IMG/VR virus record: IMGVR_UViG_3300035183_001064
Location: 1-53,321 of that record
From: a virus
Lineage: Duplodnaviria; Caudoviricetes
Length of the DNA: 53,321 nucleotides
Reading direction: 5' to 3' (one strand)
The notes under the pieces: generated by a model
What the model saw: the letters and a program-made list of their open reading frames with translations, nothing else
Told to the model about the DNA's origin: nothing
The model's database searches: none
Shown here: positions 1 through 53,321 of the stretch, piece after piece
Numbering within the stretch: the stretch's first letter is position 1
Layout of the letters: each line of letters starts with the position of its first letter
Made by a program: the position numbers and the translations under genes

Positions 1-39
1 ACGTTGTAAGTGCGCGAAATCATTGATGTTTTGGGGTAC

Positions 40-68
40 TTGCGTCACAATTTGTTCGGAGCTACAAA
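40..68 (+). promoter_or_regulatory. Candidate sigma70 promoter for the leader RNA/early operon
   Basis: TTGCGT-17 nt-TACAAA; imperfect -10; identical in the second copy. Confidence 0.35.
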
Positions 69-76
69 CATGCCCA

Positions 77-412
77 TCGCGAAAGTTAAACTTTTTGTAA
101 CTTTTTGCAAAACTTTCGCGACACACACGCGTTAGCGTGTCGTCCAGGGAAAAAAATCTGGACGTTAAGCGATACAGATAGCAGTTGTCTCTGAGCCCCA
201 ACCAGAGACAACAAGAGCGGAAAAACTCTAGGGGATGCTTGCAGCCCTGACCACAAGTACGCTCCGTAAGACGAGCCGAACGTGCACGAGCTAACGCTTG
301 CTATCGAGGAGTAGGCCAGAACCAAGCCCGCTTGGTGACACAAGTCCCCCAGGGAGGACTCATCCCGAGTCTCGCACCAAGCCGCCTTGGACACGCTAAC
401 CTGTAGCCTACT
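77..412 (+). ncRNA. Putative large structured non-coding RNA (unknown family), allele 1
   Basis: Multiple helices (141-147/158-164, 177-183/299-305, 184-193/203-212, 261-264/273-276, 310-316/406-412) keep pairing through compensatory changes in the second copy, while loops stay conserved. Confidence 0.8.
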
Positions 413-472
413 GTCCCAAAAAAGTTTGTTAATTCCATCAACAAGAAAAAAAACAACAATAGGAGGATGCCC

Positions 473-1063
473 ATGGCAGCAGCAGCAAAGAAAGGTACAC
501 AAAACATTGAGTTTGTGAAAGAGAGCGTCAAATTGACGCAAGAAGATATTAAGAAAATAAAGGGTTGGAAATGGTATGACACTGATCCCTTTGCAGGACA
601 GTGTCTGCTGACTCAATGTTCTCCAAAACTCGGTGTGCTGCTAGAGCAGCTCACCAACGCGTATCGTGCCAGTGAGCCGGTACGCGTTAGAAAAAGCCGC
701 TGGTCCGAAGAGAAAGAGGTAATAACCCCACAGGAAGCAATAAGCCGCTTTGGCGGCTTCTCGCTACGCTATAGCAAATTAACCGTCTTCCCTGGCGCGC
801 CAACGCCGGAAGCGGTTTTAAAAAGCAAAAATCCGGCGTGCCAGCACATATGGCGCGCCTTAAAAGAGCTCGAGTTTTTGCGCCCTGATTTAATCAGGGT
901 GACTAAAGGCGGCGTTGTGCGCCTTAAAGGCCACGATCCCAATTTTAACGATAAGACAAGTGTTGGTAGCCGCTCTAAGGCTGCTATAGATCCAGCAGCC
1001 TTAGACAGTGTCCTAAGTCAATATACTTTGAAAGCGGCTTCTGGAAAGGGGAAAGGCAAATGA
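473..1063 (+). CDS. Basic hypothetical early protein, possible C-terminal winged-helix
   Basis: AGGAGG RBS at 461-466; conserved at protein level with 51899-52486; segment HIWRALKELEFLRPDLIRVTKGGVVRL is wHTH-like by eye. Confidence 0.85.
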   Translation: MAAAAKKGTQNIEFVKESVKLTQEDIKKIKGWKWYDTDPFAGQCLLTQCSPKLGVLLEQLTNAYRASEPVRVRKSRWSEEKEVITPQEAISRFGGFSLRYSKLTVFPGAPTPEAVLKSKNPACQHIWRALKELEFLRPDLIRVTKGGVVRLKGHDPNFNDKTSVGSRSKAAIDPAALDSVLSQYTLKAASGKGKGK

Positions 1064-1245
1064 CAATCACAACCAGAGTGCTGCACTACGCAGCAAAAGG
1101 TTGGGGCTTGCGTGAGGCTATCACGCAGGCTCAAAAAGACGCTGACGAAGATGCGCGCACAATAGCGCGCACAAAGCGACTACTGGCATGTTACAGATAC
1201 ACGTCAGTAGTGCAGAGCCGATTACGGCACCAAAGAGACGAATAA
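1060..1245 (+). CDS. Small hypothetical protein (61 aa)
   Basis: ATGA overlap with the upstream gene; homolog at 52515-52703. Confidence 0.8.
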   Translation: MTITTRVLHYAAKGWGLREAITQAQKDADEDARTIARTKRLLACYRYTSVVQSRLRHQRDE

Positions 1246-1331
1246 GCATTCGTTTTGTGTTTGGTGCCATTCCGTGGCAAATCAACAATTTAACAAGCTC
1301 CTGCCAAAAAGGCAGGAGCAAGGAGGAAAGT

Positions 1332-1745
1332 ATGTTTACAGTAAAGTTTGTGGGTTTGAACGCTAATAGCCACGTTGTGTGCATCCAGGAGCCCCCCGCG
1401 GGGCTTAGCGCCTTGGACGCAGCACGTGCCCAATTGGGTTCGGACATTCTAACGGTAGAGCCCCCTTTGGGGTTCTACAAGTATGAGGTTACTTGCTCTT
1501 TAACGGAAGAGCAAGCAAGACAAGCCCCCCATCAGTTTTCCAACCATTGGGGTGCTTGCGTTCGCGTTTTACAAGGGGCTTTCAACAATTGCGTTCTATA
1601 CGCGTGGAATCGGCTTCAGTCTGATTCTACATGCGCAATGCTAAGCTATGATGTTGATCGAGATACGATAGTGGAAGCTTGGCTAGAAGCAGGGGCACCC
1701 ACAGATTGGGTGCCCCCACAAGAGGAAACTACCGAAGCAGAATAA
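1332..1745 (+). CDS. Hypothetical protein, paralog family A (MFxVxF...PPxGLxALDAA)
   Basis: AAGGAGG RBS; paralogs at 2259, 3611 and 52792. Confidence 0.9.
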   Translation: MFTVKFVGLNANSHVVCIQEPPAGLSALDAARAQLGSDILTVEPPLGFYKYEVTCSLTEEQARQAPHQFSNHWGACVRVLQGAFNNCVLYAWNRLQSDSTCAMLSYDVDRDTIVEAWLEAGAPTDWVPPQEETTEAE

Positions 1746-1778
1746 GCCTAACCAGTAGCCGCGTTGTTTTGCGCAATG

Positions 1779-1855
1779 AAGGCCAATTCCGCAAGGCTCT
1801 TGCGGGGCTGGCCTTTTCTGTTTTGTGCAATGGAGGCCAGTTTAGCGAGGCTCTT
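1779..1855 (+). terminator. 54-bp-period hairpin/U-tract repeats (terminator-like)
   Basis: AAGGCCA...TGGCCTT stem followed by TTTTCTGTTTT; partial second unit at 1834; two units at 53227 and 53281. Confidence 0.6.
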
Positions 1856-1880
1856 CACTTTTACCAAAACGGAGGAACGC

Positions 1881-2210
1881 ATGACGAAATCGGAGCTACT
1901 GATTGCGCTCGATTGCGTTCGTATCGCAATCGAGCAAAATCGGATAATGACTGCTGACTCTCACGCCACAATGTGCGAGTACGGAGCCGAATGTCATCAG
2001 CATTCGTGCACCCTAGGCATGTTTCTGAGGGCTTTGGGCGTGACGGAAATTGAAGACGGATTTCCATTTGTCTCTGATGTTGAATTGCTGTTTGGCCAGC
2101 AGGGCCTTGACGGCCTTGCGTCTGTCGTCGCCCGCGTTGTTTACTTGAACGACAAGGGCCAGTTTAGCGAGGCGCTTACGGAATTGCGGCGCGGAATCGA
2201 ATCTTGTTGA
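1881..2210 (+). CDS. Hypothetical Cys/His-containing protein, paralog family B
   Basis: GGAGG RBS; clear paralog at 3153-3485 (TKxEL...C...C..H.C.xG.FxRAL...LNDxGxF.xAL.EL). Confidence 0.85.
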   Translation: MTKSELLIALDCVRIAIEQNRIMTADSHATMCEYGAECHQHSCTLGMFLRALGVTEIEDGFPFVSDVELLFGQQGLDGLASVVARVVYLNDKGQFSEALTELRRGIESC

Positions 2211-2258
2211 CAACGTCATAAGCCCCCGCCACGAGGCGCCGGGGCAAGGAGGTACGGC

Positions 2259-2699
2259 ATGTTTTCTGTGACATTTCGCGGCAATTCTCCAGACGCATAT
2301 ATCATTCGCGTCTCTCCGCCTGACGGTCTGGCGGCGCTAGATGCGGCTTGCGCCGCTCTAGGCCCACAAGTCGATTTTGTGGCGCGGCAAGCATACGACT
2401 TCTGCGAGTTTGAGATATGCTGCCGTGTCTCGGAGGAACAAGCCCGCAAGGCGTTCTTCCAGAGCGGAGCATTTGGGGAGTCACGACAAGTGACGGTCAA
2501 AGTGCCGCCAGAAGCACTAAACCGCTGGACATGCGGTTCCTGGCGGCTCATGCCAGGCAGCGATACCATAGCGGAATGGATTCCAAGCATCCGCTATGCG
2601 GATATCGTGGAAGCCTGGCTTGCTGACGGCGCTCCGCTGGAGTGGACGCCATCCGGCTATGAGCCGTCAGCTACGCCTGCAAAGGACGACAATCAATAA
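2259..2699 (+). CDS. Hypothetical protein, paralog family A
   Basis: RBS; shared N-terminus and C-terminal VEAWLxxGAP motif. Confidence 0.9.
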   Translation: MFSVTFRGNSPDAYIIRVSPPDGLAALDAACAALGPQVDFVARQAYDFCEFEICCRVSEEQARKAFFQSGAFGESRQVTVKVPPEALNRWTCGSWRLMPGSDTIAEWIPSIRYADIVEAWLADGAPLEWTPSGYEPSATPAKDDNQ

Positions 2700-2754
2700 C
2701 CGAAACCTTTAACTGGCTCCCTGCTCATCAGCAGGGAGCCAGAAGGAGCGCACC

Positions 2755-3156
2755 ATGGCAACAGCATCATCGTCACACTACCCGAAAAGCAGAAGCAGGG
2801 TATATACCCTGCGCGTCTATGACGTGTGGGGCAATTATCAAGACGGATTTACCGTCAACGATGCCTATACGGCGGGCGAAATCCGGATTCGGTGCCGGGC
2901 CCACGTTTATAACGAGGGCACGCCCAATGAGTTTGTGGAATATACGCCTACCGAACGCCAGTTAGCGAGAGCGGTAGGGGAACGGGGACTTGTGTGGAGC
3001 GGAGAGTCCGATTATACGCTGTACGCGGAGACTCTCCGTGGCAAACCTGTCTGCGAGCTGGTTTTCGAGCGGTTCGCGGATGGGCCGGAAGGAGAATCGA
3101 ACCCCTTAATCGCACCATGCCGTGAATCGGCATGGGCCAGGAGGAAACTATCATGA
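2755..3156 (+). CDS. Phage hypothetical protein (YDVWGN motif)
   Basis: AAGGAG RBS after a perfect hairpin at ~2713-2742; ATGA-coupled to the next gene. Confidence 0.8.
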   Translation: MATASSSHYPKSRSRVYTLRVYDVWGNYQDGFTVNDAYTAGEIRIRCRAHVYNEGTPNEFVEYTPTERQLARAVGERGLVWSGESDYTLYAETLRGKPVCELVFERFADGPEGESNPLIAPCRESAWARRKLS

Positions 3157-3485
3157 TTACAAAAGGCGAATTGAAAGCCGCTCTAGGGGCCGCACAATGG
3201 GCCGTCGAGCATGGGCAAGTTATGGCGTGCCCTTCTCACGACAAGGCGTGTCCCCATGGTCAGGCATGTACAACGCATATGTGCGTCATGGGCGCATTCA
3301 TGCGCGCATTATTCTCATCGTCGTCTCTTTATGGGTTTCCAACGTTTGTGGATCTGGACAGGGTTTTTACTGCTGAAGGTTTCAAGCCTGTCGCAAAAGC
3401 GGCGCCCAAAATTATGTGGCTCAATGATACAGGCCGGTTCGGCGATGCCCTTGCCGAATTGAAGGCAGCAGTAGAATGTAGCTAG
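3153..3485 (+). CDS. Hypothetical protein, paralog family B
   Basis: AGGAGG RBS; paralog of 1881-2210. Confidence 0.85.
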   Translation: MITKGELKAALGAAQWAVEHGQVMACPSHDKACPHGQACTTHMCVMGAFMRALFSSSSLYGFPTFVDLDRVFTAEGFKPVAKAAPKIMWLNDTGRFGDALAELKAAVECS

Positions 3486-3610
3486 GGCTTATCGGAATGG
3501 ACGGGTGCGCCGGATTCGCCTTGGCGCTAAGGCGGGCGCTTCAGCATCTTGAGCGCCCAATTAGGCAATAACCAGTAACCGCTCGCCGAAAGGCGGGCAA
3601 GGAGGCTCTT

Positions 3611-4033
3611 ATGTTTACGGTGAAGTTTTCTTGTGTGCAAGCCAGCAAGCATGTCATTGAAATTATCCATCCTCCGGCGGGGCTTCAGGCGCTCGATGCA
3701 GCCAGGGCTGCGCTTGGACCGGACATTGTGCGGGTAGAATACCCACAAGGGTTCTACTACTACGACGTGGTGTGTGACCTTACCGAAGCGCAAGCGCGTC
3801 TAGCGCCCCATCAATTCGCGGGCCATTGGAATGCAACCGTCAAGGTGCTCCCCGGGGCGCTCAATGGGTGCGTCATATACAAGTGGCGACGGCACCCGCG
3901 TATCGCTACTTGCGCCACGCTCGATTATGAGATCGATCGAGCCGCCGCCGTTGAGGGGTGGCTCGCTGCTGGTGCACCCTCCGAATGGATCCCACCAAAG
4001 GAGCCTGAAAAGGTGGAAGCGAAAGAGGCCTAG
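3611..4033 (+). CDS. Hypothetical protein, paralog family A
   Basis: AAGGAGG RBS; paralog of 1332-1745. Confidence 0.9.
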   Translation: MFTVKFSCVQASKHVIEIIHPPAGLQALDAARAALGPDIVRVEYPQGFYYYDVVCDLTEAQARLAPHQFAGHWNATVKVLPGALNGCVIYKWRRHPRIATCATLDYEIDRAAAVEGWLAAGAPSEWIPPKEPEKVEAKEA

Positions 4034-4151
4034 CCAGCAGTCCCCGGGGCAACCCCTGGGGCCGGGTTGATCGGGTCAAGGCGTTTTTGGATTTTTGCCT
4101 TTTTTCTAAACGCTGCGCGGCTCTCAGCGCCGCGCGCATGGAGGTTTTAGC

Positions 4152-4331
4152 GTGTATGGACTACTCTCGGGGGGGTCACTCCTTGTGACCCTCCTGCTGC
4201 ACAACGTCACAGGGATAAAACCGGGCTATGGCCTTGTCTTTGCGGCCCTGCTAGGGCTTCTGTCCCTTGCTCCTCCCAACGGGGAGGAGAAAAAAACCAC
4301 AAGGAAGGAGCAAAAGAAACGTGACCTATAG
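4152..4331 (+). CDS. Small membrane protein (59 aa, two hydrophobic segments), not in the ORF track
   Basis: GGAGG then GTG; MYGLLSGGSLLVTLLLH...GYGLVFAALLGLLSLA...KKRDL. Confidence 0.5.
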   Translation: MYGLLSGGSLLVTLLLHNVTGIKPGYGLVFAALLGLLSLAPPNGEEKKTTRKEQKKRDL

Positions 4332-4905
4332 GGAGCTATACAACCTTTGTGATCCCGCTGTAAAACAAGCCGGTTCGCAATGGTACGCCGTTGCTCATGC
4401 GCAATGCCGGGCGATAGGGAGCGAAACAGGCTACGATGTTAATATCGTGGCCGCTGTCGTCAGCGCCCTGTCCCCGGGCGTGAAATGGGCCGATAACCTG
4501 CAATGGGCTGCCAAGCTCCTAAGCGCCGCAAGCGCGGCACAAGGAGCGGAAGCCATCGCCGGGTATACAGGTTATAAGGCAAATGCCCACAAAGCGTGGG
4601 CCATTGCGCGCAAGGAGTGCAAGCCAGAAGACGCCTTTGGTGAACAAAAATCACCCAAAACGTGGGCGTTTTGGCGGAATCTTCGGGATCCTGGGGAGTG
4701 GCGTCCAGTGACCATTGATCGCTGGATGTTGCGGATTCGTGGGTTTCACAAAAACCTCACGTGGAAAGCATATAACGCTTTAGCGGATGAGATCCGCGAA
4801 ATGGCGCGGGAGTGCGGCGCGGTGCCCAATGCGGTGCAGGCGGCATTGTGGTGCGTTGCCCGCGAACGCGGGACAAAGCAAAATGCCGCTATGGAGCAGA
4901 CATAG
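4321..4905 (+). CDS. HhH-glycosylase-like phage protein (DUF7178-like)
   Basis: Motifs WY..AH, AVVSALSP...W..N, PKT.AF..N, VTIDRW, QAALW; GTG start after AAGGAG. Confidence 0.7.
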   Translation: MTYRELYNLCDPAVKQAGSQWYAVAHAQCRAIGSETGYDVNIVAAVVSALSPGVKWADNLQWAAKLLSAASAAQGAEAIAGYTGYKANAHKAWAIARKECKPEDAFGEQKSPKTWAFWRNLRDPGEWRPVTIDRWMLRIRGFHKNLTWKAYNALADEIREMARECGAVPNAVQAALWCVARERGTKQNAAMEQT

Positions 4906-4907
4906 CC

Positions 4908-5168
4908 ATGGCGACGAACCCAACGGCGCGCAAAGTGTTGCTGACGAACATTGATCCGGACATTTTGCGCGCTATCAAAAAGCTGCGAAAGCAGCACCAC
5001 ACAACAATGTCGTTTCTGGTTAATATGGCAATCCGTTTAGGATTGCCTACCCTGGTGCGGCAACTCAAAGCAGCGGAAAAGGATGCTGCTTCAGTTATTG
5101 CCGAATATCAACTGAAAACCCATGCCCAATACTGGCATGGCCCAAAACTGAAGAAGGAGGATCTATGA
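4908..5168 (+). CDS. Ribbon-helix-helix (Arc/CopG-like) DNA-binding protein
   Basis: KVLLTNIDPDILRAIKKL....TTMSFLVNMAI fits the strand-helix-helix pattern. Confidence 0.6.
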   Translation: MATNPTARKVLLTNIDPDILRAIKKLRKQHHTTMSFLVNMAIRLGLPTLVRQLKAAEKDAASVIAEYQLKTHAQYWHGPKLKKEDL

Positions 5169-6271
5169 GCCGCCCGCAATATGGCGTGCTGGTTATGGAT
5201 ACCAGCATGGTCAGGTTAGCCAAGGAGTGCTCCTCCCTGGCGTATTTTGAGGGGGCGCGGGGCCTGCGCGTCCGAGGCGCAAACACGAACGCGCTGGCGT
5301 GCGGCACCGCAATACACGAGGCGCTGGCCGTATACTTGAAGACCGGATCGGCGCAAAAAGCCATCCGGAAGTTTCACAACCTGTATTATGAGGCTGGATC
5401 GGCGGCGGCCCGAGCAGACCCGAAATCGCGGCACGGATACGAAAACGTGCGCGACATTCTTCAAGAGTGGTTCCGCGTCCATCCCGTAGCGCCACAGCCC
5501 GAGGCGCGTCCGGGCTTACGGTTCAAAAATCTGCCATATGAGTTTTATCCGGGCCTGATTGAAGTGCCGTTTGGCATGCTTCTTCCAGCGGTGCCGGAAG
5601 AGCAGGTCTGGACGCTGGTCGTGGGCGTTCTGGACGCACTGGCGCGGAGCACCAGCACCGGCAACTGGGTGGTGCTGGACCACAAAACGGTGGCCCATGT
5701 GGACGCGCAATATCGGGCGGGCATCCATACGGACCCGCAATTTACCGTGTATTGCAAAGCTGCTGAGGCGCATTTGGCGTCCCTTCCGCCTGGGACGCGG
5801 GGTCCAGACGGATCCACGCGGCGGGTGGTGGAAGGGGCGGTTGTGAATGCGATGGAGATAGGGCTTTTGCCCGGCTCTGACAAGCGATGCGCCCGGCACG
5901 GAGCGCCCTACCAGCAGTGCCGCCTGCTGCATTGCGTGTTCGATGTCATTGCCACTGAGCGGGATGCGCAGGAAGCGCAGCGGTGCATGGACACGTTTGC
6001 CCATGTAGTGCGGCAATACTGGCGCGTCGCGCAAACGCAGGATATCCGGCAGGTGCCGCTGGACGGGCGCTTCGTGCGCGGGTCTTGTCCCCGGTGCTCG
6101 TTCAGCCCGGTATGCAACATGGCGGACCGGGACCGGGCGCTTGCGGCCATCACGGAACCGAACCCGTGGCGTCCGTATCCGCAAGCGCCAGCGCCGGGGT
6201 CCGTCCTGTGGTTTCCGGACCAGGACCAGTTTGCCCAATATACATCGCAACACATTCACATTCACATATAG
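5165..6271 (+). CDS. PD-(D/E)XK (Cas4/RecB-like) exonuclease
   Basis: GTAIHEAL, GVLD, VVLDHKT, Q...Y and C-terminal CPRCSFSPVC. Confidence 0.85.
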   Translation: MSRPQYGVLVMDTSMVRLAKECSSLAYFEGARGLRVRGANTNALACGTAIHEALAVYLKTGSAQKAIRKFHNLYYEAGSAAARADPKSRHGYENVRDILQEWFRVHPVAPQPEARPGLRFKNLPYEFYPGLIEVPFGMLLPAVPEEQVWTLVVGVLDALARSTSTGNWVVLDHKTVAHVDAQYRAGIHTDPQFTVYCKAAEAHLASLPPGTRGPDGSTRRVVEGAVVNAMEIGLLPGSDKRCARHGAPYQQCRLLHCVFDVIATERDAQEAQRCMDTFAHVVRQYWRVAQTQDIRQVPLDGRFVRGSCPRCSFSPVCNMADRDRALAAITEPNPWRPYPQAPAPGSVLWFPDQDQFAQYTSQHIHIHI

Positions 6272-6455
6272 GGGGGCATGCGTTTGGCGGATGCATCGCA
6301 CCATGCCGAACAGATTGCGAGGCAAAAAGGCCACGGAGGCATTTTTGGCGCGGCTCTTACGCGCTCCGCCGGACCTTTCCGGGGCCAGGCGGAGAAGCAA
6401 CAGGCGGCAATACAATTGATTTCCGGCGCTGAATGACGGCGCAAGGAGGATAACG

Positions 6456-7136
6456 ATGGAAACGATTACTTTAGAGACGCTGGAAGATTTGCTTGTAACG
6501 CGCTTTGCGGGGGTTTTGCGCTCTGGCTACCACGCGCCAGCGAGCGGGGAATGCTGCGCATTGGAGCTTTTGTCAGCGGCGCAAGGCCGGGAATGGACGG
6601 ATGACCCGGAGGTTGTCCGGACCTTTGATCTTCGGTTGATCAATGACATTCCTGTGACCAATGAGGTGCGGACCCAGTATTTGCTGCCGGTTCTGGTCGC
6701 GTATGCCGGGTCGCTGGACTGGCCGCTGGCTCGCCAATGGCGTGTGGCGGATCGGCTCCTCATTGAGACGACCCGGCGGTTGCTCAGCATCCTGCCAGGC
6801 CTGACGGAAGCCACCAGGGAGCAGTGCCGCAACGCCTTTACCGTTTCGGCGGCGCGGCGGGCCGTGCTGGCCGTGGGTTTGGAGGCGAGGCCAATGGCGC
6901 TGGTGGCGCGGGAAATGGAGGCCGTGACGTCGCCGCTGAGGGCGGCAAAAGGGGCTGCCGAAATGGCGATGGTGGTGGCGCGGGAAGTGGGACAGCAGAC
7001 GTTGCGGAAGGCAGGGAAGATGGCTGCGGCGGTGGAGGCGCGGGAAGCGGCGTTTATCACCGCCTGTGAAATCTGGCTTGAGGCGGCGGGTGCGGAAGGG
7101 GCAGAGGAGGGAGGCGAAGGCGGAGCGAAAGCATAG
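6456..7136 (+). CDS. Hypothetical protein
   Basis: AAGGAGG RBS; N-terminal LxSGxH...CALELLS...W.D.P motif; Ala-rich tail. Confidence 0.75.
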   Translation: METITLETLEDLLVTRFAGVLRSGYHAPASGECCALELLSAAQGREWTDDPEVVRTFDLRLINDIPVTNEVRTQYLLPVLVAYAGSLDWPLARQWRVADRLLIETTRRLLSILPGLTEATREQCRNAFTVSAARRAVLAVGLEARPMALVAREMEAVTSPLRAAKGAAEMAMVVAREVGQQTLRKAGKMAAAVEAREAAFITACEIWLEAAGAEGAEEGGEGGAKA

Positions 7137-7176
7137 AGTCCCAGCCAGTAGCATAATTGTAGCAGGTGCGCAAGGG
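7128..7176 (+). repeat. Direct repeat, left flank of the DUF932 cassette
   Basis: AAAGCATAGAGTCCCAGCCAGTA(g/a)CA(t/c)AA(t/a)TGTAGCA...GCAAGGG recurs at 8113-8161. Confidence 0.85.
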
Positions 7177-7268
7177 CAGTGCAATGTCCTTGCAGAGGGC
7201 GTTCTTTTGACTTGGCCCGCGGCAGCGGGGGTCCATCGCAGAAAATTACAGTGCAAGGAGGTTTCCGT

Positions 7269-8147
7269 ATGGCGTTTTCACTTACACCTTTTGGGCGTGG
7301 CGGCGTGGTTCTTCGGGCGCACCAGGGAAAGACGCTTGAGCTGGATGCAATCCGGCAGCATGCTCCGGCCATTTTCGCGAAGAACAAGCATGCGTCCCGG
7401 TCGGACAGATATGCGTATATTCCAACTGCTGGTGTTCTGGGCGCTATGATGCGGGAAAACTTTTTGCCGGTTGAAATCCGGCAGGGAGGAAGCCGGGATG
7501 AAAGCAAACGGGGCTACACCAAGCACCTTATCCGGTTCCGCCCGCCTGGTGTCGTTGCCGTGGTGGACGGCACGTTTCCGGAAATTGCGGTGCTGAATGC
7601 GCATGATGGTACGAGCAGCTATAAGGTCTTTTCCGCCTGGTTCCGCTTTGTGTGCTCCAATGGGCTGTATGTTTCGGAGCAGGCAGGACCGTCGCTGGTG
7701 GTTCCGCATAGGGGCCAGGTGTACGGTGTGGTTGAGGCGTCGTACAAAGTGGCGGAAGAGTTGCCCAAACAGGCGCAGCAGATTGAGCGGTTTCGGAAGG
7801 TGCAGTTGACGGAGCAGGAGGCGGTGGATTTTGCCAGGGCGGCCATTGCCTTGCGGTGGGAATCCGGGGTGCAGCCCGAACAGGTGTTGCAGCCAAGAAG
7901 GCCGGAAGATGCCGGTGCGTCCTTGTGGGCCGTATTCAACCGGTTGCAGGAGAGCATTACGGGCGGCGGCATTGTCATTGCGGGGCCTACCACAAGGCGG
8001 CGGTTTTTGGTTCGGCAATCCCGCGCTGTCCATGCCGTGCAGCAGAACATCCGGCTGAATCAGGCGTTGTGGTCGCTGATGGTGCAGATGGCGGAGGCCA
8101 AAGAGGGTCAAAAAAGCATAGAGTCCCAGCCAGTAACACAAATGTAG
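7269..8147 (+). CDS. DUF932 family protein
   Basis: H.SRS.RY.YIPT, TKHLIRFR, LNAHDGTSSY, FRFVCSNG, LW.VFN..QE, N..LN.ALW. Confidence 0.9.
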   Translation: MAFSLTPFGRGGVVLRAHQGKTLELDAIRQHAPAIFAKNKHASRSDRYAYIPTAGVLGAMMRENFLPVEIRQGGSRDESKRGYTKHLIRFRPPGVVAVVDGTFPEIAVLNAHDGTSSYKVFSAWFRFVCSNGLYVSEQAGPSLVVPHRGQVYGVVEASYKVAEELPKQAQQIERFRKVQLTEQEAVDFARAAIALRWESGVQPEQVLQPRRPEDAGASLWAVFNRLQESITGGGIVIAGPTTRRRFLVRQSRAVHAVQQNIRLNQALWSLMVQMAEAKEGQKSIESQPVTQM

Positions 8148-8161
8148 CATAGATGCAAGGG
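8113..8161 (+). repeat. Direct repeat, right flank of the DUF932 cassette
   Basis: Matches 7128-7176. Confidence 0.85.
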
Positions 8162-8519
8162 TTTGGCAAGCAGAAATGGGGTGTATGGGGGCGCTATGGC
8201 GGCATCCAGAAGGTGGAAAGGGCGAAAAACCGGAACCCAGCGCCTGGTGCGATGGGTGGCGGCGATACGCCCGCAGCGCGCCACGCGGAGGGCGGGCGTC
8301 GCCGCCCGCACCCCATTTTTGGGTGTGACCGCCCACCCATTTTTCTTATTGGGCGGTGGGCGGGCGTTTGGCGCGCAAAGCAGGCCAGAGGGCCAAAATG
8401 AGAGGCTATAGTCCGTCCCGGACAGGCGAAGCGGTTGCGTTGCTGGCTTCGGTTCGTTGACCGGGCGGGTTGAAGAACATAAAACGGGCGAATCGCCCTA
8501 CAGAGCAAAGGAGAGTGCC

Positions 8520-8816
8520 ATGGTTATTATTTCTAGTCCGTTGGGATTTGCCGGAACGACGGTGAGGTTTGAGGAGGTCGCATTTCCCCAGAGCCTTGAA
8601 GGGGCTATTTCGTATGTGGGGCATCCCTCAACAAGGGCCTTGCTAGAAGCGTTGGGTGCGGAAACGCGCACGGGGCGGTGGGAAGGTCCAGCGGTGAATG
8701 AGAGCTATTTGGCCGTTCCGCTTGCCCAAAATGCGCGGGAAGGCGGATGGACTCGCGATGTTGCGATAGAGTCTGTTCGGGAGCTACGGGCAATTCGCTG
8801 TACACGGATTGCGTAG
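8520..8816 (+). CDS. DUF1874 / STIV B116-like protein
   Basis: ISYVGHPSTR resembles the S.VGH..TA signature; AAGGAG RBS; ~98 aa. Confidence 0.55.
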   Translation: MVIISSPLGFAGTTVRFEEVAFPQSLEGAISYVGHPSTRALLEALGAETRTGRWEGPAVNESYLAVPLAQNAREGGWTRDVAIESVRELRAIRCTRIA

Positions 8817-8863
8817 GGTGCGGGCAGGCAATGCGAGAGGCGTTTGTTTGATGGAGGGAAATT

Positions 8864-9037
8864 ATGGCCGGGAAAAGCAGGGTTTGGCGAAGGATAAAGG
8901 CAAAAGTGTGTCCTGAATGCGGATCTCCCACGGACCTGACGCTGATGGGGCTGGATTGGGAGGTGGAGATTTGCGAGGAGTGTGGGTGGGAGGAGCCGCT
9001 AGAGCGATATGTCCTCAACGGAGCGGATCCGCCATGA
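8864..9037 (+). CDS. Small zinc-ribbon protein (57 aa), not in the ORF track
   Basis: GGAGGG RBS; CPECG...CEECG. Confidence 0.65.
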   Translation: MAGKSRVWRRIKAKVCPECGSPTDLTLMGLDWEVEICEECGWEEPLERYVLNGADPP

Positions 9038-9200
9038 GCGTAGCGCGGGGGCTTTCCGTAGTGGACAGGCGTATGAGGGCATGATACAACGTGGTGCGGA
9101 CCGCCTCTGGTTGGGGGTGGTCCGTGATTGAGGCGCTCGGGAAGGGCGCTATGGCGTAGGGCCAGCAGGCCCGGGTGTACAGGAGAAGGAGTGATATACG

Positions 9201-10019
9201 ATGATTGCGGCGAAAAAAGAAAAAGGGGTTCCGGCGGTAGCGGTGCATACAACGCGGAAATCGGGAACGTTGTTATACCGGATAGAGCGGTATTACGAGG
9301 AAGATCCCGAACGGCCTAAAGGGATGCGCCGCACGCGCGCGCGTCTCAAAACGCTGACGGAGGATGTGGAGCGGGACGGGTTCCAGACGGTGGTGCTGGA
9401 CACGGTGACGGCGTTTGAGATGCAGGGGCGATTTCAATCGCAGTTTGTTGATAAGGTTGGATCGCCCGAACCCCGCCAGTGGTTCGCGGATAGTACGGAC
9501 TGGGTGGAGCGCATGGTCATGGTGCGTATGCCCTCGCTGGTGACGAAGTTGGGGGTGTATGGGATTGTTATTGCGCATACAGCAAGCGATCGGGATAAGG
9601 ACGGCAACGTGCTGAAATATACGCCGGACATGCCAGGGCGGTGCGCGACAAGACCGGGGTCGTTTTATAATGAGATTTACTATGTGGAGAAGAACGAGGA
9701 TGGGGAGGCCCGGTTCTTTGTGTCAGACAAGAATTATACGGCGACAACGGGGATTGGGCTGCCAAATGGGTGCCCCGCCCGGTGGTCGGAGGTGAAAGCG
9801 GCGCTGGATGCGCTGGGAATGCCTGAGTTGCATTTTTGCTGGATGTTCCATGGGCGATATGGTGCGGGTAAATCGACGGCGGCGGCAACCTGGCCTACGC
9901 CAACACTGGTGCTGCTGTTTGATTCGCCCGGAAAAGATTTGCCGTATTTGAAGCGCGGTTCCACGAGGAAAGAGGTCCAGGGGCCGGATGGCCTGCCAAC
10001 CATTGAGGTGTATTCCTGA
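9201..10019 (+). CDS. AAA_24/Sak4-like ATPase, circularly permuted
   Basis: Walker B (TVVLDTVT) and IVIAH in the N-terminal half; Walker A (GRYGAGKST) near the C-terminus. Confidence 0.8.
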   Translation: MIAAKKEKGVPAVAVHTTRKSGTLLYRIERYYEEDPERPKGMRRTRARLKTLTEDVERDGFQTVVLDTVTAFEMQGRFQSQFVDKVGSPEPRQWFADSTDWVERMVMVRMPSLVTKLGVYGIVIAHTASDRDKDGNVLKYTPDMPGRCATRPGSFYNEIYYVEKNEDGEARFFVSDKNYTATTGIGLPNGCPARWSEVKAALDALGMPELHFCWMFHGRYGAGKSTAAATWPTPTLVLLFDSPGKDLPYLKRGSTRKEVQGPDGLPTIEVYS

Positions 10020-10978
10020 TGAGCGTGCACCAAACGTACTCCATCGATTTGAAGGGCCGTGACATTACAATCATTCCGTTTGCGTGTGTCCACGCAGGGA
10101 GTCCAGGACACCATGCGTCGTTGTGGCGGCGCTTTTTGCAGCGGGCGCAGCAACCGGATGTGTACACGCTGGGGGTGGGTGACTATATGGACTTTGCGCG
10201 TACTTCGTACCGCAAAGCGGTCGCCCATGCGGGGAGTGATGAAAACTCGGTGGAGGCGTTGGATTTTTATGCGGCAAGCACGGCGCGCCAATGGGCCGAT
10301 GAGTTTATGGATATGGGCCGTGCTGAGCGGTGCATAGGATTGCTGGAGGGTAATCATTATTGGACCTTTCAGACAACGTATGCGGAAGGAGGGTTCCTGG
10401 CGGGGCAGACCACCACGCAGTTTATGGCCCAAAGGATGGGTGTACCGTATTTGGGCCACACAGCGGCCATTGTTCTTCACCTGACGGATACTGAGAGGTG
10501 GGGCGCATTGGCTGCTGATACGTATAAGATTATTGCGAATCATGGGTACGGATCGGGTGGTTCTTCGGCAAGCGCCGATTTAGGGCGGATGGAGCGTATT
10601 ATTGAACCGGCCTTCGATGCGGATCTGTACGTCACGGCGCATACCCATAGAAGGCTGGCGTATTTTATGCCCCGCCTCGCGCCGACTCTGGTGGAGTTTG
10701 CCGAAAAACCGCACCTTCTGGTGAAAGCTGGATCGTTTTTCCGCACTTACGTGCCACAATATACGACGTATGCGGACCAAAAGTTTATGCGCCCGGTGGA
10801 TTTGGGGTGGGTGGAAATACGTCTGGTCTACGAACCGCCTGGCGGAGGTGCGCCGGATCGGTGGGAGCGCCGCACGGCTGTTTGCATGGCGGCGCATGAG
10901 TTGCGGAGCGTGGCGCGGTTTGCACGGCCAGAAAAGAGGCGAAGGCGCAAAGCAAAGGGGGTGATTGTCAAAAAGTAG
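10019..10978 (+). CDS. Calcineurin-like metallophosphoesterase
   Basis: xVH, GDYMD, GNH, HG, HTH motifs (the first Asp is replaced by Cys: ACVH). Confidence 0.8.
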   Translation: MSVHQTYSIDLKGRDITIIPFACVHAGSPGHHASLWRRFLQRAQQPDVYTLGVGDYMDFARTSYRKAVAHAGSDENSVEALDFYAASTARQWADEFMDMGRAERCIGLLEGNHYWTFQTTYAEGGFLAGQTTTQFMAQRMGVPYLGHTAAIVLHLTDTERWGALAADTYKIIANHGYGSGGSSASADLGRMERIIEPAFDADLYVTAHTHRRLAYFMPRLAPTLVEFAEKPHLLVKAGSFFRTYVPQYTTYADQKFMRPVDLGWVEIRLVYEPPGGGAPDRWERRTAVCMAAHELRSVARFARPEKRRRRKAKGVIVKK

Positions 10979-11040
10979 TTGTAGGGTATGGTGCGTGCAC
11001 CATTGGCGCGGTCACATCGTGTTTTGGTTTTTTACACTTT

Positions 11041-11108
11041 TGCTCTGGGGCTACAGAGCATCCGCATGCGCGGTAGAAGCCCACGACTGAAGGCGTGGGA
11101 ATAGCCAC
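11041..11108 (+). repeat. 68-bp triple-hairpin element, copy 1 (3' part resembles an IS200/IS605 end)
   Basis: Aligns without gaps to 38705-38772(-) and 44812-44879(-). Confidence 0.85.
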
Positions 11109-11134
11109 ACAACAATGCTAGAATGGAGGCATAT

Positions 11135-11686
11135 ATGGCCAAATTAGATTGGTCCCATGTAAAGAGCAACTTTCTGTATCCTAAAGGCGTGTATCATGCG
11201 ATTATTAGCGGGGCCGAATACATCGAAGTGAAAAACGGAAAGATCGCGTTGCGTGTTCCGTTTCTTATTACGGCTCCGGCCCAGTACGAGGACAAAAAAT
11301 ACAGCGAGTTGTTTGTGATTGGGACGGATGATGATCCGAACGCCGAAGAGCCGGAAACGTGGTACAACTCGCCTGGCGCGGGCGGTATCAAGCGGTTGCT
11401 GTCGTATGGCGGGGAGGACTTTCCGGAAGACACGGATGATATTCCGGGGCTGATAGAGGGCTGGAACGTTGGCTTTTTGCTGGGCCAGCGGAAGCGCAAG
11501 GACACGGGCGATCTGGCTAACCAGATTATGAAATATGTGGATCCGGCGGATGTGGAGGCTTTTGTGGAGGAGCCAGAGGAGGCAAAGGCGTCCGCCAGGG
11601 GTCGAGCCGCCTGGGGTGAAGAGGATGAGGATGAGGAGCCGAAACCCAGGGGCAAAGCGCCGCAGGCAAAAAAGGTGCGACGCTAA
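11135..11686 (+). CDS. DUF669-like single-stranded DNA-binding protein
   Basis: N-terminal YPKGVY.A.I (OB-fold pattern), acidic C-terminal tail, located near Sak4-like ATPase. Confidence 0.7.
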   Translation: MAKLDWSHVKSNFLYPKGVYHAIISGAEYIEVKNGKIALRVPFLITAPAQYEDKKYSELFVIGTDDDPNAEEPETWYNSPGAGGIKRLLSYGGEDFPEDTDDIPGLIEGWNVGFLLGQRKRKDTGDLANQIMKYVDPADVEAFVEEPEEAKASARGRAAWGEEDEDEEPKPRGKAPQAKKVRR

Positions 11687-11737
11687 ATAGATAGCCCTTC
11701 ACACCCTCCCTCCCTACAGGAGTTTTGCGCCGGTGCC

Positions 11738-12133
11738 ATGCATCGGCGCATTACTCACAGCAACCCAGAACAAATGCAATGCGGCCTAGAAGGAGAAACG
11801 AGTATGATGAGTTTTGCCAAGGCTGATGTGGTGCAGGCGGAGGACTTCAAGGTGCTGTTGGACCTTAATTCACACCTTCACATAGCGAACCATCTGGCGC
11901 ATTGGCCTAGCCCGCAGGTGCAGATGACTGAAGGGCTGGTCACTGGCGGCCTGCTTGTTGCGCTGGCGGAATTGTTGTTGCGGTCAGGGCTAAGCACGCT
12001 GACCATCAACAGGGCGGACATTGAGCAGATGTGTGAGGACAATTTGCAGATTGGCATTGCTGGTGGAGAATCGCTTACGGTGACTCTGCAAACACGGCAA
12101 CAAACAGCGCCTGCACAAGGGAGAACACACTAA
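11738..12133 (+). CDS. Hypothetical protein (start probably ~11804)
   Basis: AAGGAG RBS before MMSFAK; TAATG overlap with the next gene. Confidence 0.65.
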   Translation: MHRRITHSNPEQMQCGLEGETSMMSFAKADVVQAEDFKVLLDLNSHLHIANHLAHWPSPQVQMTEGLVTGGLLVALAELLLRSGLSTLTINRADIEQMCEDNLQIGIAGGESLTVTLQTRQQTAPAQGRTH

Positions 12134-12531
12134 TGCTTGTATTGGGAAAAGATTCTTTTGATTACAATCCGGATCTTGCCCTGGCGACCTTAACTATGGA
12201 CAGTACGGTGCGGATGCAGCTTGTTCTGGAAGAGCTGCATTGCGAGGAAATGTCACATTGGGTGGACATGCTTTTGATGGAGTGTTTTGTATTGTCCATC
12301 ATTGCCAGGTTGTTGCAGCACTATGGCAATGGCGCTCCAATAGAAATACCCATAGCGGTGCAGGCCGCAGAGCCAGGACGTGCGCCGGGCAAGGCCATGC
12401 CCGAGCCGTTGGGGCTGTTGAAGGCGGCGTTTGATTGCCGGGCGGGGCGTCTCCGATTGTGGTTGGATGGTATGAACACACAGAGCACGGAAACAGAGGG
12501 AAAACAGACGGAGGAAAAAACCCATGAGTAA
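12133..12531 (+). CDS. Hypothetical protein
   Basis: Translationally coupled on both sides. Confidence 0.65.
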   Translation: MLVLGKDSFDYNPDLALATLTMDSTVRMQLVLEELHCEEMSHWVDMLLMECFVLSIIARLLQHYGNGAPIEIPIAVQAAEPGRAPGKAMPEPLGLLKAAFDCRAGRLRLWLDGMNTQSTETEGKQTEEKTHE

Positions 12532-13036
12532 TACACAGACGTCGAAGGTACAGGCTATTCGGGGCGGTGAAAGATCGGGATCGGTGCAGCGGTGGAACGA
12601 CACGTGGAACCGGAAGGAAAATGCGGAGTTGGAGCAGGAAATGGGCGCGCAAGTGCATATAAGCCTGTCTGTTCCGGCGGAGTGGGCGTGGACGGAAGCG
12701 CATGAAGAGTCCATGCGAAGAAAGCTGGACCTGGTGTCTGCCGCAGCCGTGCGGATGGCGGCGGGCATGGCGAAAGGGACAATGAAATACAAAGTTGACT
12801 TTTCCCAGTATAGCTTGCAGGAGTTTGTAGAGTTTGTGTTTGATGAAACGGCGGATCTCATGAACCTCGTAAGCGCCTTGAAAGAGGCTGTGATGCAGCG
12901 CGCGGGGAAGGCTTCCGGGTCCATCTCCGTGCGGCCTGCCGCCACTGGCGAGGAGGCTTTGGGGGACAGGCCTGGGCTTGAGGCGGCCCGGTTGTCGGAG
13001 GCGCTGGCGGCATTGGAGCAAACGGAAAAAGCGTAG
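12524..13036 (+). CDS. All-alpha NTP pyrophosphatase (MazG/dATP-dGTP diphosphohydrolase-like)
   Basis: R...G..KY.....L.E......DETADL pattern; lies directly before the polymerase. Confidence 0.45.
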   Translation: MSNTQTSKVQAIRGGERSGSVQRWNDTWNRKENAELEQEMGAQVHISLSVPAEWAWTEAHEESMRRKLDLVSAAAVRMAAGMAKGTMKYKVDFSQYSLQEFVEFVFDETADLMNLVSALKEAVMQRAGKASGSISVRPAATGEEALGDRPGLEAARLSEALAALEQTEKA

Positions 13037-13097
13037 GAGCATTGCATGCGGTGGGGCCGTATGGCCCCACCATCTTGCTTAGGGCCTGGGGGCAGGT

Positions 13098-14771
13098 ATG
13101 CCTGTACATGTACCAAACGAGATACGACCATTCGCACCCGTCGTGGTTATTGGGGAATCGCCCGGAGAGTGGGAGATTATGCGAGGCGCGCCCTTCGTTG
13201 GCCCGGCGGGATCACTCCTTGAACAGTTTTACAAAAGTGCGGGGCTGACCAGGGAGGATATATCGTTTTTGAATCTTGTTCCGATGGAGCTGCATGGTTC
13301 GGCGCTGCAAGAAGCGGCCCGATCGGCGGAAATGCAAAAAGAGCTGCACCGCAGTTTACAGCGGTGCAAGGGCGCCCGTGTGATCGTGCTGTGTGGAGAT
13401 GTTCCTTTGCGGGTGCTGTTGAACATGCAGGGTCACGAAGGCATTACGGCGTGGCGGGGAACCATCTTTGCCCCCGCTTTATACAACCAGAAATTGCAGA
13501 AGTTGTGTCCCGTGCAGTCCGGCTTGCTGGCGGTGCTCCCTGTCTACCATCCGGCGTACACGCTGCGAATGCCGCGCACGGCGGCTGCGCAGTTTCGGGA
13601 CTGGTCTGTTGTGGCTCAGATTCTGAAGACGGGGCGTGCGCCAGAACCGCCACAGCGGAGGCATATTACGTATCCGTCCCGAGCAGAAGTGGAGTGGTTT
13701 ATGGATTTTGTCCGCTCGTTTCCGGTCAGTACGCCTCTAGCGTTTGATATTGAAACGATTCCTTCCCTGGGCCGCATTGTGTGCATTGGGTTTGCCGTGC
13801 GCACGACGGAATCGTTGGTGCTGGACTGGAGCGTGAAATGGCAGCGGGAGGCGGCGAGGGCCTTGTTGCAGTTGCCCAATCCTAAGCTCGGGCAGAATGG
13901 GCACTACGATTTGTTTTATTTGTATACGGATGAGCATCCTACGCCTGTACGCAATTATTGGTGGGACACGATGTATTTGCACCACCAGCTTCATACAACG
14001 GAGCCGCATTCCCTGGCGTACCTTGCGAGCATGTACACGTACACGCCGTATTACAAGCATGAGGGTCGGGCCAGTGGCCGGGGTATTGGGGACTTGAATG
14101 TGAAACTGGCGGAATATTGCGGGCTGGATTGCTGCGTGCAGGTGGAAGTGTTCAATGCGTTGCACGCGGAGCTTGTGGCGGCGGGGCCGCAAGCCCTGCG
14201 GTTTCACAAGGAGCATTATCAGGAGATGTATGCGCCCCTGTTGGATGTATCGCTTGCAGGATTGCGGGTAGACTCCGCCTTTTTGGGTAATACCGGGGCG
14301 CAAATGGAAAAATCGCTGGCGGCGCTGCGTGCGGAAATTGAAAAGGACGCGCCGGTGTTTGGCAAAAACAGCATTTCCAACGAAAAGTTGCGGACGTGGC
14401 TCTACACCACCCACGGCATGCCGAAGGAGTGGGGCAAAGAAAGCGAAAAAACGGGCGACAAGAATCTCAGTGTGAGTGAAGCCACATTGCGGCGGCATAT
14501 GCTGCGGGATACGAAGAAAGCGCAGAGGCTGGCCCCGGTGTTGGAGCGCATTTTGAAGTTTCGGGAGTTGCATACGTTGTCGCGCTTTTTCGTGAAAAAG
14601 GATCTGATTGATCCTGATGGGTACGTGCGGGCGCAATATTCGTTGAATACGGAAGCTGGACGCTGCTCATCGAAAGCAAATCCCCGTTTGCGGGGGCGCA
14701 ATTTACAAAACATTCCGCCAGAAGTCCGCCCCGGTTTTGTGCCGGATGTGGAGATTCGGCGGGGTGTGTGA
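13098..14771 (+). CDS. polA: Family A DNA polymerase, N-terminal part: UDG-like domain + 3'-5' exonuclease + thumb/first palm segment
   Basis: GESPG..E..RGAPFVG and YHPAY (family-4 UDG); FDIET, QNGHYD, YCGLD (Exo I-III); TEAGRCSS, NLQNIP..VR..FVPD. Confidence 0.9.
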   Translation: MPVHVPNEIRPFAPVVVIGESPGEWEIMRGAPFVGPAGSLLEQFYKSAGLTREDISFLNLVPMELHGSALQEAARSAEMQKELHRSLQRCKGARVIVLCGDVPLRVLLNMQGHEGITAWRGTIFAPALYNQKLQKLCPVQSGLLAVLPVYHPAYTLRMPRTAAAQFRDWSVVAQILKTGRAPEPPQRRHITYPSRAEVEWFMDFVRSFPVSTPLAFDIETIPSLGRIVCIGFAVRTTESLVLDWSVKWQREAARALLQLPNPKLGQNGHYDLFYLYTDEHPTPVRNYWWDTMYLHHQLHTTEPHSLAYLASMYTYTPYYKHEGRASGRGIGDLNVKLAEYCGLDCCVQVEVFNALHAELVAAGPQALRFHKEHYQEMYAPLLDVSLAGLRVDSAFLGNTGAQMEKSLAALRAEIEKDAPVFGKNSISNEKLRTWLYTTHGMPKEWGKESEKTGDKNLSVSEATLRRHMLRDTKKAQRLAPVLERILKFRELHTLSRFFVKKDLIDPDGYVRAQYSLNTEAGRCSSKANPRLRGRNLQNIPPEVRPGFVPDVEIRRGV

Positions 14772-15070
14772 AATGGGGGGAACAAGAGATGACGGTGGAA
14801 GAAACGGCAGTGTTTTTTGGCATGTTGCACCGGGATGCCAGCGCCCCGTGGCCGTATAATTGGCGGGAAGCGCCAGTGCGCTATGTTATTCCGGAAGAGC
14901 AGGAGTATGATGGGGAGGGGCGGCCCTGTGGGCCGATGCCGCAATACCGCCTTGTTGGGTTGTGGGCGTTCGATGAGGCCACCCAAACAGTGCAGGTGGC
15001 GCTGCGTCGCGTTGGGGCCGAGCCGGAGCCTGAGCCGCACCAGCAGGAGGGTGTTGCCGTGGCGGCATAG
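14768..15070 (+). CDS. Hypothetical protein inserted between the two polymerase halves
   Basis: GTGA overlap with the polymerase N-half; no HNH/LAGLIDADG/intein motif seen. Confidence 0.6.
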   Translation: MKWGEQEMTVEETAVFFGMLHRDASAPWPYNWREAPVRYVIPEEQEYDGEGRPCGPMPQYRLVGLWAFDEATQTVQVALRRVGAEPEPEPHQQEGVAVAA

Positions 15071-15094
15071 CGCCGCATGTCTGGGGGAAGGCAA

Positions 15095-15952
15095 ATGAAA
15101 ACGGTATTTCTAAATATGGACTTGAGCCAGGCAGAGCACCGGGTGGTGGCCTTGCTGAGCGGCGATGAGACGTTTATGCAGGAGGCGTTTCGCCCCCTTG
15201 AAGGCGGCATTGATACGCATAAAGAAACGGCTGCCCTGATTTTTGAGGTGCCATATGACCAGGTGAATGCGGAGCAGCGATATGTGGCGAAAAAGGTGGT
15301 CCATGGCTCTGAACGCCTGATGGGCGCACGAAAATTGGCGTCTACCATGCGGAAGGATGGATACAATATCAAGGAGCACCAGGCGCAACGGTATCTGATT
15401 CAATTGCTCAAAAAGAAACCGGGCCTTATGATGTACATTCGGCGCGTCAAGCGTGCGATTCATGAAACGCGGACCCTCACGAATCCTTTTGGGCGGCGCA
15501 TTTATTTTGAGTGGGATCGTTTGGACGATGCGCTGTATCGGAAGGCAATGAGTTTTTTGCCCCAGTCTACGGTGGCGGATATTGTGAATGTTCTGTTTTG
15601 GAAGCGCCTGTATAAGTGGTTTGCGGAGAATGGATACGGGCGCGTCAATCAGCAAGGGCATGATTCCCTGCTTATGAGCGTGCAAATCGTGCGCGTGTAC
15701 GAGACCATGCAATATATTGCGGAGGAGCTGGCTCCCGCGCAGGCAAAAATCAAGTACCGGCTGCCAGATACAGGGGAATATCTACCGCCCATGATTATTC
15801 CTGTGGAGTTTTCCGTGGGGTGCAATTGGGGAGCTTTGACCTTGAAGTATACGGCGCTGCCCACAAAAAAGCAGTGCACACAAGACTTGCGGGCGCTGCT
15901 TCAGGCGGCGCGTGGAGCTGGTGGCAAGGCACATTCATTTGGGGGCAAGTAG
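15095..15952 (+). CDS. polA: Family A DNA polymerase, C-terminal palm/fingers part
   Basis: Motif A DLSQAE, motif B RYVAKKVVHG, NPFGRR, PQSTVAD, motif C QGHDSL. Confidence 0.9.
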   Translation: MKTVFLNMDLSQAEHRVVALLSGDETFMQEAFRPLEGGIDTHKETAALIFEVPYDQVNAEQRYVAKKVVHGSERLMGARKLASTMRKDGYNIKEHQAQRYLIQLLKKKPGLMMYIRRVKRAIHETRTLTNPFGRRIYFEWDRLDDALYRKAMSFLPQSTVADIVNVLFWKRLYKWFAENGYGRVNQQGHDSLLMSVQIVRVYETMQYIAEELAPAQAKIKYRLPDTGEYLPPMIIPVEFSVGCNWGALTLKYTALPTKKQCTQDLRALLQAARGAGGKAHSFGGK

Positions 15953-16104
15953 CCAGCAGACGGGCAATCAGGCTGGGGCCGCCGTCAAACGGCTCGCGCG
16001 CTTGCTGCTGCAAATGCTTGCGGATCCCTGGCGGCAAGGTGCGAATCTCCGATAGCCTTTGGGGGACGGCATCCTTCTGGCCTGTTCACGGGCGGGGCCT
16101 GGCG

Positions 16105-19100
16105 TCAGGGCTGGGACAGGCCTTTTTGTAGGGTGCGGGAAAGTCCGCGTTGTTGCAGACGGGGGAGTGCTGGTCGCCTTGGCGCGCTGAGGGGGGGACG
16201 GGCAATGGGACCATCCAGCGGGCTGGCCCCGTACAATTGCACCATAAGGGTGTCGAGGACAGGAAACAGGCGACGAGCCGCTCTGTTGCGCTTCTCGTAT
16301 TCTCCTTGCGCCCAGTAGGCCAGAATGGCCCCGAGGCGGTCCAATTGGGACCAGGCGGGGGGCAAATGGCCGATAGCAAACTCGCGGCCCAATTGGGCGG
16401 TGCGGTCCCGCTTGAGAGAGCTCATGACATCCTGGGCGATTTCACCTTGCATTCCGAGGAGGCCGCTCATAAAAATGCTTTGCGCCAGTAAATCCATATA
16501 CCCCTGATCGCGACGATCCCGTTGGTGGATCGTGTCTTTAATGTAATCGTTCAGGGCCATTGTGGAGGTAAGGCCGAATACCAGGCGGGTGATAGGCTTC
16601 CAGTTGCCTCGTCGCGCCTGTTGCGCCATCAGGCTTGCGAGCGTGCCCAATGAGCGGACAATGCTGGTAAAGGCAAAGACCGCGCGCAAGGCCGGATGCG
16701 TCATTGGGCGTCTTGTATCCACAGCCAGGCTGTACATGGCGTTGGACCGCGATATAAACACGCGGGCGGCCCAGGCGCGATCTTCTTCGGTCAGGCCCGT
16801 GTTCAGCACACGGTTTACATGCTCTGGACTCCAGTGTAGAAAATCCGCCAGGTCGGCCAGCATTTGAGGCTGTTTGTTTTTTGCTGCTGCCAGCGCCTCA
16901 TCAAGGGCGTCATTGACGGCAATGGCCCCGAGCTTGTTGATGTCCCGGTTAATGGCGTCTACGCCTGTCACCTTTGTCACAACCTGGCCGCTTTGACGAG
17001 CCAATTGGCGCGCGGGGTGCGCCTCAAGCACGGCGCGAATGCCGGTTTGTGCACCTTTCGCGTACTGCCGTTGCGAAAGGGGGATTGTTGCGGATGGTCC
17101 CAGCAGCCCTTCGAGGTAGCCTTGTTTGAGCCACAGGCCAAACTTGTCGCCCATTTGCAATATTTCGTCTATTTGATCCTTGCGAACGCCTTGCAAAAGG
17201 CCCAGGCGGGCCGCATGGATGTCCTTCATGATGCCGAATGCTTTGCTCAATCCCCGAAGGGCTGCCGCAGGAACCCACCCGGCGAGCGCGTTGGGTATGG
17301 CGCTCTCAGTAAGCAGCCCGCTATTGAGCAGATCAACAAACCAGTCGCCTTTTTTCAGAAATCGGGCAGCCGCATCGTCGTATTCAACGCCTTGGAGCAA
17401 CTGTACGGTCGATTTAAATTGCTTGCTGGCGACCTCCCAGTTCGCGCCTGCGCGGTCGATGGTGAGGGCGTGCAATTTGTCAAAAAAATCTTGTGTGTTT
17501 GGGCCTCCTACCATGGCTGCGCCAATGCGACGGGCGGCCATCCGCACGTATTGGCGGGGCACGTTCAAACCGTCTACATCGAGCACCTGGACGCGCTTGC
17601 CATTGACCACGACCGATTCCGGAAGTTGCAACTGGCGCTCTCGTTCAAGCGGCCCGTAGTGCCGGGTCGTAAGCTCGTCATAAAACAAATCGTTCAGCTT
17701 TTGCTCGATGGTCCATGCGTCTTTTTCGGCCACGTTTGAGGCTTTCAAAATGGCTTCGCGAAGCGCAGGGTTGGCGTTTTTCGAGATGAGCGCCTGGCGC
17801 GCCGCTGGCGTCAGTTTCTGGGTAAAATACTGTGGGTCATAGTTGGTGTCGAGACGCCCCGGACCGCGAGCCATTGCATGGACATCGTTCATAACGTCTT
17901 TGTAGACGCCCATGTAGACGCGCAAATTGGGCATGTTGTCTGGTATTGCGGTAGTGCCGCGGACAAGCCCCCGCCCGTTGTGGCGGAGAAAAGACAGCTC
18001 GGCGGGGGTGAGGTACTGGGCGGCATTGGTCAGGGCGGTGTCCCATTTTTGTGCAAGCAGAAATTGGTTCATGTCAATTTCTACAAGCGGATTGACAACT
18101 TCCTTGGGAAGCGTGCCCACCTTTGTGATGCCCCGCAGCGTAGCCCACGCGATGGCTGCGCGATCTTCCAGCTCAGCAAGGGTGCGGCCTGATGGCCCAA
18201 ATGGCCGGGTCTCTGGGCTCAGACGGCCTTTCAGGCGGGTAAGGGCGTCGCTAATATACGCGCTCATGTCGCTGATGATTGTGGTGCTGCCGGTTTCGTC
18301 CCCAAACACTTTTGCAACGCTCAGCGGGGTATCTTGCAGCGCGTTGAATACCCGTTTCAGCACGAGATTTGTTTTTTCTCCGCGCACGGATTGTTGGGCC
18401 AGAAAGTCGGCTAACTTTCGCGTGTCCCTGATTTCCGAGGGGAGGGTGTTTGCGGGCCCGCCAGTCAGACCGTAAATCTCCAGGTTGTCTGGGTGGATGG
18501 GCAGCCCGTGTTCCAGCGCGGCCTGTACGCCGTCACGATGGGCCATAAACGCCTTGTTGCTGGCGCGCGTCAGCATGGCGCGGCCCCCGCGCGTCATATT
18601 GGCGCTCATTAAGGAATTGAGGCGAGCCATGCGCTCCGCGCGAATATACTCGTCGAGCGGCACCTGGGCCAGCAGGGCTTTGGGGGGCGCACCCAGATCC
18701 TTCGCTTGTGCGGCGCTATCTGCAAGGGCCATTGTGGTTGGCCCCTCTTTCAGGGCTTGCCCAACAGGAATGACCTCTTCGCTCGGCCCCAGCAGTTGCG
18801 AAGGTTTGTGTGGCGGAAGGGCGCTGAGTTGCACCCGGCCCGTTGTGGGGTTAATGGGGCCTTCAGCCGAAGCGCGGGCTATGGCGCGTTCTGCGGCCAG
18901 CGTGGACGGGCCTTGGGGCGGCGTAGGCGCCATGGCGCGTCGTGCTCGGAGAAAGGCAGTGGCCAGCGCCTCGTCCGGTAAATCGCCGACTTTGGTTAGT
19001 TTGGTGGGGTCGCTGCTCAGGCCGTAGGGGGCGTCAGGGCCGCCCAGGGCTTTCGCCATGGTCAGGCGCTCTGTCGCCGTGAGAGGGGTCTCTTGGGTGC

Positions 19101-21015
19101 GGCCAATAACACGCTGCGCCGCCTCAATCGTGACCGCGTCTTCAGGAGTAGCGCCCCGGGTGCCGGTTGGGGCCGGTGCAGTACGACCGCTGAGGCCCTG
19201 CAAGTATTCTTCTGCGGCTTTGCGCCCTTGAGATTGCAGAATAGCCTGCACGTCCCACAAGGTGTCTGCATCGTGGGCAAAGTCCGGGCTGTCCGGGTAG
19301 TATTGCCTGTAGAGATCCCGCGCGCTATTGCGGTAGGCTCGCGCAACGGCGGCGGACACGCTGCTGGGCTGCGGCTGCGCACTGGGTGGGGGCGCGCTGG
19401 GCGGCAAGTCCTTCCACTTCCTTTGGTCCTGCGCGGCGGGCTGCGGTTGACTGGTTTCCGGCGGGCGCTGCTCCAACGCGGCCTGTGGCGTCGGTTCGGC
19501 GGCCCCGGAGGCCTGGGGCGCAGCCCCGGATGGTCCCTTGCCCTGCATGGCTGCGCGCTCCTCGATATATCGCCGAAGGGCGCTGGCCTTGTCTATATCT
19601 GTCGGTGCGATGGCAGAGCCGTAGGTGCGGCTTGCTACGGCTGCCTCGTCATTAAGACTGCGCTGCTCTCTTTGTTGTTGGAGGAGCGCCTGGGTTTCCG
19701 CCTCAATGCGTTGTGCATTGGTTTGTGCTCGGGGAGCCCCAATCTTTGGATCTTGTTCCATTGTGGCTGCGCGCTCTTCAATATACTGCTGAAGGGTGCG
19801 GGCCTTGTCCATATCCGTTGATGCGATGGTAGAACCGTAGGTGCGTCTTGCGGCTGCCGCTTCGTCATTGAGACTGCGTTGCTCGCTCTGTTGCTGTAGA
19901 TGTGCTTCGTAGCCCGCCCTGGCTTCCTCTGCAATGCGTTGTGCATTGGGCTGTCCTTGGGCCCCACCCTTTTGGCCCTTGCCTGGCGTTGCTGCGAGCT
20001 CATCGATATACTGCTTAAGGGCGTAGGCCTTGCGCATATCCGTCAATGCTACGGCAGGGCCGTAGGTGTGGTTTGTTACTGCCGCCATCTCGTCATTGAG
20101 CTTGCGTTGCTCGCGCTGTTGTTGGAGGAGCGCCTGGGTTTCCGCCTCAATGCGTTGTGCATTGGTTTGTGCTCGGAACCCCCTCTGTGGCTCCTCTTCC
20201 ATCGTTGCGGCGCGCTCCTCTATATATCGCTGAAGGGCGCGGGCCTTGTCTATATTTGTCGATATGGCAGGAACGCCGTAGGTGTGCCTTGCTTCCGCGT
20301 TAGCTTCCAATTGGCGCTGTTCGCTTTGGCGTTGCAGATATTCTTCGTGGCGCGCCCTGGCCTCCTCTGCAATGCGCCGTGCATTTTCGGCATTCTCTGC
20401 ATCGATTTCCGCTTGTATTCGCGCCGATCGTTGCGCTTGCCGTTCGGCGTTGAGCGCGGCTCGCTGCGCCTCCCGCTGCGTTTTCAAGGCCTGACGCTGC
20501 TTGCCTCTCACAATATAGCCGCCGAGTCCGCCCGTAGCGGCAGAGAGCGCCACGCCAGGCCCCATGTCGGAGAGCGGTACGCCCTCACTGGCCTGGTACA
20601 AAGCGTTTTCTGCTGCCGCAGTAAGCGCGCCTTTTGCAACAGCGTACATTTTGGACGCCGCCGGTCCGGCAGGGCCAATGGTAGCGCCCCCCATCGCAAT
20701 GGCGGTGCCAAGAAGGTTTCTCTTTTCCCGCTGCTGTGTGGCAAGTTCAATTTCTTGGGCCACCTGCTCGCCAATACCAGCACCAGCAATAAGGCCGGGA
20801 ACGCCCGCAAGAACGCTACCGACCAGGGGTCCGGCCAGGCGGGCGGCTGTGGGCGACCATTTTTGCACGGTGGTAAGCCGAGGCTTCGGTGCTGGTGCGG
20901 GCGGTCCTTGCGGCTCTAGAGCGCGAAGGGTTTCAAGAATGGTTTCTTCCGTGTCATTATCGCCAAACTCGATATACGCGCCCGGCTCATAGGGGTGCTC
21001 AACGTACTTCGGCAT
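16105..21015 (-). CDS. Large internal virion/ejection protein (1636 aa)
   Basis: Last of three large Ala/Gly/Gln-rich genes after the tail module; four internal ~72-76 aa repeats. Confidence 0.75.
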   Translation of the reverse strand: MPKYVEHPYEPGAYIEFGDNDTEETILETLRALEPQGPPAPAPKPRLTTVQKWSPTAARLAGPLVGSVLAGVPGLIAGAGIGEQVAQEIELATQQREKRNLLGTAIAMGGATIGPAGPAASKMYAVAKGALTAAAENALYQASEGVPLSDMGPGVALSAATGGLGGYIVRGKQRQALKTQREAQRAALNAERQAQRSARIQAEIDAENAENARRIAEEARARHEEYLQRQSEQRQLEANAEARHTYGVPAISTNIDKARALQRYIEERAATMEEEPQRGFRAQTNAQRIEAETQALLQQQREQRKLNDEMAAVTNHTYGPAVALTDMRKAYALKQYIDELAATPGKGQKGGAQGQPNAQRIAEEARAGYEAHLQQQSEQRSLNDEAAAARRTYGSTIASTDMDKARTLQQYIEERAATMEQDPKIGAPRAQTNAQRIEAETQALLQQQREQRSLNDEAAVASRTYGSAIAPTDIDKASALRRYIEERAAMQGKGPSGAAPQASGAAEPTPQAALEQRPPETSQPQPAAQDQRKWKDLPPSAPPPSAQPQPSSVSAAVARAYRNSARDLYRQYYPDSPDFAHDADTLWDVQAILQSQGRKAAEEYLQGLSGRTAPAPTGTRGATPEDAVTIEAAQRVIGRTQETPLTATERLTMAKALGGPDAPYGLSSDPTKLTKVGDLPDEALATAFLRARRAMAPTPPQGPSTLAAERAIARASAEGPINPTTGRVQLSALPPHKPSQLLGPSEEVIPVGQALKEGPTTMALADSAAQAKDLGAPPKALLAQVPLDEYIRAERMARLNSLMSANMTRGGRAMLTRASNKAFMAHRDGVQAALEHGLPIHPDNLEIYGLTGGPANTLPSEIRDTRKLADFLAQQSVRGEKTNLVLKRVFNALQDTPLSVAKVFGDETGSTTIISDMSAYISDALTRLKGRLSPETRPFGPSGRTLAELEDRAAIAWATLRGITKVGTLPKEVVNPLVEIDMNQFLLAQKWDTALTNAAQYLTPAELSFLRHNGRGLVRGTTAIPDNMPNLRVYMGVYKDVMNDVHAMARGPGRLDTNYDPQYFTQKLTPAARQALISKNANPALREAILKASNVAEKDAWTIEQKLNDLFYDELTTRHYGPLERERQLQLPESVVVNGKRVQVLDVDGLNVPRQYVRMAARRIGAAMVGGPNTQDFFDKLHALTIDRAGANWEVASKQFKSTVQLLQGVEYDDAAARFLKKGDWFVDLLNSGLLTESAIPNALAGWVPAAALRGLSKAFGIMKDIHAARLGLLQGVRKDQIDEILQMGDKFGLWLKQGYLEGLLGPSATIPLSQRQYAKGAQTGIRAVLEAHPARQLARQSGQVVTKVTGVDAINRDINKLGAIAVNDALDEALAAAKNKQPQMLADLADFLHWSPEHVNRVLNTGLTEEDRAWAARVFISRSNAMYSLAVDTRRPMTHPALRAVFAFTSIVRSLGTLASLMAQQARRGNWKPITRLVFGLTSTMALNDYIKDTIHQRDRRDQGYMDLLAQSIFMSGLLGMQGEIAQDVMSSLKRDRTAQLGREFAIGHLPPAWSQLDRLGAILAYWAQGEYEKRNRAARRLFPVLDTLMVQLYGASPLDGPIARPPLSAPRRPALPRLQQRGLSRTLQKGLSQP

Positions 21016-21016
21016 G

Positions 21017-22540
21017 TTACTGGCCCTGTTCTTCGGACGCGCCTGGGGGCAGTTGGGACATCCCTTGTTGCAGTTGGAGTCCCTGAACAGTACGCTTGCC
21101 CGTCTTTGGATCGATGCTGATTTTCGGCTTGTAGATTTTCACGGCTTCCCCCACCAGGTTTCCTGTCGGCCCTTTTACCGGCGCGGGATTGGCCCCCGGC
21201 GTGCCTGGGGGAGCTATGGGGCCGAGGGGCCGGGCTTCATAAAAACCGGTCTTTTCGTTCTGCTGCAAATCAAATCCGTAGGAACGAAGCGTGCGAGCGG
21301 CGGCGGCAACAAGATTTTCCAAGTCCTGGAACGTGTATTGTTTTGTCTCTTTGGTTTTGGGATCGGTGACGGTGACTGTTGTTTCCTCCAAAGGCGAATC
21401 CTGAAACCGGCCTTTTGACGCAGCCGCAAGCTGTTCCAGCAAATCGTTTACTTCGTCAACTACACCAAGCAGTTGATAGGACTTTTCCCCCAGGGCCGCA
21501 ATGTTTTTCTGCTTGGTCGCGAGACGGTCCTGCACGTCCACAGCAAGCGGCACGGCAGTCTTTACTTTCGCCTCCCGCTCTTTTATGATCGCCTTTTGTT
21601 GCTGTTCGATTCCCCGAAATGCGCCCGCCGGAGTGGGCCCCGCCACCTCACGGCGTTCTATGCCTTGCCCCTTCGCAAGGGGATCAATGATGTAGACCGA
21701 ACCGTCAGTAGGGTCAATCTGGTACGTCATGCCCTTTTGGAGGGCCTCACGTATGGCGGCGTCCGTTTGCACGCTAACAGGCACACCCGCCTCGATCATT
21801 TGTTTTCGTTGTGCTTCCCATGTGGCAATTTTCTTTTGCGCCAGCTCTTCTGGATGCAACTCACGTGCACGCTGTTCACGGCCATACGCGCCGAGGGCTT
21901 CCGCGCCATACTTCTCGATCAGGGCCTGTTCTTTTCGCATTTTGAGGGGCTGTAGAGCTTCCTCCATCCGCAACTTTTGGAGTTGCCTTGCTTCAATGGC
22001 CGCATCCCGCGCCCGGCTTGCTTCGACTGAGCCTTGATGTATACCCATTTCTATAAACTTCAGGGGAAGCTGCGGGTCATACTGCCCCATCTCAGCGGCG
22101 GCGCGGTTGAACGCCTCTTGTGTAGTCAGTGTATTTGCAAGCTCCCCATATTTCGCACGGATGCCCGCCTGAATGGCCGCGTCTTTCCATGGGGCGAAAA
22201 TATCATTGGCTAAACGCTCGATGTGGCCCTCGTGTTTCGCCAGGGGTTGGGCTTTTCGGAGAATGTCCAACTCTTTGTGAAACGAACCGGTAATGTCACC
22301 GTCCGTGAGCATTTTGTAATAGGCGTCCAGGTCCGGTTGCAGTTTTTTCTGTAGTTGTTTGTAGTCCCACTCGTCCGCTTCCCTGTCTGTGGCGAACAGG
22401 CCGCCAAGAAAGCCCATGCCGCCTTCTTCTTCAGGCTTTGTTATTCCGGACTGGGCGCGCCTGTAGCCCCTTCCAAGCCCCTCAAAAAACCCACCGAGGT
22501 CTACACCCGTAAGGTCAGCCATTTTGGTTTGCTCCACCAC
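21017..22540 (-). CDS. Putative internal virion/ejection protein
   Basis: Coiled-coil rich; position in the ejection-gene cluster. Confidence 0.65.
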   Translation of the reverse strand: MVEQTKMADLTGVDLGGFFEGLGRGYRRAQSGITKPEEEGGMGFLGGLFATDREADEWDYKQLQKKLQPDLDAYYKMLTDGDITGSFHKELDILRKAQPLAKHEGHIERLANDIFAPWKDAAIQAGIRAKYGELANTLTTQEAFNRAAAEMGQYDPQLPLKFIEMGIHQGSVEASRARDAAIEARQLQKLRMEEALQPLKMRKEQALIEKYGAEALGAYGREQRARELHPEELAQKKIATWEAQRKQMIEAGVPVSVQTDAAIREALQKGMTYQIDPTDGSVYIIDPLAKGQGIERREVAGPTPAGAFRGIEQQQKAIIKEREAKVKTAVPLAVDVQDRLATKQKNIAALGEKSYQLLGVVDEVNDLLEQLAAASKGRFQDSPLEETTVTVTDPKTKETKQYTFQDLENLVAAAARTLRSYGFDLQQNEKTGFYEARPLGPIAPPGTPGANPAPVKGPTGNLVGEAVKIYKPKISIDPKTGKRTVQGLQLQQGMSQLPPGASEEQGQ

Positions 22541-24584
22541 CGAAAAGGTATCTTAAACCGGCTCCGGCAATTGAACCAAGAGGTCCGCCTCCTAAATCAA
22601 GCTGAAAACCGGGGTTTTGGCTACTTTCGCTTTTGTTGTAGCTAAACGCGCCCACCTGACCCATAAGAGTCAACTGTTTGCTCATGACGTCGAACAGAGT
22701 GGCTTTTGCCGCATCGGACCGGGTCAAGCCCACTTCACCTGTACGAACCAATGCATCGAACAAATTGCGCTGCGATTTAATGTCCTCGATCATGCCGCCA
22801 AAAATGGTGCTGGCCATATTGACAGCGGCGTTCATGGTGTTGGTCGCAGCGCCCATCTGTGTTTGATACACACCAAGGTTGTATTGGTCCGCTGCGGCTG
22901 CCGCTCTCTGGCCAACTTCAGCAAACCCTAATGCGGCCTGTTGCCGCGCCGCGTATGTTTGTGCGAGGAACCCAGCCTCTGTACTGAACAACGAGGCGTT
23001 GTAGTTATCGATGCCTTGCTTGGCCTGGCGCATAATGTCCGCCATACTGACCATCGCCTGGTTGTATTTGGCAATGGCGTCGGCGGTAATGCCATACGTT
23101 TGCAGATCCCGAGTCCACCCGCTTTCAACGGCGCGCTCAATATAATCGGCCATTGTGAATACCCGGTTGCGCATATCAAGGACTTCTTGCTGTGACATTT
23201 GTGCGCGCGCCGTGGTGGCTGACGCAGCAGCAGTCCGTGATTCGCTCAGTAAACGGGCAGCCACATCCCCATCGAACCGTGCAAGCTGTGCTTGGGCAAC
23301 CGGGTGGGACGGGTTTATGCCGCTCAGCGCAAGGGCATCCATCAGGCGGCTGCGATCCTGCTGCGCGACACGCTCCGTTTCAAACCGCTGAGGCTCATAG
23401 AGGCTTTGGTACATGGATTCGCTGAGGGCTCTCATCGGCGCGCTGTTGAACGTGCGTTCCAGGGCGTCCGGACCCATGTACTCCTCCATACCCCGCTGGA
23501 CAAAAGGGGAAAACTGCTTTATGAAAGATTCTTCATAATGCGGTGCGTTCGGAATGTCCCGCAGATCAGGCGTCTGAAACCCCGTCAGGGCGCTTGGCCC
23601 TGGGCGATTCAGCGTCGGAATGGCCTCCGGACCGCCCACACCGCCTCCCGCAAGACCTGCGGAAAGGCTGCCCGGCGGAGGAGCCACACCGCTGTGAAAT
23701 CCAGAGGTAAACCCCTGCGCCATTTGGAGCGCGTCGGTTGGCGACATGCCCTGAAACGGTCCCTTAAAATATTGTGCGCCCAGGGCGGATACATCCATGA
23801 GAGGTGGTAGCCCTGTCGTCGTGTCAAAGGCTCCAGGCCCCATGCGCATAATGGCGTCAAGGTGTCGCTGCCCGGCAACCGGTTGTCCATAGATATACGT
23901 TTGTCCCGTTTCCGGGTCCGTGATAAGTTGCGCTGTACCGGGCGCTGCTGCGGTCCATTGCTGGGTTTGGGGGTTCCAGCGGTACCCCGGCAGCTTTTTT
24001 TGCATTTCCGGGGAAAGCGTATCAGGTGGTTGCGGCCCAGTACCGGCCTTCTTTTTCCCGGCTCCCCACGTAGCCTCAAACTGCTTGCGCGCCTGATCCT
24101 CCAGCTCTAACTGCGCTTCTGCAAAACTACGCGCCCCTTCGGCGACGCCTTTGGACCGCCCGCTTAAGCCCGCCGCACGCACTGCCGCGTCCCACTGGTC
24201 CATGGTAAACTCGTTACCAAGGTGCCCCCGGCTAAGAATGCGGGTGATGTCTTGTTTCTTTTGGGGATCGTGGGAATCGTAGTATTGAATAATGTCCTTC
24301 GTGGTGAAAAGCGGCTGCCCGTCTTTGTCCGTTTTCCGTGGCGGAGCTATCAGTCCCGCTTCCACAGGATCGATATCGGCATACACGCCCAGAGGTGAAG
24401 CTGATACGGATGGTATCCCGTAGGGACCAGTGCCTCCCAAACCGCCCAAAATCCCGGCAATGCCACCCAAAGAGAGCGGCCCAAACCCGGCGCGCATCAC
24501 CGAATCCACAAAAAAAGGATTGAAGGTGGTGCCTTGCAGGCTCATGCTTGAGCTTTTTTTGCCGCCGCCAAACTGAAAACCCAT
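22515..24584 (-). CDS. Putative internal virion/ejection (pilot) protein
   Basis: MG..GGGKKSSS N-terminus and Gln/Ala-rich body typical of podovirus pilot proteins. Confidence 0.65.
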   Translation of the reverse strand: MGFQFGGGKKSSSMSLQGTTFNPFFVDSVMRAGFGPLSLGGIAGILGGLGGTGPYGIPSVSASPLGVYADIDPVEAGLIAPPRKTDKDGQPLFTTKDIIQYYDSHDPQKKQDITRILSRGHLGNEFTMDQWDAAVRAAGLSGRSKGVAEGARSFAEAQLELEDQARKQFEATWGAGKKKAGTGPQPPDTLSPEMQKKLPGYRWNPQTQQWTAAAPGTAQLITDPETGQTYIYGQPVAGQRHLDAIMRMGPGAFDTTTGLPPLMDVSALGAQYFKGPFQGMSPTDALQMAQGFTSGFHSGVAPPPGSLSAGLAGGGVGGPEAIPTLNRPGPSALTGFQTPDLRDIPNAPHYEESFIKQFSPFVQRGMEEYMGPDALERTFNSAPMRALSESMYQSLYEPQRFETERVAQQDRSRLMDALALSGINPSHPVAQAQLARFDGDVAARLLSESRTAAASATTARAQMSQQEVLDMRNRVFTMADYIERAVESGWTRDLQTYGITADAIAKYNQAMVSMADIMRQAKQGIDNYNASLFSTEAGFLAQTYAARQQAALGFAEVGQRAAAAADQYNLGVYQTQMGAATNTMNAAVNMASTIFGGMIEDIKSQRNLFDALVRTGEVGLTRSDAAKATLFDVMSKQLTLMGQVGAFSYNKSESSQNPGFQLDLGGGPLGSIAGAGLRYLFGGGANQNG

Positions 24585-24598
24585 AGTCTACTGCCCCT

Positions 24599-25078
24599 TT
24601 ATTCGCCCTTGCTGTCGGTGGCATTGACCTTAAAGCTGAATACGTGGCCCACTACTTTTGCTGCTGGAAATACGCGCTGGGCAAGGCGCTCAACACTCCG
24701 TTGCTGTTTGGGGTTAAAAATGGTGGTGACGATTTCGTTGTAGTGCTCCTGCTGCGCCCAGGTGCGTACAGCCGAAAGCAAAGCGTCCCGCACCGCGTGC
24801 TCATGTGTAGGATTGTACAGCATAGCCAGCTGGGGAAGGGGATACACATCCACGCCGTGCACCATCAGGGCATAGCCTTTGGGCAGCCCCCGTTGGAAAC
24901 ACCCAAAGGTTGCGGCATCGCCCGCCGTCAAGCCTTCCAGCATGACACGCACCAGACCATGCGCGGTAAACACCGGATGGTTTTTTACACTGTCATGCAC
25001 CATCTCCTGGAACACAGGAGACAAAATGCCCGCAGGATTATTTATTTGGAAGGTTTCGTAGTTGTTCACGCACTTCAC
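24599..25078 (-). CDS. Hypothetical virion-assembly protein, possibly GNAT-like (start uncertain)
   Basis: Position before the ejection genes; LY...HAVRDALLSAVRTWAQQE pattern. Confidence 0.45.
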   Translation of the reverse strand: MKCVNNYETFQINNPAGILSPVFQEMVHDSVKNHPVFTAHGLVRVMLEGLTAGDAATFGCFQRGLPKGYALMVHGVDVYPLPQLAMLYNPTHEHAVRDALLSAVRTWAQQEHYNEIVTTIFNPKQQRSVERLAQRVFPAAKVVGHVFSFKVNATDSKGE

Positions 25079-25280
25079 CCAGCACCTGAATGAGTTCCTT
25101 TGTTGTGGCCTCCACCGATCTCAGGGCATCCGCAACCTGCCCGTTGAGCATTTGCTGCGAGTGTTCCATCGCAGCAAAGAACCGGTCAATGATGGGTTTG
25201 ACCACGACAGACAGCACAAGGGCGCTGAAACCAGCGCCCCCCAACGCCGCAACCTCCGGAGGAACGGTAAAGCCGTCCAT
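25038..25280 (-). CDS. Small membrane protein, holin-like
   Basis: N-terminal hydrophobic helix followed by a coiled coil. Confidence 0.5.
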   Translation of the reverse strand: MDGFTVPPEVAALGGAGFSALVLSVVVKPIIDRFFAAMEHSQQMLNGQVADALRSVEATTKELIQVLGEVREQLRNLPNK

Positions 25281-25281
25281 C

Positions 25282-26355
25282 TTACACCGCCCTCATGGGC
25301 ATTCTGGTGGGCGGCCTTTGTCCACGCGGAGCACCTGGTACAACAGGTCTGCGGGGCTGTCTGCCGCCCCAACCAAAGGCAGGGGGATTTCCCCCATACA
25401 TGCCGCCACCTGCACCGCCCCAACCAAACGCAGGCGGGTTGTTCGCCATGCCGCCGGAAAGGCCAATAGGAGCAAAAATGTTGCCTCTAAACACAGGGCT
25501 GTAAGGGCCGCCTGAAGGGGGGAGGGCATCGATGGTGGGCATGTTCGTGTTAAATCGCCCTCTGGGGTTCGAAGGCATCCCAGACATCGCACCACCTCCA
25601 GCGCCAGGATCGCCTTGTGCAACGCCAGGGGGGAGCGCATCAATGGTGGGCATATTCGTATTAAATCGCCCTCGCGGGTTTGATGGCATTCCAGCCGTCG
25701 CACCACCTCCAGGGTAGTTCGATGTGACGCCAGGAGGGAGGGCATCAATGGTAGGCATGTTCGTATTAAATCGACCTCGTGGATTTGGCGGCATTTCGCC
25801 CGTGGCGTTGCCTCCGGGGTAGTGCTGTATGACGCCAGAGGGAGGTGCATCGATGCCGGGCATGTTCGTGTTATACCGACCTTTGGGGTTCGCTGGCATT
25901 CCTTCCATTGCACCAGCGCCAGAGTAGCCTTGGGCGACGCCAGGAGGAAGTGCATCGATAGTGGGCATATTTGTGTTGTACCGCCCCCCTGGAAAAGGAA
26001 GCGCATCTATGGTGGGCATATTCGTGTGATATTCGACCCCAGGCCCTGTGGGGAAGCCATTTGTGTAGCCCCCTGGCTGCATTGTCACGACATCGCCGCC
26101 ACTAAAGCCCGCGCCTCTAAAACCTGAATACTGGTTATTGCCAGAAGGATTCCACTGCGTCACATCGTTATAAGCGCCCGTGTATGGGCCGGGGATTCCA
26201 TACCCGCCGAATCCACCGCCTCCACCAAAAGGAACACTGGCCTGGACCGCACCATTCAGACCGCCTGCATACCACATGGATGGACTATACCCGTAGGCGC
26301 TTTGGGCTGCGAAGGGTCCGCCGATACTCGCGGGAAAATACATTGAAGCTGCCAT
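25282..26355 (-). CDS. Gly/Pro-rich repeat protein
   Basis: Six copies of NTNMPTIDALP-like motif; repeats are visible at DNA level. Confidence 0.75.
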   Translation of the reverse strand: MAASMYFPASIGGPFAAQSAYGYSPSMWYAGGLNGAVQASVPFGGGGGFGGYGIPGPYTGAYNDVTQWNPSGNNQYSGFRGAGFSGGDVVTMQPGGYTNGFPTGPGVEYHTNMPTIDALPFPGGRYNTNMPTIDALPPGVAQGYSGAGAMEGMPANPKGRYNTNMPGIDAPPSGVIQHYPGGNATGEMPPNPRGRFNTNMPTIDALPPGVTSNYPGGGATAGMPSNPRGRFNTNMPTIDALPPGVAQGDPGAGGGAMSGMPSNPRGRFNTNMPTIDALPPSGGPYSPVFRGNIFAPIGLSGGMANNPPAFGWGGAGGGMYGGNPPAFGWGGRQPRRPVVPGAPRGQRPPTRMPMRAV

Positions 26356-26681
26356 CAGTTGTCTTCCTCCATATCAGGTTCCATCTCACATTCCACGTCA
26401 CAGCCGGTGTACAACGGACCGTACTCTTGCAGTTCCTTTTGAAGATCCCGCACCAGAATACGCCGCGTGCGCCACTCCTGCTCCTGCTCCCATACAGCGG
26501 CATCTCGGTCCTGCACCTGCCGGATATTGGTACGAAGGCTGGTCGGTGTGTCGCCCTGCACGAAATCGCCGAAACGAGAAAACAGCGAAACGAACACGTC
26601 TGTAGTCTTTTTGGTTTTACGCATTATCCACACACTATTCCCTTCGGCGCTATTGTACCATACGCACGGGGGATCAGGCAA
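26355..26681 (-). CDS. Hypothetical protein
   Basis: TGATG overlap with the downstream gene; acidic tail ending in a GGAGG RBS. Confidence 0.5.
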   Translation of the reverse strand: MPDPPCVWYNSAEGNSVWIMRKTKKTTDVFVSLFSRFGDFVQGDTPTSLRTNIRQVQDRDAAVWEQEQEWRTRRILVRDLQKELQEYGPLYTGCDVECEMEPDMEEDN

Positions 26682-27166
26682 GTCCTATGCCGCATCTTTG
26701 ATCAGGGGAAAAGGTAAAATCCACAAGGCGGGGAACCTGCCGGGCGACGTTGTCCGCGTCGCTCCAGCGAACCCCGAAAATGTCCGTCTGCCCGCACACA
26801 TCCAACAGCGCCGTTCTCCTGCTGGGTATTTTGGGCGTTTTGGTTGGACCTTCGCGCGTGGGGGGAAATCGCACGCTACTCCTGCAAGGGCCATGTACGG
26901 GTGGTGGTGCCGGAAGCGCCCGCATCAGGACTGATTTTCGGCGCCATGTCCATACCGGCAACCTTTTGCGCCCGGACGGCGAATTGTTCCAGGCAATCCA
27001 TCCACCCTATTGCTTGTGTCCGGGCTTTTTGCTATAACCGCCTGTACTGCTATCATAACTATATGATTCAATGGGGGCATAGTGGTCTTGGTTGTGGGGG
27101 GAAGCGCCCTTCAGCAAAGGGCTATCTGGAAGCTACACACCCCGCACAGGCGCAAACGGGCGGATG

Positions 27167-27433
27167 CTATTGCGCTGCCTGCGCCGACGCCAGGCAGGCA
27201 TCAAAAAAGGTTTCAAGGGCGCGATGTTCCGCGTCAATACCGGCCAGGACCGTTGGATCCTTCACCAGCGAATGCATCAGCTCATAGTGCCGTTCGTGGT
27301 CTGCCTTCAGCGCCGCGCAACCTGCCTGTTTTTGGGCTTTCACTTCCGGCGTGGCAAGCCACGCGCTTGTTGCGGAACATCCGGCCACCAGGCAAGAAAG
27401 GACTAACGCACATCGCAATACTGTCGTTCTCAT
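27167..27433 (-). CDS. Small lipoprotein (possible o-spanin-like)
   Basis: Signal peptide with lipobox LVAGC; GGAGG RBS. Confidence 0.6.
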   Translation of the reverse strand: MRTTVLRCALVLSCLVAGCSATSAWLATPEVKAQKQAGCAALKADHERHYELMHSLVKDPTVLAGIDAEHRALETFFDACLASAQAAQ

Positions 27434-27439
27434 GGGCAA

Positions 27440-27671
27440 AGTTCCTCCATCATTAACGCCATGGTCCGTGGTGTCCGGTTCTACCGTGCGGTTTGGGATG
27501 GGCACCTGAACGGTGGCCGTCGGAATGCCGCTCGTGGTCCGCCTTCCGCACCGCGCGGCCTGCGTAGTTTTGGGCTTTCGCTTCCGACTCGGCAAACCAC
27601 GGGCACGGTGCTGAACACCCGGCTATCAGGCAAGAAAGGAATAATACACACCGTAATACTACCATTCTCAT
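27440..27671 (-). pseudogene. Chimeric duplication: degenerate lipoprotein N-terminus fused to a fragment of the 27736-28083 gene
   Basis: MRMVVLRCVLFLSCLIAGCSA matches the lipoprotein; SGIPTATVQV...TDHGVN matches SGITTATVQV...TDHGVN. Confidence 0.65.
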
Positions 27672-27735
27672 GGGCAAAGTCTCTTCACCCCGTTCGCCAG
27701 GCCGATAGCAACACTCCCGGCGAATAACGAACCAG

Positions 27736-28083
27736 CTAGACCTGCTGCAATTCTAAATCGGCATTGATGGAGCCGCTGGTGTAGGCTGTTACCCGCGCTT
27801 TGATCCAGCGGGCGGGCAAGAGGTTATTCAAATTGACCATGCCGTTAGCGGTGAGCGCCGATCCGGCATTAACGCCGTGGTCCGTTGGTAGCGGTTTTGT
27901 TGGGCTGTTTGAAATGGACACCTGGACGGTAGCCGTTGTAATGCCGCTCACATGCACTGAACCTGCCGTAAACCCCCGAGCCTCAACCCACTCGCCATTG
28001 CCAGTCCCAGTGGCTGCCGAGAGTAACTGCACGGACATGTTTGTTCGGCCAAATACGTTCTGGTACGTTGGCGTTAGGGCCAC
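27736..28083 (-). CDS. Small beta-rich virion protein
   Basis: Thr/Ser/Gly-rich; C-terminal ARWIKARVTAYTSG pattern seen in phage virion proteins. Confidence 0.65.
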   Translation of the reverse strand: MALTPTYQNVFGRTNMSVQLLSAATGTGNGEWVEARGFTAGSVHVSGITTATVQVSISNSPTKPLPTDHGVNAGSALTANGMVNLNNLLPARWIKARVTAYTSGSINADLELQQV

Positions 28084-28293
28084 TTACATGTTCTCCTCTT
28101 CGTCGTCGAGGCTCATACGGGGCTTTCCAGCCTTTTCCTTGGGCAGCGTTTTGGTTTCGGAGCCGCTTTGGGACTCACCATCTTTCGCCGTGCGCCCGGA
28201 GGTGCCGGAACCCTGATAGCCGGAATCAATTGTGTAGGGCTCGGGCATGACCTTCTTGTTTCCCCCGCTCTTTTTCTCGTCCATTTTCGGCAT
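28084..28293 (-). CDS. Small hydrophilic hypothetical protein
   Basis: RBS; tight packing. Confidence 0.55.
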   Translation of the reverse strand: MPKMDEKKSGGNKKVMPEPYTIDSGYQGSGTSGRTAKDGESQSGSETKTLPKEKAGKPRMSLDDEEENM

Positions 28294-28330
28294 ATTGCTT
28301 CCATCCTTTCGTGAAGATTATAGCACCATA

Positions 28331-28801
28331 TCACTTTTTGTGCGGATGTACAACGGGATCAGACGCCTTTTTTTCCTTCTCGCGCTGGCGCGCTGCTAGG
28401 AGGGCGCGTCGTTGCGCCCCTGGGGTTTTTCGGGGCGGTCCGGGAAGGCGTTGCATCACCTCCGCGAAAAAGGGTTCGCAGGTAGGACACCGATGGTCCA
28501 TGTAGGGAACATCCGGCTGCTCCGGGCAAGAGCACCAACTGTAGGCCGGAAGATTTTGAAACCACCGCACCCGCTCCAGAACAGGCAGGCCATCCTCATC
28601 GACAGCGCCCGTATAGCGGGCAACGCACATACCGCCGGTTTTAATGACGCCATCAAGGTCTCTGTGGTGGCGACACACGTGCGTCTCCGCGCAGTGTTCA
28701 CACGCCACATCACAACAGGAGCACCAGCAGGCGCTTACGTCATGCACCGCATGGTCCCCAGAAAAACAATGGACCGTAGAACCGTCAAATACTAGAAGCA
28801 T
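28331..28801 (-). CDS. Cys/His-rich hypothetical protein
   Basis: Multiple CxxC-like pairs; RBS. Confidence 0.55.
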   Translation of the reverse strand: MLLVFDGSTVHCFSGDHAVHDVSACWCSCCDVACEHCAETHVCRHHRDLDGVIKTGGMCVARYTGAVDEDGLPVLERVRWFQNLPAYSWCSCPEQPDVPYMDHRCPTCEPFFAEVMQRLPGPPRKTPGAQRRALLAARQREKEKKASDPVVHPHKK

Positions 28802-28841
28802 AGCATCTTTCCCTTCTGTATCTTGCGCCGTGCGCCCACCG

Positions 28842-29306
28842 CTATCCTTCCCGAAGTTGCACTTTCCCGTTGCTCAGGATCCACCGGGACGCCCGTGGTC
28901 CCGGTCCCGTGTTGGGTTGGTGGGACGGTGGCGGCGCCGTGCGCTTGGCTTTGCGCCATTGGCGCATCACCATAATATCGTGGTCCAGTTCAAGCTCCTC
29001 TCCGTCCTCATCTTTCAATACGCGCTTAAACTCCCACTGTCCGTTCTGGTTCCGCCTGATCCGCAAAGATCTTGCATCCTTATGCAACTCCATCATTTCC
29101 TGGGGCGTTAGCGCCTGTTCAAGATCCAGTACAACACTGCGCTCAGGCGCGTGAGACACCACATCAACAACGTTGCCGTCCCGGTCAAGCACGTGGGTCA
29201 TGGGTGCAATTTCGTCAACTTCAGCCTGGGGATCGCCCCGCGTGAAAATCCACGCGGGTTTTCCGGTATCAAGGTCAATGAGCATGCCATGGCGAGGAAG
29301 TTTCAT
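28842..29306 (-). CDS. Hypothetical protein downstream of the tail fibre
   Basis: AGGTGG RBS; operon packing. Confidence 0.65.
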   Translation of the reverse strand: MKLPRHGMLIDLDTGKPAWIFTRGDPQAEVDEIAPMTHVLDRDGNVVDVVSHAPERSVVLDLEQALTPQEMMELHKDARSLRIRRNQNGQWEFKRVLKDEDGEELELDHDIMVMRQWRKAKRTAPPPSHQPNTGPGPRASRWILSNGKVQLREG

Positions 29307-29312
29307 TGTGTG

Positions 29313-32297
29313 CTACCACCTGTAAACGGAAATGGGGCCGGGGTCTATGGTCGTGGTCGAATTGGCATTCCAGAAGCGTGTGTACAACGTAGTGGTCGAT
29401 ATGCCCGAAACGCCGCCTAAAATCCAAATCTGTTGGGTGTTATAGCCCGCTGTAGCAATCACGGTATCAGCCACACCGTTAGTAAACGATTGTTGTTGGA
29501 TGGAGTTCGGTAAGATTGCTGGGGGGTCCACGGTATCTGCATTGATGACCTGACGCTTGGGCGAAGTGATGCCCCGGTCGTCCACTTTCGGCGTCGTAAC
29601 GTTTTTGTCTTCAAGACCCCCCGTTCTGACGGTATAGTCGGCTGCAACATTCTTCCACGCACTGACTTGCTGGAGCGGGCCGGTTTCCATCCCTTTGGCC
29701 GTATTGCGATAGGTCGCAATGCCGTAGCTCACGACAGAACCAGCCGCCAGGGACCATTCAAACGTGAGAGCGCGACTGGCGATGTCAAGCTTCATTTGGT
29801 GCTCATTGGGTGTGGCGGTGTTTGCCGCCTGGTAGTAGAGAATAAAACCATCTGCCAGTTTGTTGTCCCCGGTAAGCGCCGGTTGTGTATACGCCCAGGT
29901 CAGGCGGTGTGTACGGTTGCCCGTAGCAATGGTGGTGTTGGTAATGCCCAAAGACGTCGGGTTATTGGTCGGAACGCCCGGAACCCGTGTTGGATGCCAG
30001 CCAATCCCCTGTAATGCGATAATATCCGCGTCCTGTGTTTGAAAAGCCAGCTCCGCCCGCGCCGCCGGATCATTGGCAATTTTTCCGGCATACCGCTCCA
30101 GGCCGTTGCCCTCACCACAGTCTATTTTCCCAACAAGCACGTAGGCCGACGCAGACTGCACAACGCTGTTCAGCAGCGTGCGCGTCGCGCCCCAATAGGT
30201 CAGCGCGTCAACCAGCCCATTGAGCGAAAGGTTGGGTAGTGGATCTCTGAGGGTGTACAACAGCAGCGCAAGATTATTGAGGGCAGCGCCGGCCCGCAGG
30301 GCTGTGACAGCAGTGTTCAGCACCATCGCCAGGGATGCCGTGCCCCGCAGGCCATTTATCCAATATGCTACGTCCCCTGTTTGCAGCCAGCCCCTGGCGT
30401 ACTCCTGAAAATGCCATACAGCGGAGTTTGCCGATAGTTGATACAGCGTTAAATCGGGATATTCCGTTGTGGGCACGGCAAAGCCGCCTGCCGGGCGCAA
30501 TGTTGCGCTACTCACAATGAGTTCGTCAACGGTCAGTGTGCCCTCAAATTGCCCGCTTGACGGATCATTACTATAGCCCACCACTATGGCCAGCCCCGCA
30601 GTTGCATGCGCCGTAATGTTAGGCAACGTTCCGCCTGAAGCGGTCGCTCCCACATGCACTCCATCTACATACAGGTGCAATTCGTTATCCGATTCGATTT
30701 GGACACAGACGTGCCGCCATACACCATCCCGCACGTCAGTGGAGGATGCTGGAGTTGACCAACGAGTCCCGGCGGCGTCGCGCGCGCGTCCCTGTAGCCT
30801 GCCTGCACTTGTCAGACTCAGTACGGCGGTGTCTGCAAGGGATCCAAAGTCATCGAGACCAACAATTGCGCGCCCGGCTGTCGCGCCTGGGGCAATGTTG
30901 ATCCACAAATCCACCGCCTTGAGGTGCTGGTACCGCGTGGAAGTTGCAGCCGTGGCCAGGTATGCTGTTTGTCCTGCTGTTGCAGTAATCTGCGCACCGC
31001 GACCAAACTTGCCGTTTGCCGTCGTAATTACCGATCCACCAGACGCCTCAACGGACCCCATACGGTCCGCGTCGTCCACTGTTTGCGAAGTCTGTACGCT
31101 TTCAAAGGTGTGGGCATAGACGGCGCTCTTTGTACCAAGGTCATACAGCAGGACATTCAAGGTTTTGTAGATTACCCCCGCCGTATACGTGAATCTGGAG
31201 TCCGCTGCTGGCCAGCTTAATGGCGCACCATCTTTGGTCATGCCAAAACCAAGTGTGTTGGTGGCATGTTCGCCTGTGGAGACAATGGTAAAATTGTGCT
31301 GCTCTTTCCCCCACACAGTCCCCACATAGTTTGGGGTTCCCAAAGACACATTGTCCCAGTCGGGAGCACTGGTGGATCCGACAATGGCGCCAATTTCCGT
31401 GGCGTTGTCCGTGCGCCGATGCGCCGCCACTCCAAACGTAAGCCCCACGTTTGAGGGCAGACCCCGCAGGGTGAATGCATACGTTAGCGGTCCATCAGTT
31501 GCACGCGCAGACATTCCGAAATGGGGATCGGAGAGGGCGGGCGTTCCAGAACCCGTTTTCCACCACACGAAAAACCCGTCTGCCTTTTTCGCCCCTTGCG
31601 TGTATGACCATGTCAAGGTGAAATCGGCAGAACCGTCATCGCGGCCCACAACGGAAAAGCCCGAAGGGCTGATAGACGCTGTGGGTGCTCCCGTAGACCG
31701 GTAGTTTACCGTGCCGTCGAAACTGGTTTTTCCGTCCGCCGCATTTGCCACGACGGTGGCGGCGGGCGTACCGCCAATGCGTGCGGTGTAATCACCCGTC
31801 GCAGAAATGTCCGCCCAATCTGGCGTACTTGTGGGAGCCACGACGTTGCCCGCCACATACGACCCGGCAATGGAGCTTTTCCTTGCTGCGGCAATGGCAA
31901 ATCGATAGTTGCTGTTCGGGTTCCACCCCTGAAAGGTAAAGGCCGTGGCCGTGGCCAGCACTGCTACCGCTTTGTCGGCTGTCGTTGGGGCGCTCAACGG
32001 TGCGGAACCCTCTTTCCATAGCAGGATAAACACATCCGCCGGAAGCGCCCCCTGCGTGTAGTCCCATGTGAGCGTAACGTTGAATGACCCGTCTGCGTTG
32101 ATCGTGACGCTCAGTCCTGTGGGGACTGGCTGGTTTGTGGGCGCTAACCCCGTACTGTCCACCGCACCGTGTGCAAACAGCACGTCAAGATCGGTCACAA
32201 GGTGGATGAATTGCTGAGCCAGCCCCTGCAACGCAACGTCAGTTGCCCACGATCCGGTCGGGCTCAGTGGAATTGCCGTGCTGGTGACGCGAGGCAT
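29313..32297 (-). CDS. Tail fibre/receptor-binding protein with three FN3-like repeats and a LamG/concanavalin-like domain
   Basis: Three copies of LTWxYTQ....AD.F...W/Y; DGVWRHV...LYVDG...F.G...DE. Confidence 0.75.
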   Translation of the reverse strand: MPRVTSTAIPLSPTGSWATDVALQGLAQQFIHLVTDLDVLFAHGAVDSTGLAPTNQPVPTGLSVTINADGSFNVTLTWDYTQGALPADVFILLWKEGSAPLSAPTTADKAVAVLATATAFTFQGWNPNSNYRFAIAAARKSSIAGSYVAGNVVAPTSTPDWADISATGDYTARIGGTPAATVVANAADGKTSFDGTVNYRSTGAPTASISPSGFSVVGRDDGSADFTLTWSYTQGAKKADGFFVWWKTGSGTPALSDPHFGMSARATDGPLTYAFTLRGLPSNVGLTFGVAAHRRTDNATEIGAIVGSTSAPDWDNVSLGTPNYVGTVWGKEQHNFTIVSTGEHATNTLGFGMTKDGAPLSWPAADSRFTYTAGVIYKTLNVLLYDLGTKSAVYAHTFESVQTSQTVDDADRMGSVEASGGSVITTANGKFGRGAQITATAGQTAYLATAATSTRYQHLKAVDLWINIAPGATAGRAIVGLDDFGSLADTAVLSLTSAGRLQGRARDAAGTRWSTPASSTDVRDGVWRHVCVQIESDNELHLYVDGVHVGATASGGTLPNITAHATAGLAIVVGYSNDPSSGQFEGTLTVDELIVSSATLRPAGGFAVPTTEYPDLTLYQLSANSAVWHFQEYARGWLQTGDVAYWINGLRGTASLAMVLNTAVTALRAGAALNNLALLLYTLRDPLPNLSLNGLVDALTYWGATRTLLNSVVQSASAYVLVGKIDCGEGNGLERYAGKIANDPAARAELAFQTQDADIIALQGIGWHPTRVPGVPTNNPTSLGITNTTIATGNRTHRLTWAYTQPALTGDNKLADGFILYYQAANTATPNEHQMKLDIASRALTFEWSLAAGSVVSYGIATYRNTAKGMETGPLQQVSAWKNVAADYTVRTGGLEDKNVTTPKVDDRGITSPKRQVINADTVDPPAILPNSIQQQSFTNGVADTVIATAGYNTQQIWILGGVSGISTTTLYTRFWNANSTTTIDPGPISVYRW

Positions 32298-32298
32298 A

Positions 32299-33822
32299 TC
32301 AGGTCCACAGCCTCCAACCGTGTGCGCGTGTGGTTACACTAATGCGGTGGATTTCGCTTTCCCCAGCATTACCCGTCCATGAGAGGCGGACGGACCAGGT
32401 AGAACCTGTCGCACTCCAGTCGTTAATGAGCATGCGCGCCGTTTGGATGGCGTTGCTGCCCAGAGTTGAGCCAAGGGCAAAGGGCGTGACATTGTCAACG
32501 GCGCTGCCATCGTAGCGAATCCCCACCGTAAGGGGCACTTTCCCATAGTATTCCACTTCAATTTCGTGGACGCGCCCTTTGCGGGACGCGCCCTGGGCAA
32601 TGGGAAGAAAGGGCGTCTGGATGGTGTGCGTAATGGCCGCGCCCAGGTCGGTCGTTCCGTCATCAAACTGGACCAAAAAACCCTTATCCGCACCGTTGCG
32701 AACGCCGCCCACCAGGGATCCCGTGTCGCCTACGCCGGTGAAGGCCGTTGCCGCCGAGATTTCGGCCCCGGTATATCTCGCCCACAAGGCTCCACTGCCA
32801 TCAGGCAACCGGGTCAGTATGTAGGTATTGTCACCGTGACCAAACCAAAACTGCTGGCGTCGCGGATAGTACACGCCCCGGTGGGCGAATACGCCCTGCG
32901 ATGCAAAATCTAATGTGGGATTGCCCAGAAGCGGCGTGAAAAACTGGCGTAACGGGCCGGTAAGATCCTGTGTGAGGAGCTGGTCCGGCGTCCATAGGCG
33001 AATGCCTTCCACGGAAACGAGGATGATGCCCCACGGTGTGGATACGACGCTCAAAGGAAACTGCGACCCTACCTCAGCCACCCGCGCCTTCAGCCCCGGC
33101 GTGATCGGCGTGCCCGTGCACGTCCACACACTCCCATCACGGATGACAACAAGGCGATCCTGCAAAGAGACCACACCCCGAATGTTCCCGCCTTCGGGGT
33201 CATCAAACAAAAAGACGTTTGTGCCTTGTACCGAGCTTTCGTTGGACGGATCACTCAGGTACACAAACCTGTTTATATCCGCCTGCACCGTACTGACCAG
33301 GCGCGAAGCGTACACCGCCACATACGGCCCGTTGGTCTGTATGGGTGTTTGCGTAACTGCCGTTACAACACCGTTATATGCGTAGAGGCCGTTGGCCCCA
33401 TTTGCCATAAACGTGCGGTCTCGATCCGCCCAATTCACGAAAAACCAGTCAGCCCCCACCTGCGCATTAAACGCGCCAGTGGGCTGACTAAACGCCCCAC
33501 CCCCGACCGAATGATAGAGCACCCGCCGCGACGCCGTGGCGTTTCTCACCCATACCAGCGTGGCGTTCGATCCGGTCCGAGGGTAATGCCGCCATACGTC
33601 ACTTATTGTGAGGTCGGCCCCCCCTCCAATGATGGTGTTAAAATTGGCAATGCTGGTGCGCCCGCGCCGCGCCCGTATGCGCACGGGCCCCTGGGCATTC
33701 TCCTGAACATACTCAATGTTGTCAGCCACAAGCAGGGCTGTGGGGGGCAGGCCCAACGGCGCGCCTATCGGCGCTTGCCAGCCGTCCCGCCAGTCCGTCA
33801 AGTGCCAACGGAAGTCTGCCAT
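32299..33822 (-). CDS. Tail tubular/nozzle protein (tubular B / P22 gp10-like)
   Basis: Beta-propeller-like composition, size and synteny. Confidence 0.6.
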   Translation of the reverse strand: MADFRWHLTDWRDGWQAPIGAPLGLPPTALLVADNIEYVQENAQGPVRIRARRGRTSIANFNTIIGGGADLTISDVWRHYPRTGSNATLVWVRNATASRRVLYHSVGGGAFSQPTGAFNAQVGADWFFVNWADRDRTFMANGANGLYAYNGVVTAVTQTPIQTNGPYVAVYASRLVSTVQADINRFVYLSDPSNESSVQGTNVFLFDDPEGGNIRGVVSLQDRLVVIRDGSVWTCTGTPITPGLKARVAEVGSQFPLSVVSTPWGIILVSVEGIRLWTPDQLLTQDLTGPLRQFFTPLLGNPTLDFASQGVFAHRGVYYPRRQQFWFGHGDNTYILTRLPDGSGALWARYTGAEISAATAFTGVGDTGSLVGGVRNGADKGFLVQFDDGTTDLGAAITHTIQTPFLPIAQGASRKGRVHEIEVEYYGKVPLTVGIRYDGSAVDNVTPFALGSTLGSNAIQTARMLINDWSATGSTWSVRLSWTGNAGESEIHRISVTTRAHGWRLWT

Positions 33823-33835
33823 ACTGCCTGCTGGT

Positions 33836-34543
33836 TTACTGGTTGGGCGCTAATTGCGCTGCTTTTGCCAACATTGCGGCTACTTTCCGGGGGCTCATAA
33901 GCCGCTGTTCCGCGCGGGCCTGCATACGCGCTGCGCCGCTCTCATACAGCGCCTGCACCTGGGCCTGATCTTGAATAATACCCTCCGCCTGGTCCGCCGG
34001 AAGATACCGCGCCGCCCAATACAAGCACCCATTCACCAGCGTGTTGAGATCTTCAAAGCGCACTTCTGTTATTTCTGTAGCGCCGCTAATGCTCGTGGGA
34101 GGCGCAAGGTAAAACACCCGCGCACTGGCCGCAGCATTCGCCGCATCGACAGGGGGCCACATTTCCAACTGCGTTTCATTCGGGTAAATGCGCCACATAC
34201 GAGGCCGCCCATATGTCGTGTTGCCCAACTGGGCCGCGTCGAAGGTCTGTTTGTCCACTTGCACCAACACACCATCGGGGTACCCCCAAGCGGGCACAAG
34301 CAGGGCTTGCACGCGATATGGGTAGTGTGGAGCGGCCAACCCGGTAATGGTGCGTGTGTTGTACTGATACACACCCGCAGCACCCAACGTAAACGTTGCC
34401 TCCTTGGATAAGGCGGATATCGCGCCGCGCGACGCCAGATCAGCCAGCACAAAATCGAACATCTCCCCCACAATGGTGTTCAGTGTAGAGGAAATACTGG
34501 TCAACCGCCGACCCACCTGCTGAATAATGTCGTCTTTCGTCAC
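33836..34543 (-). CDS. Head-tail adaptor/tubular A-like protein
   Basis: GRP...LEMWP.D, Y.L motifs; similar to 35162-35899. Confidence 0.6.
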   Translation of the reverse strand: MTKDDIIQQVGRRLTSISSTLNTIVGEMFDFVLADLASRGAISALSKEATFTLGAAGVYQYNTRTITGLAAPHYPYRVQALLVPAWGYPDGVLVQVDKQTFDAAQLGNTTYGRPRMWRIYPNETQLEMWPPVDAANAAASARVFYLAPPTSISGATEITEVRFEDLNTLVNGCLYWAARYLPADQAEGIIQDQAQVQALYESGAARMQARAEQRLMSPRKVAAMLAKAAQLAPNQ

Positions 34544-34643
34544 GCGATAACCTCCTCACCGCTCAGGGCAGGCAGATCGTTCTGCGCGGATGGCCCCACG
34601 ATACGGCTGATGCGCTCGCGCTTCTGGCGGTGCTGCATGGCGG

Positions 34644-35165
34644 TCATACGGCTTCCCGTGTTGCTGCGGGCGCTCGTGGTTCCCCCAGCCCACTCACTGG
34701 TGGGGGCGCAGACGAGTGAGCCGCAGTAAGCAACTCCGTGTGTATGCGTTGCACCCGCTGAATATACACACGGGTTTCAGCCGGGATTTGTGCGGTCCAG
34801 TCCGCCTGTGTCATATTTTCCTTTTTCAAAAGCTTAAGGACGTTCCCAACGCCCCAATTATACGCGGCCAGGGCATACTCAATCGCTCCGGTGCGCTCCA
34901 ATAACCACGTCATGTAATGCGCCTGTAGCATAATTGCGTGCTCTGGATTACGCACGTCCGCGTTGGGCAGCGCCAGCCGGTTAGCCCATTCCGCCCATGT
35001 AGCGTCCGTAAACTGGGCCAGGCCCTTTGCGCCCGTCCACGATGTTGCTTGCGGGTCAAGCCCGCTTTCCACATACGCCTGCGCTTTAAGCCATTGCCAG
35101 TCGAGCGGAAACTTTCCGTTCTGAGCGTAGTACTGGAAAAGGGAATCGTATCGGGACGATATCAT
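34644..35165 (-). CDS. Lytic transglycosylase (SLT domain)
   Basis: VES, GAKGLAQF, ALAAYNWG, ETRVY. Confidence 0.9.
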   Translation of the reverse strand: MISSRYDSLFQYYAQNGKFPLDWQWLKAQAYVESGLDPQATSWTGAKGLAQFTDATWAEWANRLALPNADVRNPEHAIMLQAHYMTWLLERTGAIEYALAAYNWGVGNVLKLLKKENMTQADWTAQIPAETRVYIQRVQRIHTELLTAAHSSAPPPVSGLGEPRAPAATREAV

Positions 35166-35899
35166 CGGAGATTAAGCCTGTCTCGTGGGGCGTGCGCATC
35201 GCGCCGAGGCATCACGAAAATGCGTTTTGGCAACGCATCTATTTTGGCGCGTCGCACCAGCCGAAAAAGTTCCTTGTCCGCCTTCGTTGTGGGGTTGAGA
35301 AGCGGCTCTTCTGTGACCATCCACCGCATGGCGTTTGTCTCTTGCCCCGGCACATCTTCCAGCAGTAGCCCCGCAGCCGCCCAGATGATGTATTGCGCCG
35401 CATTTTCCGTAAACCAGTTGGTATCGGCATTCCCGGCCAGATCCGGCAAATACGCCCAATACAAAATCTTCACGCGGTAGTTCCCATCCGCCCAGTCACT
35501 GGCCCCATCGGGCGTGGGATACACTTTAAAGCTGGTCGGCAACTCCAAAATGACCTTTGGCTGTCCAACAATGCGGGTGTCCTCTTTGTACCGCCGTAAC
35601 ACATCCTGCTCAGTCCACCACGCATCAAACAGCTCTGTATGCTCGTTGCCGGTAAAATGCACCAGATACGGATTTCCCCGCACGCTCTTGAACCGCGCAG
35701 GTTTGTTGCCCAATGCGGTGTTCCCCTGCGTTGTCGTCAACTGTATACTCGCCTCCATACAGGGAAAATTGTACACCTGCTGGGCAATGTACACAGCGCG
35801 ATTCACGCAGGAACCGGCGTTCCTGGTCAAAAATGCATCATCCACCAGGTACGGACCCGCCTTCGACAGCACCGCCTCTACAAGGGCCCCGTAGGTCAT
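35162..35899 (-). CDS. Head-tail adaptor-like protein
   Basis: GQP...VYPTPD, TNW motifs. Confidence 0.6.
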   Translation of the reverse strand: MTYGALVEAVLSKAGPYLVDDAFLTRNAGSCVNRAVYIAQQVYNFPCMEASIQLTTTQGNTALGNKPARFKSVRGNPYLVHFTGNEHTELFDAWWTEQDVLRRYKEDTRIVGQPKVILELPTSFKVYPTPDGASDWADGNYRVKILYWAYLPDLAGNADTNWFTENAAQYIIWAAAGLLLEDVPGQETNAMRWMVTEEPLLNPTTKADKELFRLVRRAKIDALPKRIFVMPRRDAHAPRDRLNLR

Positions 35900-35902
35900 G
35901 CA

Positions 35903-36526
35903 CTAGTCCTCGTCAACAAGGCCATCTAAGGCACCGGCATCCTCCCCATCGACGGCATCCGCAATGTCTTCAACATCCAGCGTAAACTTCCGCGTGGCCC
36001 TGGCTTTTCCCGTGTACCGTTTGGTCTTTGCTGCGGCTTTCGGCTCATCTGGCAGTTCTAATGCCGATCCAGCCTGCATGAACCCGCCAGAATCGCCCGC
36101 ATGAAACGGCCCTACCTGACCCGAAAGACTAACGCTCGATTCGGCGGTGGGCTTCGGAGGCGACACAAGATGGGCATGCAACTGTTCCTGCCCCCGTTCA
36201 AACTCCGCGAGCTTGGCTTTCACCTCGGCCTCAATGCGGGCATTTACTTCAGCATCAATTTTTGCACGCGCCTCAAGCAGCAATTTACTGCGAAGGGCCT
36301 GTTTGCGGCTTTCACTCACATTGAATCCGGCCTCCGCCGCCAACTCCGGGCTTACCGGCTCACCATAAATGTTAAAGTATTCCCCCGGAGAATCCTTATA
36401 CTCCGCAATATACCACCCTTGCGCGTGTTTCCGCATCCGCAGCCCCCGATTCAAATCGAGGGCGTGCTCCCTACGCAGCGGTTTTTGCGCCTGAACCGAT
36501 GTCGGTATTGTCGGCATGATTACCAC
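35903..36526 (-). CDS. Hypothetical protein
   Basis: Long ORF in operon. Confidence 0.65.
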   Translation of the reverse strand: MVIMPTIPTSVQAQKPLRREHALDLNRGLRMRKHAQGWYIAEYKDSPGEYFNIYGEPVSPELAAEAGFNVSESRKQALRSKLLLEARAKIDAEVNARIEAEVKAKLAEFERGQEQLHAHLVSPPKPTAESSVSLSGQVGPFHAGDSGGFMQAGSALELPDEPKAAAKTKRYTGKARATRKFTLDVEDIADAVDGEDAGALDGLVDED

Positions 36527-36882
36527 CCCACAGCCTGGATAACAAGAGTTTGCGCGGCTGGATCCACACCATTCGCCACTTCAGTCCGCACACCACCAGC
36601 CGCGTCATTTGCAGCCACAAACGCATGCAAGGAATTATCGCTGCGTTTCCATGACCACCAATAGTTGCTTGCCCCGCTATCCAGTACCACAAGGCTTTCG
36701 ATTTGCCTGTAAAAACCAAGTTTTGAGAGGCTCAAGGGTACGCCTTCAGCCTGCGTATACGTTTCATTGCCTGCCCCAAAGGTCAACGTGGCAATAACCA
36801 CAGCTCGTTCACCCGTCGCACCCTCAAGGCGGCGTGAGTGCACGTTGTATGTGACGTTGGCGGCTGTAAAAGCCATAAGCAA
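36520..36882 (-). CDS. Putative head decoration/virion protein
   Basis: TAAGGAG RBS; position after the capsid gene. Confidence 0.55.
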   Translation of the reverse strand: MLMAFTAANVTYNVHSRRLEGATGERAVVIATLTFGAGNETYTQAEGVPLSLSKLGFYRQIESLVVLDSGASNYWWSWKRSDNSLHAFVAANDAAGGVRTEVANGVDPAAQTLVIQAVGW

Positions 36883-36894
36883 TACTCCTTACCA

Positions 36895-36931
36895 ACAAAA
36901 AATGGGGTGGTAACGATACGCCACCACCCCA
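36895..36931 (-). terminator. Rho-independent terminator candidate
   Basis: TGGGGTGGT...ACCACCCCA stem followed by a T-tract on the - strand. Confidence 0.55.
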
Positions 36932-36967
36932 CAACAATAACACATTTACACCAAGGATGCGAGTAAC

Positions 36968-37408
36968 TTACGCATTATCGGCAACCAGCACGACATTGGC
37001 GTTTCCGGCAGCATCTTTTGCCGCCGTATTGAGGCCCCAACATTGCAACTCCAAAATGACCTGACCCGTAAGTGCGGAGCCTGCCGCCGTTGTGACCGCC
37101 ACCTGAATACGATCCCCCGCGTTCAATATATCGCTCTTGTTGGGCATAAGCGCAGGGTTCAGGTAGATCACGTCGTTGGCTTGGTGCGTTGTTTTTCCCT
37201 GAATGGTGCCGTATCGTGCGGTATCAACCGCTAGGCCATTGAGCTTCCGATGGCATTGCAATCGCAGGCTTGCCGTGGATGTGGCGTCCGGGGTATACCC
37301 CCACCGCACAATCCGCGTAGGCCCCGTGCAAACATGATCGATAAGCACCCCCGTAGCATTGAGGTTTGATGCCGGAGTGCTAAACCGAGTGCGTAAAAAG
37401 TTATACAT
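36968..37408 (-). CDS. Putative capsid-associated protein
   Basis: GGGGGAG RBS before MYNFLR; directly after the capsid gene. Confidence 0.65.
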   Translation of the reverse strand: MYNFLRTRFSTPASNLNATGVLIDHVCTGPTRIVRWGYTPDATSTASLRLQCHRKLNGLAVDTARYGTIQGKTTHQANDVIYLNPALMPNKSDILNAGDRIQVAVTTAAGSALTGQVILELQCWGLNTAAKDAAGNANVVLVADNA

Positions 37409-37431
37409 ACGTTTCTCCCCCTCGCCGTTTC

Positions 37432-38358
37432 TTACAGACTGGTGACATGAATAACCCGGGCTAATGCCGCCGTGTCCCACACTAGACCGGCGTCCACTTC
37501 GCCGACCCACCCCACCTCTCGGTGGCGACCAAGATCCGTGGGAATACCAGCCCGCAATTCGGGCGTGAGCACTTCGGCAAGAGCCACGGCATCCGCACCG
37601 AAGAAAACACACTCGCCACAAATGCCGTTCGTGCCAATGGTGTTGTCCAGTGCGTCGAAATGGTTGGTTTCATACAAAAGAAAACCCTCCACATCGGACA
37701 TGGAACCAGTCACAAATGGCTTTGCGGTCGTTGGCGCTTGCCAGGATTTGTATTCGGGGTCATTTTTAATGCCCCGAGCAGGGTTCGTCGTGAGGATGCC
37801 CACATACTTGCCCCCACGAAACTTCGGCACTTTGAGCGTGCCGTGCATATAATCATGGATTTCCCGCAGGTGGGCAATGGTCAGATTTGCAGCCGCTACA
37901 CTGTCAGGCGTACCATCAGTCACAAACTCCCCGGTGGTCGGCGTCAGCGGCGTATACTTTACGGGCGTCAATTTCATGGCTTCAGCAACCATGATGTCCA
38001 TGGTCAAAGACAACTGATCCCGAAGGACTTGCTGAAAAACGTTCGTAATATCGAAGTGTGTCAAATTGATTTCAAACTCGGTCATGGGAATCTTAAAGCC
38101 CCATTCCGCAGTTGGCACACTCACAGTTTGGATAATTGGACGACCGGCAGGCAACTGGTCCAGCTCGCTTACGCGGTTGGCCGGAGGGAGTTTCAGCACG
38201 CGCGTGATGGACACACTCTCACCTTTGCGGCGGCCATACCCCTCCTCGGCGCGGGCAAATGGCAGAAAAATGGTATCGGCAATAGCCTCACGCCGAATGT
38301 TGCTGGACAGTGCGTGATTTCGATAAGCCCCAGTCGCAGCATCATAAATCCACGTCAT
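37432..38358 (-). CDS. Major capsid protein (HK97 fold, N4-gp56-like)
   Basis: G..KGESV.I, E.G...P.TE, GS.SDVEGF...ETN, FFGADA, D.GR...VGW; follows the scaffold gene. Confidence 0.8.
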   Translation of the reverse strand: MTWIYDAATGAYRNHALSSNIRREAIADTIFLPFARAEEGYGRRKGESVSITRVLKLPPANRVSELDQLPAGRPIIQTVSVPTAEWGFKIPMTEFEINLTHFDITNVFQQVLRDQLSLTMDIMVAEAMKLTPVKYTPLTPTTGEFVTDGTPDSVAAANLTIAHLREIHDYMHGTLKVPKFRGGKYVGILTTNPARGIKNDPEYKSWQAPTTAKPFVTGSMSDVEGFLLYETNHFDALDNTIGTNGICGECVFFGADAVALAEVLTPELRAGIPTDLGRHREVGWVGEVDAGLVWDTAALARVIHVTSL

Positions 38359-38472
38359 ACAGCCACAAACTCCTTCTCTGTAAACTCATGACGCCAACAC
38401 GGTCATGCGCGGGAGGCAAGAATATGCACTGTCTACCCCTCCAGGTAGGGTCAGGCTATATATCCACACCAC

Positions 38473-38502
38473 ATAATATCACTCACTGTGTGTGAGTGTC
38501 AA
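38473..38502 (-). promoter_or_regulatory. Sigma70 promoter upstream of the capsid gene with an operator-like palindrome in the spacer
   Basis: TTGACA-CTCACACACAGTGAGTGA(18)-TATTAT with TGn extended -10; the spacer matches the 51030-51306 array motif. Confidence 0.75.
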
Positions 38503-38539
38503 GCATGCGTCAAGCCACAGCGCAAAAAATTACAGGGCC

Positions 38540-38701
38540 TTAGCGACGCCCGCTTTTTTTCTTGGTCGAAGCGTTGTGCTTGAAAAACTCCACCTGCTGG
38601 AGCCGCTTCGTGGCCTGCTCTTTTGTGGGGTAGGGGCCGCCAAGGCGTCTTCCCGTTGTTTCCGAGCGCACTTCCCATCCATTTTTGGTTTTGCGTATCA
38701 T
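38540..38701 (-). CDS. Small basic phage protein
   Basis: GGAGG RBS supplied by the 68-bp element; MIRK...W.V.S..G..LG.Y.TK..A..RL...EFFKH is a recurrent phage family pattern. Confidence 0.7.
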   Translation of the reverse strand: MIRKTKNGWEVRSETTGRRLGGPYPTKEQATKRLQQVEFFKHNASTKKKSGRR

Positions 38702-38704
38702 TTT

Positions 38705-38772
38705 GTGGCTCCTCCCACAGCTAAAGTCGTAGGCTTCTACCGCTTGCGCGGATGCTCTGGGGCTACAGAGCA
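38705..38772 (-). repeat. 68-bp triple-hairpin element, copy 2
   Basis: Gapless alignment to copy 1; first loop is reverse-complemented (TAGCCC vs GGGCTA). Confidence 0.85.
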
Positions 38773-38784
38773 AGAATGTGCATT

Positions 38785-39603
38785 TTAGAAAAACCCGCTA
38801 TTACGTTGTCGTTGTTTAATCTCAGCCGCCAGCGACGTTGGCGCTCCCCCGGCATCCCGGACAGGGGCCCGTACCGTCCGCGCCACGCGCCCAGACGCCA
38901 CACTATCCCGTCCCAGCGCCGGAGCCCGCACAGGCCGCGCAGCGGGACGCGGTTGTTGCGGTGCGCCATTGGCGCGTTGGCCTAAGCGACCAACCACCAT
39001 CCGCGCATCATCAGCCACCCGATTCAGCACCGTCCGCCAATTGGGACCCAAGCGCCCCCCATAATTCCCCCGAAAAATAGCGCCCAAAAGCTCCTCGTAA
39101 GGGGCAACATCAGGGTGCATTTCCTGGAACCACATCCACGCCCGTTGTGCAAATTGCTGTTGCTGCGCGTGCAAGGCTCCGCTTTGCGCTGCTCGAACCT
39201 GCATCTCCTGAATGGTGTTCTCACGTACTCGCCGTTCCCATTCAGCCAGGCGGCGTTCAAGCACCTCACCAAACCGCTCATCCGCCGGATCAATATCCGC
39301 CAGGCTGACGCTGGCCACCGGCTCTTGCGACCCACCACCGTCCGGCCTTCGCGTCCACAACGCTTCAAGAGCGCGCGCCTGTTCCTCCAACTCTCGCTCC
39401 AACGCATGGATGCGATTTTGCTGCCGCGAAATGTGCTGGTCCTTTTGGCGCAGCCGTTCAAGCTCCCGCTCTTCTTCCTGGGGATCCGCAACCGGATCTT
39501 CCGGCTCTGTCGGAGCAAGGATATACTCATCCGGGATTTGCTCTTGCGGCGGCTCCTCGGCCAGTTGTTCAAACTGCTGCTGTTGTTGTGTATCCTCATC
39601 CAT
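38785..39603 (-). CDS. Capsid scaffolding protein
   Basis: Acidic N-terminus, coiled coil, position between portal and capsid. Confidence 0.7.
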   Translation of the reverse strand: MDEDTQQQQQFEQLAEEPPQEQIPDEYILAPTEPEDPVADPQEEERELERLRQKDQHISRQQNRIHALERELEEQARALEALWTRRPDGGGSQEPVASVSLADIDPADERFGEVLERRLAEWERRVRENTIQEMQVRAAQSGALHAQQQQFAQRAWMWFQEMHPDVAPYEELLGAIFRGNYGGRLGPNWRTVLNRVADDARMVVGRLGQRANGAPQQPRPAARPVRAPALGRDSVASGRVARTVRAPVRDAGGAPTSLAAEIKQRQRNSGFF

Positions 39604-39624
39604 AGTAGCGCACCATCCTTTTCA

Positions 39625-39870
39625 TTATTCGGTTTTTTGCTGTACTCGTTTCACATCCGCACGCGCCCGGTAAAGCAGTTTTAAAAACGCGCCATACTCC
39701 GCAGCATTGAGCGCCACGGCTGTTGCGTCGGCGCGATCCTGCATAAGGGCGGCGTGTCGTGTCAGAAACTGCCGTGTAATATCACTCTGCAACACTTCCA
39801 AATATTGCAGGAGAAGAGCGCCCGACCGGCCTTTCAGCGTCTGCTGTATTGCCTGTTCCAGCGGATCCAT
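39625..39870 (-). CDS. Small hypothetical protein after the portal
   Basis: Typical podovirus synteny. Confidence 0.65.
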   Translation of the reverse strand: MDPLEQAIQQTLKGRSGALLLQYLEVLQSDITRQFLTRHAALMQDRADATAVALNAAEYGAFLKLLYRARADVKRVQQKTE

Positions 39871-39882
39871 CGTCCACCATCC

Positions 39883-41817
39883 CTAGGCTACGGGTTGCAC
39901 CGCTTGCGGCGGTGTTTGCTGTTGCTCTCCCGGAGGCATTTTCCCCTGGGCGAGCGCGGCCTGTTCCTGTGCGTTGTCCGATCCCATAAACACGTCTGGC
40001 GGAAGACTGTCGGCATCACGCGCAATGTTCTCTATCCGCACGCCAAATCCGCGCATCACCTCATCGAACAGCTTGAGGGGGTCCACGCGCATAATCATCG
40101 CGCGTGTCAATTCACGCGAACCGGTCACAACGGACAGCGCCGTCAGTAGCTGCTGCAACTCCACCTGCTTTTGCAGCACGCCCGAAAGGCCACGAACAGT
40201 GAATCTGTAGGGGCCTGCCAAAAGCCGAAGCCGCATTTCATAGGGAAGGTTCAAAATCTCCTCATATTCCGGCATCAACTGCTCGTATAAATCTCGTGGC
40301 AGCTCTTCTGGACTCATATGTTGCAGAGCCACCCACCATATGCGGGACAGGATAGGCTCCAGATAGCCCTGCTCAATCGATTCGGCAATGGCCGTGATAA
40401 AAGCGCCCGCACTGCCAGCCGCCGTGGTAATTTCCGTGGCGGTGCGTTCTCCCCGCCGGGGCAAATTGCCCAGCATCAAGTCATTGAGCACTCCGCCTTC
40501 CTGAATCCCGTTCTTCAGCAACCCTAAAATCTGCACGGCCCCACTATCAAGACTGCCCAGATCAATTTCCTCAATAAACTCACCTTTTGTACGGCCCGTT
40601 TCGAGCTTATAATACTTGTTCCCGTGCAATCCCTCCTTCAAATCGTCAGGATCCTGCAATACCGAAGGATCCCCCGCGAACGCCTTCATGCCCGACAACT
40701 GCGTACTGTCCATGACCTGATTAACATAATCGGTATACGCCACAACCAGGCGCTCCCACGCCTCAACATAGGAGCGGCCATACGGCGCGCCTCGAACGCG
40801 CAATACCGGAGTACACACCAGCCAGTCTTGCCCGTGCAAGAAGGGGTTTGGTTCCGGACCGCGCACGATCGTTTCCTCATTCGCCAGGACAATGTACACA
40901 TCCCGCAAATCCTCCCCCTTGTACTGCGCCACCCGCCCATCACTCGTCAGCACCGTACAGATATACTCATCGAGGACAATCGGTTTGCGGTATGTCGTCT
41001 GCTCCGTCCCAGTTTGCGTATTGCTGGATTCCTGGCGGTCTCGTGCACGCTCCGTATCCACAAACGCTTCTAGTTTATCAATGGCCTCGCGGTCCCATAA
41101 CGGGTTGCCCTCGATGTCCACCTCCTTTTCCGCCCGATCCTGCAATTCATGCAGGTCCACCTCTATGCGCCGCCTCCGGTACAATCCCCTTCCCGTGTGG
41201 TCTATCCACACCGTGCGGGGATCCACGGCCTCCACGCTAATAATTCCCTCCGGGCGCACCTCCTTTTTCATCCGCGCACTGGGCAAAGCAACTATTTCCC
41301 CCGTGTCCGGGTCTTCCACCTCGTCAATGGCGTCCTCCACGACAACAACGGGGCGCTCAAGCACCTTCCATGTGACCGTAGACGCCATCATCATGAGGGC
41401 GCCGTCTTTGAGCGATTCTTCAAACGGAACCAGAAACGACAGAGTGCCGGATGAGATCGTTTCGCCCGCCCGAGACAGCCAGTAGTCCACTACGGTGCGC
41501 ACCAGGTCCAAAAAGCGGGAAAACTTCTTGCTTGGATCTTCTACCGTATACCACCGACCCGCCTGGACCAGGGACTTTTTAATGGACCCCACAAATCGCT
41601 CTACCATGGTGGGGCCTTCCGGCATGACTAACTGGTATTGCCACGGCGCTTTTTTTGAGAAATCGTGTCGCTGCCAATACACATTCCAATTGCGCCGCCA
41701 CTGGTCATCTCTGTCCCGCCGGTTAGTTTCCGCCTCATGGTTGTAGGCCAGAAGGCATCGCACAATCGCCTGCTCATCTACCTCCCGAACCGGCTCATCA
41801 ACGTCGTGCTCCACCAT
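39883..41817 (-). CDS. Portal protein
   Basis: 644 aa after TerL; PYGRS, TATEI, IE...LEP. Confidence 0.85.
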   Translation of the reverse strand: MVEHDVDEPVREVDEQAIVRCLLAYNHEAETNRRDRDDQWRRNWNVYWQRHDFSKKAPWQYQLVMPEGPTMVERFVGSIKKSLVQAGRWYTVEDPSKKFSRFLDLVRTVVDYWLSRAGETISSGTLSFLVPFEESLKDGALMMMASTVTWKVLERPVVVVEDAIDEVEDPDTGEIVALPSARMKKEVRPEGIISVEAVDPRTVWIDHTGRGLYRRRRIEVDLHELQDRAEKEVDIEGNPLWDREAIDKLEAFVDTERARDRQESSNTQTGTEQTTYRKPIVLDEYICTVLTSDGRVAQYKGEDLRDVYIVLANEETIVRGPEPNPFLHGQDWLVCTPVLRVRGAPYGRSYVEAWERLVVAYTDYVNQVMDSTQLSGMKAFAGDPSVLQDPDDLKEGLHGNKYYKLETGRTKGEFIEEIDLGSLDSGAVQILGLLKNGIQEGGVLNDLMLGNLPRRGERTATEITTAAGSAGAFITAIAESIEQGYLEPILSRIWWVALQHMSPEELPRDLYEQLMPEYEEILNLPYEMRLRLLAGPYRFTVRGLSGVLQKQVELQQLLTALSVVTGSRELTRAMIMRVDPLKLFDEVMRGFGVRIENIARDADSLPPDVFMGSDNAQEQAALAQGKMPPGEQQQTPPQAVQPVA

Positions 41818-41822
41818 ACGTG

Positions 41823-42050
41823 CTAGCCCTCTTCAGACAGCTTGTCCGATGCTTGCTGCAAAACTTGCAGATCGTCTATAAACAACTGCAACACCAGCAG
41901 AAGCGCCTTGGGCTGCGTTAAGCCCTCTATCACCGCATCATCCAGGCGCATAGCGGATGCGTACAACCACTCCAGCAGAAACTTTTGCGCCTTTGTGAGC
42001 GTCACATCTTTATCTGCTCGTTTTTTCACGACATGTTTCGTTGTGCTCAC
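41823..42050 (-). CDS. Hypothetical protein
   Basis: GTGA overlap with TerL. Confidence 0.55.
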   Translation of the reverse strand: MSTTKHVVKKRADKDVTLTKAQKFLLEWLYASAMRLDDAVIEGLTQPKALLLVLQLFIDDLQVLQQASDKLSEEG

Positions 42051-43486
42051 AACTGTAACAACCTCGCGTCCTTGGGGATTCGCATCCCCGGATATGTTTG
42101 CGGGCCACCACCCGGACCGCCAGACACATAAACACCTGACACCACTCCGGCGCTGGGAATTACCAGATTTTTTCCACTATACCCCATTTTACTGACGCGG
42201 TCCAGCGGATACAATCGGGCAACAAGATACGCCAGTGCATCTGCTGGATGGCTATGCATGTCTTTCACAATGCCCCCCACGGTATTGCCAATGACGCGCC
42301 TATGCCACCCACCCCGCAAAGCGTGCCAAATGGCGCGCGCCTGATGCTTATCCACTTTCAACAAGTCATGCCTGCGCAACACCGCCCGAAGGGATTCGAT
42401 GCGGGTATACTCATCCCGTGGCCCCGCCTGATAGGAACCGCCTAACTGTTGCACCACGGACAAAGCCGCTGATCGCTTGCGGCTGGATTGATCGGGGATG
42501 CTTCCCGTGGGATCACCCACCCAAATGAGCCGGTGCCTTCGCGCATCAAACTGGTCGATCAGCACCGACCGCAGCGTTTCATCCACAAACTCTTCAATGC
42601 CCAGGCCTTCACCCACACCGCACCACAACACATGGAGCTTGCCCAGCGGCGTTTTCTGGCAAATGACCGCCGCCGGATTATGCCAAAAGTCCAGCCCAAT
42701 ATGGTACGGAACCCCCGGCATGGGCCGCAAATGGTCCACCAAATGCACCGCATCATTCCATTCCGGCGTCACTGCCTTGCCAATTTGCGTGAACCCAAAC
42801 TGCCCCTGCACCAACCGCCGCAGCAAATCGGGGCGATGCCGATATCGGCGCTCCAACGCCTCATAATAGCCAACGGGCAGATTTTTCTCGTTCTCCCGGC
42901 CATCAGTTTTGTAATAGCCCCAACCCGGTTCGCCCGGATCAACAAACCGCGTATACAAATAATGTGATTCGTCCGGCGGGTTCGCCGCCAGCTTTACCTG
43001 GTGCCATTTCATACCGGGCGCACTAATACGGCCCATGGCAAAGTCAAACACCTCTTCGGAAATACCGCCCTGATCAATTCCGGGTGCCGCCTCGTCAATA
43101 AGGATAAGCCCCGCCTCCAAAGATTGCAGTTTGCCCACATCTTTGCTGTCGTCCATGCCAAGGAACGTTATGGTGCCTTCAAGCCCCTCCATGCCCCAAA
43201 CAAACTCCCGGGCCTCAGCCCGCCACGTCCCGCAAATGCCCGGTGGAAATATACGGAAAAACGTTTTTAGCGTTGTCCGTTGCAGGTTCGTCCACGTATC
43301 GCGAATAACAATAATGGGAGCGCCGGGATTCATCCTCGTATACACATAGGCGCTCCAACACAAACCCACAGTTTTGCCCGCCCGCATCGCCCCACAAAAG
43401 AGCACGGCCTCACGCCGGTCCAACACAAACGCCTTTTGCGTCGGCGTCGGCTCAAAAACAATACGATGGACCCGAGGACTATCCAT
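42047..43486 (-). CDS. terL: Terminase large subunit
   Basis: PTPTQ, GAMRAGKT, ILIDEA, ANP, GLDF, GDPTG, H.ADAL.Y. Confidence 0.92.
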   Translation of the reverse strand: MDSPRVHRIVFEPTPTQKAFVLDRREAVLFCGAMRAGKTVGLCWSAYVYTRMNPGAPIIVIRDTWTNLQRTTLKTFFRIFPPGICGTWRAEAREFVWGMEGLEGTITFLGMDDSKDVGKLQSLEAGLILIDEAAPGIDQGGISEEVFDFAMGRISAPGMKWHQVKLAANPPDESHYLYTRFVDPGEPGWGYYKTDGRENEKNLPVGYYEALERRYRHRPDLLRRLVQGQFGFTQIGKAVTPEWNDAVHLVDHLRPMPGVPYHIGLDFWHNPAAVICQKTPLGKLHVLWCGVGEGLGIEEFVDETLRSVLIDQFDARRHRLIWVGDPTGSIPDQSSRKRSAALSVVQQLGGSYQAGPRDEYTRIESLRAVLRRHDLLKVDKHQARAIWHALRGGWHRRVIGNTVGGIVKDMHSHPADALAYLVARLYPLDRVSKMGYSGKNLVIPSAGVVSGVYVSGGPGGGPQTYPGMRIPKDARLLQL

Positions 43487-43776
43487 GCAAAGATCGCGGG
43501 CTGGGGACCGCCGGCTTTAGCTGACGGAGGAAAGCCCGCTGCCTCCCGTTGCATCTATGTGTTGGCAAAATCGCACCGCCAATGCCGTTTGCGCCTGTGG
43601 GTGGAACCACAACGAAAAGAACGGGGTGCGCCTGCATCATGCCCCTTACCATTCGTGCGAAGCTGCGGCTCCCACCCTGGTCAGCGACTTGCATATTCAA
43701 GCCCGCGCCAAAGCGGAACGGAGAACCGCCAATAAGCGCCGTCTGCATAGCTGGTCCTTCGCACAACTGGCTGCCT

Positions 43777-44175
43777 TTACAGCACTTCAAACCCAACGTA
43801 CCGCTCATCCGCCATCGGGCTGGCGTGGGTTAAGGGCAATGAGCACAACGCAACAATCGTAGCGTCAGGCCCCCGAACCTCCAAAGCCCGGGCCACATGC
43901 GGCAACAAACTATCCTCAACCGAACGATACACTGGACTGTCTGCCTGTATAAACGTAGACCACAGCACGGGATACGAAAAGGACACGCCTCGCGTGAAGG
44001 GCACCGAATTGCCCGGAGGTTCCAATTTCAGTGCTGCCGCGCGCCACAGAGACCCCAGGACGGTGTTTGTATACAACCCCCGCGCCTTCTGGTATTGCCA
44101 ATATTGCCCGTCCAAAGCCACCTGCTGTTCAGTGTAGCCTTTTTGGGCATCCTTGAAATCCGCAGTCGTGTACAT
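43777..44175 (-). CDS. Hypothetical protein
   Basis: AAGGA RBS before MYTTADF. Confidence 0.5.
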   Translation of the reverse strand: MYTTADFKDAQKGYTEQQVALDGQYWQYQKARGLYTNTVLGSLWRAAALKLEPPGNSVPFTRGVSFSYPVLWSTFIQADSPVYRSVEDSLLPHVARALEVRGPDATIVALCSLPLTHASPMADERYVGFEVL

Positions 44176-44228
44176 AGCCTTTTCCTTCCCACAATTTGAA
44201 AGCGCCCCAACCAAGGCGGACGCCAATG

Positions 44229-44792
44229 CTACGCATCTTCGGCGTCATCCGGCGGCACTTCAACAAGCACCTCAAGCGAACCTTGGGCAAGCGCCTGCTC
44301 CGTCTGCTCCAGCGCAGCGGCCAGCGGGCTAATAATTTGCACCGCCACCGGAGGTTTTTCCCCTCGCTCAGGATAGTGACCTTTAATTTCCGCCACTGCC
44401 TTCACCGCACCCAACTGCGTTGTGTTATCTGTAAACACATCCCACCCCTTCGTTTCCGGATTCCACCGCACTGTGGAGGCGTCCATCAAAGCCTTAAACT
44501 TTGCGGCAATAAACTGGTCGGTTAATCCGGCGGCCTGAAGAATGTCCAAAAACTTTTGTCGCAAGGCCCCTCGCGACAACTTGTTCCGCAGACTGGTGGG
44601 CGACATATTCGCCGTTGCCGCCGCCTGCGCCACGGAAGCACCCTGGGCAAGAGCACCCAAAGCACGACGGTCTTGCAGCGTCACGCCCCGTTTCACAATG
44701 GGCGGTTTTTGTGGCGGCAACTTTGGCAGCAGGCTTTTCGAGCCTTTTGGCCGTCCGATTTTGCGGGCTGTTTCAGGCTGTTTTGGCGGCAT
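44229..44792 (-). CDS. terS: Terminase small subunit (HTH)
   Basis: GRPKGS, HTH-like GASVAQAAATA, D...QLGAVK..AEIKG; upstream of TerL. Confidence 0.6.
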   Translation of the reverse strand: MPPKQPETARKIGRPKGSKSLLPKLPPQKPPIVKRGVTLQDRRALGALAQGASVAQAAATANMSPTSLRNKLSRGALRQKFLDILQAAGLTDQFIAAKFKALMDASTVRWNPETKGWDVFTDNTTQLGAVKAVAEIKGHYPERGEKPPVAVQIISPLAAALEQTEQALAQGSLEVLVEVPPDDAEDA

Positions 44793-44811
44793 GGTTATTG
44801 TTGTGTCCTCC

Positions 44812-44879
44812 GTGGCTATTCCCACAACTACAATCGCAGGCTTTTACCGCTTATACGGACGCTCTGTAGCCCCAGAGCG
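44812..44879 (-). repeat. 68-bp triple-hairpin element, copy 3
   Basis: Gapless alignment to copies 1 and 2; compensatory C-G at the base of hairpin 1. Confidence 0.85.
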
Positions 44880-45080
44880 AGAATGCAAAGCCGCCCAATC
44901 CAAAGCCGCTTTGCCCACAGGCTCCCGCTCCACCCAGGTAGAATCGCCGCAAAGATCCTGACGAATCCAATTGTTGACGGCAAACCGCAATACCACATTT
45001 GCCGTTGTCGCCAGAGCCTTCGCCATATGCTGGACCCAAGCCTGCTCTTCATCAGACAAAGTTACTGTTACACGCCGCAT
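44844..45080 (-). CDS. Ribbon-helix-helix DNA-binding protein
   Basis: MRRVTVTLSDEEQAWVQHMAK...TANVVLRFAV; start lies just after a promoter (leaderless-like). Confidence 0.65.
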   Translation of the reverse strand: MRRVTVTLSDEEQAWVQHMAKALATTANVVLRFAVNNWIRQDLCGDSTWVEREPVGKAALDWAALHSRSGATERPYKR

Positions 45081-45087
45081 TGCCCCA

Positions 45088-45138
45088 AGCATAGCACACA
45101 GACCCCTGCTTGACAAGCACAGTATGCCCATCTACAAT
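45088..45138. promoter_or_regulatory. Overlapping divergent sigma70 promoters
   Basis: + strand TTGACA(45110)-17-TACAAT; - strand TTGTCA(45116)-17-TATGCT. Confidence 0.65.
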
Positions 45139-45215
45139 AGGGCCGTTATTTGTCCTCCTTCCCCAAAGCCTGCGGGGGCGCCTCCTCTCCCGCAGGCTCC
45201 CGTCCACTGCCCACA

Positions 45216-45340
45216 CTACCCCCGCCACCCACACCAACCACACCAACCACACCATCCACACCAACCACACCAACCACACCAACCACACCACCCACAACAC
45301 CCACACCATCCACACCACTCACGCCACCCACGCCACCGTG
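45216..45340. repeat. 9-bp tandem repeat (CACACCAAC)n
   Basis: Direct reading; the - strand is G-rich (GGTTGGTGT)n. Confidence 0.9.
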
Positions 45341-45396
45341 CAAGGCAGTAAACTTTGCAAAGACCGCTGTGGCTTCCCCACGCTGAATGAGGCTTT

Positions 45397-45642
45397 CTAT
45401 ATAATGCCAATATGGCCGCCGGACGTTTGGGACGTTTCTTGGGCATCCTGCGGTTTCGGTGCGAATGCCTCTTCCGGCAACGCCCTAATCAGAGAGTCTC
45501 TGGAATGCGCCAAAAACTTTTCTAGCGGAATGGGCGGAGCCGCATGGTGCCCCCACGCATCAATGGTGGGATTCCACACATACCCGCACGCTTCCAGTAT
45601 GTCCTGCTTTGACTCATACCGCCGTAATTTTGTTCTATTCAT
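45397..45642 (-). CDS. Hypothetical protein
   Basis: AGGAG RBS; overlaps the end of the helicase gene. Confidence 0.55.
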   Translation of the reverse strand: MNRTKLRRYESKQDILEACGYVWNPTIDAWGHHAAPPIPLEKFLAHSRDSLIRALPEEAFAPKPQDAQETSQTSGGHIGII

Positions 45643-46666
45643 TTTGCACTCCTGGTCCGAGGGTGTAAAAATCCCCCTGTTTGATTAACACACCGGCCTT
45701 TACGGCCTCGCCCAAACGATTGCGCGTCGTGGTGACATTCACCCACCCCGCCGCCTGGGCAATCTGGTCCCGTGTCAACGGCGCATTGTGGGCGTCACGA
45801 AACGCCTGCAAGATTTTCCCAAAAGCCTTCCGCACGGTTTTGGCTTTGTATAGCTCTATCACCTCCTTTGGCAATTCTTCGTACCAGCGCCATCCACCCG
45901 GACCGACAGAAAAGTACAGGGGTTGCGCCCGCACGCCCAAGTTCGTTTTGATAAGCTCCAAAGAGCTGTACACCGTTTGTTCCACCGCTATTTGCGATTT
46001 AATGGCAATGACGGACCGAGCCCTTGCCGTAAAGCCGACAGACCCGGCGCCTCTATACTGGTCCGGCGTTTCCACGCCCTTCGTCCAATGTCGCACCAGG
46101 ACAATAGCAGCGTGCGTGTCCTTCGCCACTTTCGCCAAACCGCTCAGAAGGGGACGCACTTCCTCCTGCCTGTAGGTGTCCATCCGATCCGGCCAAAAAT
46201 CCATGACCGGATCAATCACCACAAGTGTAGCGTCTACCTGCTGGATAAGGCTTTTCAGCGTGTGTGTTTTGTCTATACACCATTGCCACCCCTCATCGGG
46301 AAGGAGCACCGTGCGGTCCAAATCTGCGTGGACCAGCTCCAACCGGGCGCGAAGCCGCCTGGGAGGGTCTTCCGTCCCCAAATAAATCGTATTTTGTGGA
46401 GCCAAAGCGCGCTGCCCTGGCAGGGCCTGGCCGCTAGATAAAGCGCCCGCCACCGCCAGCATCAAAAATGATTTTCCACTCCCCGGATTGCCCTCCACAA
46501 TCGTCACCTCTTCCCTGGGTATGTACGGTGTCCACAACCACGGCTCCGGTTCGGGTAAAACATCGGCAGCTTTCACCAACGGCCCACTATCCTCAATCGT
46601 TCGGGAGGGACGCGACGGCAATGCAATAGACGCCCCGCCAACCCTGGAAAAATCTATTCGAGGCAT
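45635..46666 (-). CDS. RepA-type SF4 helicase (AAA_25) with C-terminal wHTH
   Basis: WLW.PYIP, GNPGSGKS, TED, VVIDP, LVRH, GS..F...AR, KTN. Confidence 0.88.
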   Translation of the reverse strand: MPRIDFSRVGGASIALPSRPSRTIEDSGPLVKAADVLPEPEPWLWTPYIPREEVTIVEGNPGSGKSFLMLAVAGALSSGQALPGQRALAPQNTIYLGTEDPPRRLRARLELVHADLDRTVLLPDEGWQWCIDKTHTLKSLIQQVDATLVVIDPVMDFWPDRMDTYRQEEVRPLLSGLAKVAKDTHAAIVLVRHWTKGVETPDQYRGAGSVGFTARARSVIAIKSQIAVEQTVYSSLELIKTNLGVRAQPLYFSVGPGGWRWYEELPKEVIELYKAKTVRKAFGKILQAFRDAHNAPLTRDQIAQAAGWVNVTTTRNRLGEAVKAGVLIKQGDFYTLGPGVQNE

Positions 46667-47055
46667 CGCACCGCTACGGTCGTAAACGTTTTGCGCGCCT
46701 GCTTGGCGTCCTGCACCAGGCCCTGCACCCGCTGCTGCTCACCACATTGCAGCCCACACTGCGACAGGGCCGCAAAGACCGCATCTTCCGCATTCAACAT
46801 CGCCACTGCCGCCATCACCGCATCCGTGCAATTCTGCGCGCGTCCCCTTTCCCCCCGCAAAGCGACCCAAAACCCGCACATCGCATACACCATCAAACCG
46901 ACCAAAATCGGCAAAAGCCACCGTGCATATCTACGCATAACACCTCCATAGAGCCGTTCAATATACCAAAACCCAATGAAAAGGCAAGCACCCGCCCAAA
47001 AACCCGACCAACCCGCCCGTTTGGGCGGTCGCCCACGAACCGCCCGGTCACACAC
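46654..47055 (-). CDS. Membrane-anchored hypothetical protein (start probably MRRYAR ~46938)
   Basis: GGAGG RBS; hydrophobic N-terminal helix. Confidence 0.5.
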   Translation of the reverse strand: MCDRAVRGRPPKRAGWSGFWAGACLFIGFWYIERLYGGVMRRYARWLLPILVGLMVYAMCGFWVALRGERGRAQNCTDAVMAAVAMLNAEDAVFAALSQCGLQCGEQQRVQGLVQDAKQARKTFTTVAVRCLE

Positions 47056-47469
47056 CCCTTAAGAAACTTGGGCGGGTGTGCGCCCGCCCGGCTGCCCAAC
47101 CCTTAAGATATTTGGGCGGTCGGTCGCCCGCCCAGCCCGCGTGGGCGAGCGGAGTCACTACCGTGACTCCTCCGCACGCTCTGCGGTCGCCCTCCCCCTC
47201 CGGTTACGCCTACGGGGGCGTGCGCCCGCTCCGCGCGCATCGCACCACAGGCAATAAAACACCGTTCTACCCACCAAAACCCCAGCCTCCCATCCATCTT
47301 CCCCCCTTGCACCGCCCCTTCCTTTCCGCTACAATGTGATATACACTGGGGATAGTGTATGTACGATGCGCCATGCAACCGCCCTTCCAGTCCCGGCCCC
47401 CTTCCACCACCGGCACGGCCCCGGTGCGCATACCGGAGCGGGATAGCGCCAACAGCATCGCGGTCGTTG

Positions 47470-47892
47470 TTGCGTTTTGGTCCAATTCCGTCTATAATAC
47501 GCCTGTGAAACTGCCCCCGGCAAACCCAACTGCTGCCGACGCCGGAGCAGGCCGCCTCTCTCGTCGCGACGATGCGCGCCTTCCATGCAACGGCGGATTG
47601 GCTGGTGGGCGCAGCCGGAATCTGCGCGATCGCTTCGGACTGTCGGCGCAAATGGCCGTGCGCGGCAGTGCGCCGGTCCGCGAAGCCTGCAAGCGCAACG
47701 GCCAGGCGTCCCCCTTTTTCGCCCCCTTCGCCGCTATCCCCTGCAATCAGCGGCTGATGCGCGCCAAAGGGCAAGATCGCGTATCGCTGCGTGGCCTGTG
47801 GATACACTGACCATGCCGATGTGCATGCGGCCCGGAACATCCGTTCCAGGGCCAGGGCTGCCGTCAATCAGCCTGCCGTCTTGGAACCGCCC
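47470..47892 (+). pseudogene. tnpB: Internally deleted, frameshifted tnpB relic of a second IS200/IS605 subfamily
   Basis: TTGCGT-17-TATAAT then GTG at 47505; fragments QLLPTPEQAASL..TMRAF, LRDRFGLSAQMAVR, QRLM..KG.DRVSL and C-terminal CGYTDHADVHAARNI. Confidence 0.7.
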
Positions 47893-47901
47893 CCTCTACC
47901 A

Positions 47902-48363
47902 CTACGGTCCCGTCGGCTCCGGCCCCGCAATGAGGCGCACTTCAGCGGGCCAGCATTGCAGCACCTGCACGTCCTTCACCGGGCGGTCCAGCCGCACGGA
48001 CAGCAACCACCGCGTGTCTTCCACCCCAATGCCAGCCCGCCGGTATCCCACAATGGTCCCCGTCGTTCCCTTGGGAATAAACGTCAGGTTTTGAGTTTCC
48101 CGCACGCCACAGGTCAACTGCACCCGGGAACCAGCAGGCATCGTCTCCTCATACGGATTTCCCACGTCCGGCCTGGTGCGAGCCACGCCAGCCGTGCCAG
48201 CCATGCCAGCCATGCAGGCCACGCCAGCCATACCCGCCGTGCCAGCCGTGCGCGCCGCATTGACATCCTCCCCGGCGCTTTCCCCCACGCCATACGCGCC
48301 TTGCTCCCGCTTCTTCCGGCCCTTCATGCTCCACCCTCCTTTTGCTCGCCAATAATTTGACAT
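47902..48363 (-). CDS. Hypothetical protein (start probably MKGRKK ~48328) with 9-bp repeats
   Basis: AAGGAGG RBS; AGM/AGT tripeptide repeat. Confidence 0.55.
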   Translation of the reverse strand: MSNYWRAKGGWSMKGRKKREQGAYGVGESAGEDVNAARTAGTAGMAGVACMAGMAGTAGVARTRPDVGNPYEETMPAGSRVQLTCGVRETQNLTFIPKGTTGTIVGYRRAGIGVEDTRWLLSVRLDRPVKDVQVLQCWPAEVRLIAGPEPTGP

Positions 48364-48399
48364 CCTCCCCCGCCTGAAGTCGGGGGATTTCTACGGCGC

Positions 48400-49692
48400 T
48401 CAGACGTGGCATTGAGCCGCCCCCTGAGTCGCTTCGACGGGTTCCTGCTTCCGACCGCCAACGCGGTTCGATCCACAGGCCATCTGGGCTGACACAGGCA
48501 GACCACCTGCCAGCATCCCAACCGAAGCGTCGGTTGTGTCCCGCCCTTCGTCTCGCCATATTTGCATCCCGCGAGAAAGGATGTTGATTGCGCCGACCAC
48601 ATCGGCGTTGTCCTCGAACCCACATGCCACGCACACGAACCTGGCTTGCGTTCGGCGGTTGTCCGCCGAAATATGACCGCAGCACGGGCAGGTGCGGCTG
48701 GTGTTGTGAGGCGGCACCACAATGAGATGGCCGCCTTTCCACGCCAGCTTGTACGCCAGTTGGCAGCGAAACTCGTACCAGCCTTGATCAAGGATAGACT
48801 TGTTCAGGCCGGACTTGGCCCGAACGTTGCTTCCCGGCGCATCTACTGTACCTGCCGCCGACCGGGACATATTCCGCACTCGCAAGTCCTCGATGCAAAC
48901 GATCGCGTGGTTTTTGCTGATCGCGGTCGAGGTCTTGTGCAGAAAGTCGCGGCGGACATTGGCAATGCGGGAATGAATGCGCTGGACGCGGGCTTTCGCC
49001 TTCTTCCAGTTGTTACTGAGCTTGACTTTGCGGCTCATGGCCTGCTGAGCTTTGCGCAAGGCCACCTCATGCCGCTTGAAGCTGTTGATGGGGGCGTAGA
49101 ACGCGCCGTCCGAGAGCGTCGCGAACCGGGCAATGCCCATATCAATACCCACTGCCCCACCCTTCGGGATCGGCTGAGCAACCTCTCGTTTGGTCTGAAT
49201 GGCAACAAACCACTTGCCACCGCTCAGGCTGACGGTGACGTTGCGCAGATCGCCCAGCACTTTGCGGCTGTTGCGATAGCGCAGCCAACCAAGCTTCGGC
49301 AGAAAAATGCGGTTGTTGGCCTGATCGAGCTTGATTGCCTTCGGGTTTGGATAACGGAAGCTGTCCGACCGGCCCTTCTTCTTGAAACGCGGAAAGCCAG
49401 CACGTTTGGAGAAGAAGTTGGTGTAGGCCCGCTCCAAATCTCTGAGCGCCTGTTGCTGCGAATGAGCGGGAGCATCGGCCAGCCAAACCGTTTCCACGCT
49501 ATTGCGCCACCCAGTAAGCAGCTTGCACAGCCCGGCATAACCCAGTTTCTTCTCGCCTTGCTCGTAGCGATCCTTCTGCAACGCCAACGCCTTGTTGTAG
49601 ACAAACCGACACGAGCCAGCGAAGCGGTGCATCTGCCGCTCCTGCTGGCCGTTTGGCATGAGTTTGAATCTAAAGGCCTGGAACCGCTGCAT
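48400..49692 (-). CDS. tnpB: TnpB RNA-guided endonuclease
   Basis: HTH N-terminus (CRFVYN), GFPRFK, RuvC D (GIDMG), E (IEDL), D (NADVVGAIN), zinc ribbon CPCC/CVAC all intact. Confidence 0.95.
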   Translation of the reverse strand: MQRFQAFRFKLMPNGQQERQMHRFAGSCRFVYNKALALQKDRYEQGEKKLGYAGLCKLLTGWRNSVETVWLADAPAHSQQQALRDLERAYTNFFSKRAGFPRFKKKGRSDSFRYPNPKAIKLDQANNRIFLPKLGWLRYRNSRKVLGDLRNVTVSLSGGKWFVAIQTKREVAQPIPKGGAVGIDMGIARFATLSDGAFYAPINSFKRHEVALRKAQQAMSRKVKLSNNWKKAKARVQRIHSRIANVRRDFLHKTSTAISKNHAIVCIEDLRVRNMSRSAAGTVDAPGSNVRAKSGLNKSILDQGWYEFRCQLAYKLAWKGGHLIVVPPHNTSRTCPCCGHISADNRRTQARFVCVACGFEDNADVVGAINILSRGMQIWRDEGRDTTDASVGMLAGGLPVSAQMACGSNRVGGRKQEPVEATQGAAQCHV

Positions 49693-49714
49693 GGCTCAAT
49701 TATACTTCTGGTCT

Positions 49715-49870
49715 ACGGGCAATGACAAGGATATTCGACATGGACGGCACTGCGTTTTCAGGATGCACGTCCATTTGGTCTTCGTGACAAAATACCGCCG
49801 TGACGTGTTCGATGGCGTCGCCATCGAACGGCTGCGCGTGATCTTCGCCAAGGTCTGCGCCGGCTTTGAA
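49715..49870 (+). pseudogene. tnpA: Truncated IS200 Y1 transposase
   Basis: RHGRHCVF.MHVHLVFVTKYRR..F; apparent start is ACG; ends after AKVCAGFE, before the catalytic region. Confidence 0.85.
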
Positions 49871-49904
49871 CCGCCTCTGGAACGCCAGGTTGCATAGTAC
49901 AGGG

Positions 49905-49937
49905 ACAAGCCCCGGACTTCAGGCCGGAGTAGTTGAT
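49905..49937 (+). mobile_element. IS200/IS605-type end hairpin in + orientation
   Basis: ACAAGCCCCGGACTTCAGGCCGGAGTAGTTGA. Confidence 0.6.
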
Positions 49938-50380
49938 GCCGTCGCGCTCCCTTTTTTGCGTTCGCTCTTTTTGCCCGCCTCAAAGGTGTGAATAAACCGC
50001 CGGGCCAGGATCGTCGCGGCATATTCCTCCGCAAAATGGTCGTCCGCCCGCCAATGGTGCATCGCCTCCAGAATGGGATGCTGTAGCTCGTGGACAATCG
50101 TTAGCTCCAGGTCCGCATCCGTGCGCTTCGCGGTCACCTCACAGTTGATGACGATGTGCGCGTACTGGTACATCGCGCTGGATGTAATCTCCATCTCCAC
50201 CAGCTCGTTGGGATTTTCCGTAGGTTCCCACGCGGTGTCCGTGTACGTAAACGTAAAGTCCCAGCCGGACCAGTACCCCATGCGGTCTATCCACCGGCGG
50301 AACAAGCGCCGGACACGCGCTTTTTCCTGCGCAAACTCCTTTTTTGTCACGGCTGGGATCCTCCCAAATCGGAGAGGCAA
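49919..50380 (-). CDS. Hypothetical protein with HExxH (IVHELQH) metallopeptidase-like motif
   Basis: Motif present; C-terminus runs into the IS end. Confidence 0.55.
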   Translation of the reverse strand: MPLRFGRIPAVTKKEFAQEKARVRRLFRRWIDRMGYWSGWDFTFTYTDTAWEPTENPNELVEMEITSSAMYQYAHIVINCEVTAKRTDADLELTIVHELQHPILEAMHHWRADDHFAEEYAATILARRFIHTFEAGKKSERKKGSATASTTPA

Positions 50381-50559
50381 TGGTAGATCATGCGCCGGAT
50401 AAGGTCGCTGGTCGTAATGTTTTTCCAGGTCGCCACCCGTTGCAGTTCAATCCATGTGGGGTATGGCAACCACATATGGATCCGTTTCATTTTGCTGGCC
50501 GGAGGCAGCGAAGCGGTTGGAGGACCGCCCATACGGCGGGCCGGTTCAACTTTTGGCAT
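50347..50559 (-). CDS. Ribbon-helix-helix DNA-binding protein
   Basis: GAAAGGAG RBS; MKRIHMWLP...ELQRVA....TTSDLIRRMI. Confidence 0.7.
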   Translation of the reverse strand: MPKVEPARRMGGPPTASLPPASKMKRIHMWLPYPTWIELQRVATWKNITTSDLIRRMIYHCLSDLGGSQP

Positions 50560-50575
50560 AGACACGCTCCTTTCG

Positions 50576-50668
50576 TTATCGGTGTATGAGCCACAGGACA
50601 ACAAACATAACGGCAAAAACAGCGAGGTTGCTGACAATAAGCCACGCGGGTAGTTCCGTCACAGACAT
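50576..50668 (-). CDS. 30-aa single-pass membrane peptide, not in the ORF track
   Basis: AGGAGGAG RBS; MSVTELPAWLIVSNLAVFAVMFVVLWLIHR. Confidence 0.65.
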   Translation of the reverse strand: MSVTELPAWLIVSNLAVFAVMFVVLWLIHR

Positions 50669-50717
50669 GGTGCTCCTCCTTTCGTTTGGGATCGTGCCGA
50701 CACACGCGGCGACACAC

Positions 50718-50746
50718 ATTTTGCTTTGCCGCACTTCTTTTGTCAA
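50718..50746 (-). promoter_or_regulatory. Sigma70 promoter for the leftward operon
   Basis: TTGACA-17-CAAAAT. Confidence 0.55.
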
Positions 50747-51029
50747 GTCCGGCGATCAGCGCCGCCGTCTACGGCGCGTGCATCGGCGGGGTGCGAGGCA
50801 TTTCGTGATGATCATATGGCGCATGGCATGGCGCGCGGTGCGCGGTGCGCGGCATGCGGCGTGGTGCGGTGCATGGCGTGCGGGGCAGGGCAGGGCAGGG
50901 ATTATCGGCTTGATTTTGTTGAAATACCTGTGGCCGTTTGGAGGGGGGATCTTTTGTGCGACCCCTCCCGCGCCGGAGTCCTCCCGGAACGGATCCCGCT
51001 CCGCCCCCGGGTTGGGGCCCCCCTACAAA

Positions 51030-51306
51030 TCTCACTCACAGTGAGTGAGAAATGGGCGGAGGACGCGGCTCACGGAACCATCCCCTACAATGGGCGAGAC
51101 ATTCCCCATAACAGGCGATACATCACTCACAGGGTGTGAGATATCACTAACAGGGTGTGAGATATCACTCACAGGGTGTGCAATATCACTCGCAGTGAGT
51201 GAGCTATCACACACAGTGTGTGGAATATCACTCACAGTGTGCATAGTATCACTGCCAGTGTGGGAGCATCACTCACCGTGAATAGCCATCACGCACAGTG
51301 TGTGAG
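51030..51306. repeat. 21-bp palindromic operator/iteron-like array
   Basis: Perfect palindrome TCTCACTCAC-A-GTGAGTGAGA at 51030-51050; ATCAC-led units at 51122, 51143, 51164, 51185, 51206, 51227, 51248, 51268, 51288. Confidence 0.9.
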
Positions 51307-51515
51307 GCTCTGGTTGGGGTGCGGGCCCGGTTCGGGGAGGGTTCCGGGGAGGGAGCGGGCCCGGAGCGGGGCCGGGCGAAGAAAGGGCGAAGGGAAGGAG
51401 ACAATATCACATTTTGTTTGTCAAGGTGTTTTTGTAAACACGTTGTAAGTGCGCGAAATCATTGATGTTTTGGGGTACTTGCGTCACAATTTGTTCGGAG
51501 CTACAAACATGCCCA

Positions 51516-51848
51516 TCGCGAAAGTTAAACTTTTTGTAACTTTTTGCAAAACTTTCGCGACACACAAACGTGTCGCCCGGGGAAAGAAATCCGGGCGTAA
51601 AGCGATACAACCAGTAGCTGCTGCTAAGCCCCAAACTGGCAGCAGCAAAGGCGGAAGAACCCTAAGGGATATTATCCCTGACCATAAGTAAGCCCCGTAA
51701 GACGGGCTGAACGTGTACGGGCTAACGTCTACTGGTGAGGCGTGGGCCAGAACCAAGCCCGCTTGGTGACACAAGTCCCCCAGGGAGGACTCATCCCGAG
51801 TCTCGCACCAAGCCGCCTTGGATGTGAACCTGTAGCCCACTATGTCTC
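51516..51848 (+). ncRNA. Putative structured ncRNA, allele 2
   Basis: Covarying helices relative to 77-412. Confidence 0.8.
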
Positions 51849-51898
51849 AAAAAGGCTGTTAATTTCGTCAACAAGTGAAAAACAACCAGGAGGAAAAC

Positions 51899-52486
51899 AT
51901 GGCAGCAAAAAAAGCCAAAGAAGGCTTCTGCATCTCTTTCGTTAGCGAGAAAGTCTCGCTAACAGCAGCAGAAATCGACAGGATCAAAGCTTGGAAATGG
52001 TACGACAATGATCCGTACCATGGCCAATGCTTATTGTCTCAATGTACGCCGCATTTAGGCGTACTGCTGGAGCAAATTACAAACGCTTATCGTGCCAGTG
52101 AGCCGATAAGTGTTAAAAGGGATAGATGGGGTTCCGAGAAGGAGATTATTACTCCGTCCGAAGCAATAAACCGCTTCGGCGGATTTTCCCTAAGGTACAG
52201 CAGATTAACTTCGCTTCCAGGTTCGCCAACGCCGGAAGCGGTTTTAAAAAGCAAAAATCCGGCGTGCCAGCACATATGGCGCGCCTTAAAAGAGCTCGAG
52301 TTTTTGCGCCCTGATTTAATCAGAGTGACTAAAGGCGGCGTTGTGCGCCTTAAAGGCCACGATCCCAATTTTGGCACTAAAACAAGTGTTGGTAGCCGCT
52401 CTAAGGCTGCTATAGATCCAGCAGCCTTAGACAGTATACTTTCGCAGTATACGCGGGGAGCCGCTTCAGGGAAGCGGAACCGCTAG
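51899..52486 (+). CDS. Homolog of 473-1063
   Basis: AGGAGG RBS; high amino-acid similarity. Confidence 0.85.
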   Translation: MAAKKAKEGFCISFVSEKVSLTAAEIDRIKAWKWYDNDPYHGQCLLSQCTPHLGVLLEQITNAYRASEPISVKRDRWGSEKEIITPSEAINRFGGFSLRYSRLTSLPGSPTPEAVLKSKNPACQHIWRALKELEFLRPDLIRVTKGGVVRLKGHDPNFGTKTSVGSRSKAAIDPAALDSILSQYTRGAASGKRNR

Positions 52487-52514
52487 TGTACCTACCCATA
52501 GGGGGGGAGGAAAA

Positions 52515-52703
52515 ATGATGACGCTCACGGCAAGAGTTTTACACTATGCTGCGAAGGGGTGGGGCTTGCGTGAGGCTATCACGCAGGCTCAAAAAGATGC
52601 TGACGAAGATGCGCGCACGATAGCGCGCACAAAGCGACTACTGGCATGTTACAAATACACGCCAGTAGTGCAGAGCCGATTACGGCACCAAAGAGACGAA
52701 TAA
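52515..52703 (+). CDS. Homolog of 1060-1245
   Basis: GGAGG RBS; near-identical protein. Confidence 0.8.
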   Translation: MMTLTARVLHYAAKGWGLREAITQAQKDADEDARTIARTKRLLACYKYTPVVQSRLRHQRDE

Positions 52704-52791
52704 GCATTCGTTTTGTGTTTGGTGCCATTCCGTGGCAAGTCAACAATTTAACAAGCTCCTGCCGGAAAAAGGCAGGAGCAAGGAGGAAGGT

Positions 52792-53205
52792 ATGTTTTCC
52801 GTAAAGTTTACGTGTGTCCAAGCAAATCACCACATTATTTGTATCGAGGAACCCCCAGCGGGGCTTAGCGCCTTGGATGCAGCTAGAGCCCAATTGGGTT
52901 CGGACATTCGGACTGTAGCGCCTCCTTTGGGGTTCTACAAGTATGAGATTGCTTGCTCTTTAACGGAAGAGCAAGCAAGACGGGCAACAAACCAATTTGG
53001 CAAGCAATGGAGTACTTGCGTTCGCGTTCTGCGTGGGGCTTTTAACAATTGCGTCATTCATACGTGGAATAGACTTCAGTCTAATCCCACGTGTGCAACG
53101 CTAGACTATAATATTGATCGAGATACAATTGTGGAAGCCTGGCTAGATGCCGGGGCTCCCAATTTGTGGGTTCCTCCACAAGAGGAACCCACGGAAGCGG
53201 AATAG
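52792..53205 (+). CDS. Paralog family A, homolog of 1332-1745
   Basis: AAGGAGG RBS; high similarity. Confidence 0.9.
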   Translation: MFSVKFTCVQANHHIICIEEPPAGLSALDAARAQLGSDIRTVAPPLGFYKYEIACSLTEEQARRATNQFGKQWSTCVRVLRGAFNNCVIHTWNRLQSNPTCATLDYNIDRDTIVEAWLDAGAPNLWVPPQEEPTEAE

Positions 53206-53225
53206 GGTATAGGCAGCCTACGATG

Positions 53226-53321
53226 AAGGCCAGTTTAGCGAGGCTCTTGCGAAACTGGCCTTTTCTGTTTTGTGCAATGGAGGCCAGTTTAGCGAGGCTC
53301 TTGCGAAACTGGCCTTTTCTG
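53226..53321 (+). terminator. Two tandem 54-bp hairpin/U-tract units
   Basis: AGGCCAGTTTAGCGAGGCTCTTGCGAAACTGGCCTTTTCTG twice. Confidence 0.65.

Follow-up and report, generated by a model that had tools for sequence, protein, structure and literature searches.

An uncultured tailed phage of microbial mats, with a genome of about 51.4 kb, very probably (we would put it near 0.9) opens its first, immediate-early transcription unit with a three-domain, plus-strand 5′ leader RNA of ~300 nt that falls outside every described family. The structured element lies at 116-412 of the window (the whole 53,321-nucleotide stretch of DNA analysed here) and again at 51555-51840, with 81% identity between the two in a blastn comparison within the record itself. 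In the second version, domain 1 spans 51555-51605, domain 2 51610-51736 and domain 3 51742-51840; an allele of the first downstream gene, ORF1, follows at 51899-52486 and a duplicate of the terminator from ~53224 to the contig end, all on the plus strand. An earlier note on this DNA had taken the two stretches for repeat copies within one genome. There is probably a single locus instead: the contig ends are a chimeric overlap, and 116-412 and 51555-51840 are most likely the alleles of two strains, joined by wrap-around metagenome assembly of the ~51.4-kb genome. Positions 3-127 are identical between the versions, and indels of 6, 1, 3, 2 and 1 nt separate them. Both versions and further variants were found as contigs in two sequencing runs, and a third variant of the RNA, from run X2, departs from position 323 onward. 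The apparent repeat, which the assembler probably made from two strains, is a cautionary case, yet it supplies a free two-allele comparison.

Paired changes in the stems support a plus-strand fold

We derived a shared fold from a MAFFT/RNAalifold alignment of 110-425 with 51551-51855. All 84 predicted pairs are kept in both versions, with standard pairs in 168/168 cells, nine of them G-U. Fifteen pairs have changed on both sides, and the five that changed on one side are each held through G-U. Sliding the pairing partners as a control gave 0-1 double changes against the 15 observed, and none of 500 shuffles matched the observed pair values, which come from two sequences only and from a structure partly derived from those same two sequences. 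When the 45 substitutions of the variable block were placed at random in 20,000 trials, compensatory pairs averaged 1.8 (maximum 9) against 14 observed in that block, and broken pairs averaged 9.4 against none. Substitutions occupy 34/99 paired and 11/81 unpaired columns (Fisher p = 0.0017), the stems carrying most of them and the loops and junctions being conserved. Folding of each version by itself, compared with shuffles, gave z = -4.67 and -5.21 on the plus strand and z = -3.25 and -2.39 on the minus strand; both these scores and the G-U pairs favour the plus strand. The earlier note had proposed a multi-domain structured RNA whose stems change yet keep pairing, and had read a G-U pair as favouring RNA. 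Compensatory change on the plus strand, together with one-sided changes that are tolerated there only as G-U, supports that proposal, and every stem change it listed was borne out on checking.

Domain 1 (116-172) is a three-way junction of P1 (116-119/169-172) and P1a (120-124/137-141), both invariant, with P1b (142-148/157-163), in which GTCCAGG/TCTGGAC becomes GCCCGGG/TCCGGGC through two double changes; the P1a hairpin differs in length between the versions by the 6-nt indel. Domain 2 (177-305) contains 12 of the 15 double changes. Its long-range closing helix, GATAGC/GCTATC (177-182/300-305), becomes ACCAGT/ACTGGT through four double changes across a span of ~120 nt, and the hairpin GTTGTCTCTG/CAGAGACAAC (184-193/203-212), which carries a conserved AGCCCCAA loop, becomes GCTGCTGCTA/TGGCAGCAGC through five double changes and one change to G-U. 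The multiloop is built from helices 215-219/295-299, 226-228/288-290, 231-234/245-248, 252-254/282-284 and 261-264/273-276, the last of which passes from GCTC/GAGC to GCCC/GGGC, and pairing within it is ambiguous because GCTC pairs with either of two GAGC segments. A conserved internal loop sets AAGUA (255-259) opposite GAAC (278-281), an arrangement that resembles the loop E or sarcin-ricin motif. The conserved junctions also include, beside this loop-E-like motif, a loop of GNRA-like type and a C-rich loop of 10 nt.

Domain 3 (311-411) has a single double change, in the outer helix (311-319/401-411), where GTAGGC/GCCTAC (311-316/406-411) becomes GTGGGC/GCCCAC. Its inner part, a long helix (322-337/375-390) and two terminal hairpins at a three-way junction (345-348/352-355 and 356-361/367-372), is the same in both versions. 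Since P1 and inner domain 3 (322-390) are 100% identical, the comparison is neutral on these helices. The nested domain that the earlier note called invariant, at about 315-391, is indeed so: 311-391 is identical except at stem position 313. All the conserved loop strings that it picked out are identical in both versions.

The element fits no known RNA family and no coding gene

Searching the whole window on both strands with the 4227 models of Rfam 15, which include riboswitches, ribozymes, group I/II introns, RNase P, SRP, 6S, omega RNAs and GOLLD, ROOL, OLE and raiA, gave no match at gathering threshold. E-value mode returned only noise for each RNA version (E 2-8, 11-16 bits against thresholds of 33-50), and ARAGORN found no tRNA or tmRNA gene in the window, all of which agrees with the suggestion made at the outset that the RNA has no recognised family. 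No sequence or structural similarity to put, EAR, conAn2 or canT emerged from the Rfam search, so far as Rfam includes models of these four.

Several specific classes were considered and rejected. A TnpB/IscB omega RNA, an IS110 bridge RNA or a retron msr-msd would directly adjoin its cognate protein gene in the proper orientation (the TnpB 3′ end, the IscB or IS110 5′ UTR, or a reverse transcriptase). Here the sole TnpB gene (48400-49692) is ~1.9 kb off, on the minus strand, and its 3′ end faces away; ORF1-3 have no RuvC, DEDD or reverse transcriptase domain. Intron and type III antitoxin readings were also rejected. A CsrA/RsmA sponge was set aside on a count by eye of ~8 GGA motifs in 330 nt, against a rough chance estimate of ~6. 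Nor is the region protein-coding, since no frame is conserved in phase between the versions and the plus-strand frames differ. The open frames of the minus strand (86-616 and 51484-51840) were rejected as genes because a 1-nt indel in the 194-202 loop shifts the frame and they have no Pfam family.

Homologues of the RNA are confined, as far as seen in the collections scanned, to one rare phage lineage. A distant-mode blastn search with 60-470 found no match among 50,697 GenBank phage records; exact 26-mers from domain 3 were absent from the viral and metagenome contig collections, and neither gapped loop-motif patterns nor a 30-mer from a divergent variant occurred in the viral contig collection. 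Five matches to a loop pattern in the genome contig collection all lack the flanking stem and look like chance, ~10 being expected by our own estimate. Beyond the alleles in the record and the variant contigs of the two runs, no collection scanned held a homologue, and a relative contig (L003, 94% identity) stops short of the RNA region. With a DUF932 protein as query, the viral contig collection gave nothing and the GenBank phages gave distant jumbo phages and others at <37% identity; a TerL query reached distant phages only, at <28%. One survey predicts 10,006 candidate structured RNAs in IMG/VR and other viral sequences (PMC10690425), and the element may already be among those candidates. 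A keyword search of the literature, which cannot establish absence, found no published description of it.

The RNA probably heads the first transcription unit

The element had been placed at the start of the early transcript, and the gene map is consistent with this, the RNA lying between non-coding repeats and the first of 16 kb of plus-strand genes. The upstream control region (51026-51400) consists of a palindromic repeat array (51026-51306; 21-bp period, ~9-10 copies, consensus ATCACTCACAGTGTGAGAGAT) and then a G-rich repeat block (51306-51400), and the two promoter-like sites at 51438-51411 and 50746-50718 face leftward. On the plus strand we read by eye a weak sigma-70-like promoter candidate at 23-51, TTGATG-17 nt-CACAAT, which matches 8/12 consensus positions and falls under the tool's threshold, so that the scan left it uncalled; if it is used, the sequence would put the transcription start near 58. 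A perfect 11-bp inverted repeat (77-87/110-120, plus strand) encloses two direct repeats CTTTTTGYAA (91-110). It may act in DNA, as an operator surrounding the promoter, or in RNA, as a 5′ hairpin; if the stretch is transcribed, the models predict that the 77-120 hairpin forms in competition with P1.

Past the RNA, an A-rich linker (413-472, plus strand) with the Shine-Dalgarno sequence AGGAGG at 461-466 leads to the first gene, ORF1 (473-1063, plus strand). The 196-aa product is an orphan with conserved Cys/His positions and no family in Pfam, PHROG or NCBIfam. Its relatives among 5.8 billion proteins number four, two of them from the window; the outside pair are P0003, on a 965-bp contig, and P0004, on an 18,220-bp contig. 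A profile search of 1.84 billion representatives recovered one 50% cluster, its own, while searches of the viral, metagenome and genome contig collections and tblastn against phages recovered nothing. The ESM Atlas holds it in unnamed clusters only, and the AlphaFold model is poor (pLDDT 40). ORF2 (1060-1245, 61 aa) and ORF3 (1332-1745, 137 aa), both on the plus strand, complete the unit; both are orphans with no Pfam, PHROG or NCBIfam family, and no relatives of ORF3 were found outside the window. As a boxA candidate, GCTCTTTAA was rejected: it occurs once per ORF3 allele, twice in the window, and at least two copies occurred in 4 of 100 shuffles.

The unit is followed by an intrinsic terminator, t1 (1779-1826, plus strand), a 17-bp interrupted hairpin (1779-1815; -23.5 to -25.6 kcal/mol) and then TTTTCTGTTTTG. 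The t1 stem likewise covaries between the two versions. No promoter was seen between t1 and the next gene (1881), and 14 kb of co-directional genes lie past t1, with a second terminator pair at 8287-8338 and a final terminator at 16079-16122, both on the plus strand. Past the second terminator there is a sigma-70-like site, TTGACC-17-TAAAAC (8457-8485), read by eye. The phage carries T7-like replication genes (a family A DNA polymerase, an exonuclease and a primase/helicase-like protein), and neither an RNA polymerase of its own nor any known antiterminator protein turned up among the 42 different ORFs scanned.

Possible functions of the leader

Of the mechanisms considered, the likeliest, though we propose it only tentatively and at less than even odds, is that the leader RNA acts in cis to give RNA polymerase resistance to termination, as a processive antiterminator of the kind of put, EAR, conAn2 and canT. 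The RNA (116-411) does lie upstream of same-strand terminators, at 1779-1815, 8287-8338 and 16079-16122. The folded nascent leader would act in cis on the polymerase that made it, possibly with assistance from the orphan ORF1 protein; the elongation complex would then pass the terminators at 1779-1815 and 8287-8338, and the 14 kb of co-directional replication genes would be expressed through read-through. The conserved loops and junctions might serve as contact surfaces, and the freely covarying stems as scaffolding. Against antitermination, the Rfam search gave no similarity to put, EAR, conAn2 or canT, so far as it covers them, and t1 may just bound the immediate-early unit, with later genes using promoters invisible to a consensus scan; the sigma-70-like site at 8457-8485 does come after the second terminator. 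A pLS20-type conAn system in particular would have a conAn1-family gene immediately upstream of the RNA, where here there are non-coding repeats.

We are doubtful that the leader works instead as a cis-acting sensor controlling immediate-early expression, binding a metabolite, an ion, a host protein or the ORF1 protein and tuning the translation or stability of the ORF1-3 message, in the riboswitch-like or autoregulatory manner of the lambda N and T4 gene 32 leaders. RNAs that bind ligands or proteins usually show what is seen here, a large fold with many junctions in which stems drift but loops and junctions stay; the gene that immediately follows has a strong Shine-Dalgarno sequence; and the 77-120 hairpin and P1 would be mutually exclusive if the upstream repeat is transcribed. 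However, the downstream genes are orphans without a metabolic link, no known riboswitch family in Rfam 15 matches, and neither an intrinsic terminator nor a conserved pairing against the Shine-Dalgarno sequence lies between the fold and ORF1. There is no terminator within 413-472 and no plus-strand terminator-like site at 412-473; the sole predicted anti-Shine-Dalgarno pairing is weak and G-U rich; and the Shine-Dalgarno sequence, about half unpaired in all models (mean unpaired probability 0.41-0.57 in four fold contexts), is not strongly sequestered. No expression platform of the riboswitch type, whether a terminator/antiterminator or a helix that sequesters the Shine-Dalgarno sequence, is therefore apparent behind the fold.

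It seems unlikely that cleavage frees the leader from the early transcript as a stable non-coding RNA working in trans, where it would either soak up, as decoy or sponge, a factor of host defence or RNA binding, or form the scaffold of an RNP with ORF1. Such a role would suit the first sequence expressed from the genome end beside the repeat region, an end where T7-like phages commonly place host-takeover or anti-defence functions, and it would suit flanking ORFs that diverge fast between strains (68-78% identity) and a compact three-domain fold that stops cleanly at 411, before the unstructured A-rich linker. The 3′ end of the RNA, however, has no terminator or known processing signal, and the Rfam 15 search found no similarity to known trans-acting RNAs.

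A module for RNA processing or stability is improbable. In such a module domain 3, with its long but interrupted helix (9 + 16 bp), would supply an RNase III-type site, and shielding of the 5′ end would fall to the other folds. Its models are T7 R0.3 and the lambda N leader; the T7-like replication genes fit with it, as does the domain 3 stack of 25 predicted bp with internal loops, ~60 nt before the start codon, but a processing site calls for nothing nearly as elaborate as domains 1 and 2, which have conserved loops and a loop-E-like motif.

We give still less credence to a link with replication, in which the transcript would prime or activate an origin at the 21-bp repeat array, after ColE1 RNA II or T7-type transcriptional activation, or the conserved pairing would act in single-stranded DNA. 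An iteron-like array of ~9-10 palindromic repeats at exact 21-bp spacing does lie with the G-rich block 250-530 bp upstream, divergent promoter-like sites separate the array from the RNA, and the minus strand too folds better than shuffles. The direction in which the RNA would be transcribed nevertheless leads away from the array; each of the five one-sided changes makes G-U on the plus strand but would make an A-C mismatch on the other; and conserved loops and multi-way junctions would be unexpected for a primer or a DNA hairpin.

That the element is non-functional, a product of chance complementarity, an overlapping coding gene or an assembly artefact, is highly improbable and largely refuted: only two sequences are compared, minus-strand open frames exist and the contig ends are chimeric, but 14 compensatory and no broken pairs stand against simulated means of 1.8 and 9.4 and slid controls of 0-1, the minus-strand frame shifts between the versions and its ORFs have no Pfam family, and both versions and further variants are present as contigs in the two sequencing runs.

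To return to antitermination, it is conceivable, at odds that we regard as clearly against, that this RNA is the founding example of a new class of large phage RNAs that reprogramme host transcription alone or with ORF1, and thus a third, structurally unrelated RNA solution to processive antitermination, or else that its conserved junctions form the catalytic or ligand-binding core of a new virus-borne class of ribozyme or riboswitch. Few large RNAs have covariation support but no family assignment, and new biochemistry has come out of several of these. The present one is the first sequence that a phage of T7-like organisation would express; behind it lie t1, a strong terminator, and the 14 kb of replication genes. 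If antitermination is its role, an environmental phage would join the handful of known cases (put, EAR, conAn2 and canT), and structural work would gain a fold that is compact and well defined; should it prove to be a sensor or decoy, it would represent a new phage route for coupling early gene expression to host state.

Comparison with known systems

Long non-coding 5′ leaders on the first transcript are familiar from the lambda N leader (nutL and an RNase III hairpin) and the T7 early leader (the R0.3 site). The phage element resembles them in that its first gene is preceded by structured elements and its early unit closed by a terminator; in place of their simple hairpins, however, it has three multi-helix domains with conserved junctions. 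The RNA antiterminators put and EAR, at ~70 and ~120 nt, have simple two-stem or compact folds, whereas the phage RNA is far larger and has no Rfam match. Both put (HK022) and EAR (Bacillus) are nascent RNAs that modify RNA polymerase in cis, put being located just past the early phage promoters (PMC9378689).

Size and covariation support ally the element with the ornate bacterial and phage RNAs GOLLD, ROOL, OLE and raiA, the subject of bioRxiv 10.1101/2024.12.08.627333 and PMC12054373. Some of these are phage-borne, and they are not known to have an assigned biochemistry. They are widespread stand-alone genes of ~200-800 nt, many with tRNAs nearby. Rfam has models for all of them, and the phage element, which in contrast is a probable 5′ leader, matches none.

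The closest parallels in scale are the antiterminator RNAs of mobile elements. The Tn916 antiterminator canT is a cis-acting, orientation-specific RNA of 341-452 nt with a complex multi-stem fold that lets transcription cross several terminators into mobile-element genes (PMC11658703). It needs no element-encoded protein and overlaps a spurious opposite-strand ORF, two features that set it apart (PMC11658703). The conAn2 RNA, a cis-acting antiterminator of 260-600 nt that works with the ConAn1 protein, is much larger than put and EAR (PMC8191782), and both conAn2 and canT sit near the start of long mobile-element operons (PMC8191782, PMC11658703). Set beside pLS20, the phage differs in that its RNA precedes ORF1 where conAn2 follows conAn1, which counts against antitermination; in that the conAn hosts are Gram-positive plasmid hosts; and in that ORF1, unlike conAn1, is an adjacent gene without a recognisable family or domain. 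What it shares with pLS20 conAn2 is a large structured RNA (here ~300 nt) close to the beginning of an extended co-directional operon of a mobile element, with intrinsic terminators downstream, a small and poorly conserved protein gene adjacent, and a long-range inverted repeat around its central region.

Results

When the left version of the RNA element (116-411, +) and the right version (51555-51840, +) were aligned (110-425 against 51551-51855; 318 columns, 71 of them differing, 15 of these by gaps), the five stem changes from which the earlier note had proposed a structured leader RNA were present as described, as were all of the loop strings it named. The RNAalifold model has 14 helices with 84 predicted pairs, all of them standard in both versions; 15 of the changes among these pairs are two-sided and 5 one-sided, and nine cells are G-U. 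With the 3' partners slid by 1-3 columns as a control, pairing was only 31-41% and 0-1 double changes remained, and the observed values were attained in none of 500 column shuffles. In this test of two sequences, from which the structure was itself partly derived, the variable block shows 14 compensatory pairs and none broken, as against means of 1.8 (maximum 9) and 9.4, respectively, when its 45 substitutions were scattered at random (20,000 trials). These substitutions fall in 34 of 99 paired columns and 11 of 81 unpaired ones (Fisher p = 0.0017): the stems vary, and loops and junctions stay conserved. Helices in identical blocks, namely P1 (116-119/169-172), P1a (120-124/137-141) and the inner part of domain 3, are invariant, so that covariation is uninformative for them. 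Judged by this comparison of sequences, the element is genuine, and its structure has good support.

The strand can be read from the same changes. A G-U pair had been taken to favor RNA, and all five one-sided changes bear this out, keeping their pairing only as G-U on the + strand and giving A-C mismatches on the complement. Folds of the + strand score z = -4.67 and -5.21, those of the reverse complements -3.25 and -2.39. The two versions have no conserved reading frame in common: the + strand frames differ, and on the minus strand a 1-nt indel puts the frames at 86-616 and 51484-51840, neither of which has a Pfam match, out of phase. In the hairpin tips, indels (6 nt and 3 nt) alter hairpin length and leave the stems intact.

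Three domains make up the left version. Domain 1 (116-172, +) forms a three-way junction. A long-range helix of 6-8 bp with four double changes closes domain 2 (177-305, +), which contains a 10-bp hairpin with five more and a conserved C-rich loop; pairing within the multiloop of this domain is ambiguous because GCTC pairs with either of two GAGC segments, and the segments concerned have all changed together. The alifold model of this domain places a conserved internal loop, AAGUA opposite GAAC, between two helices, and we take it to resemble the loop E or sarcin-ricin motif; the 8-nt loop CGUAAGAC presumably includes a GNRA-like GUAA. Domain 3 (311-411, +) consists of a long helix with interruptions and, at its tip, a three-way junction; an A-rich linker of 60 nt (+) then leads to the Shine-Dalgarno sequence AGGAGG and the start of ORF1 at 473. 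No terminator was found between the fold and ORF1, and the Shine-Dalgarno sequence has an unpaired probability of 0.41-0.57 in four folding contexts.

The two versions had been described as repeat copies. Both are there, and the better reading is that they represent two alleles at a single locus. The first and last 1,880 bases (1-1880 and 51442-53321) form a diverged direct repeat with a mean column identity of 89%, a mosaic in which 100%-identical blocks alternate with blocks of about 65% identity (the latter by eye). Because true phage terminal repeats are regenerated from one copy and hence identical, we infer that the genome is circular or terminally redundant and that the assembler went round once, then onto the path of a second strain. 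The layout on 1-1900 of contigs from two microbial-mat metagenome runs agrees with this reading: 1-127 is common to the variants at higher depth, coverage then divides into variant contigs, and one contig of 1,672 nt extends 1,281 nt upstream of position 1. The RNA region is present in these contigs in at least three variants: the left version itself, a contig of 131 nt carrying 19 differences over 98-230, and others with 26 differences over 245-385 and 13 over 251-323. Together, the mosaic ends and the contig layout suggest a complete genome of about 51.4 kb (51,441 bp from the repeat offset), in which case the label of the 53,321-bp IMG/VR record, linear and 54% complete by CheckV's estimate, would be an understatement. 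Comparison of the two versions would not be weakened by the allelic reading, but rather made more natural.

Upstream of the RNA lies about 750 bp of non-coding DNA. A weak promoter candidate noted by eye and below the scan threshold (TTGATG-17-CACAAT, 23-51) would, if used, start the RNA near position 58, and a hairpin formed by the perfect 11-bp inverted repeat at 77-87/110-120 would then be predicted to compete with P1. Alternatively, this repeat may be a DNA operator, with transcription starting near 121. At 51026-51306, some 9-10 palindromic repeats at an exact 21-bp spacing (consensus ATCACTCACAGTGTGAGAGAT), with GC-rich inverted repeats on either side (50995-51010 and 51344-51359), look like a candidate replication origin, packaging site, partition site or other protein-binding array. 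G-rich low-complexity repeat blocks occupy 50800-50900 and 51306-51400 (+; units GCGCGGT, GGGCA and GGTTCCGGGGAG). The -10 hexamer is CAAAAT at two leftward sigma-70-like sites (51438-51411 and 50746-50718, -), which also have a 12-nt repeat in common; one would direct transcription of the C-rich strand through the 21-bp array.

Downstream, the RNA heads a 16-kb block of + strand genes and stands directly ahead of the first early gene. Three orphan ORFs open the block, and the genes after them encode an exonuclease, a Sak4-like protein, a repair exonuclease and a split family A DNA polymerase. A strong intrinsic terminator (1779-1815, +; -23.5 to -25.6 kcal/mol, then a U tract), whose stem also covaries between the alleles, ends the ORF1-3 unit, and no promoter was seen between it and the next gene; a second pair of terminators occupies 8287-8338 (+), and the last is at the convergence point (16079-16122). 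The early terminator hairpin (1776-1860, 53222-53321) is tandemly duplicated in the right allele and has only a truncated second copy in the left, and the contig end falls within the duplicated repeat (53222-53321). A perfect 9-bp GC-rich hairpin at 1297-1319 (-19.4 kcal/mol, no U tract), kept in both alleles except for a 2-nt loop indel, lies immediately 5' of the ORF3 ribosome-binding site. Within ORF3, a 10-bp hairpin carries GCTCTTTAA, presumably similar to the boxA core, at 1492-1515 and 52952-52975, the only two (allelic) sites in the window; two or more matches to this pattern arose in 4 of 100 shuffles.

Among 42 different ORFs scanned, most of which match nothing, none matched an RNA polymerase, sigma factor or known antiterminator. 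The polymerase gene is split over two ORFs with a 100-aa ORF of no family between them (13269-14771, 14768-15070 and 15095-15952, +), and its first ORF has a weak UDG-like match at the N-terminal end. The leftward block encodes TnpB, primase/helicase-like, large terminase, portal or adaptor-like and tail proteins. Its TnpB-type gene (48400-49692, -) has OrfB_IS605, Cas12f1-like TNB and HTH domains, and a 1,636-aa ORF at the end of the block (16105-21015, -) matches nothing in PHROG or NCBIfam.

The element belongs to no described family, as the earlier note had supposed: Rfam gave no match at gathering score over the whole window and none at a meaningful E-value on either allele, and no tRNA or tmRNA was found. 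Its placement is unlike that of a TnpB or IscB omega RNA, a bridge RNA or a retron RNA. No match to the RNA or ORF1 was obtained from GenBank phages, public collections scanned with a motif or ORF1 as handle gave nothing or chance matches and no homologue outside this phage population, and a variant 30-mer from the mat-run contigs had no match in the public collection scanned. Among 5.8 billion proteins ORF1 has four members, two being the window's own, and 1.84 billion representatives yielded one cluster; the nearest cultured phages have in common only distant terminase or DUF932 proteins. A published screen of viral sequences reports 10,006 candidate structured RNAs (PMC10690425), and the element may already be among them.

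Discussion

The findings are of a multi-domain fold that is conserved on the sense strand and has no evident expression platform; 1.4 kb downstream stands a strong terminator, with many co-directional genes beyond it. Cis-acting antiterminator RNAs include put and EAR. For mobile elements, published accounts describe large cis-acting RNAs in exactly this position that render RNA polymerase termination-resistant (PMC8191782, PMC11658703), among them conAn2, of 260-600 bp and partnered by the small, poorly conserved ConAn1 protein (PMC8191782), and canT of Tn916, of 341-452 nt and complex fold (PMC11658703). Given this context and these precedents, our leading though tentative reading, at a probability of about 0.3, is processive antitermination in cis, whereby the leader RNA would make RNA polymerase resistant to termination, perhaps with ORF1 as its processivity partner.

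A leader that senses in cis and tunes translation or stability is a less probable account, and it is doubtful that the leader is processed into a trans-acting RNA such as a decoy or RNP scaffold. We consider an RNase III or stability module unlikely, and a replication-linked role more so; an artefact is very improbable. Something outside these readings takes the remaining probability.

As for cis antitermination, the likeness of the element to conAn2, canT, put and EAR is limited to position, size and context, and since these alone tie it to those families we rate the reading no higher. As a kind of element, structured 5' leaders of phage early operons have precedents, and the fold described here matches none of them; so far it is an orphan with a handful of alleles from one habitat, in an intriguing position.

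Follow-up and report, generated by a model that had tools for sequence, protein, structure and literature searches.

Does the array of 21-bp units in the divergent intergenic region of this phage genome share a DNA-binding protein with the capsid promoter, whose spacer is filled by the same motif, and what would that protein do at the two places? The DNA analysed (the window) spans the full 53,321 bp of an IMG/VR virus record. The source of the runs was microbial-mat metagenomes and two public runs were compared as contigs. The features are located in Table 1.

Table 1. Features of the array region, the capsid promoter and the candidate binders (positions in the window)
Feature	Position	Strand	Remarks
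Major capsid gene, 308 aa	37432..38358	-	homologue family matches and gene order
Capsid promoter: TTGACA, 18 bp, TATTAT, extended -10 TG	38473..38502	-	11/12 consensus matches
Solitary motif copy	38478..38497	-	fills the capsid-promoter spacer; overlaps TG and the first -10 bases
Second RHH-like ORF, 79 aa, alternative binder	44844..45083	-	just upstream of the TerS-like gene
RHH-like protein, 70 aa, candidate binder	50347..50559	-	second ORF of the leftward operon, after GAAAGGAG
Leftward promoter-like site, TTGACA-17-CAAAAT	50718..50746	-	stringent promoter scan
Perfect 10-1-10 palindrome of the array motif, TCTCACTCACAGTGAGTGAGA	51030..51050		72 bp left of the array
Two decayed units, in 21-bp phase with the array	51080..51121		counted by hand against the unit consensus
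Array, nine 21-bp units, all in the same orientation	51122..51308		Tandem Repeats Finder, weight matrix, direct reading
AT-rich stretch	51396..51566		32-44% G+C over 51400-51549 versus 57% for the genome
Second leftward promoter-like site, TTTACA-16-CAAAAT	51411..51438	-	promoter search

Tandem Repeats Finder gave a period of 21 with 8.9 copies and 74% matches over 51122-51306, and a core at 51122-51241 with 5.7 copies and 82% matches. The units start at 51122, 51143, 51164, 51185, 51206, 51227, 51248, 51268 and 51288. The initial annotation had described one perfect palindrome followed by nine units phased at 21 bp. The nine units and the palindrome were recovered, but only the first six spacings are 21 bp, the last two being 20 bp, and the palindrome is out of phase with the array (its centre lies 92 bp from that of the first unit). 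The unit consensus is ATCACTCACAG(G/T)GTGTGAGAT. ATCAC is invariant in all nine units and TATCAC[T/A] is found in five of them. The left half, ATCACTCACAG, is well preserved and the right half is decayed. The units are quasi-palindromic, with 14 of the 21 consensus positions self-complementary. To the left, the decayed units at 51080 and 51101 are identical to the consensus at 13/21 and 10/21 positions, respectively. Since they lie in phase, the array once had at least 11 units.

The single-strand fold of the array region was more stable than that of shuffles (z -3.6). This does not discriminate between readings because any palindrome-rich DNA would show the same. A search of Rfam gave no match at the gathering score and one spurious microRNA match inside the array (E 0.0034). 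Several identities were dropped. A CRISPR array was excluded by the absence of spacers, and a protelomerase target by the odd centre of the palindrome and by the fact that no such gene was found. The half-site arrangement does not fit LexA or CRP boxes.

The distribution of the motif was then established over the whole window. Allowing up to three mismatches to the consensus, 12 matches were found on both strands, against a shuffle mean of 0.01 (100 shuffles, none of which reached 12). They comprise eight of the nine units (51268 was missed) together with the palindrome and the copy at 38478, each counted on both strands. The genome-wide weight-matrix scan proposed with the initial annotation bore out its claim of a second site. 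With a matrix built from the nine units, the capsid-promoter copy scored 26.4 bits and the palindrome 24.5 bits, and the best site elsewhere in the window 8.9 bits. The units themselves score high by construction; this does not apply to the palindrome or to the promoter copy. No fourth locus was found in the window by either the matrix or the consensus scan. Searches with half-sites added nothing convincing: the ATATCAC at 51404 is one of 11 such heptamers in the genome. Since the motif is confined to three loci, a single sequence-specific binder serving the array and the capsid promoter would be the economical reading, and it is well supported by sequence. In the rarer-variant contigs of run X2, positions 51008, 51025, 51027, 51086, 51089 and 51093 differ and the palindrome is unchanged, which is consistent with constraint but is not significant with so few differences.

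The promoter at which the solitary copy lies is close to consensus. Sigma70-like sites were searched on both strands (51.6 kb), a -35 match of at least 5/6 and an overall match of at least 10/12 being required. Only four sites were retained, all of them intergenic, and the capsid promoter was the best. The solitary copy had been placed between the TTGACA and the extended -10 of the capsid gene, and this arrangement was confirmed. The promoter lies 115 bp upstream of the 308-aa capsid gene. This gene was recognized from its relatives and from gene order (portal, 272-aa gene, then capsid gene). The window protein itself matched Phage_capsid_2 below the cut-off (E 0.0042) and had no sequence match in the PDB; among 11 aligned homologues, six matched Phage_capsid_2 (best E 1.2e-08) and four Phage_capsid_4. 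Because the motif covers the whole spacer and the edge of the TG/-10, the promoter would be repressed when the site is bound.

Conservation of this site was assessed using the sole close relative found, G001, which covers about 16.1-48.2 kb of the window, i.e. the part without the array region. Its capsid is 95% identical to that of the window. From the -35 to about +10 of the capsid promoter, 35 of 37 columns are identical, as compared with 5 of 20 just upstream. One of the two differences makes the site more symmetric. As far as one aligned relative can tell, the promoter with its motif copy is a conserved island. The distant relative G002 has its own 13-bp palindrome, CTGCACAGTGCAG, as a single copy in the spacer region of its capsid promoter, so a dyad at this position is not unique to the present phage. 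No comparable array was found in the G002 record, which is rated 96% complete. A different palindromic motif, CGTTTAAACG, occurs at a dozen or more places in G002 (L025-L027, about 11750-11830 and dispersed), and three of its copies surround the capsid promoter of that phage.

The initial annotation had set a DNA-binding array against a translated heptad repeat with codon-level conservation. No such repeat was found. Because the differences between units show no codon periodicity (5/5/7 by codon position in the six units in exact register, 9/6/10 in all nine), five bases in a row never vary and two units lack one base, which shifts the reading frame, the units are non-coding as judged from their sequence. 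Two reading frames do stay open through most of the array, and ORFs of 78 aa and 70 aa overlap it. This would suit a translated 7-residue repeat, but both ORFs fall below the threshold of the codon-usage score (trained on long ORFs). Neither such a repeat nor a functionless tandem duplication would account for the recurrence of the motif 12.6 kb away in a non-coding promoter spacer, where it is conserved. Both are regarded as hardly credible.

The position of the array on the genome was examined next to the question of the genome ends. Bases 1-127 of the window are exactly those of 51440-51566; beyond this word, the ends share 81-84% identity for some 1.85 kb. A contig from one public run (depth 154) matches 50400-51566 at every base and continues into the window-start sequence. 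The window-end version has a depth of about 19 in the same run. We infer a circular map of 51,439 bp, which the assembler overran through the 127-base word, continuing with sequence of a second, rarer strain. The CheckV estimate of 54% completeness is then probably too low. The array had been placed at a genome end. Because the ends of the window are an assembly wrap, and the contig joins the array to the window-start variant, this location is not supported. The early genes of the rarer strain differ strongly (window 1-1882 versus 51440-53321).

On this map, the codon-usage score places genes on the plus strand over 467-16055 and on the minus strand over 50637-16105. Transcription diverges at a single point in the genome, the 1.2-kb gap in which the array lies; the initial annotation had likewise put the array between divergent transcription units. 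Recognizable phage genes code for a family A DNA polymerase in two pieces with a UDG domain, an AAA_25 helicase, TerL and SU10-type adaptors. No tRNAs were found in the window. The phage also carries an IS200/IS605 TnpB insertion, which lies within the leftward operon (48400-49897) and includes a TnpB of 430 aa on the minus strand, a Y1 transposase fragment on the opposite strand and a promoter-like site of its own (49728-49699). Two in-frame tandem repeats were noted, one of 216 bp (x3.3) at 19550-20263 in a 1636-aa minus-strand ORF and one of about 105-111 bp (x4.3) at 25516-25968 in a 357-aa minus-strand ORF. The products of both ORFs are likely tail or fibre proteins.

Two leftward promoter-like sites flank the array. 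Transcripts from the right-hand one (51438-51411) would cross the array, and the ATATCAC half-site at 51404-51410 lies beside it. Both sites share the unusual -10 context CAAAATGTG, a 9-mer found twice in the window against 0.76 expected; 15 of 100 shuffles also reach two occurrences. No copy of the motif was detected by weight matrix at the left-hand site (50746-50718), and no recognizable promoter was seen around the perfect palindrome. Plus-strand G-rich tracts flank the array at 50820-50900 (with GGGGCAGGGCAGGGCAGGG at 50882-50900) and 51309-51395, and are quadruplex-prone in sequence terms. A structured leader RNA precedes the first rightward gene (51540-51865, and 101-472). When the two strain versions were aligned, 15 of its 90 predicted pairs were kept via changes on both sides. 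It matches no Rfam family. The gene that follows (51875-52486, and 467-1063) codes for an orphan protein of 203 aa: a search of 5.8 billion proteins gave four homologues, of which two come from this record, and among 1.84 billion there was a single representative cluster. A profile search brought no remote relatives, and the structural model (pLDDT 45) is too poor for use.

This setting gives the main rival explanation its footing. The array may be an iteron-type replication origin, whose initiator would bind the direct repeats and open the AT-rich stretch to the right; the conserved left half would then be the site of one subunit, and the palindromic copies, including that of the capsid promoter, would be operators bound by dimers. 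In iteron plasmids, the iterons are the sites of Rep monomers, and inverted repeats of the rep promoter are those of Rep dimers (PMC5397158), a rule that the pairing of direct and inverted repeats would fit. As in the RepA, RepE and pi replicons, the repeats are tandem and direct (nine units, within the 17-22 bp expected), lie about two helical turns apart with one half well preserved, and are accompanied by inverted copies. An AT-rich stretch with short AT-rich repeats begins 90 bp to the right, and its part at 51440-51566 is identical in both strain variants. The array also sits at the single divergence point and near the minimum of the cumulative GC skew (about 50 kb), but the skew is confounded by gene orientation. 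An iteron origin would have its AT-rich unwinding element directly beside the repeats; here a tract of 90 bp with 74% G+C lies between the array and the AT-rich stretch that may serve as one. No initiator family (Rep, lambda O-like) was found among the 82 proteins scanned with Pfam and PHROGs, although an unrecognized initiator may be encoded; the first rightward protein is the orphan with the poor model. No cluster of DnaA boxes was seen. The inverted copy stands at the capsid promoter and not at that of a replication gene. An origin of this type is thus considered possible but unlikely.

The preferred reading calls for a phage-encoded binder, and a candidate lies beside the array. Downstream of the 50746-50718 site come a 30-aa hydrophobic ORF, GAAAGGAG and the ORF of a 70-aa protein, the first sizeable gene to the left. 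This protein had no significant match in Pfam or PHROG, the best being a CopG-like PHROG (E 0.19). With the ESM Atlas, feature matches of 0.90-0.92 were obtained and the ten best that bear a family all belong to the ribbon-helix-helix (RHH) clan, although a third of shuffled proteins likewise score ten of ten. The AlphaFold2 monomer (mean pLDDT 68.8) has two helices (33-45 and 50-65) that come after an extended stretch. Nearly all top Foldseek matches of this model are RHH proteins (YiiF, ORF56, PutA, ParG, Arc, CopG), with a poor best E-value of 0.89. The homodimer model scored 0.55 against 0.00 for the best of three controls, a pass that may itself be driven by likeness to RHH dimers, which are common among solved structures. 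Of proteins solved as pairs, 21 of 30 attained this mark; of those solved as single chains, none of 23 did. The homodimer runs agreed in at least 94% of contacts, with a partner pLDDT of at least 67. The two chains of the model meet in an antiparallel ribbon (residues 25-31); along it, I27, M29 and L31 alternate with R26, H28 and W30. Four weak lines thus agree on a predicted beta-alpha-alpha RHH fold that would dimerize through an antiparallel ribbon.

The presence of a predicted RHH gene near the array therefore agrees with what had been claimed, but the count of three such genes does not: some support was found for two (50347-50559 and 44844-45083) and a third was not identified. The second ORF aligned to RHH_1 over the whole 39-position model at an E-value of 0.07, below the cut-off, and has an 88% identical homologue in G001. 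Neither of the two gave a significant match to an RHH sequence family or a sequence match in the PDB. The 44844-45083 protein, another small protein (52515-52703, 62 aa) or a host factor could also be the binder. That the binder is the 70-aa protein is a reasoned guess guided by the structural models. Next to the second ORF, a separate array was noted at 45210-45337, just upstream of 44844-45083 and the TerS-like gene. It consists of 14 tandem copies of a 9-bp unit, CCCACACCA, and no such array was found in G001 with Tandem Repeats Finder. It may be a binding array for the 44844-45083 protein or a pac-related site.

The array comes closest in kind to the operator and iteron arrays known from small regulators of phages and plasmids. 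The operator of Arc is 21 bp long. As with Arc of phage P22, a partly symmetric site of 19-21 bp fills the spacer of a near-consensus promoter, and the phage encodes a protein, with an N-terminal arm, that is predicted to form an RHH dimer; no sequence similarity to Arc reached significance. According to PMC2724298, the smallest DNA-binding form of RHH proteins is a dimer of dimers, and Arc at its operator, which overlaps the Pant/Pmnt promoters, hinders the formation of open complexes. A partly symmetric unit of 21 bp fits such a tetramer site. Arc acts on one operator at its own divergent promoters, whereas here 9-11 putative tandem operators lie away from any strong promoter and a further one lies at the distant promoter of a structural gene.

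Omega, the RHH ParB of plasmid pSM19035, offers a second comparison. According to PMC9499535, its sites are 7-10 heptads (5'-WATCACW-3') arranged in arrays over promoters; this one RHH protein acts at several loci and represses promoters. It needs a ParA partner. The invariant ATCAC core of the array units, five of which contain TATCAC[T/A], recalls the omega heptad. The shared pentamer may be a coincidence, and is taken as a lead and not as a test. Omega heptads are contiguous, whereas ATCAC recurs here every 21 bp and the two intervening heptads do not fit WATCACW, so that nowhere in the array do four or more contiguous 7-bp repeats of this form occur. The array is also not at a strong promoter, and no ParA-type ATPase partner was found in a six-frame scan for Walker A motifs. 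By analogy of function, Arc at Pant/Pmnt and omega of pSM19035 would be the closest counterparts.

ParR arrays lie at a strong promoter, unlike the array described here. In ParG/parH of TP228, short degenerate boxes form an array that the RHH protein occupies (abstract of PMC3130281). The present locus resembles ParG/parH and ParR/parC in pairing an array of short boxes with an RHH protein, which is here a candidate only, but it lacks a motor gene, and no par-operon promoter lies at the array. A further rival explanation is a packaging (pac) or centromere-like partition site. Its binder would be the small terminase or a centromere-binding RHH protein, which the promoter copy would tie to late expression. 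Omega-like centromere-binding proteins do bind arrays and repress promoters (PMC9499535), and the second RHH-like ORF directly precedes the TerS-like gene. The lack of a ParA speaks against partition: in the six-frame scan, Walker A motifs in real genes were those of a Sak4-like protein, the helicase and TerL, with no ParA-type motif, and no ParA or ParM family match was obtained. Among the ORFs scanned with Pfam and PHROG, there was no integrase and no plasmid-maintenance or ParA/ParB family. Against pac, the array is 6.3 kb away from the TerS-like gene. A site of this sort is judged improbable.

As to the identity of the binder, the direction of regulation and the function of the array, we infer, with a probability of about one half, that the units are Arc-type operators of the 70-aa phage protein, which would shut the capsid promoter, and that the array is a high-avidity hub for the same protein. 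Like Arc, the 70-aa RHH protein would bind each unit as a dimer of dimers. Placed over the spacer and the TG/-10 edge, it would keep the near-consensus capsid promoter shut. On the array, 9-11 units two helical turns apart would give a cooperative, high-avidity complex on one face of the DNA. This complex could block leftward transcription from 51438-51411 toward the operon of the binder itself, i.e. autoregulation by roadblock. By holding most of the protein, the array could also set a threshold for the release of the capsid promoter.

Several observations speak against RHH operators. The site at 50746-50718, which is the 70-aa protein's own promoter-like site, carries no motif, and a missing operator at its own promoter is unusual for an RHH repressor. 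The palindrome lacks a visible promoter, and the array stands apart from any strong promoter. The initial annotation had proposed that one protein links the array to capsid expression. Of this proposal, the link between the sites is well supported by sequence, with the motif at three loci only and a promoter copy conserved in G001, while the identity of the binder is guessed.

Relatives of the array were sought in several collections. A scan of IMG/VR with the motif gave one match, due to chance, in a coding region of an unrelated virus. Scans guided by proteins (the 203-aa, 153-aa, helicase and RHH proteins) led to G001 only or to nothing, and the aligned 203-aa protein, used as query on the metagenomes, had no match. 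With a two-unit DNA pattern, metagenome and genome collections gave chance matches or unrelated repeats among the matches listed. Those with multiple copies among them (L057, L109 and L173) are unrelated repeats, L109 being apparently eukaryotic, and two Chloroflexus matches, also among those listed, lie inside an ordinary coding region. G002-G005 share structural genes only, with no homologues of the small proteins and no comparable array. Close homologues of the 70-aa RHH protein (P0005, 96% identical) and of the 203-aa protein (P0004, 66% identical) are encoded on two contigs, of 9,119 bp and 18,220 bp, respectively. The same searches bear on a further explanation, that the sites are bound by a host transcription factor through which the phage would sense the state of the host. 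The pattern search brought up no host operator among the matches listed, all of them chance or unrelated, but a two-unit pattern is ill-suited to single host operators. The RHH candidate adjoining the array speaks against a host factor, to which only a slight chance is given.

The Arc-type operator reading may be extended in time. The array could be a decoy by which the number of genome copies sets the time of late expression. The capsid promoter would be kept shut by an Arc-like repressor, a product of the first leftward genes, and each replicated genome would add about ten high-affinity tandem operators but a single promoter operator. Past a replication threshold, free repressor would collapse and the capsid promoter would fire sharply. 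This extension is held to be rather unlikely. If true, it would couple late transcription to replication with the host RNA polymerase, without a late sigma factor or activator.

Phages that rely on the host RNA polymerase must delay their structural genes, and the solutions known are activators, antiterminators, new sigma factors and clamp coupling. The lineage described here is uncultured, podovirus-like and from microbial mats, and orphans make up nearly all of its early genes. Should the array prove to be just an ordinary operator cluster or an origin, the result would be a useful annotation and nothing beyond that. The candidate types of circuit are a repressor roadblock, a decoy and origin coupling. 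The circuit would be a simple one: a strong late promoter gated by an operator of which further copies stand in a large tandem array at the genome's regulatory centre.
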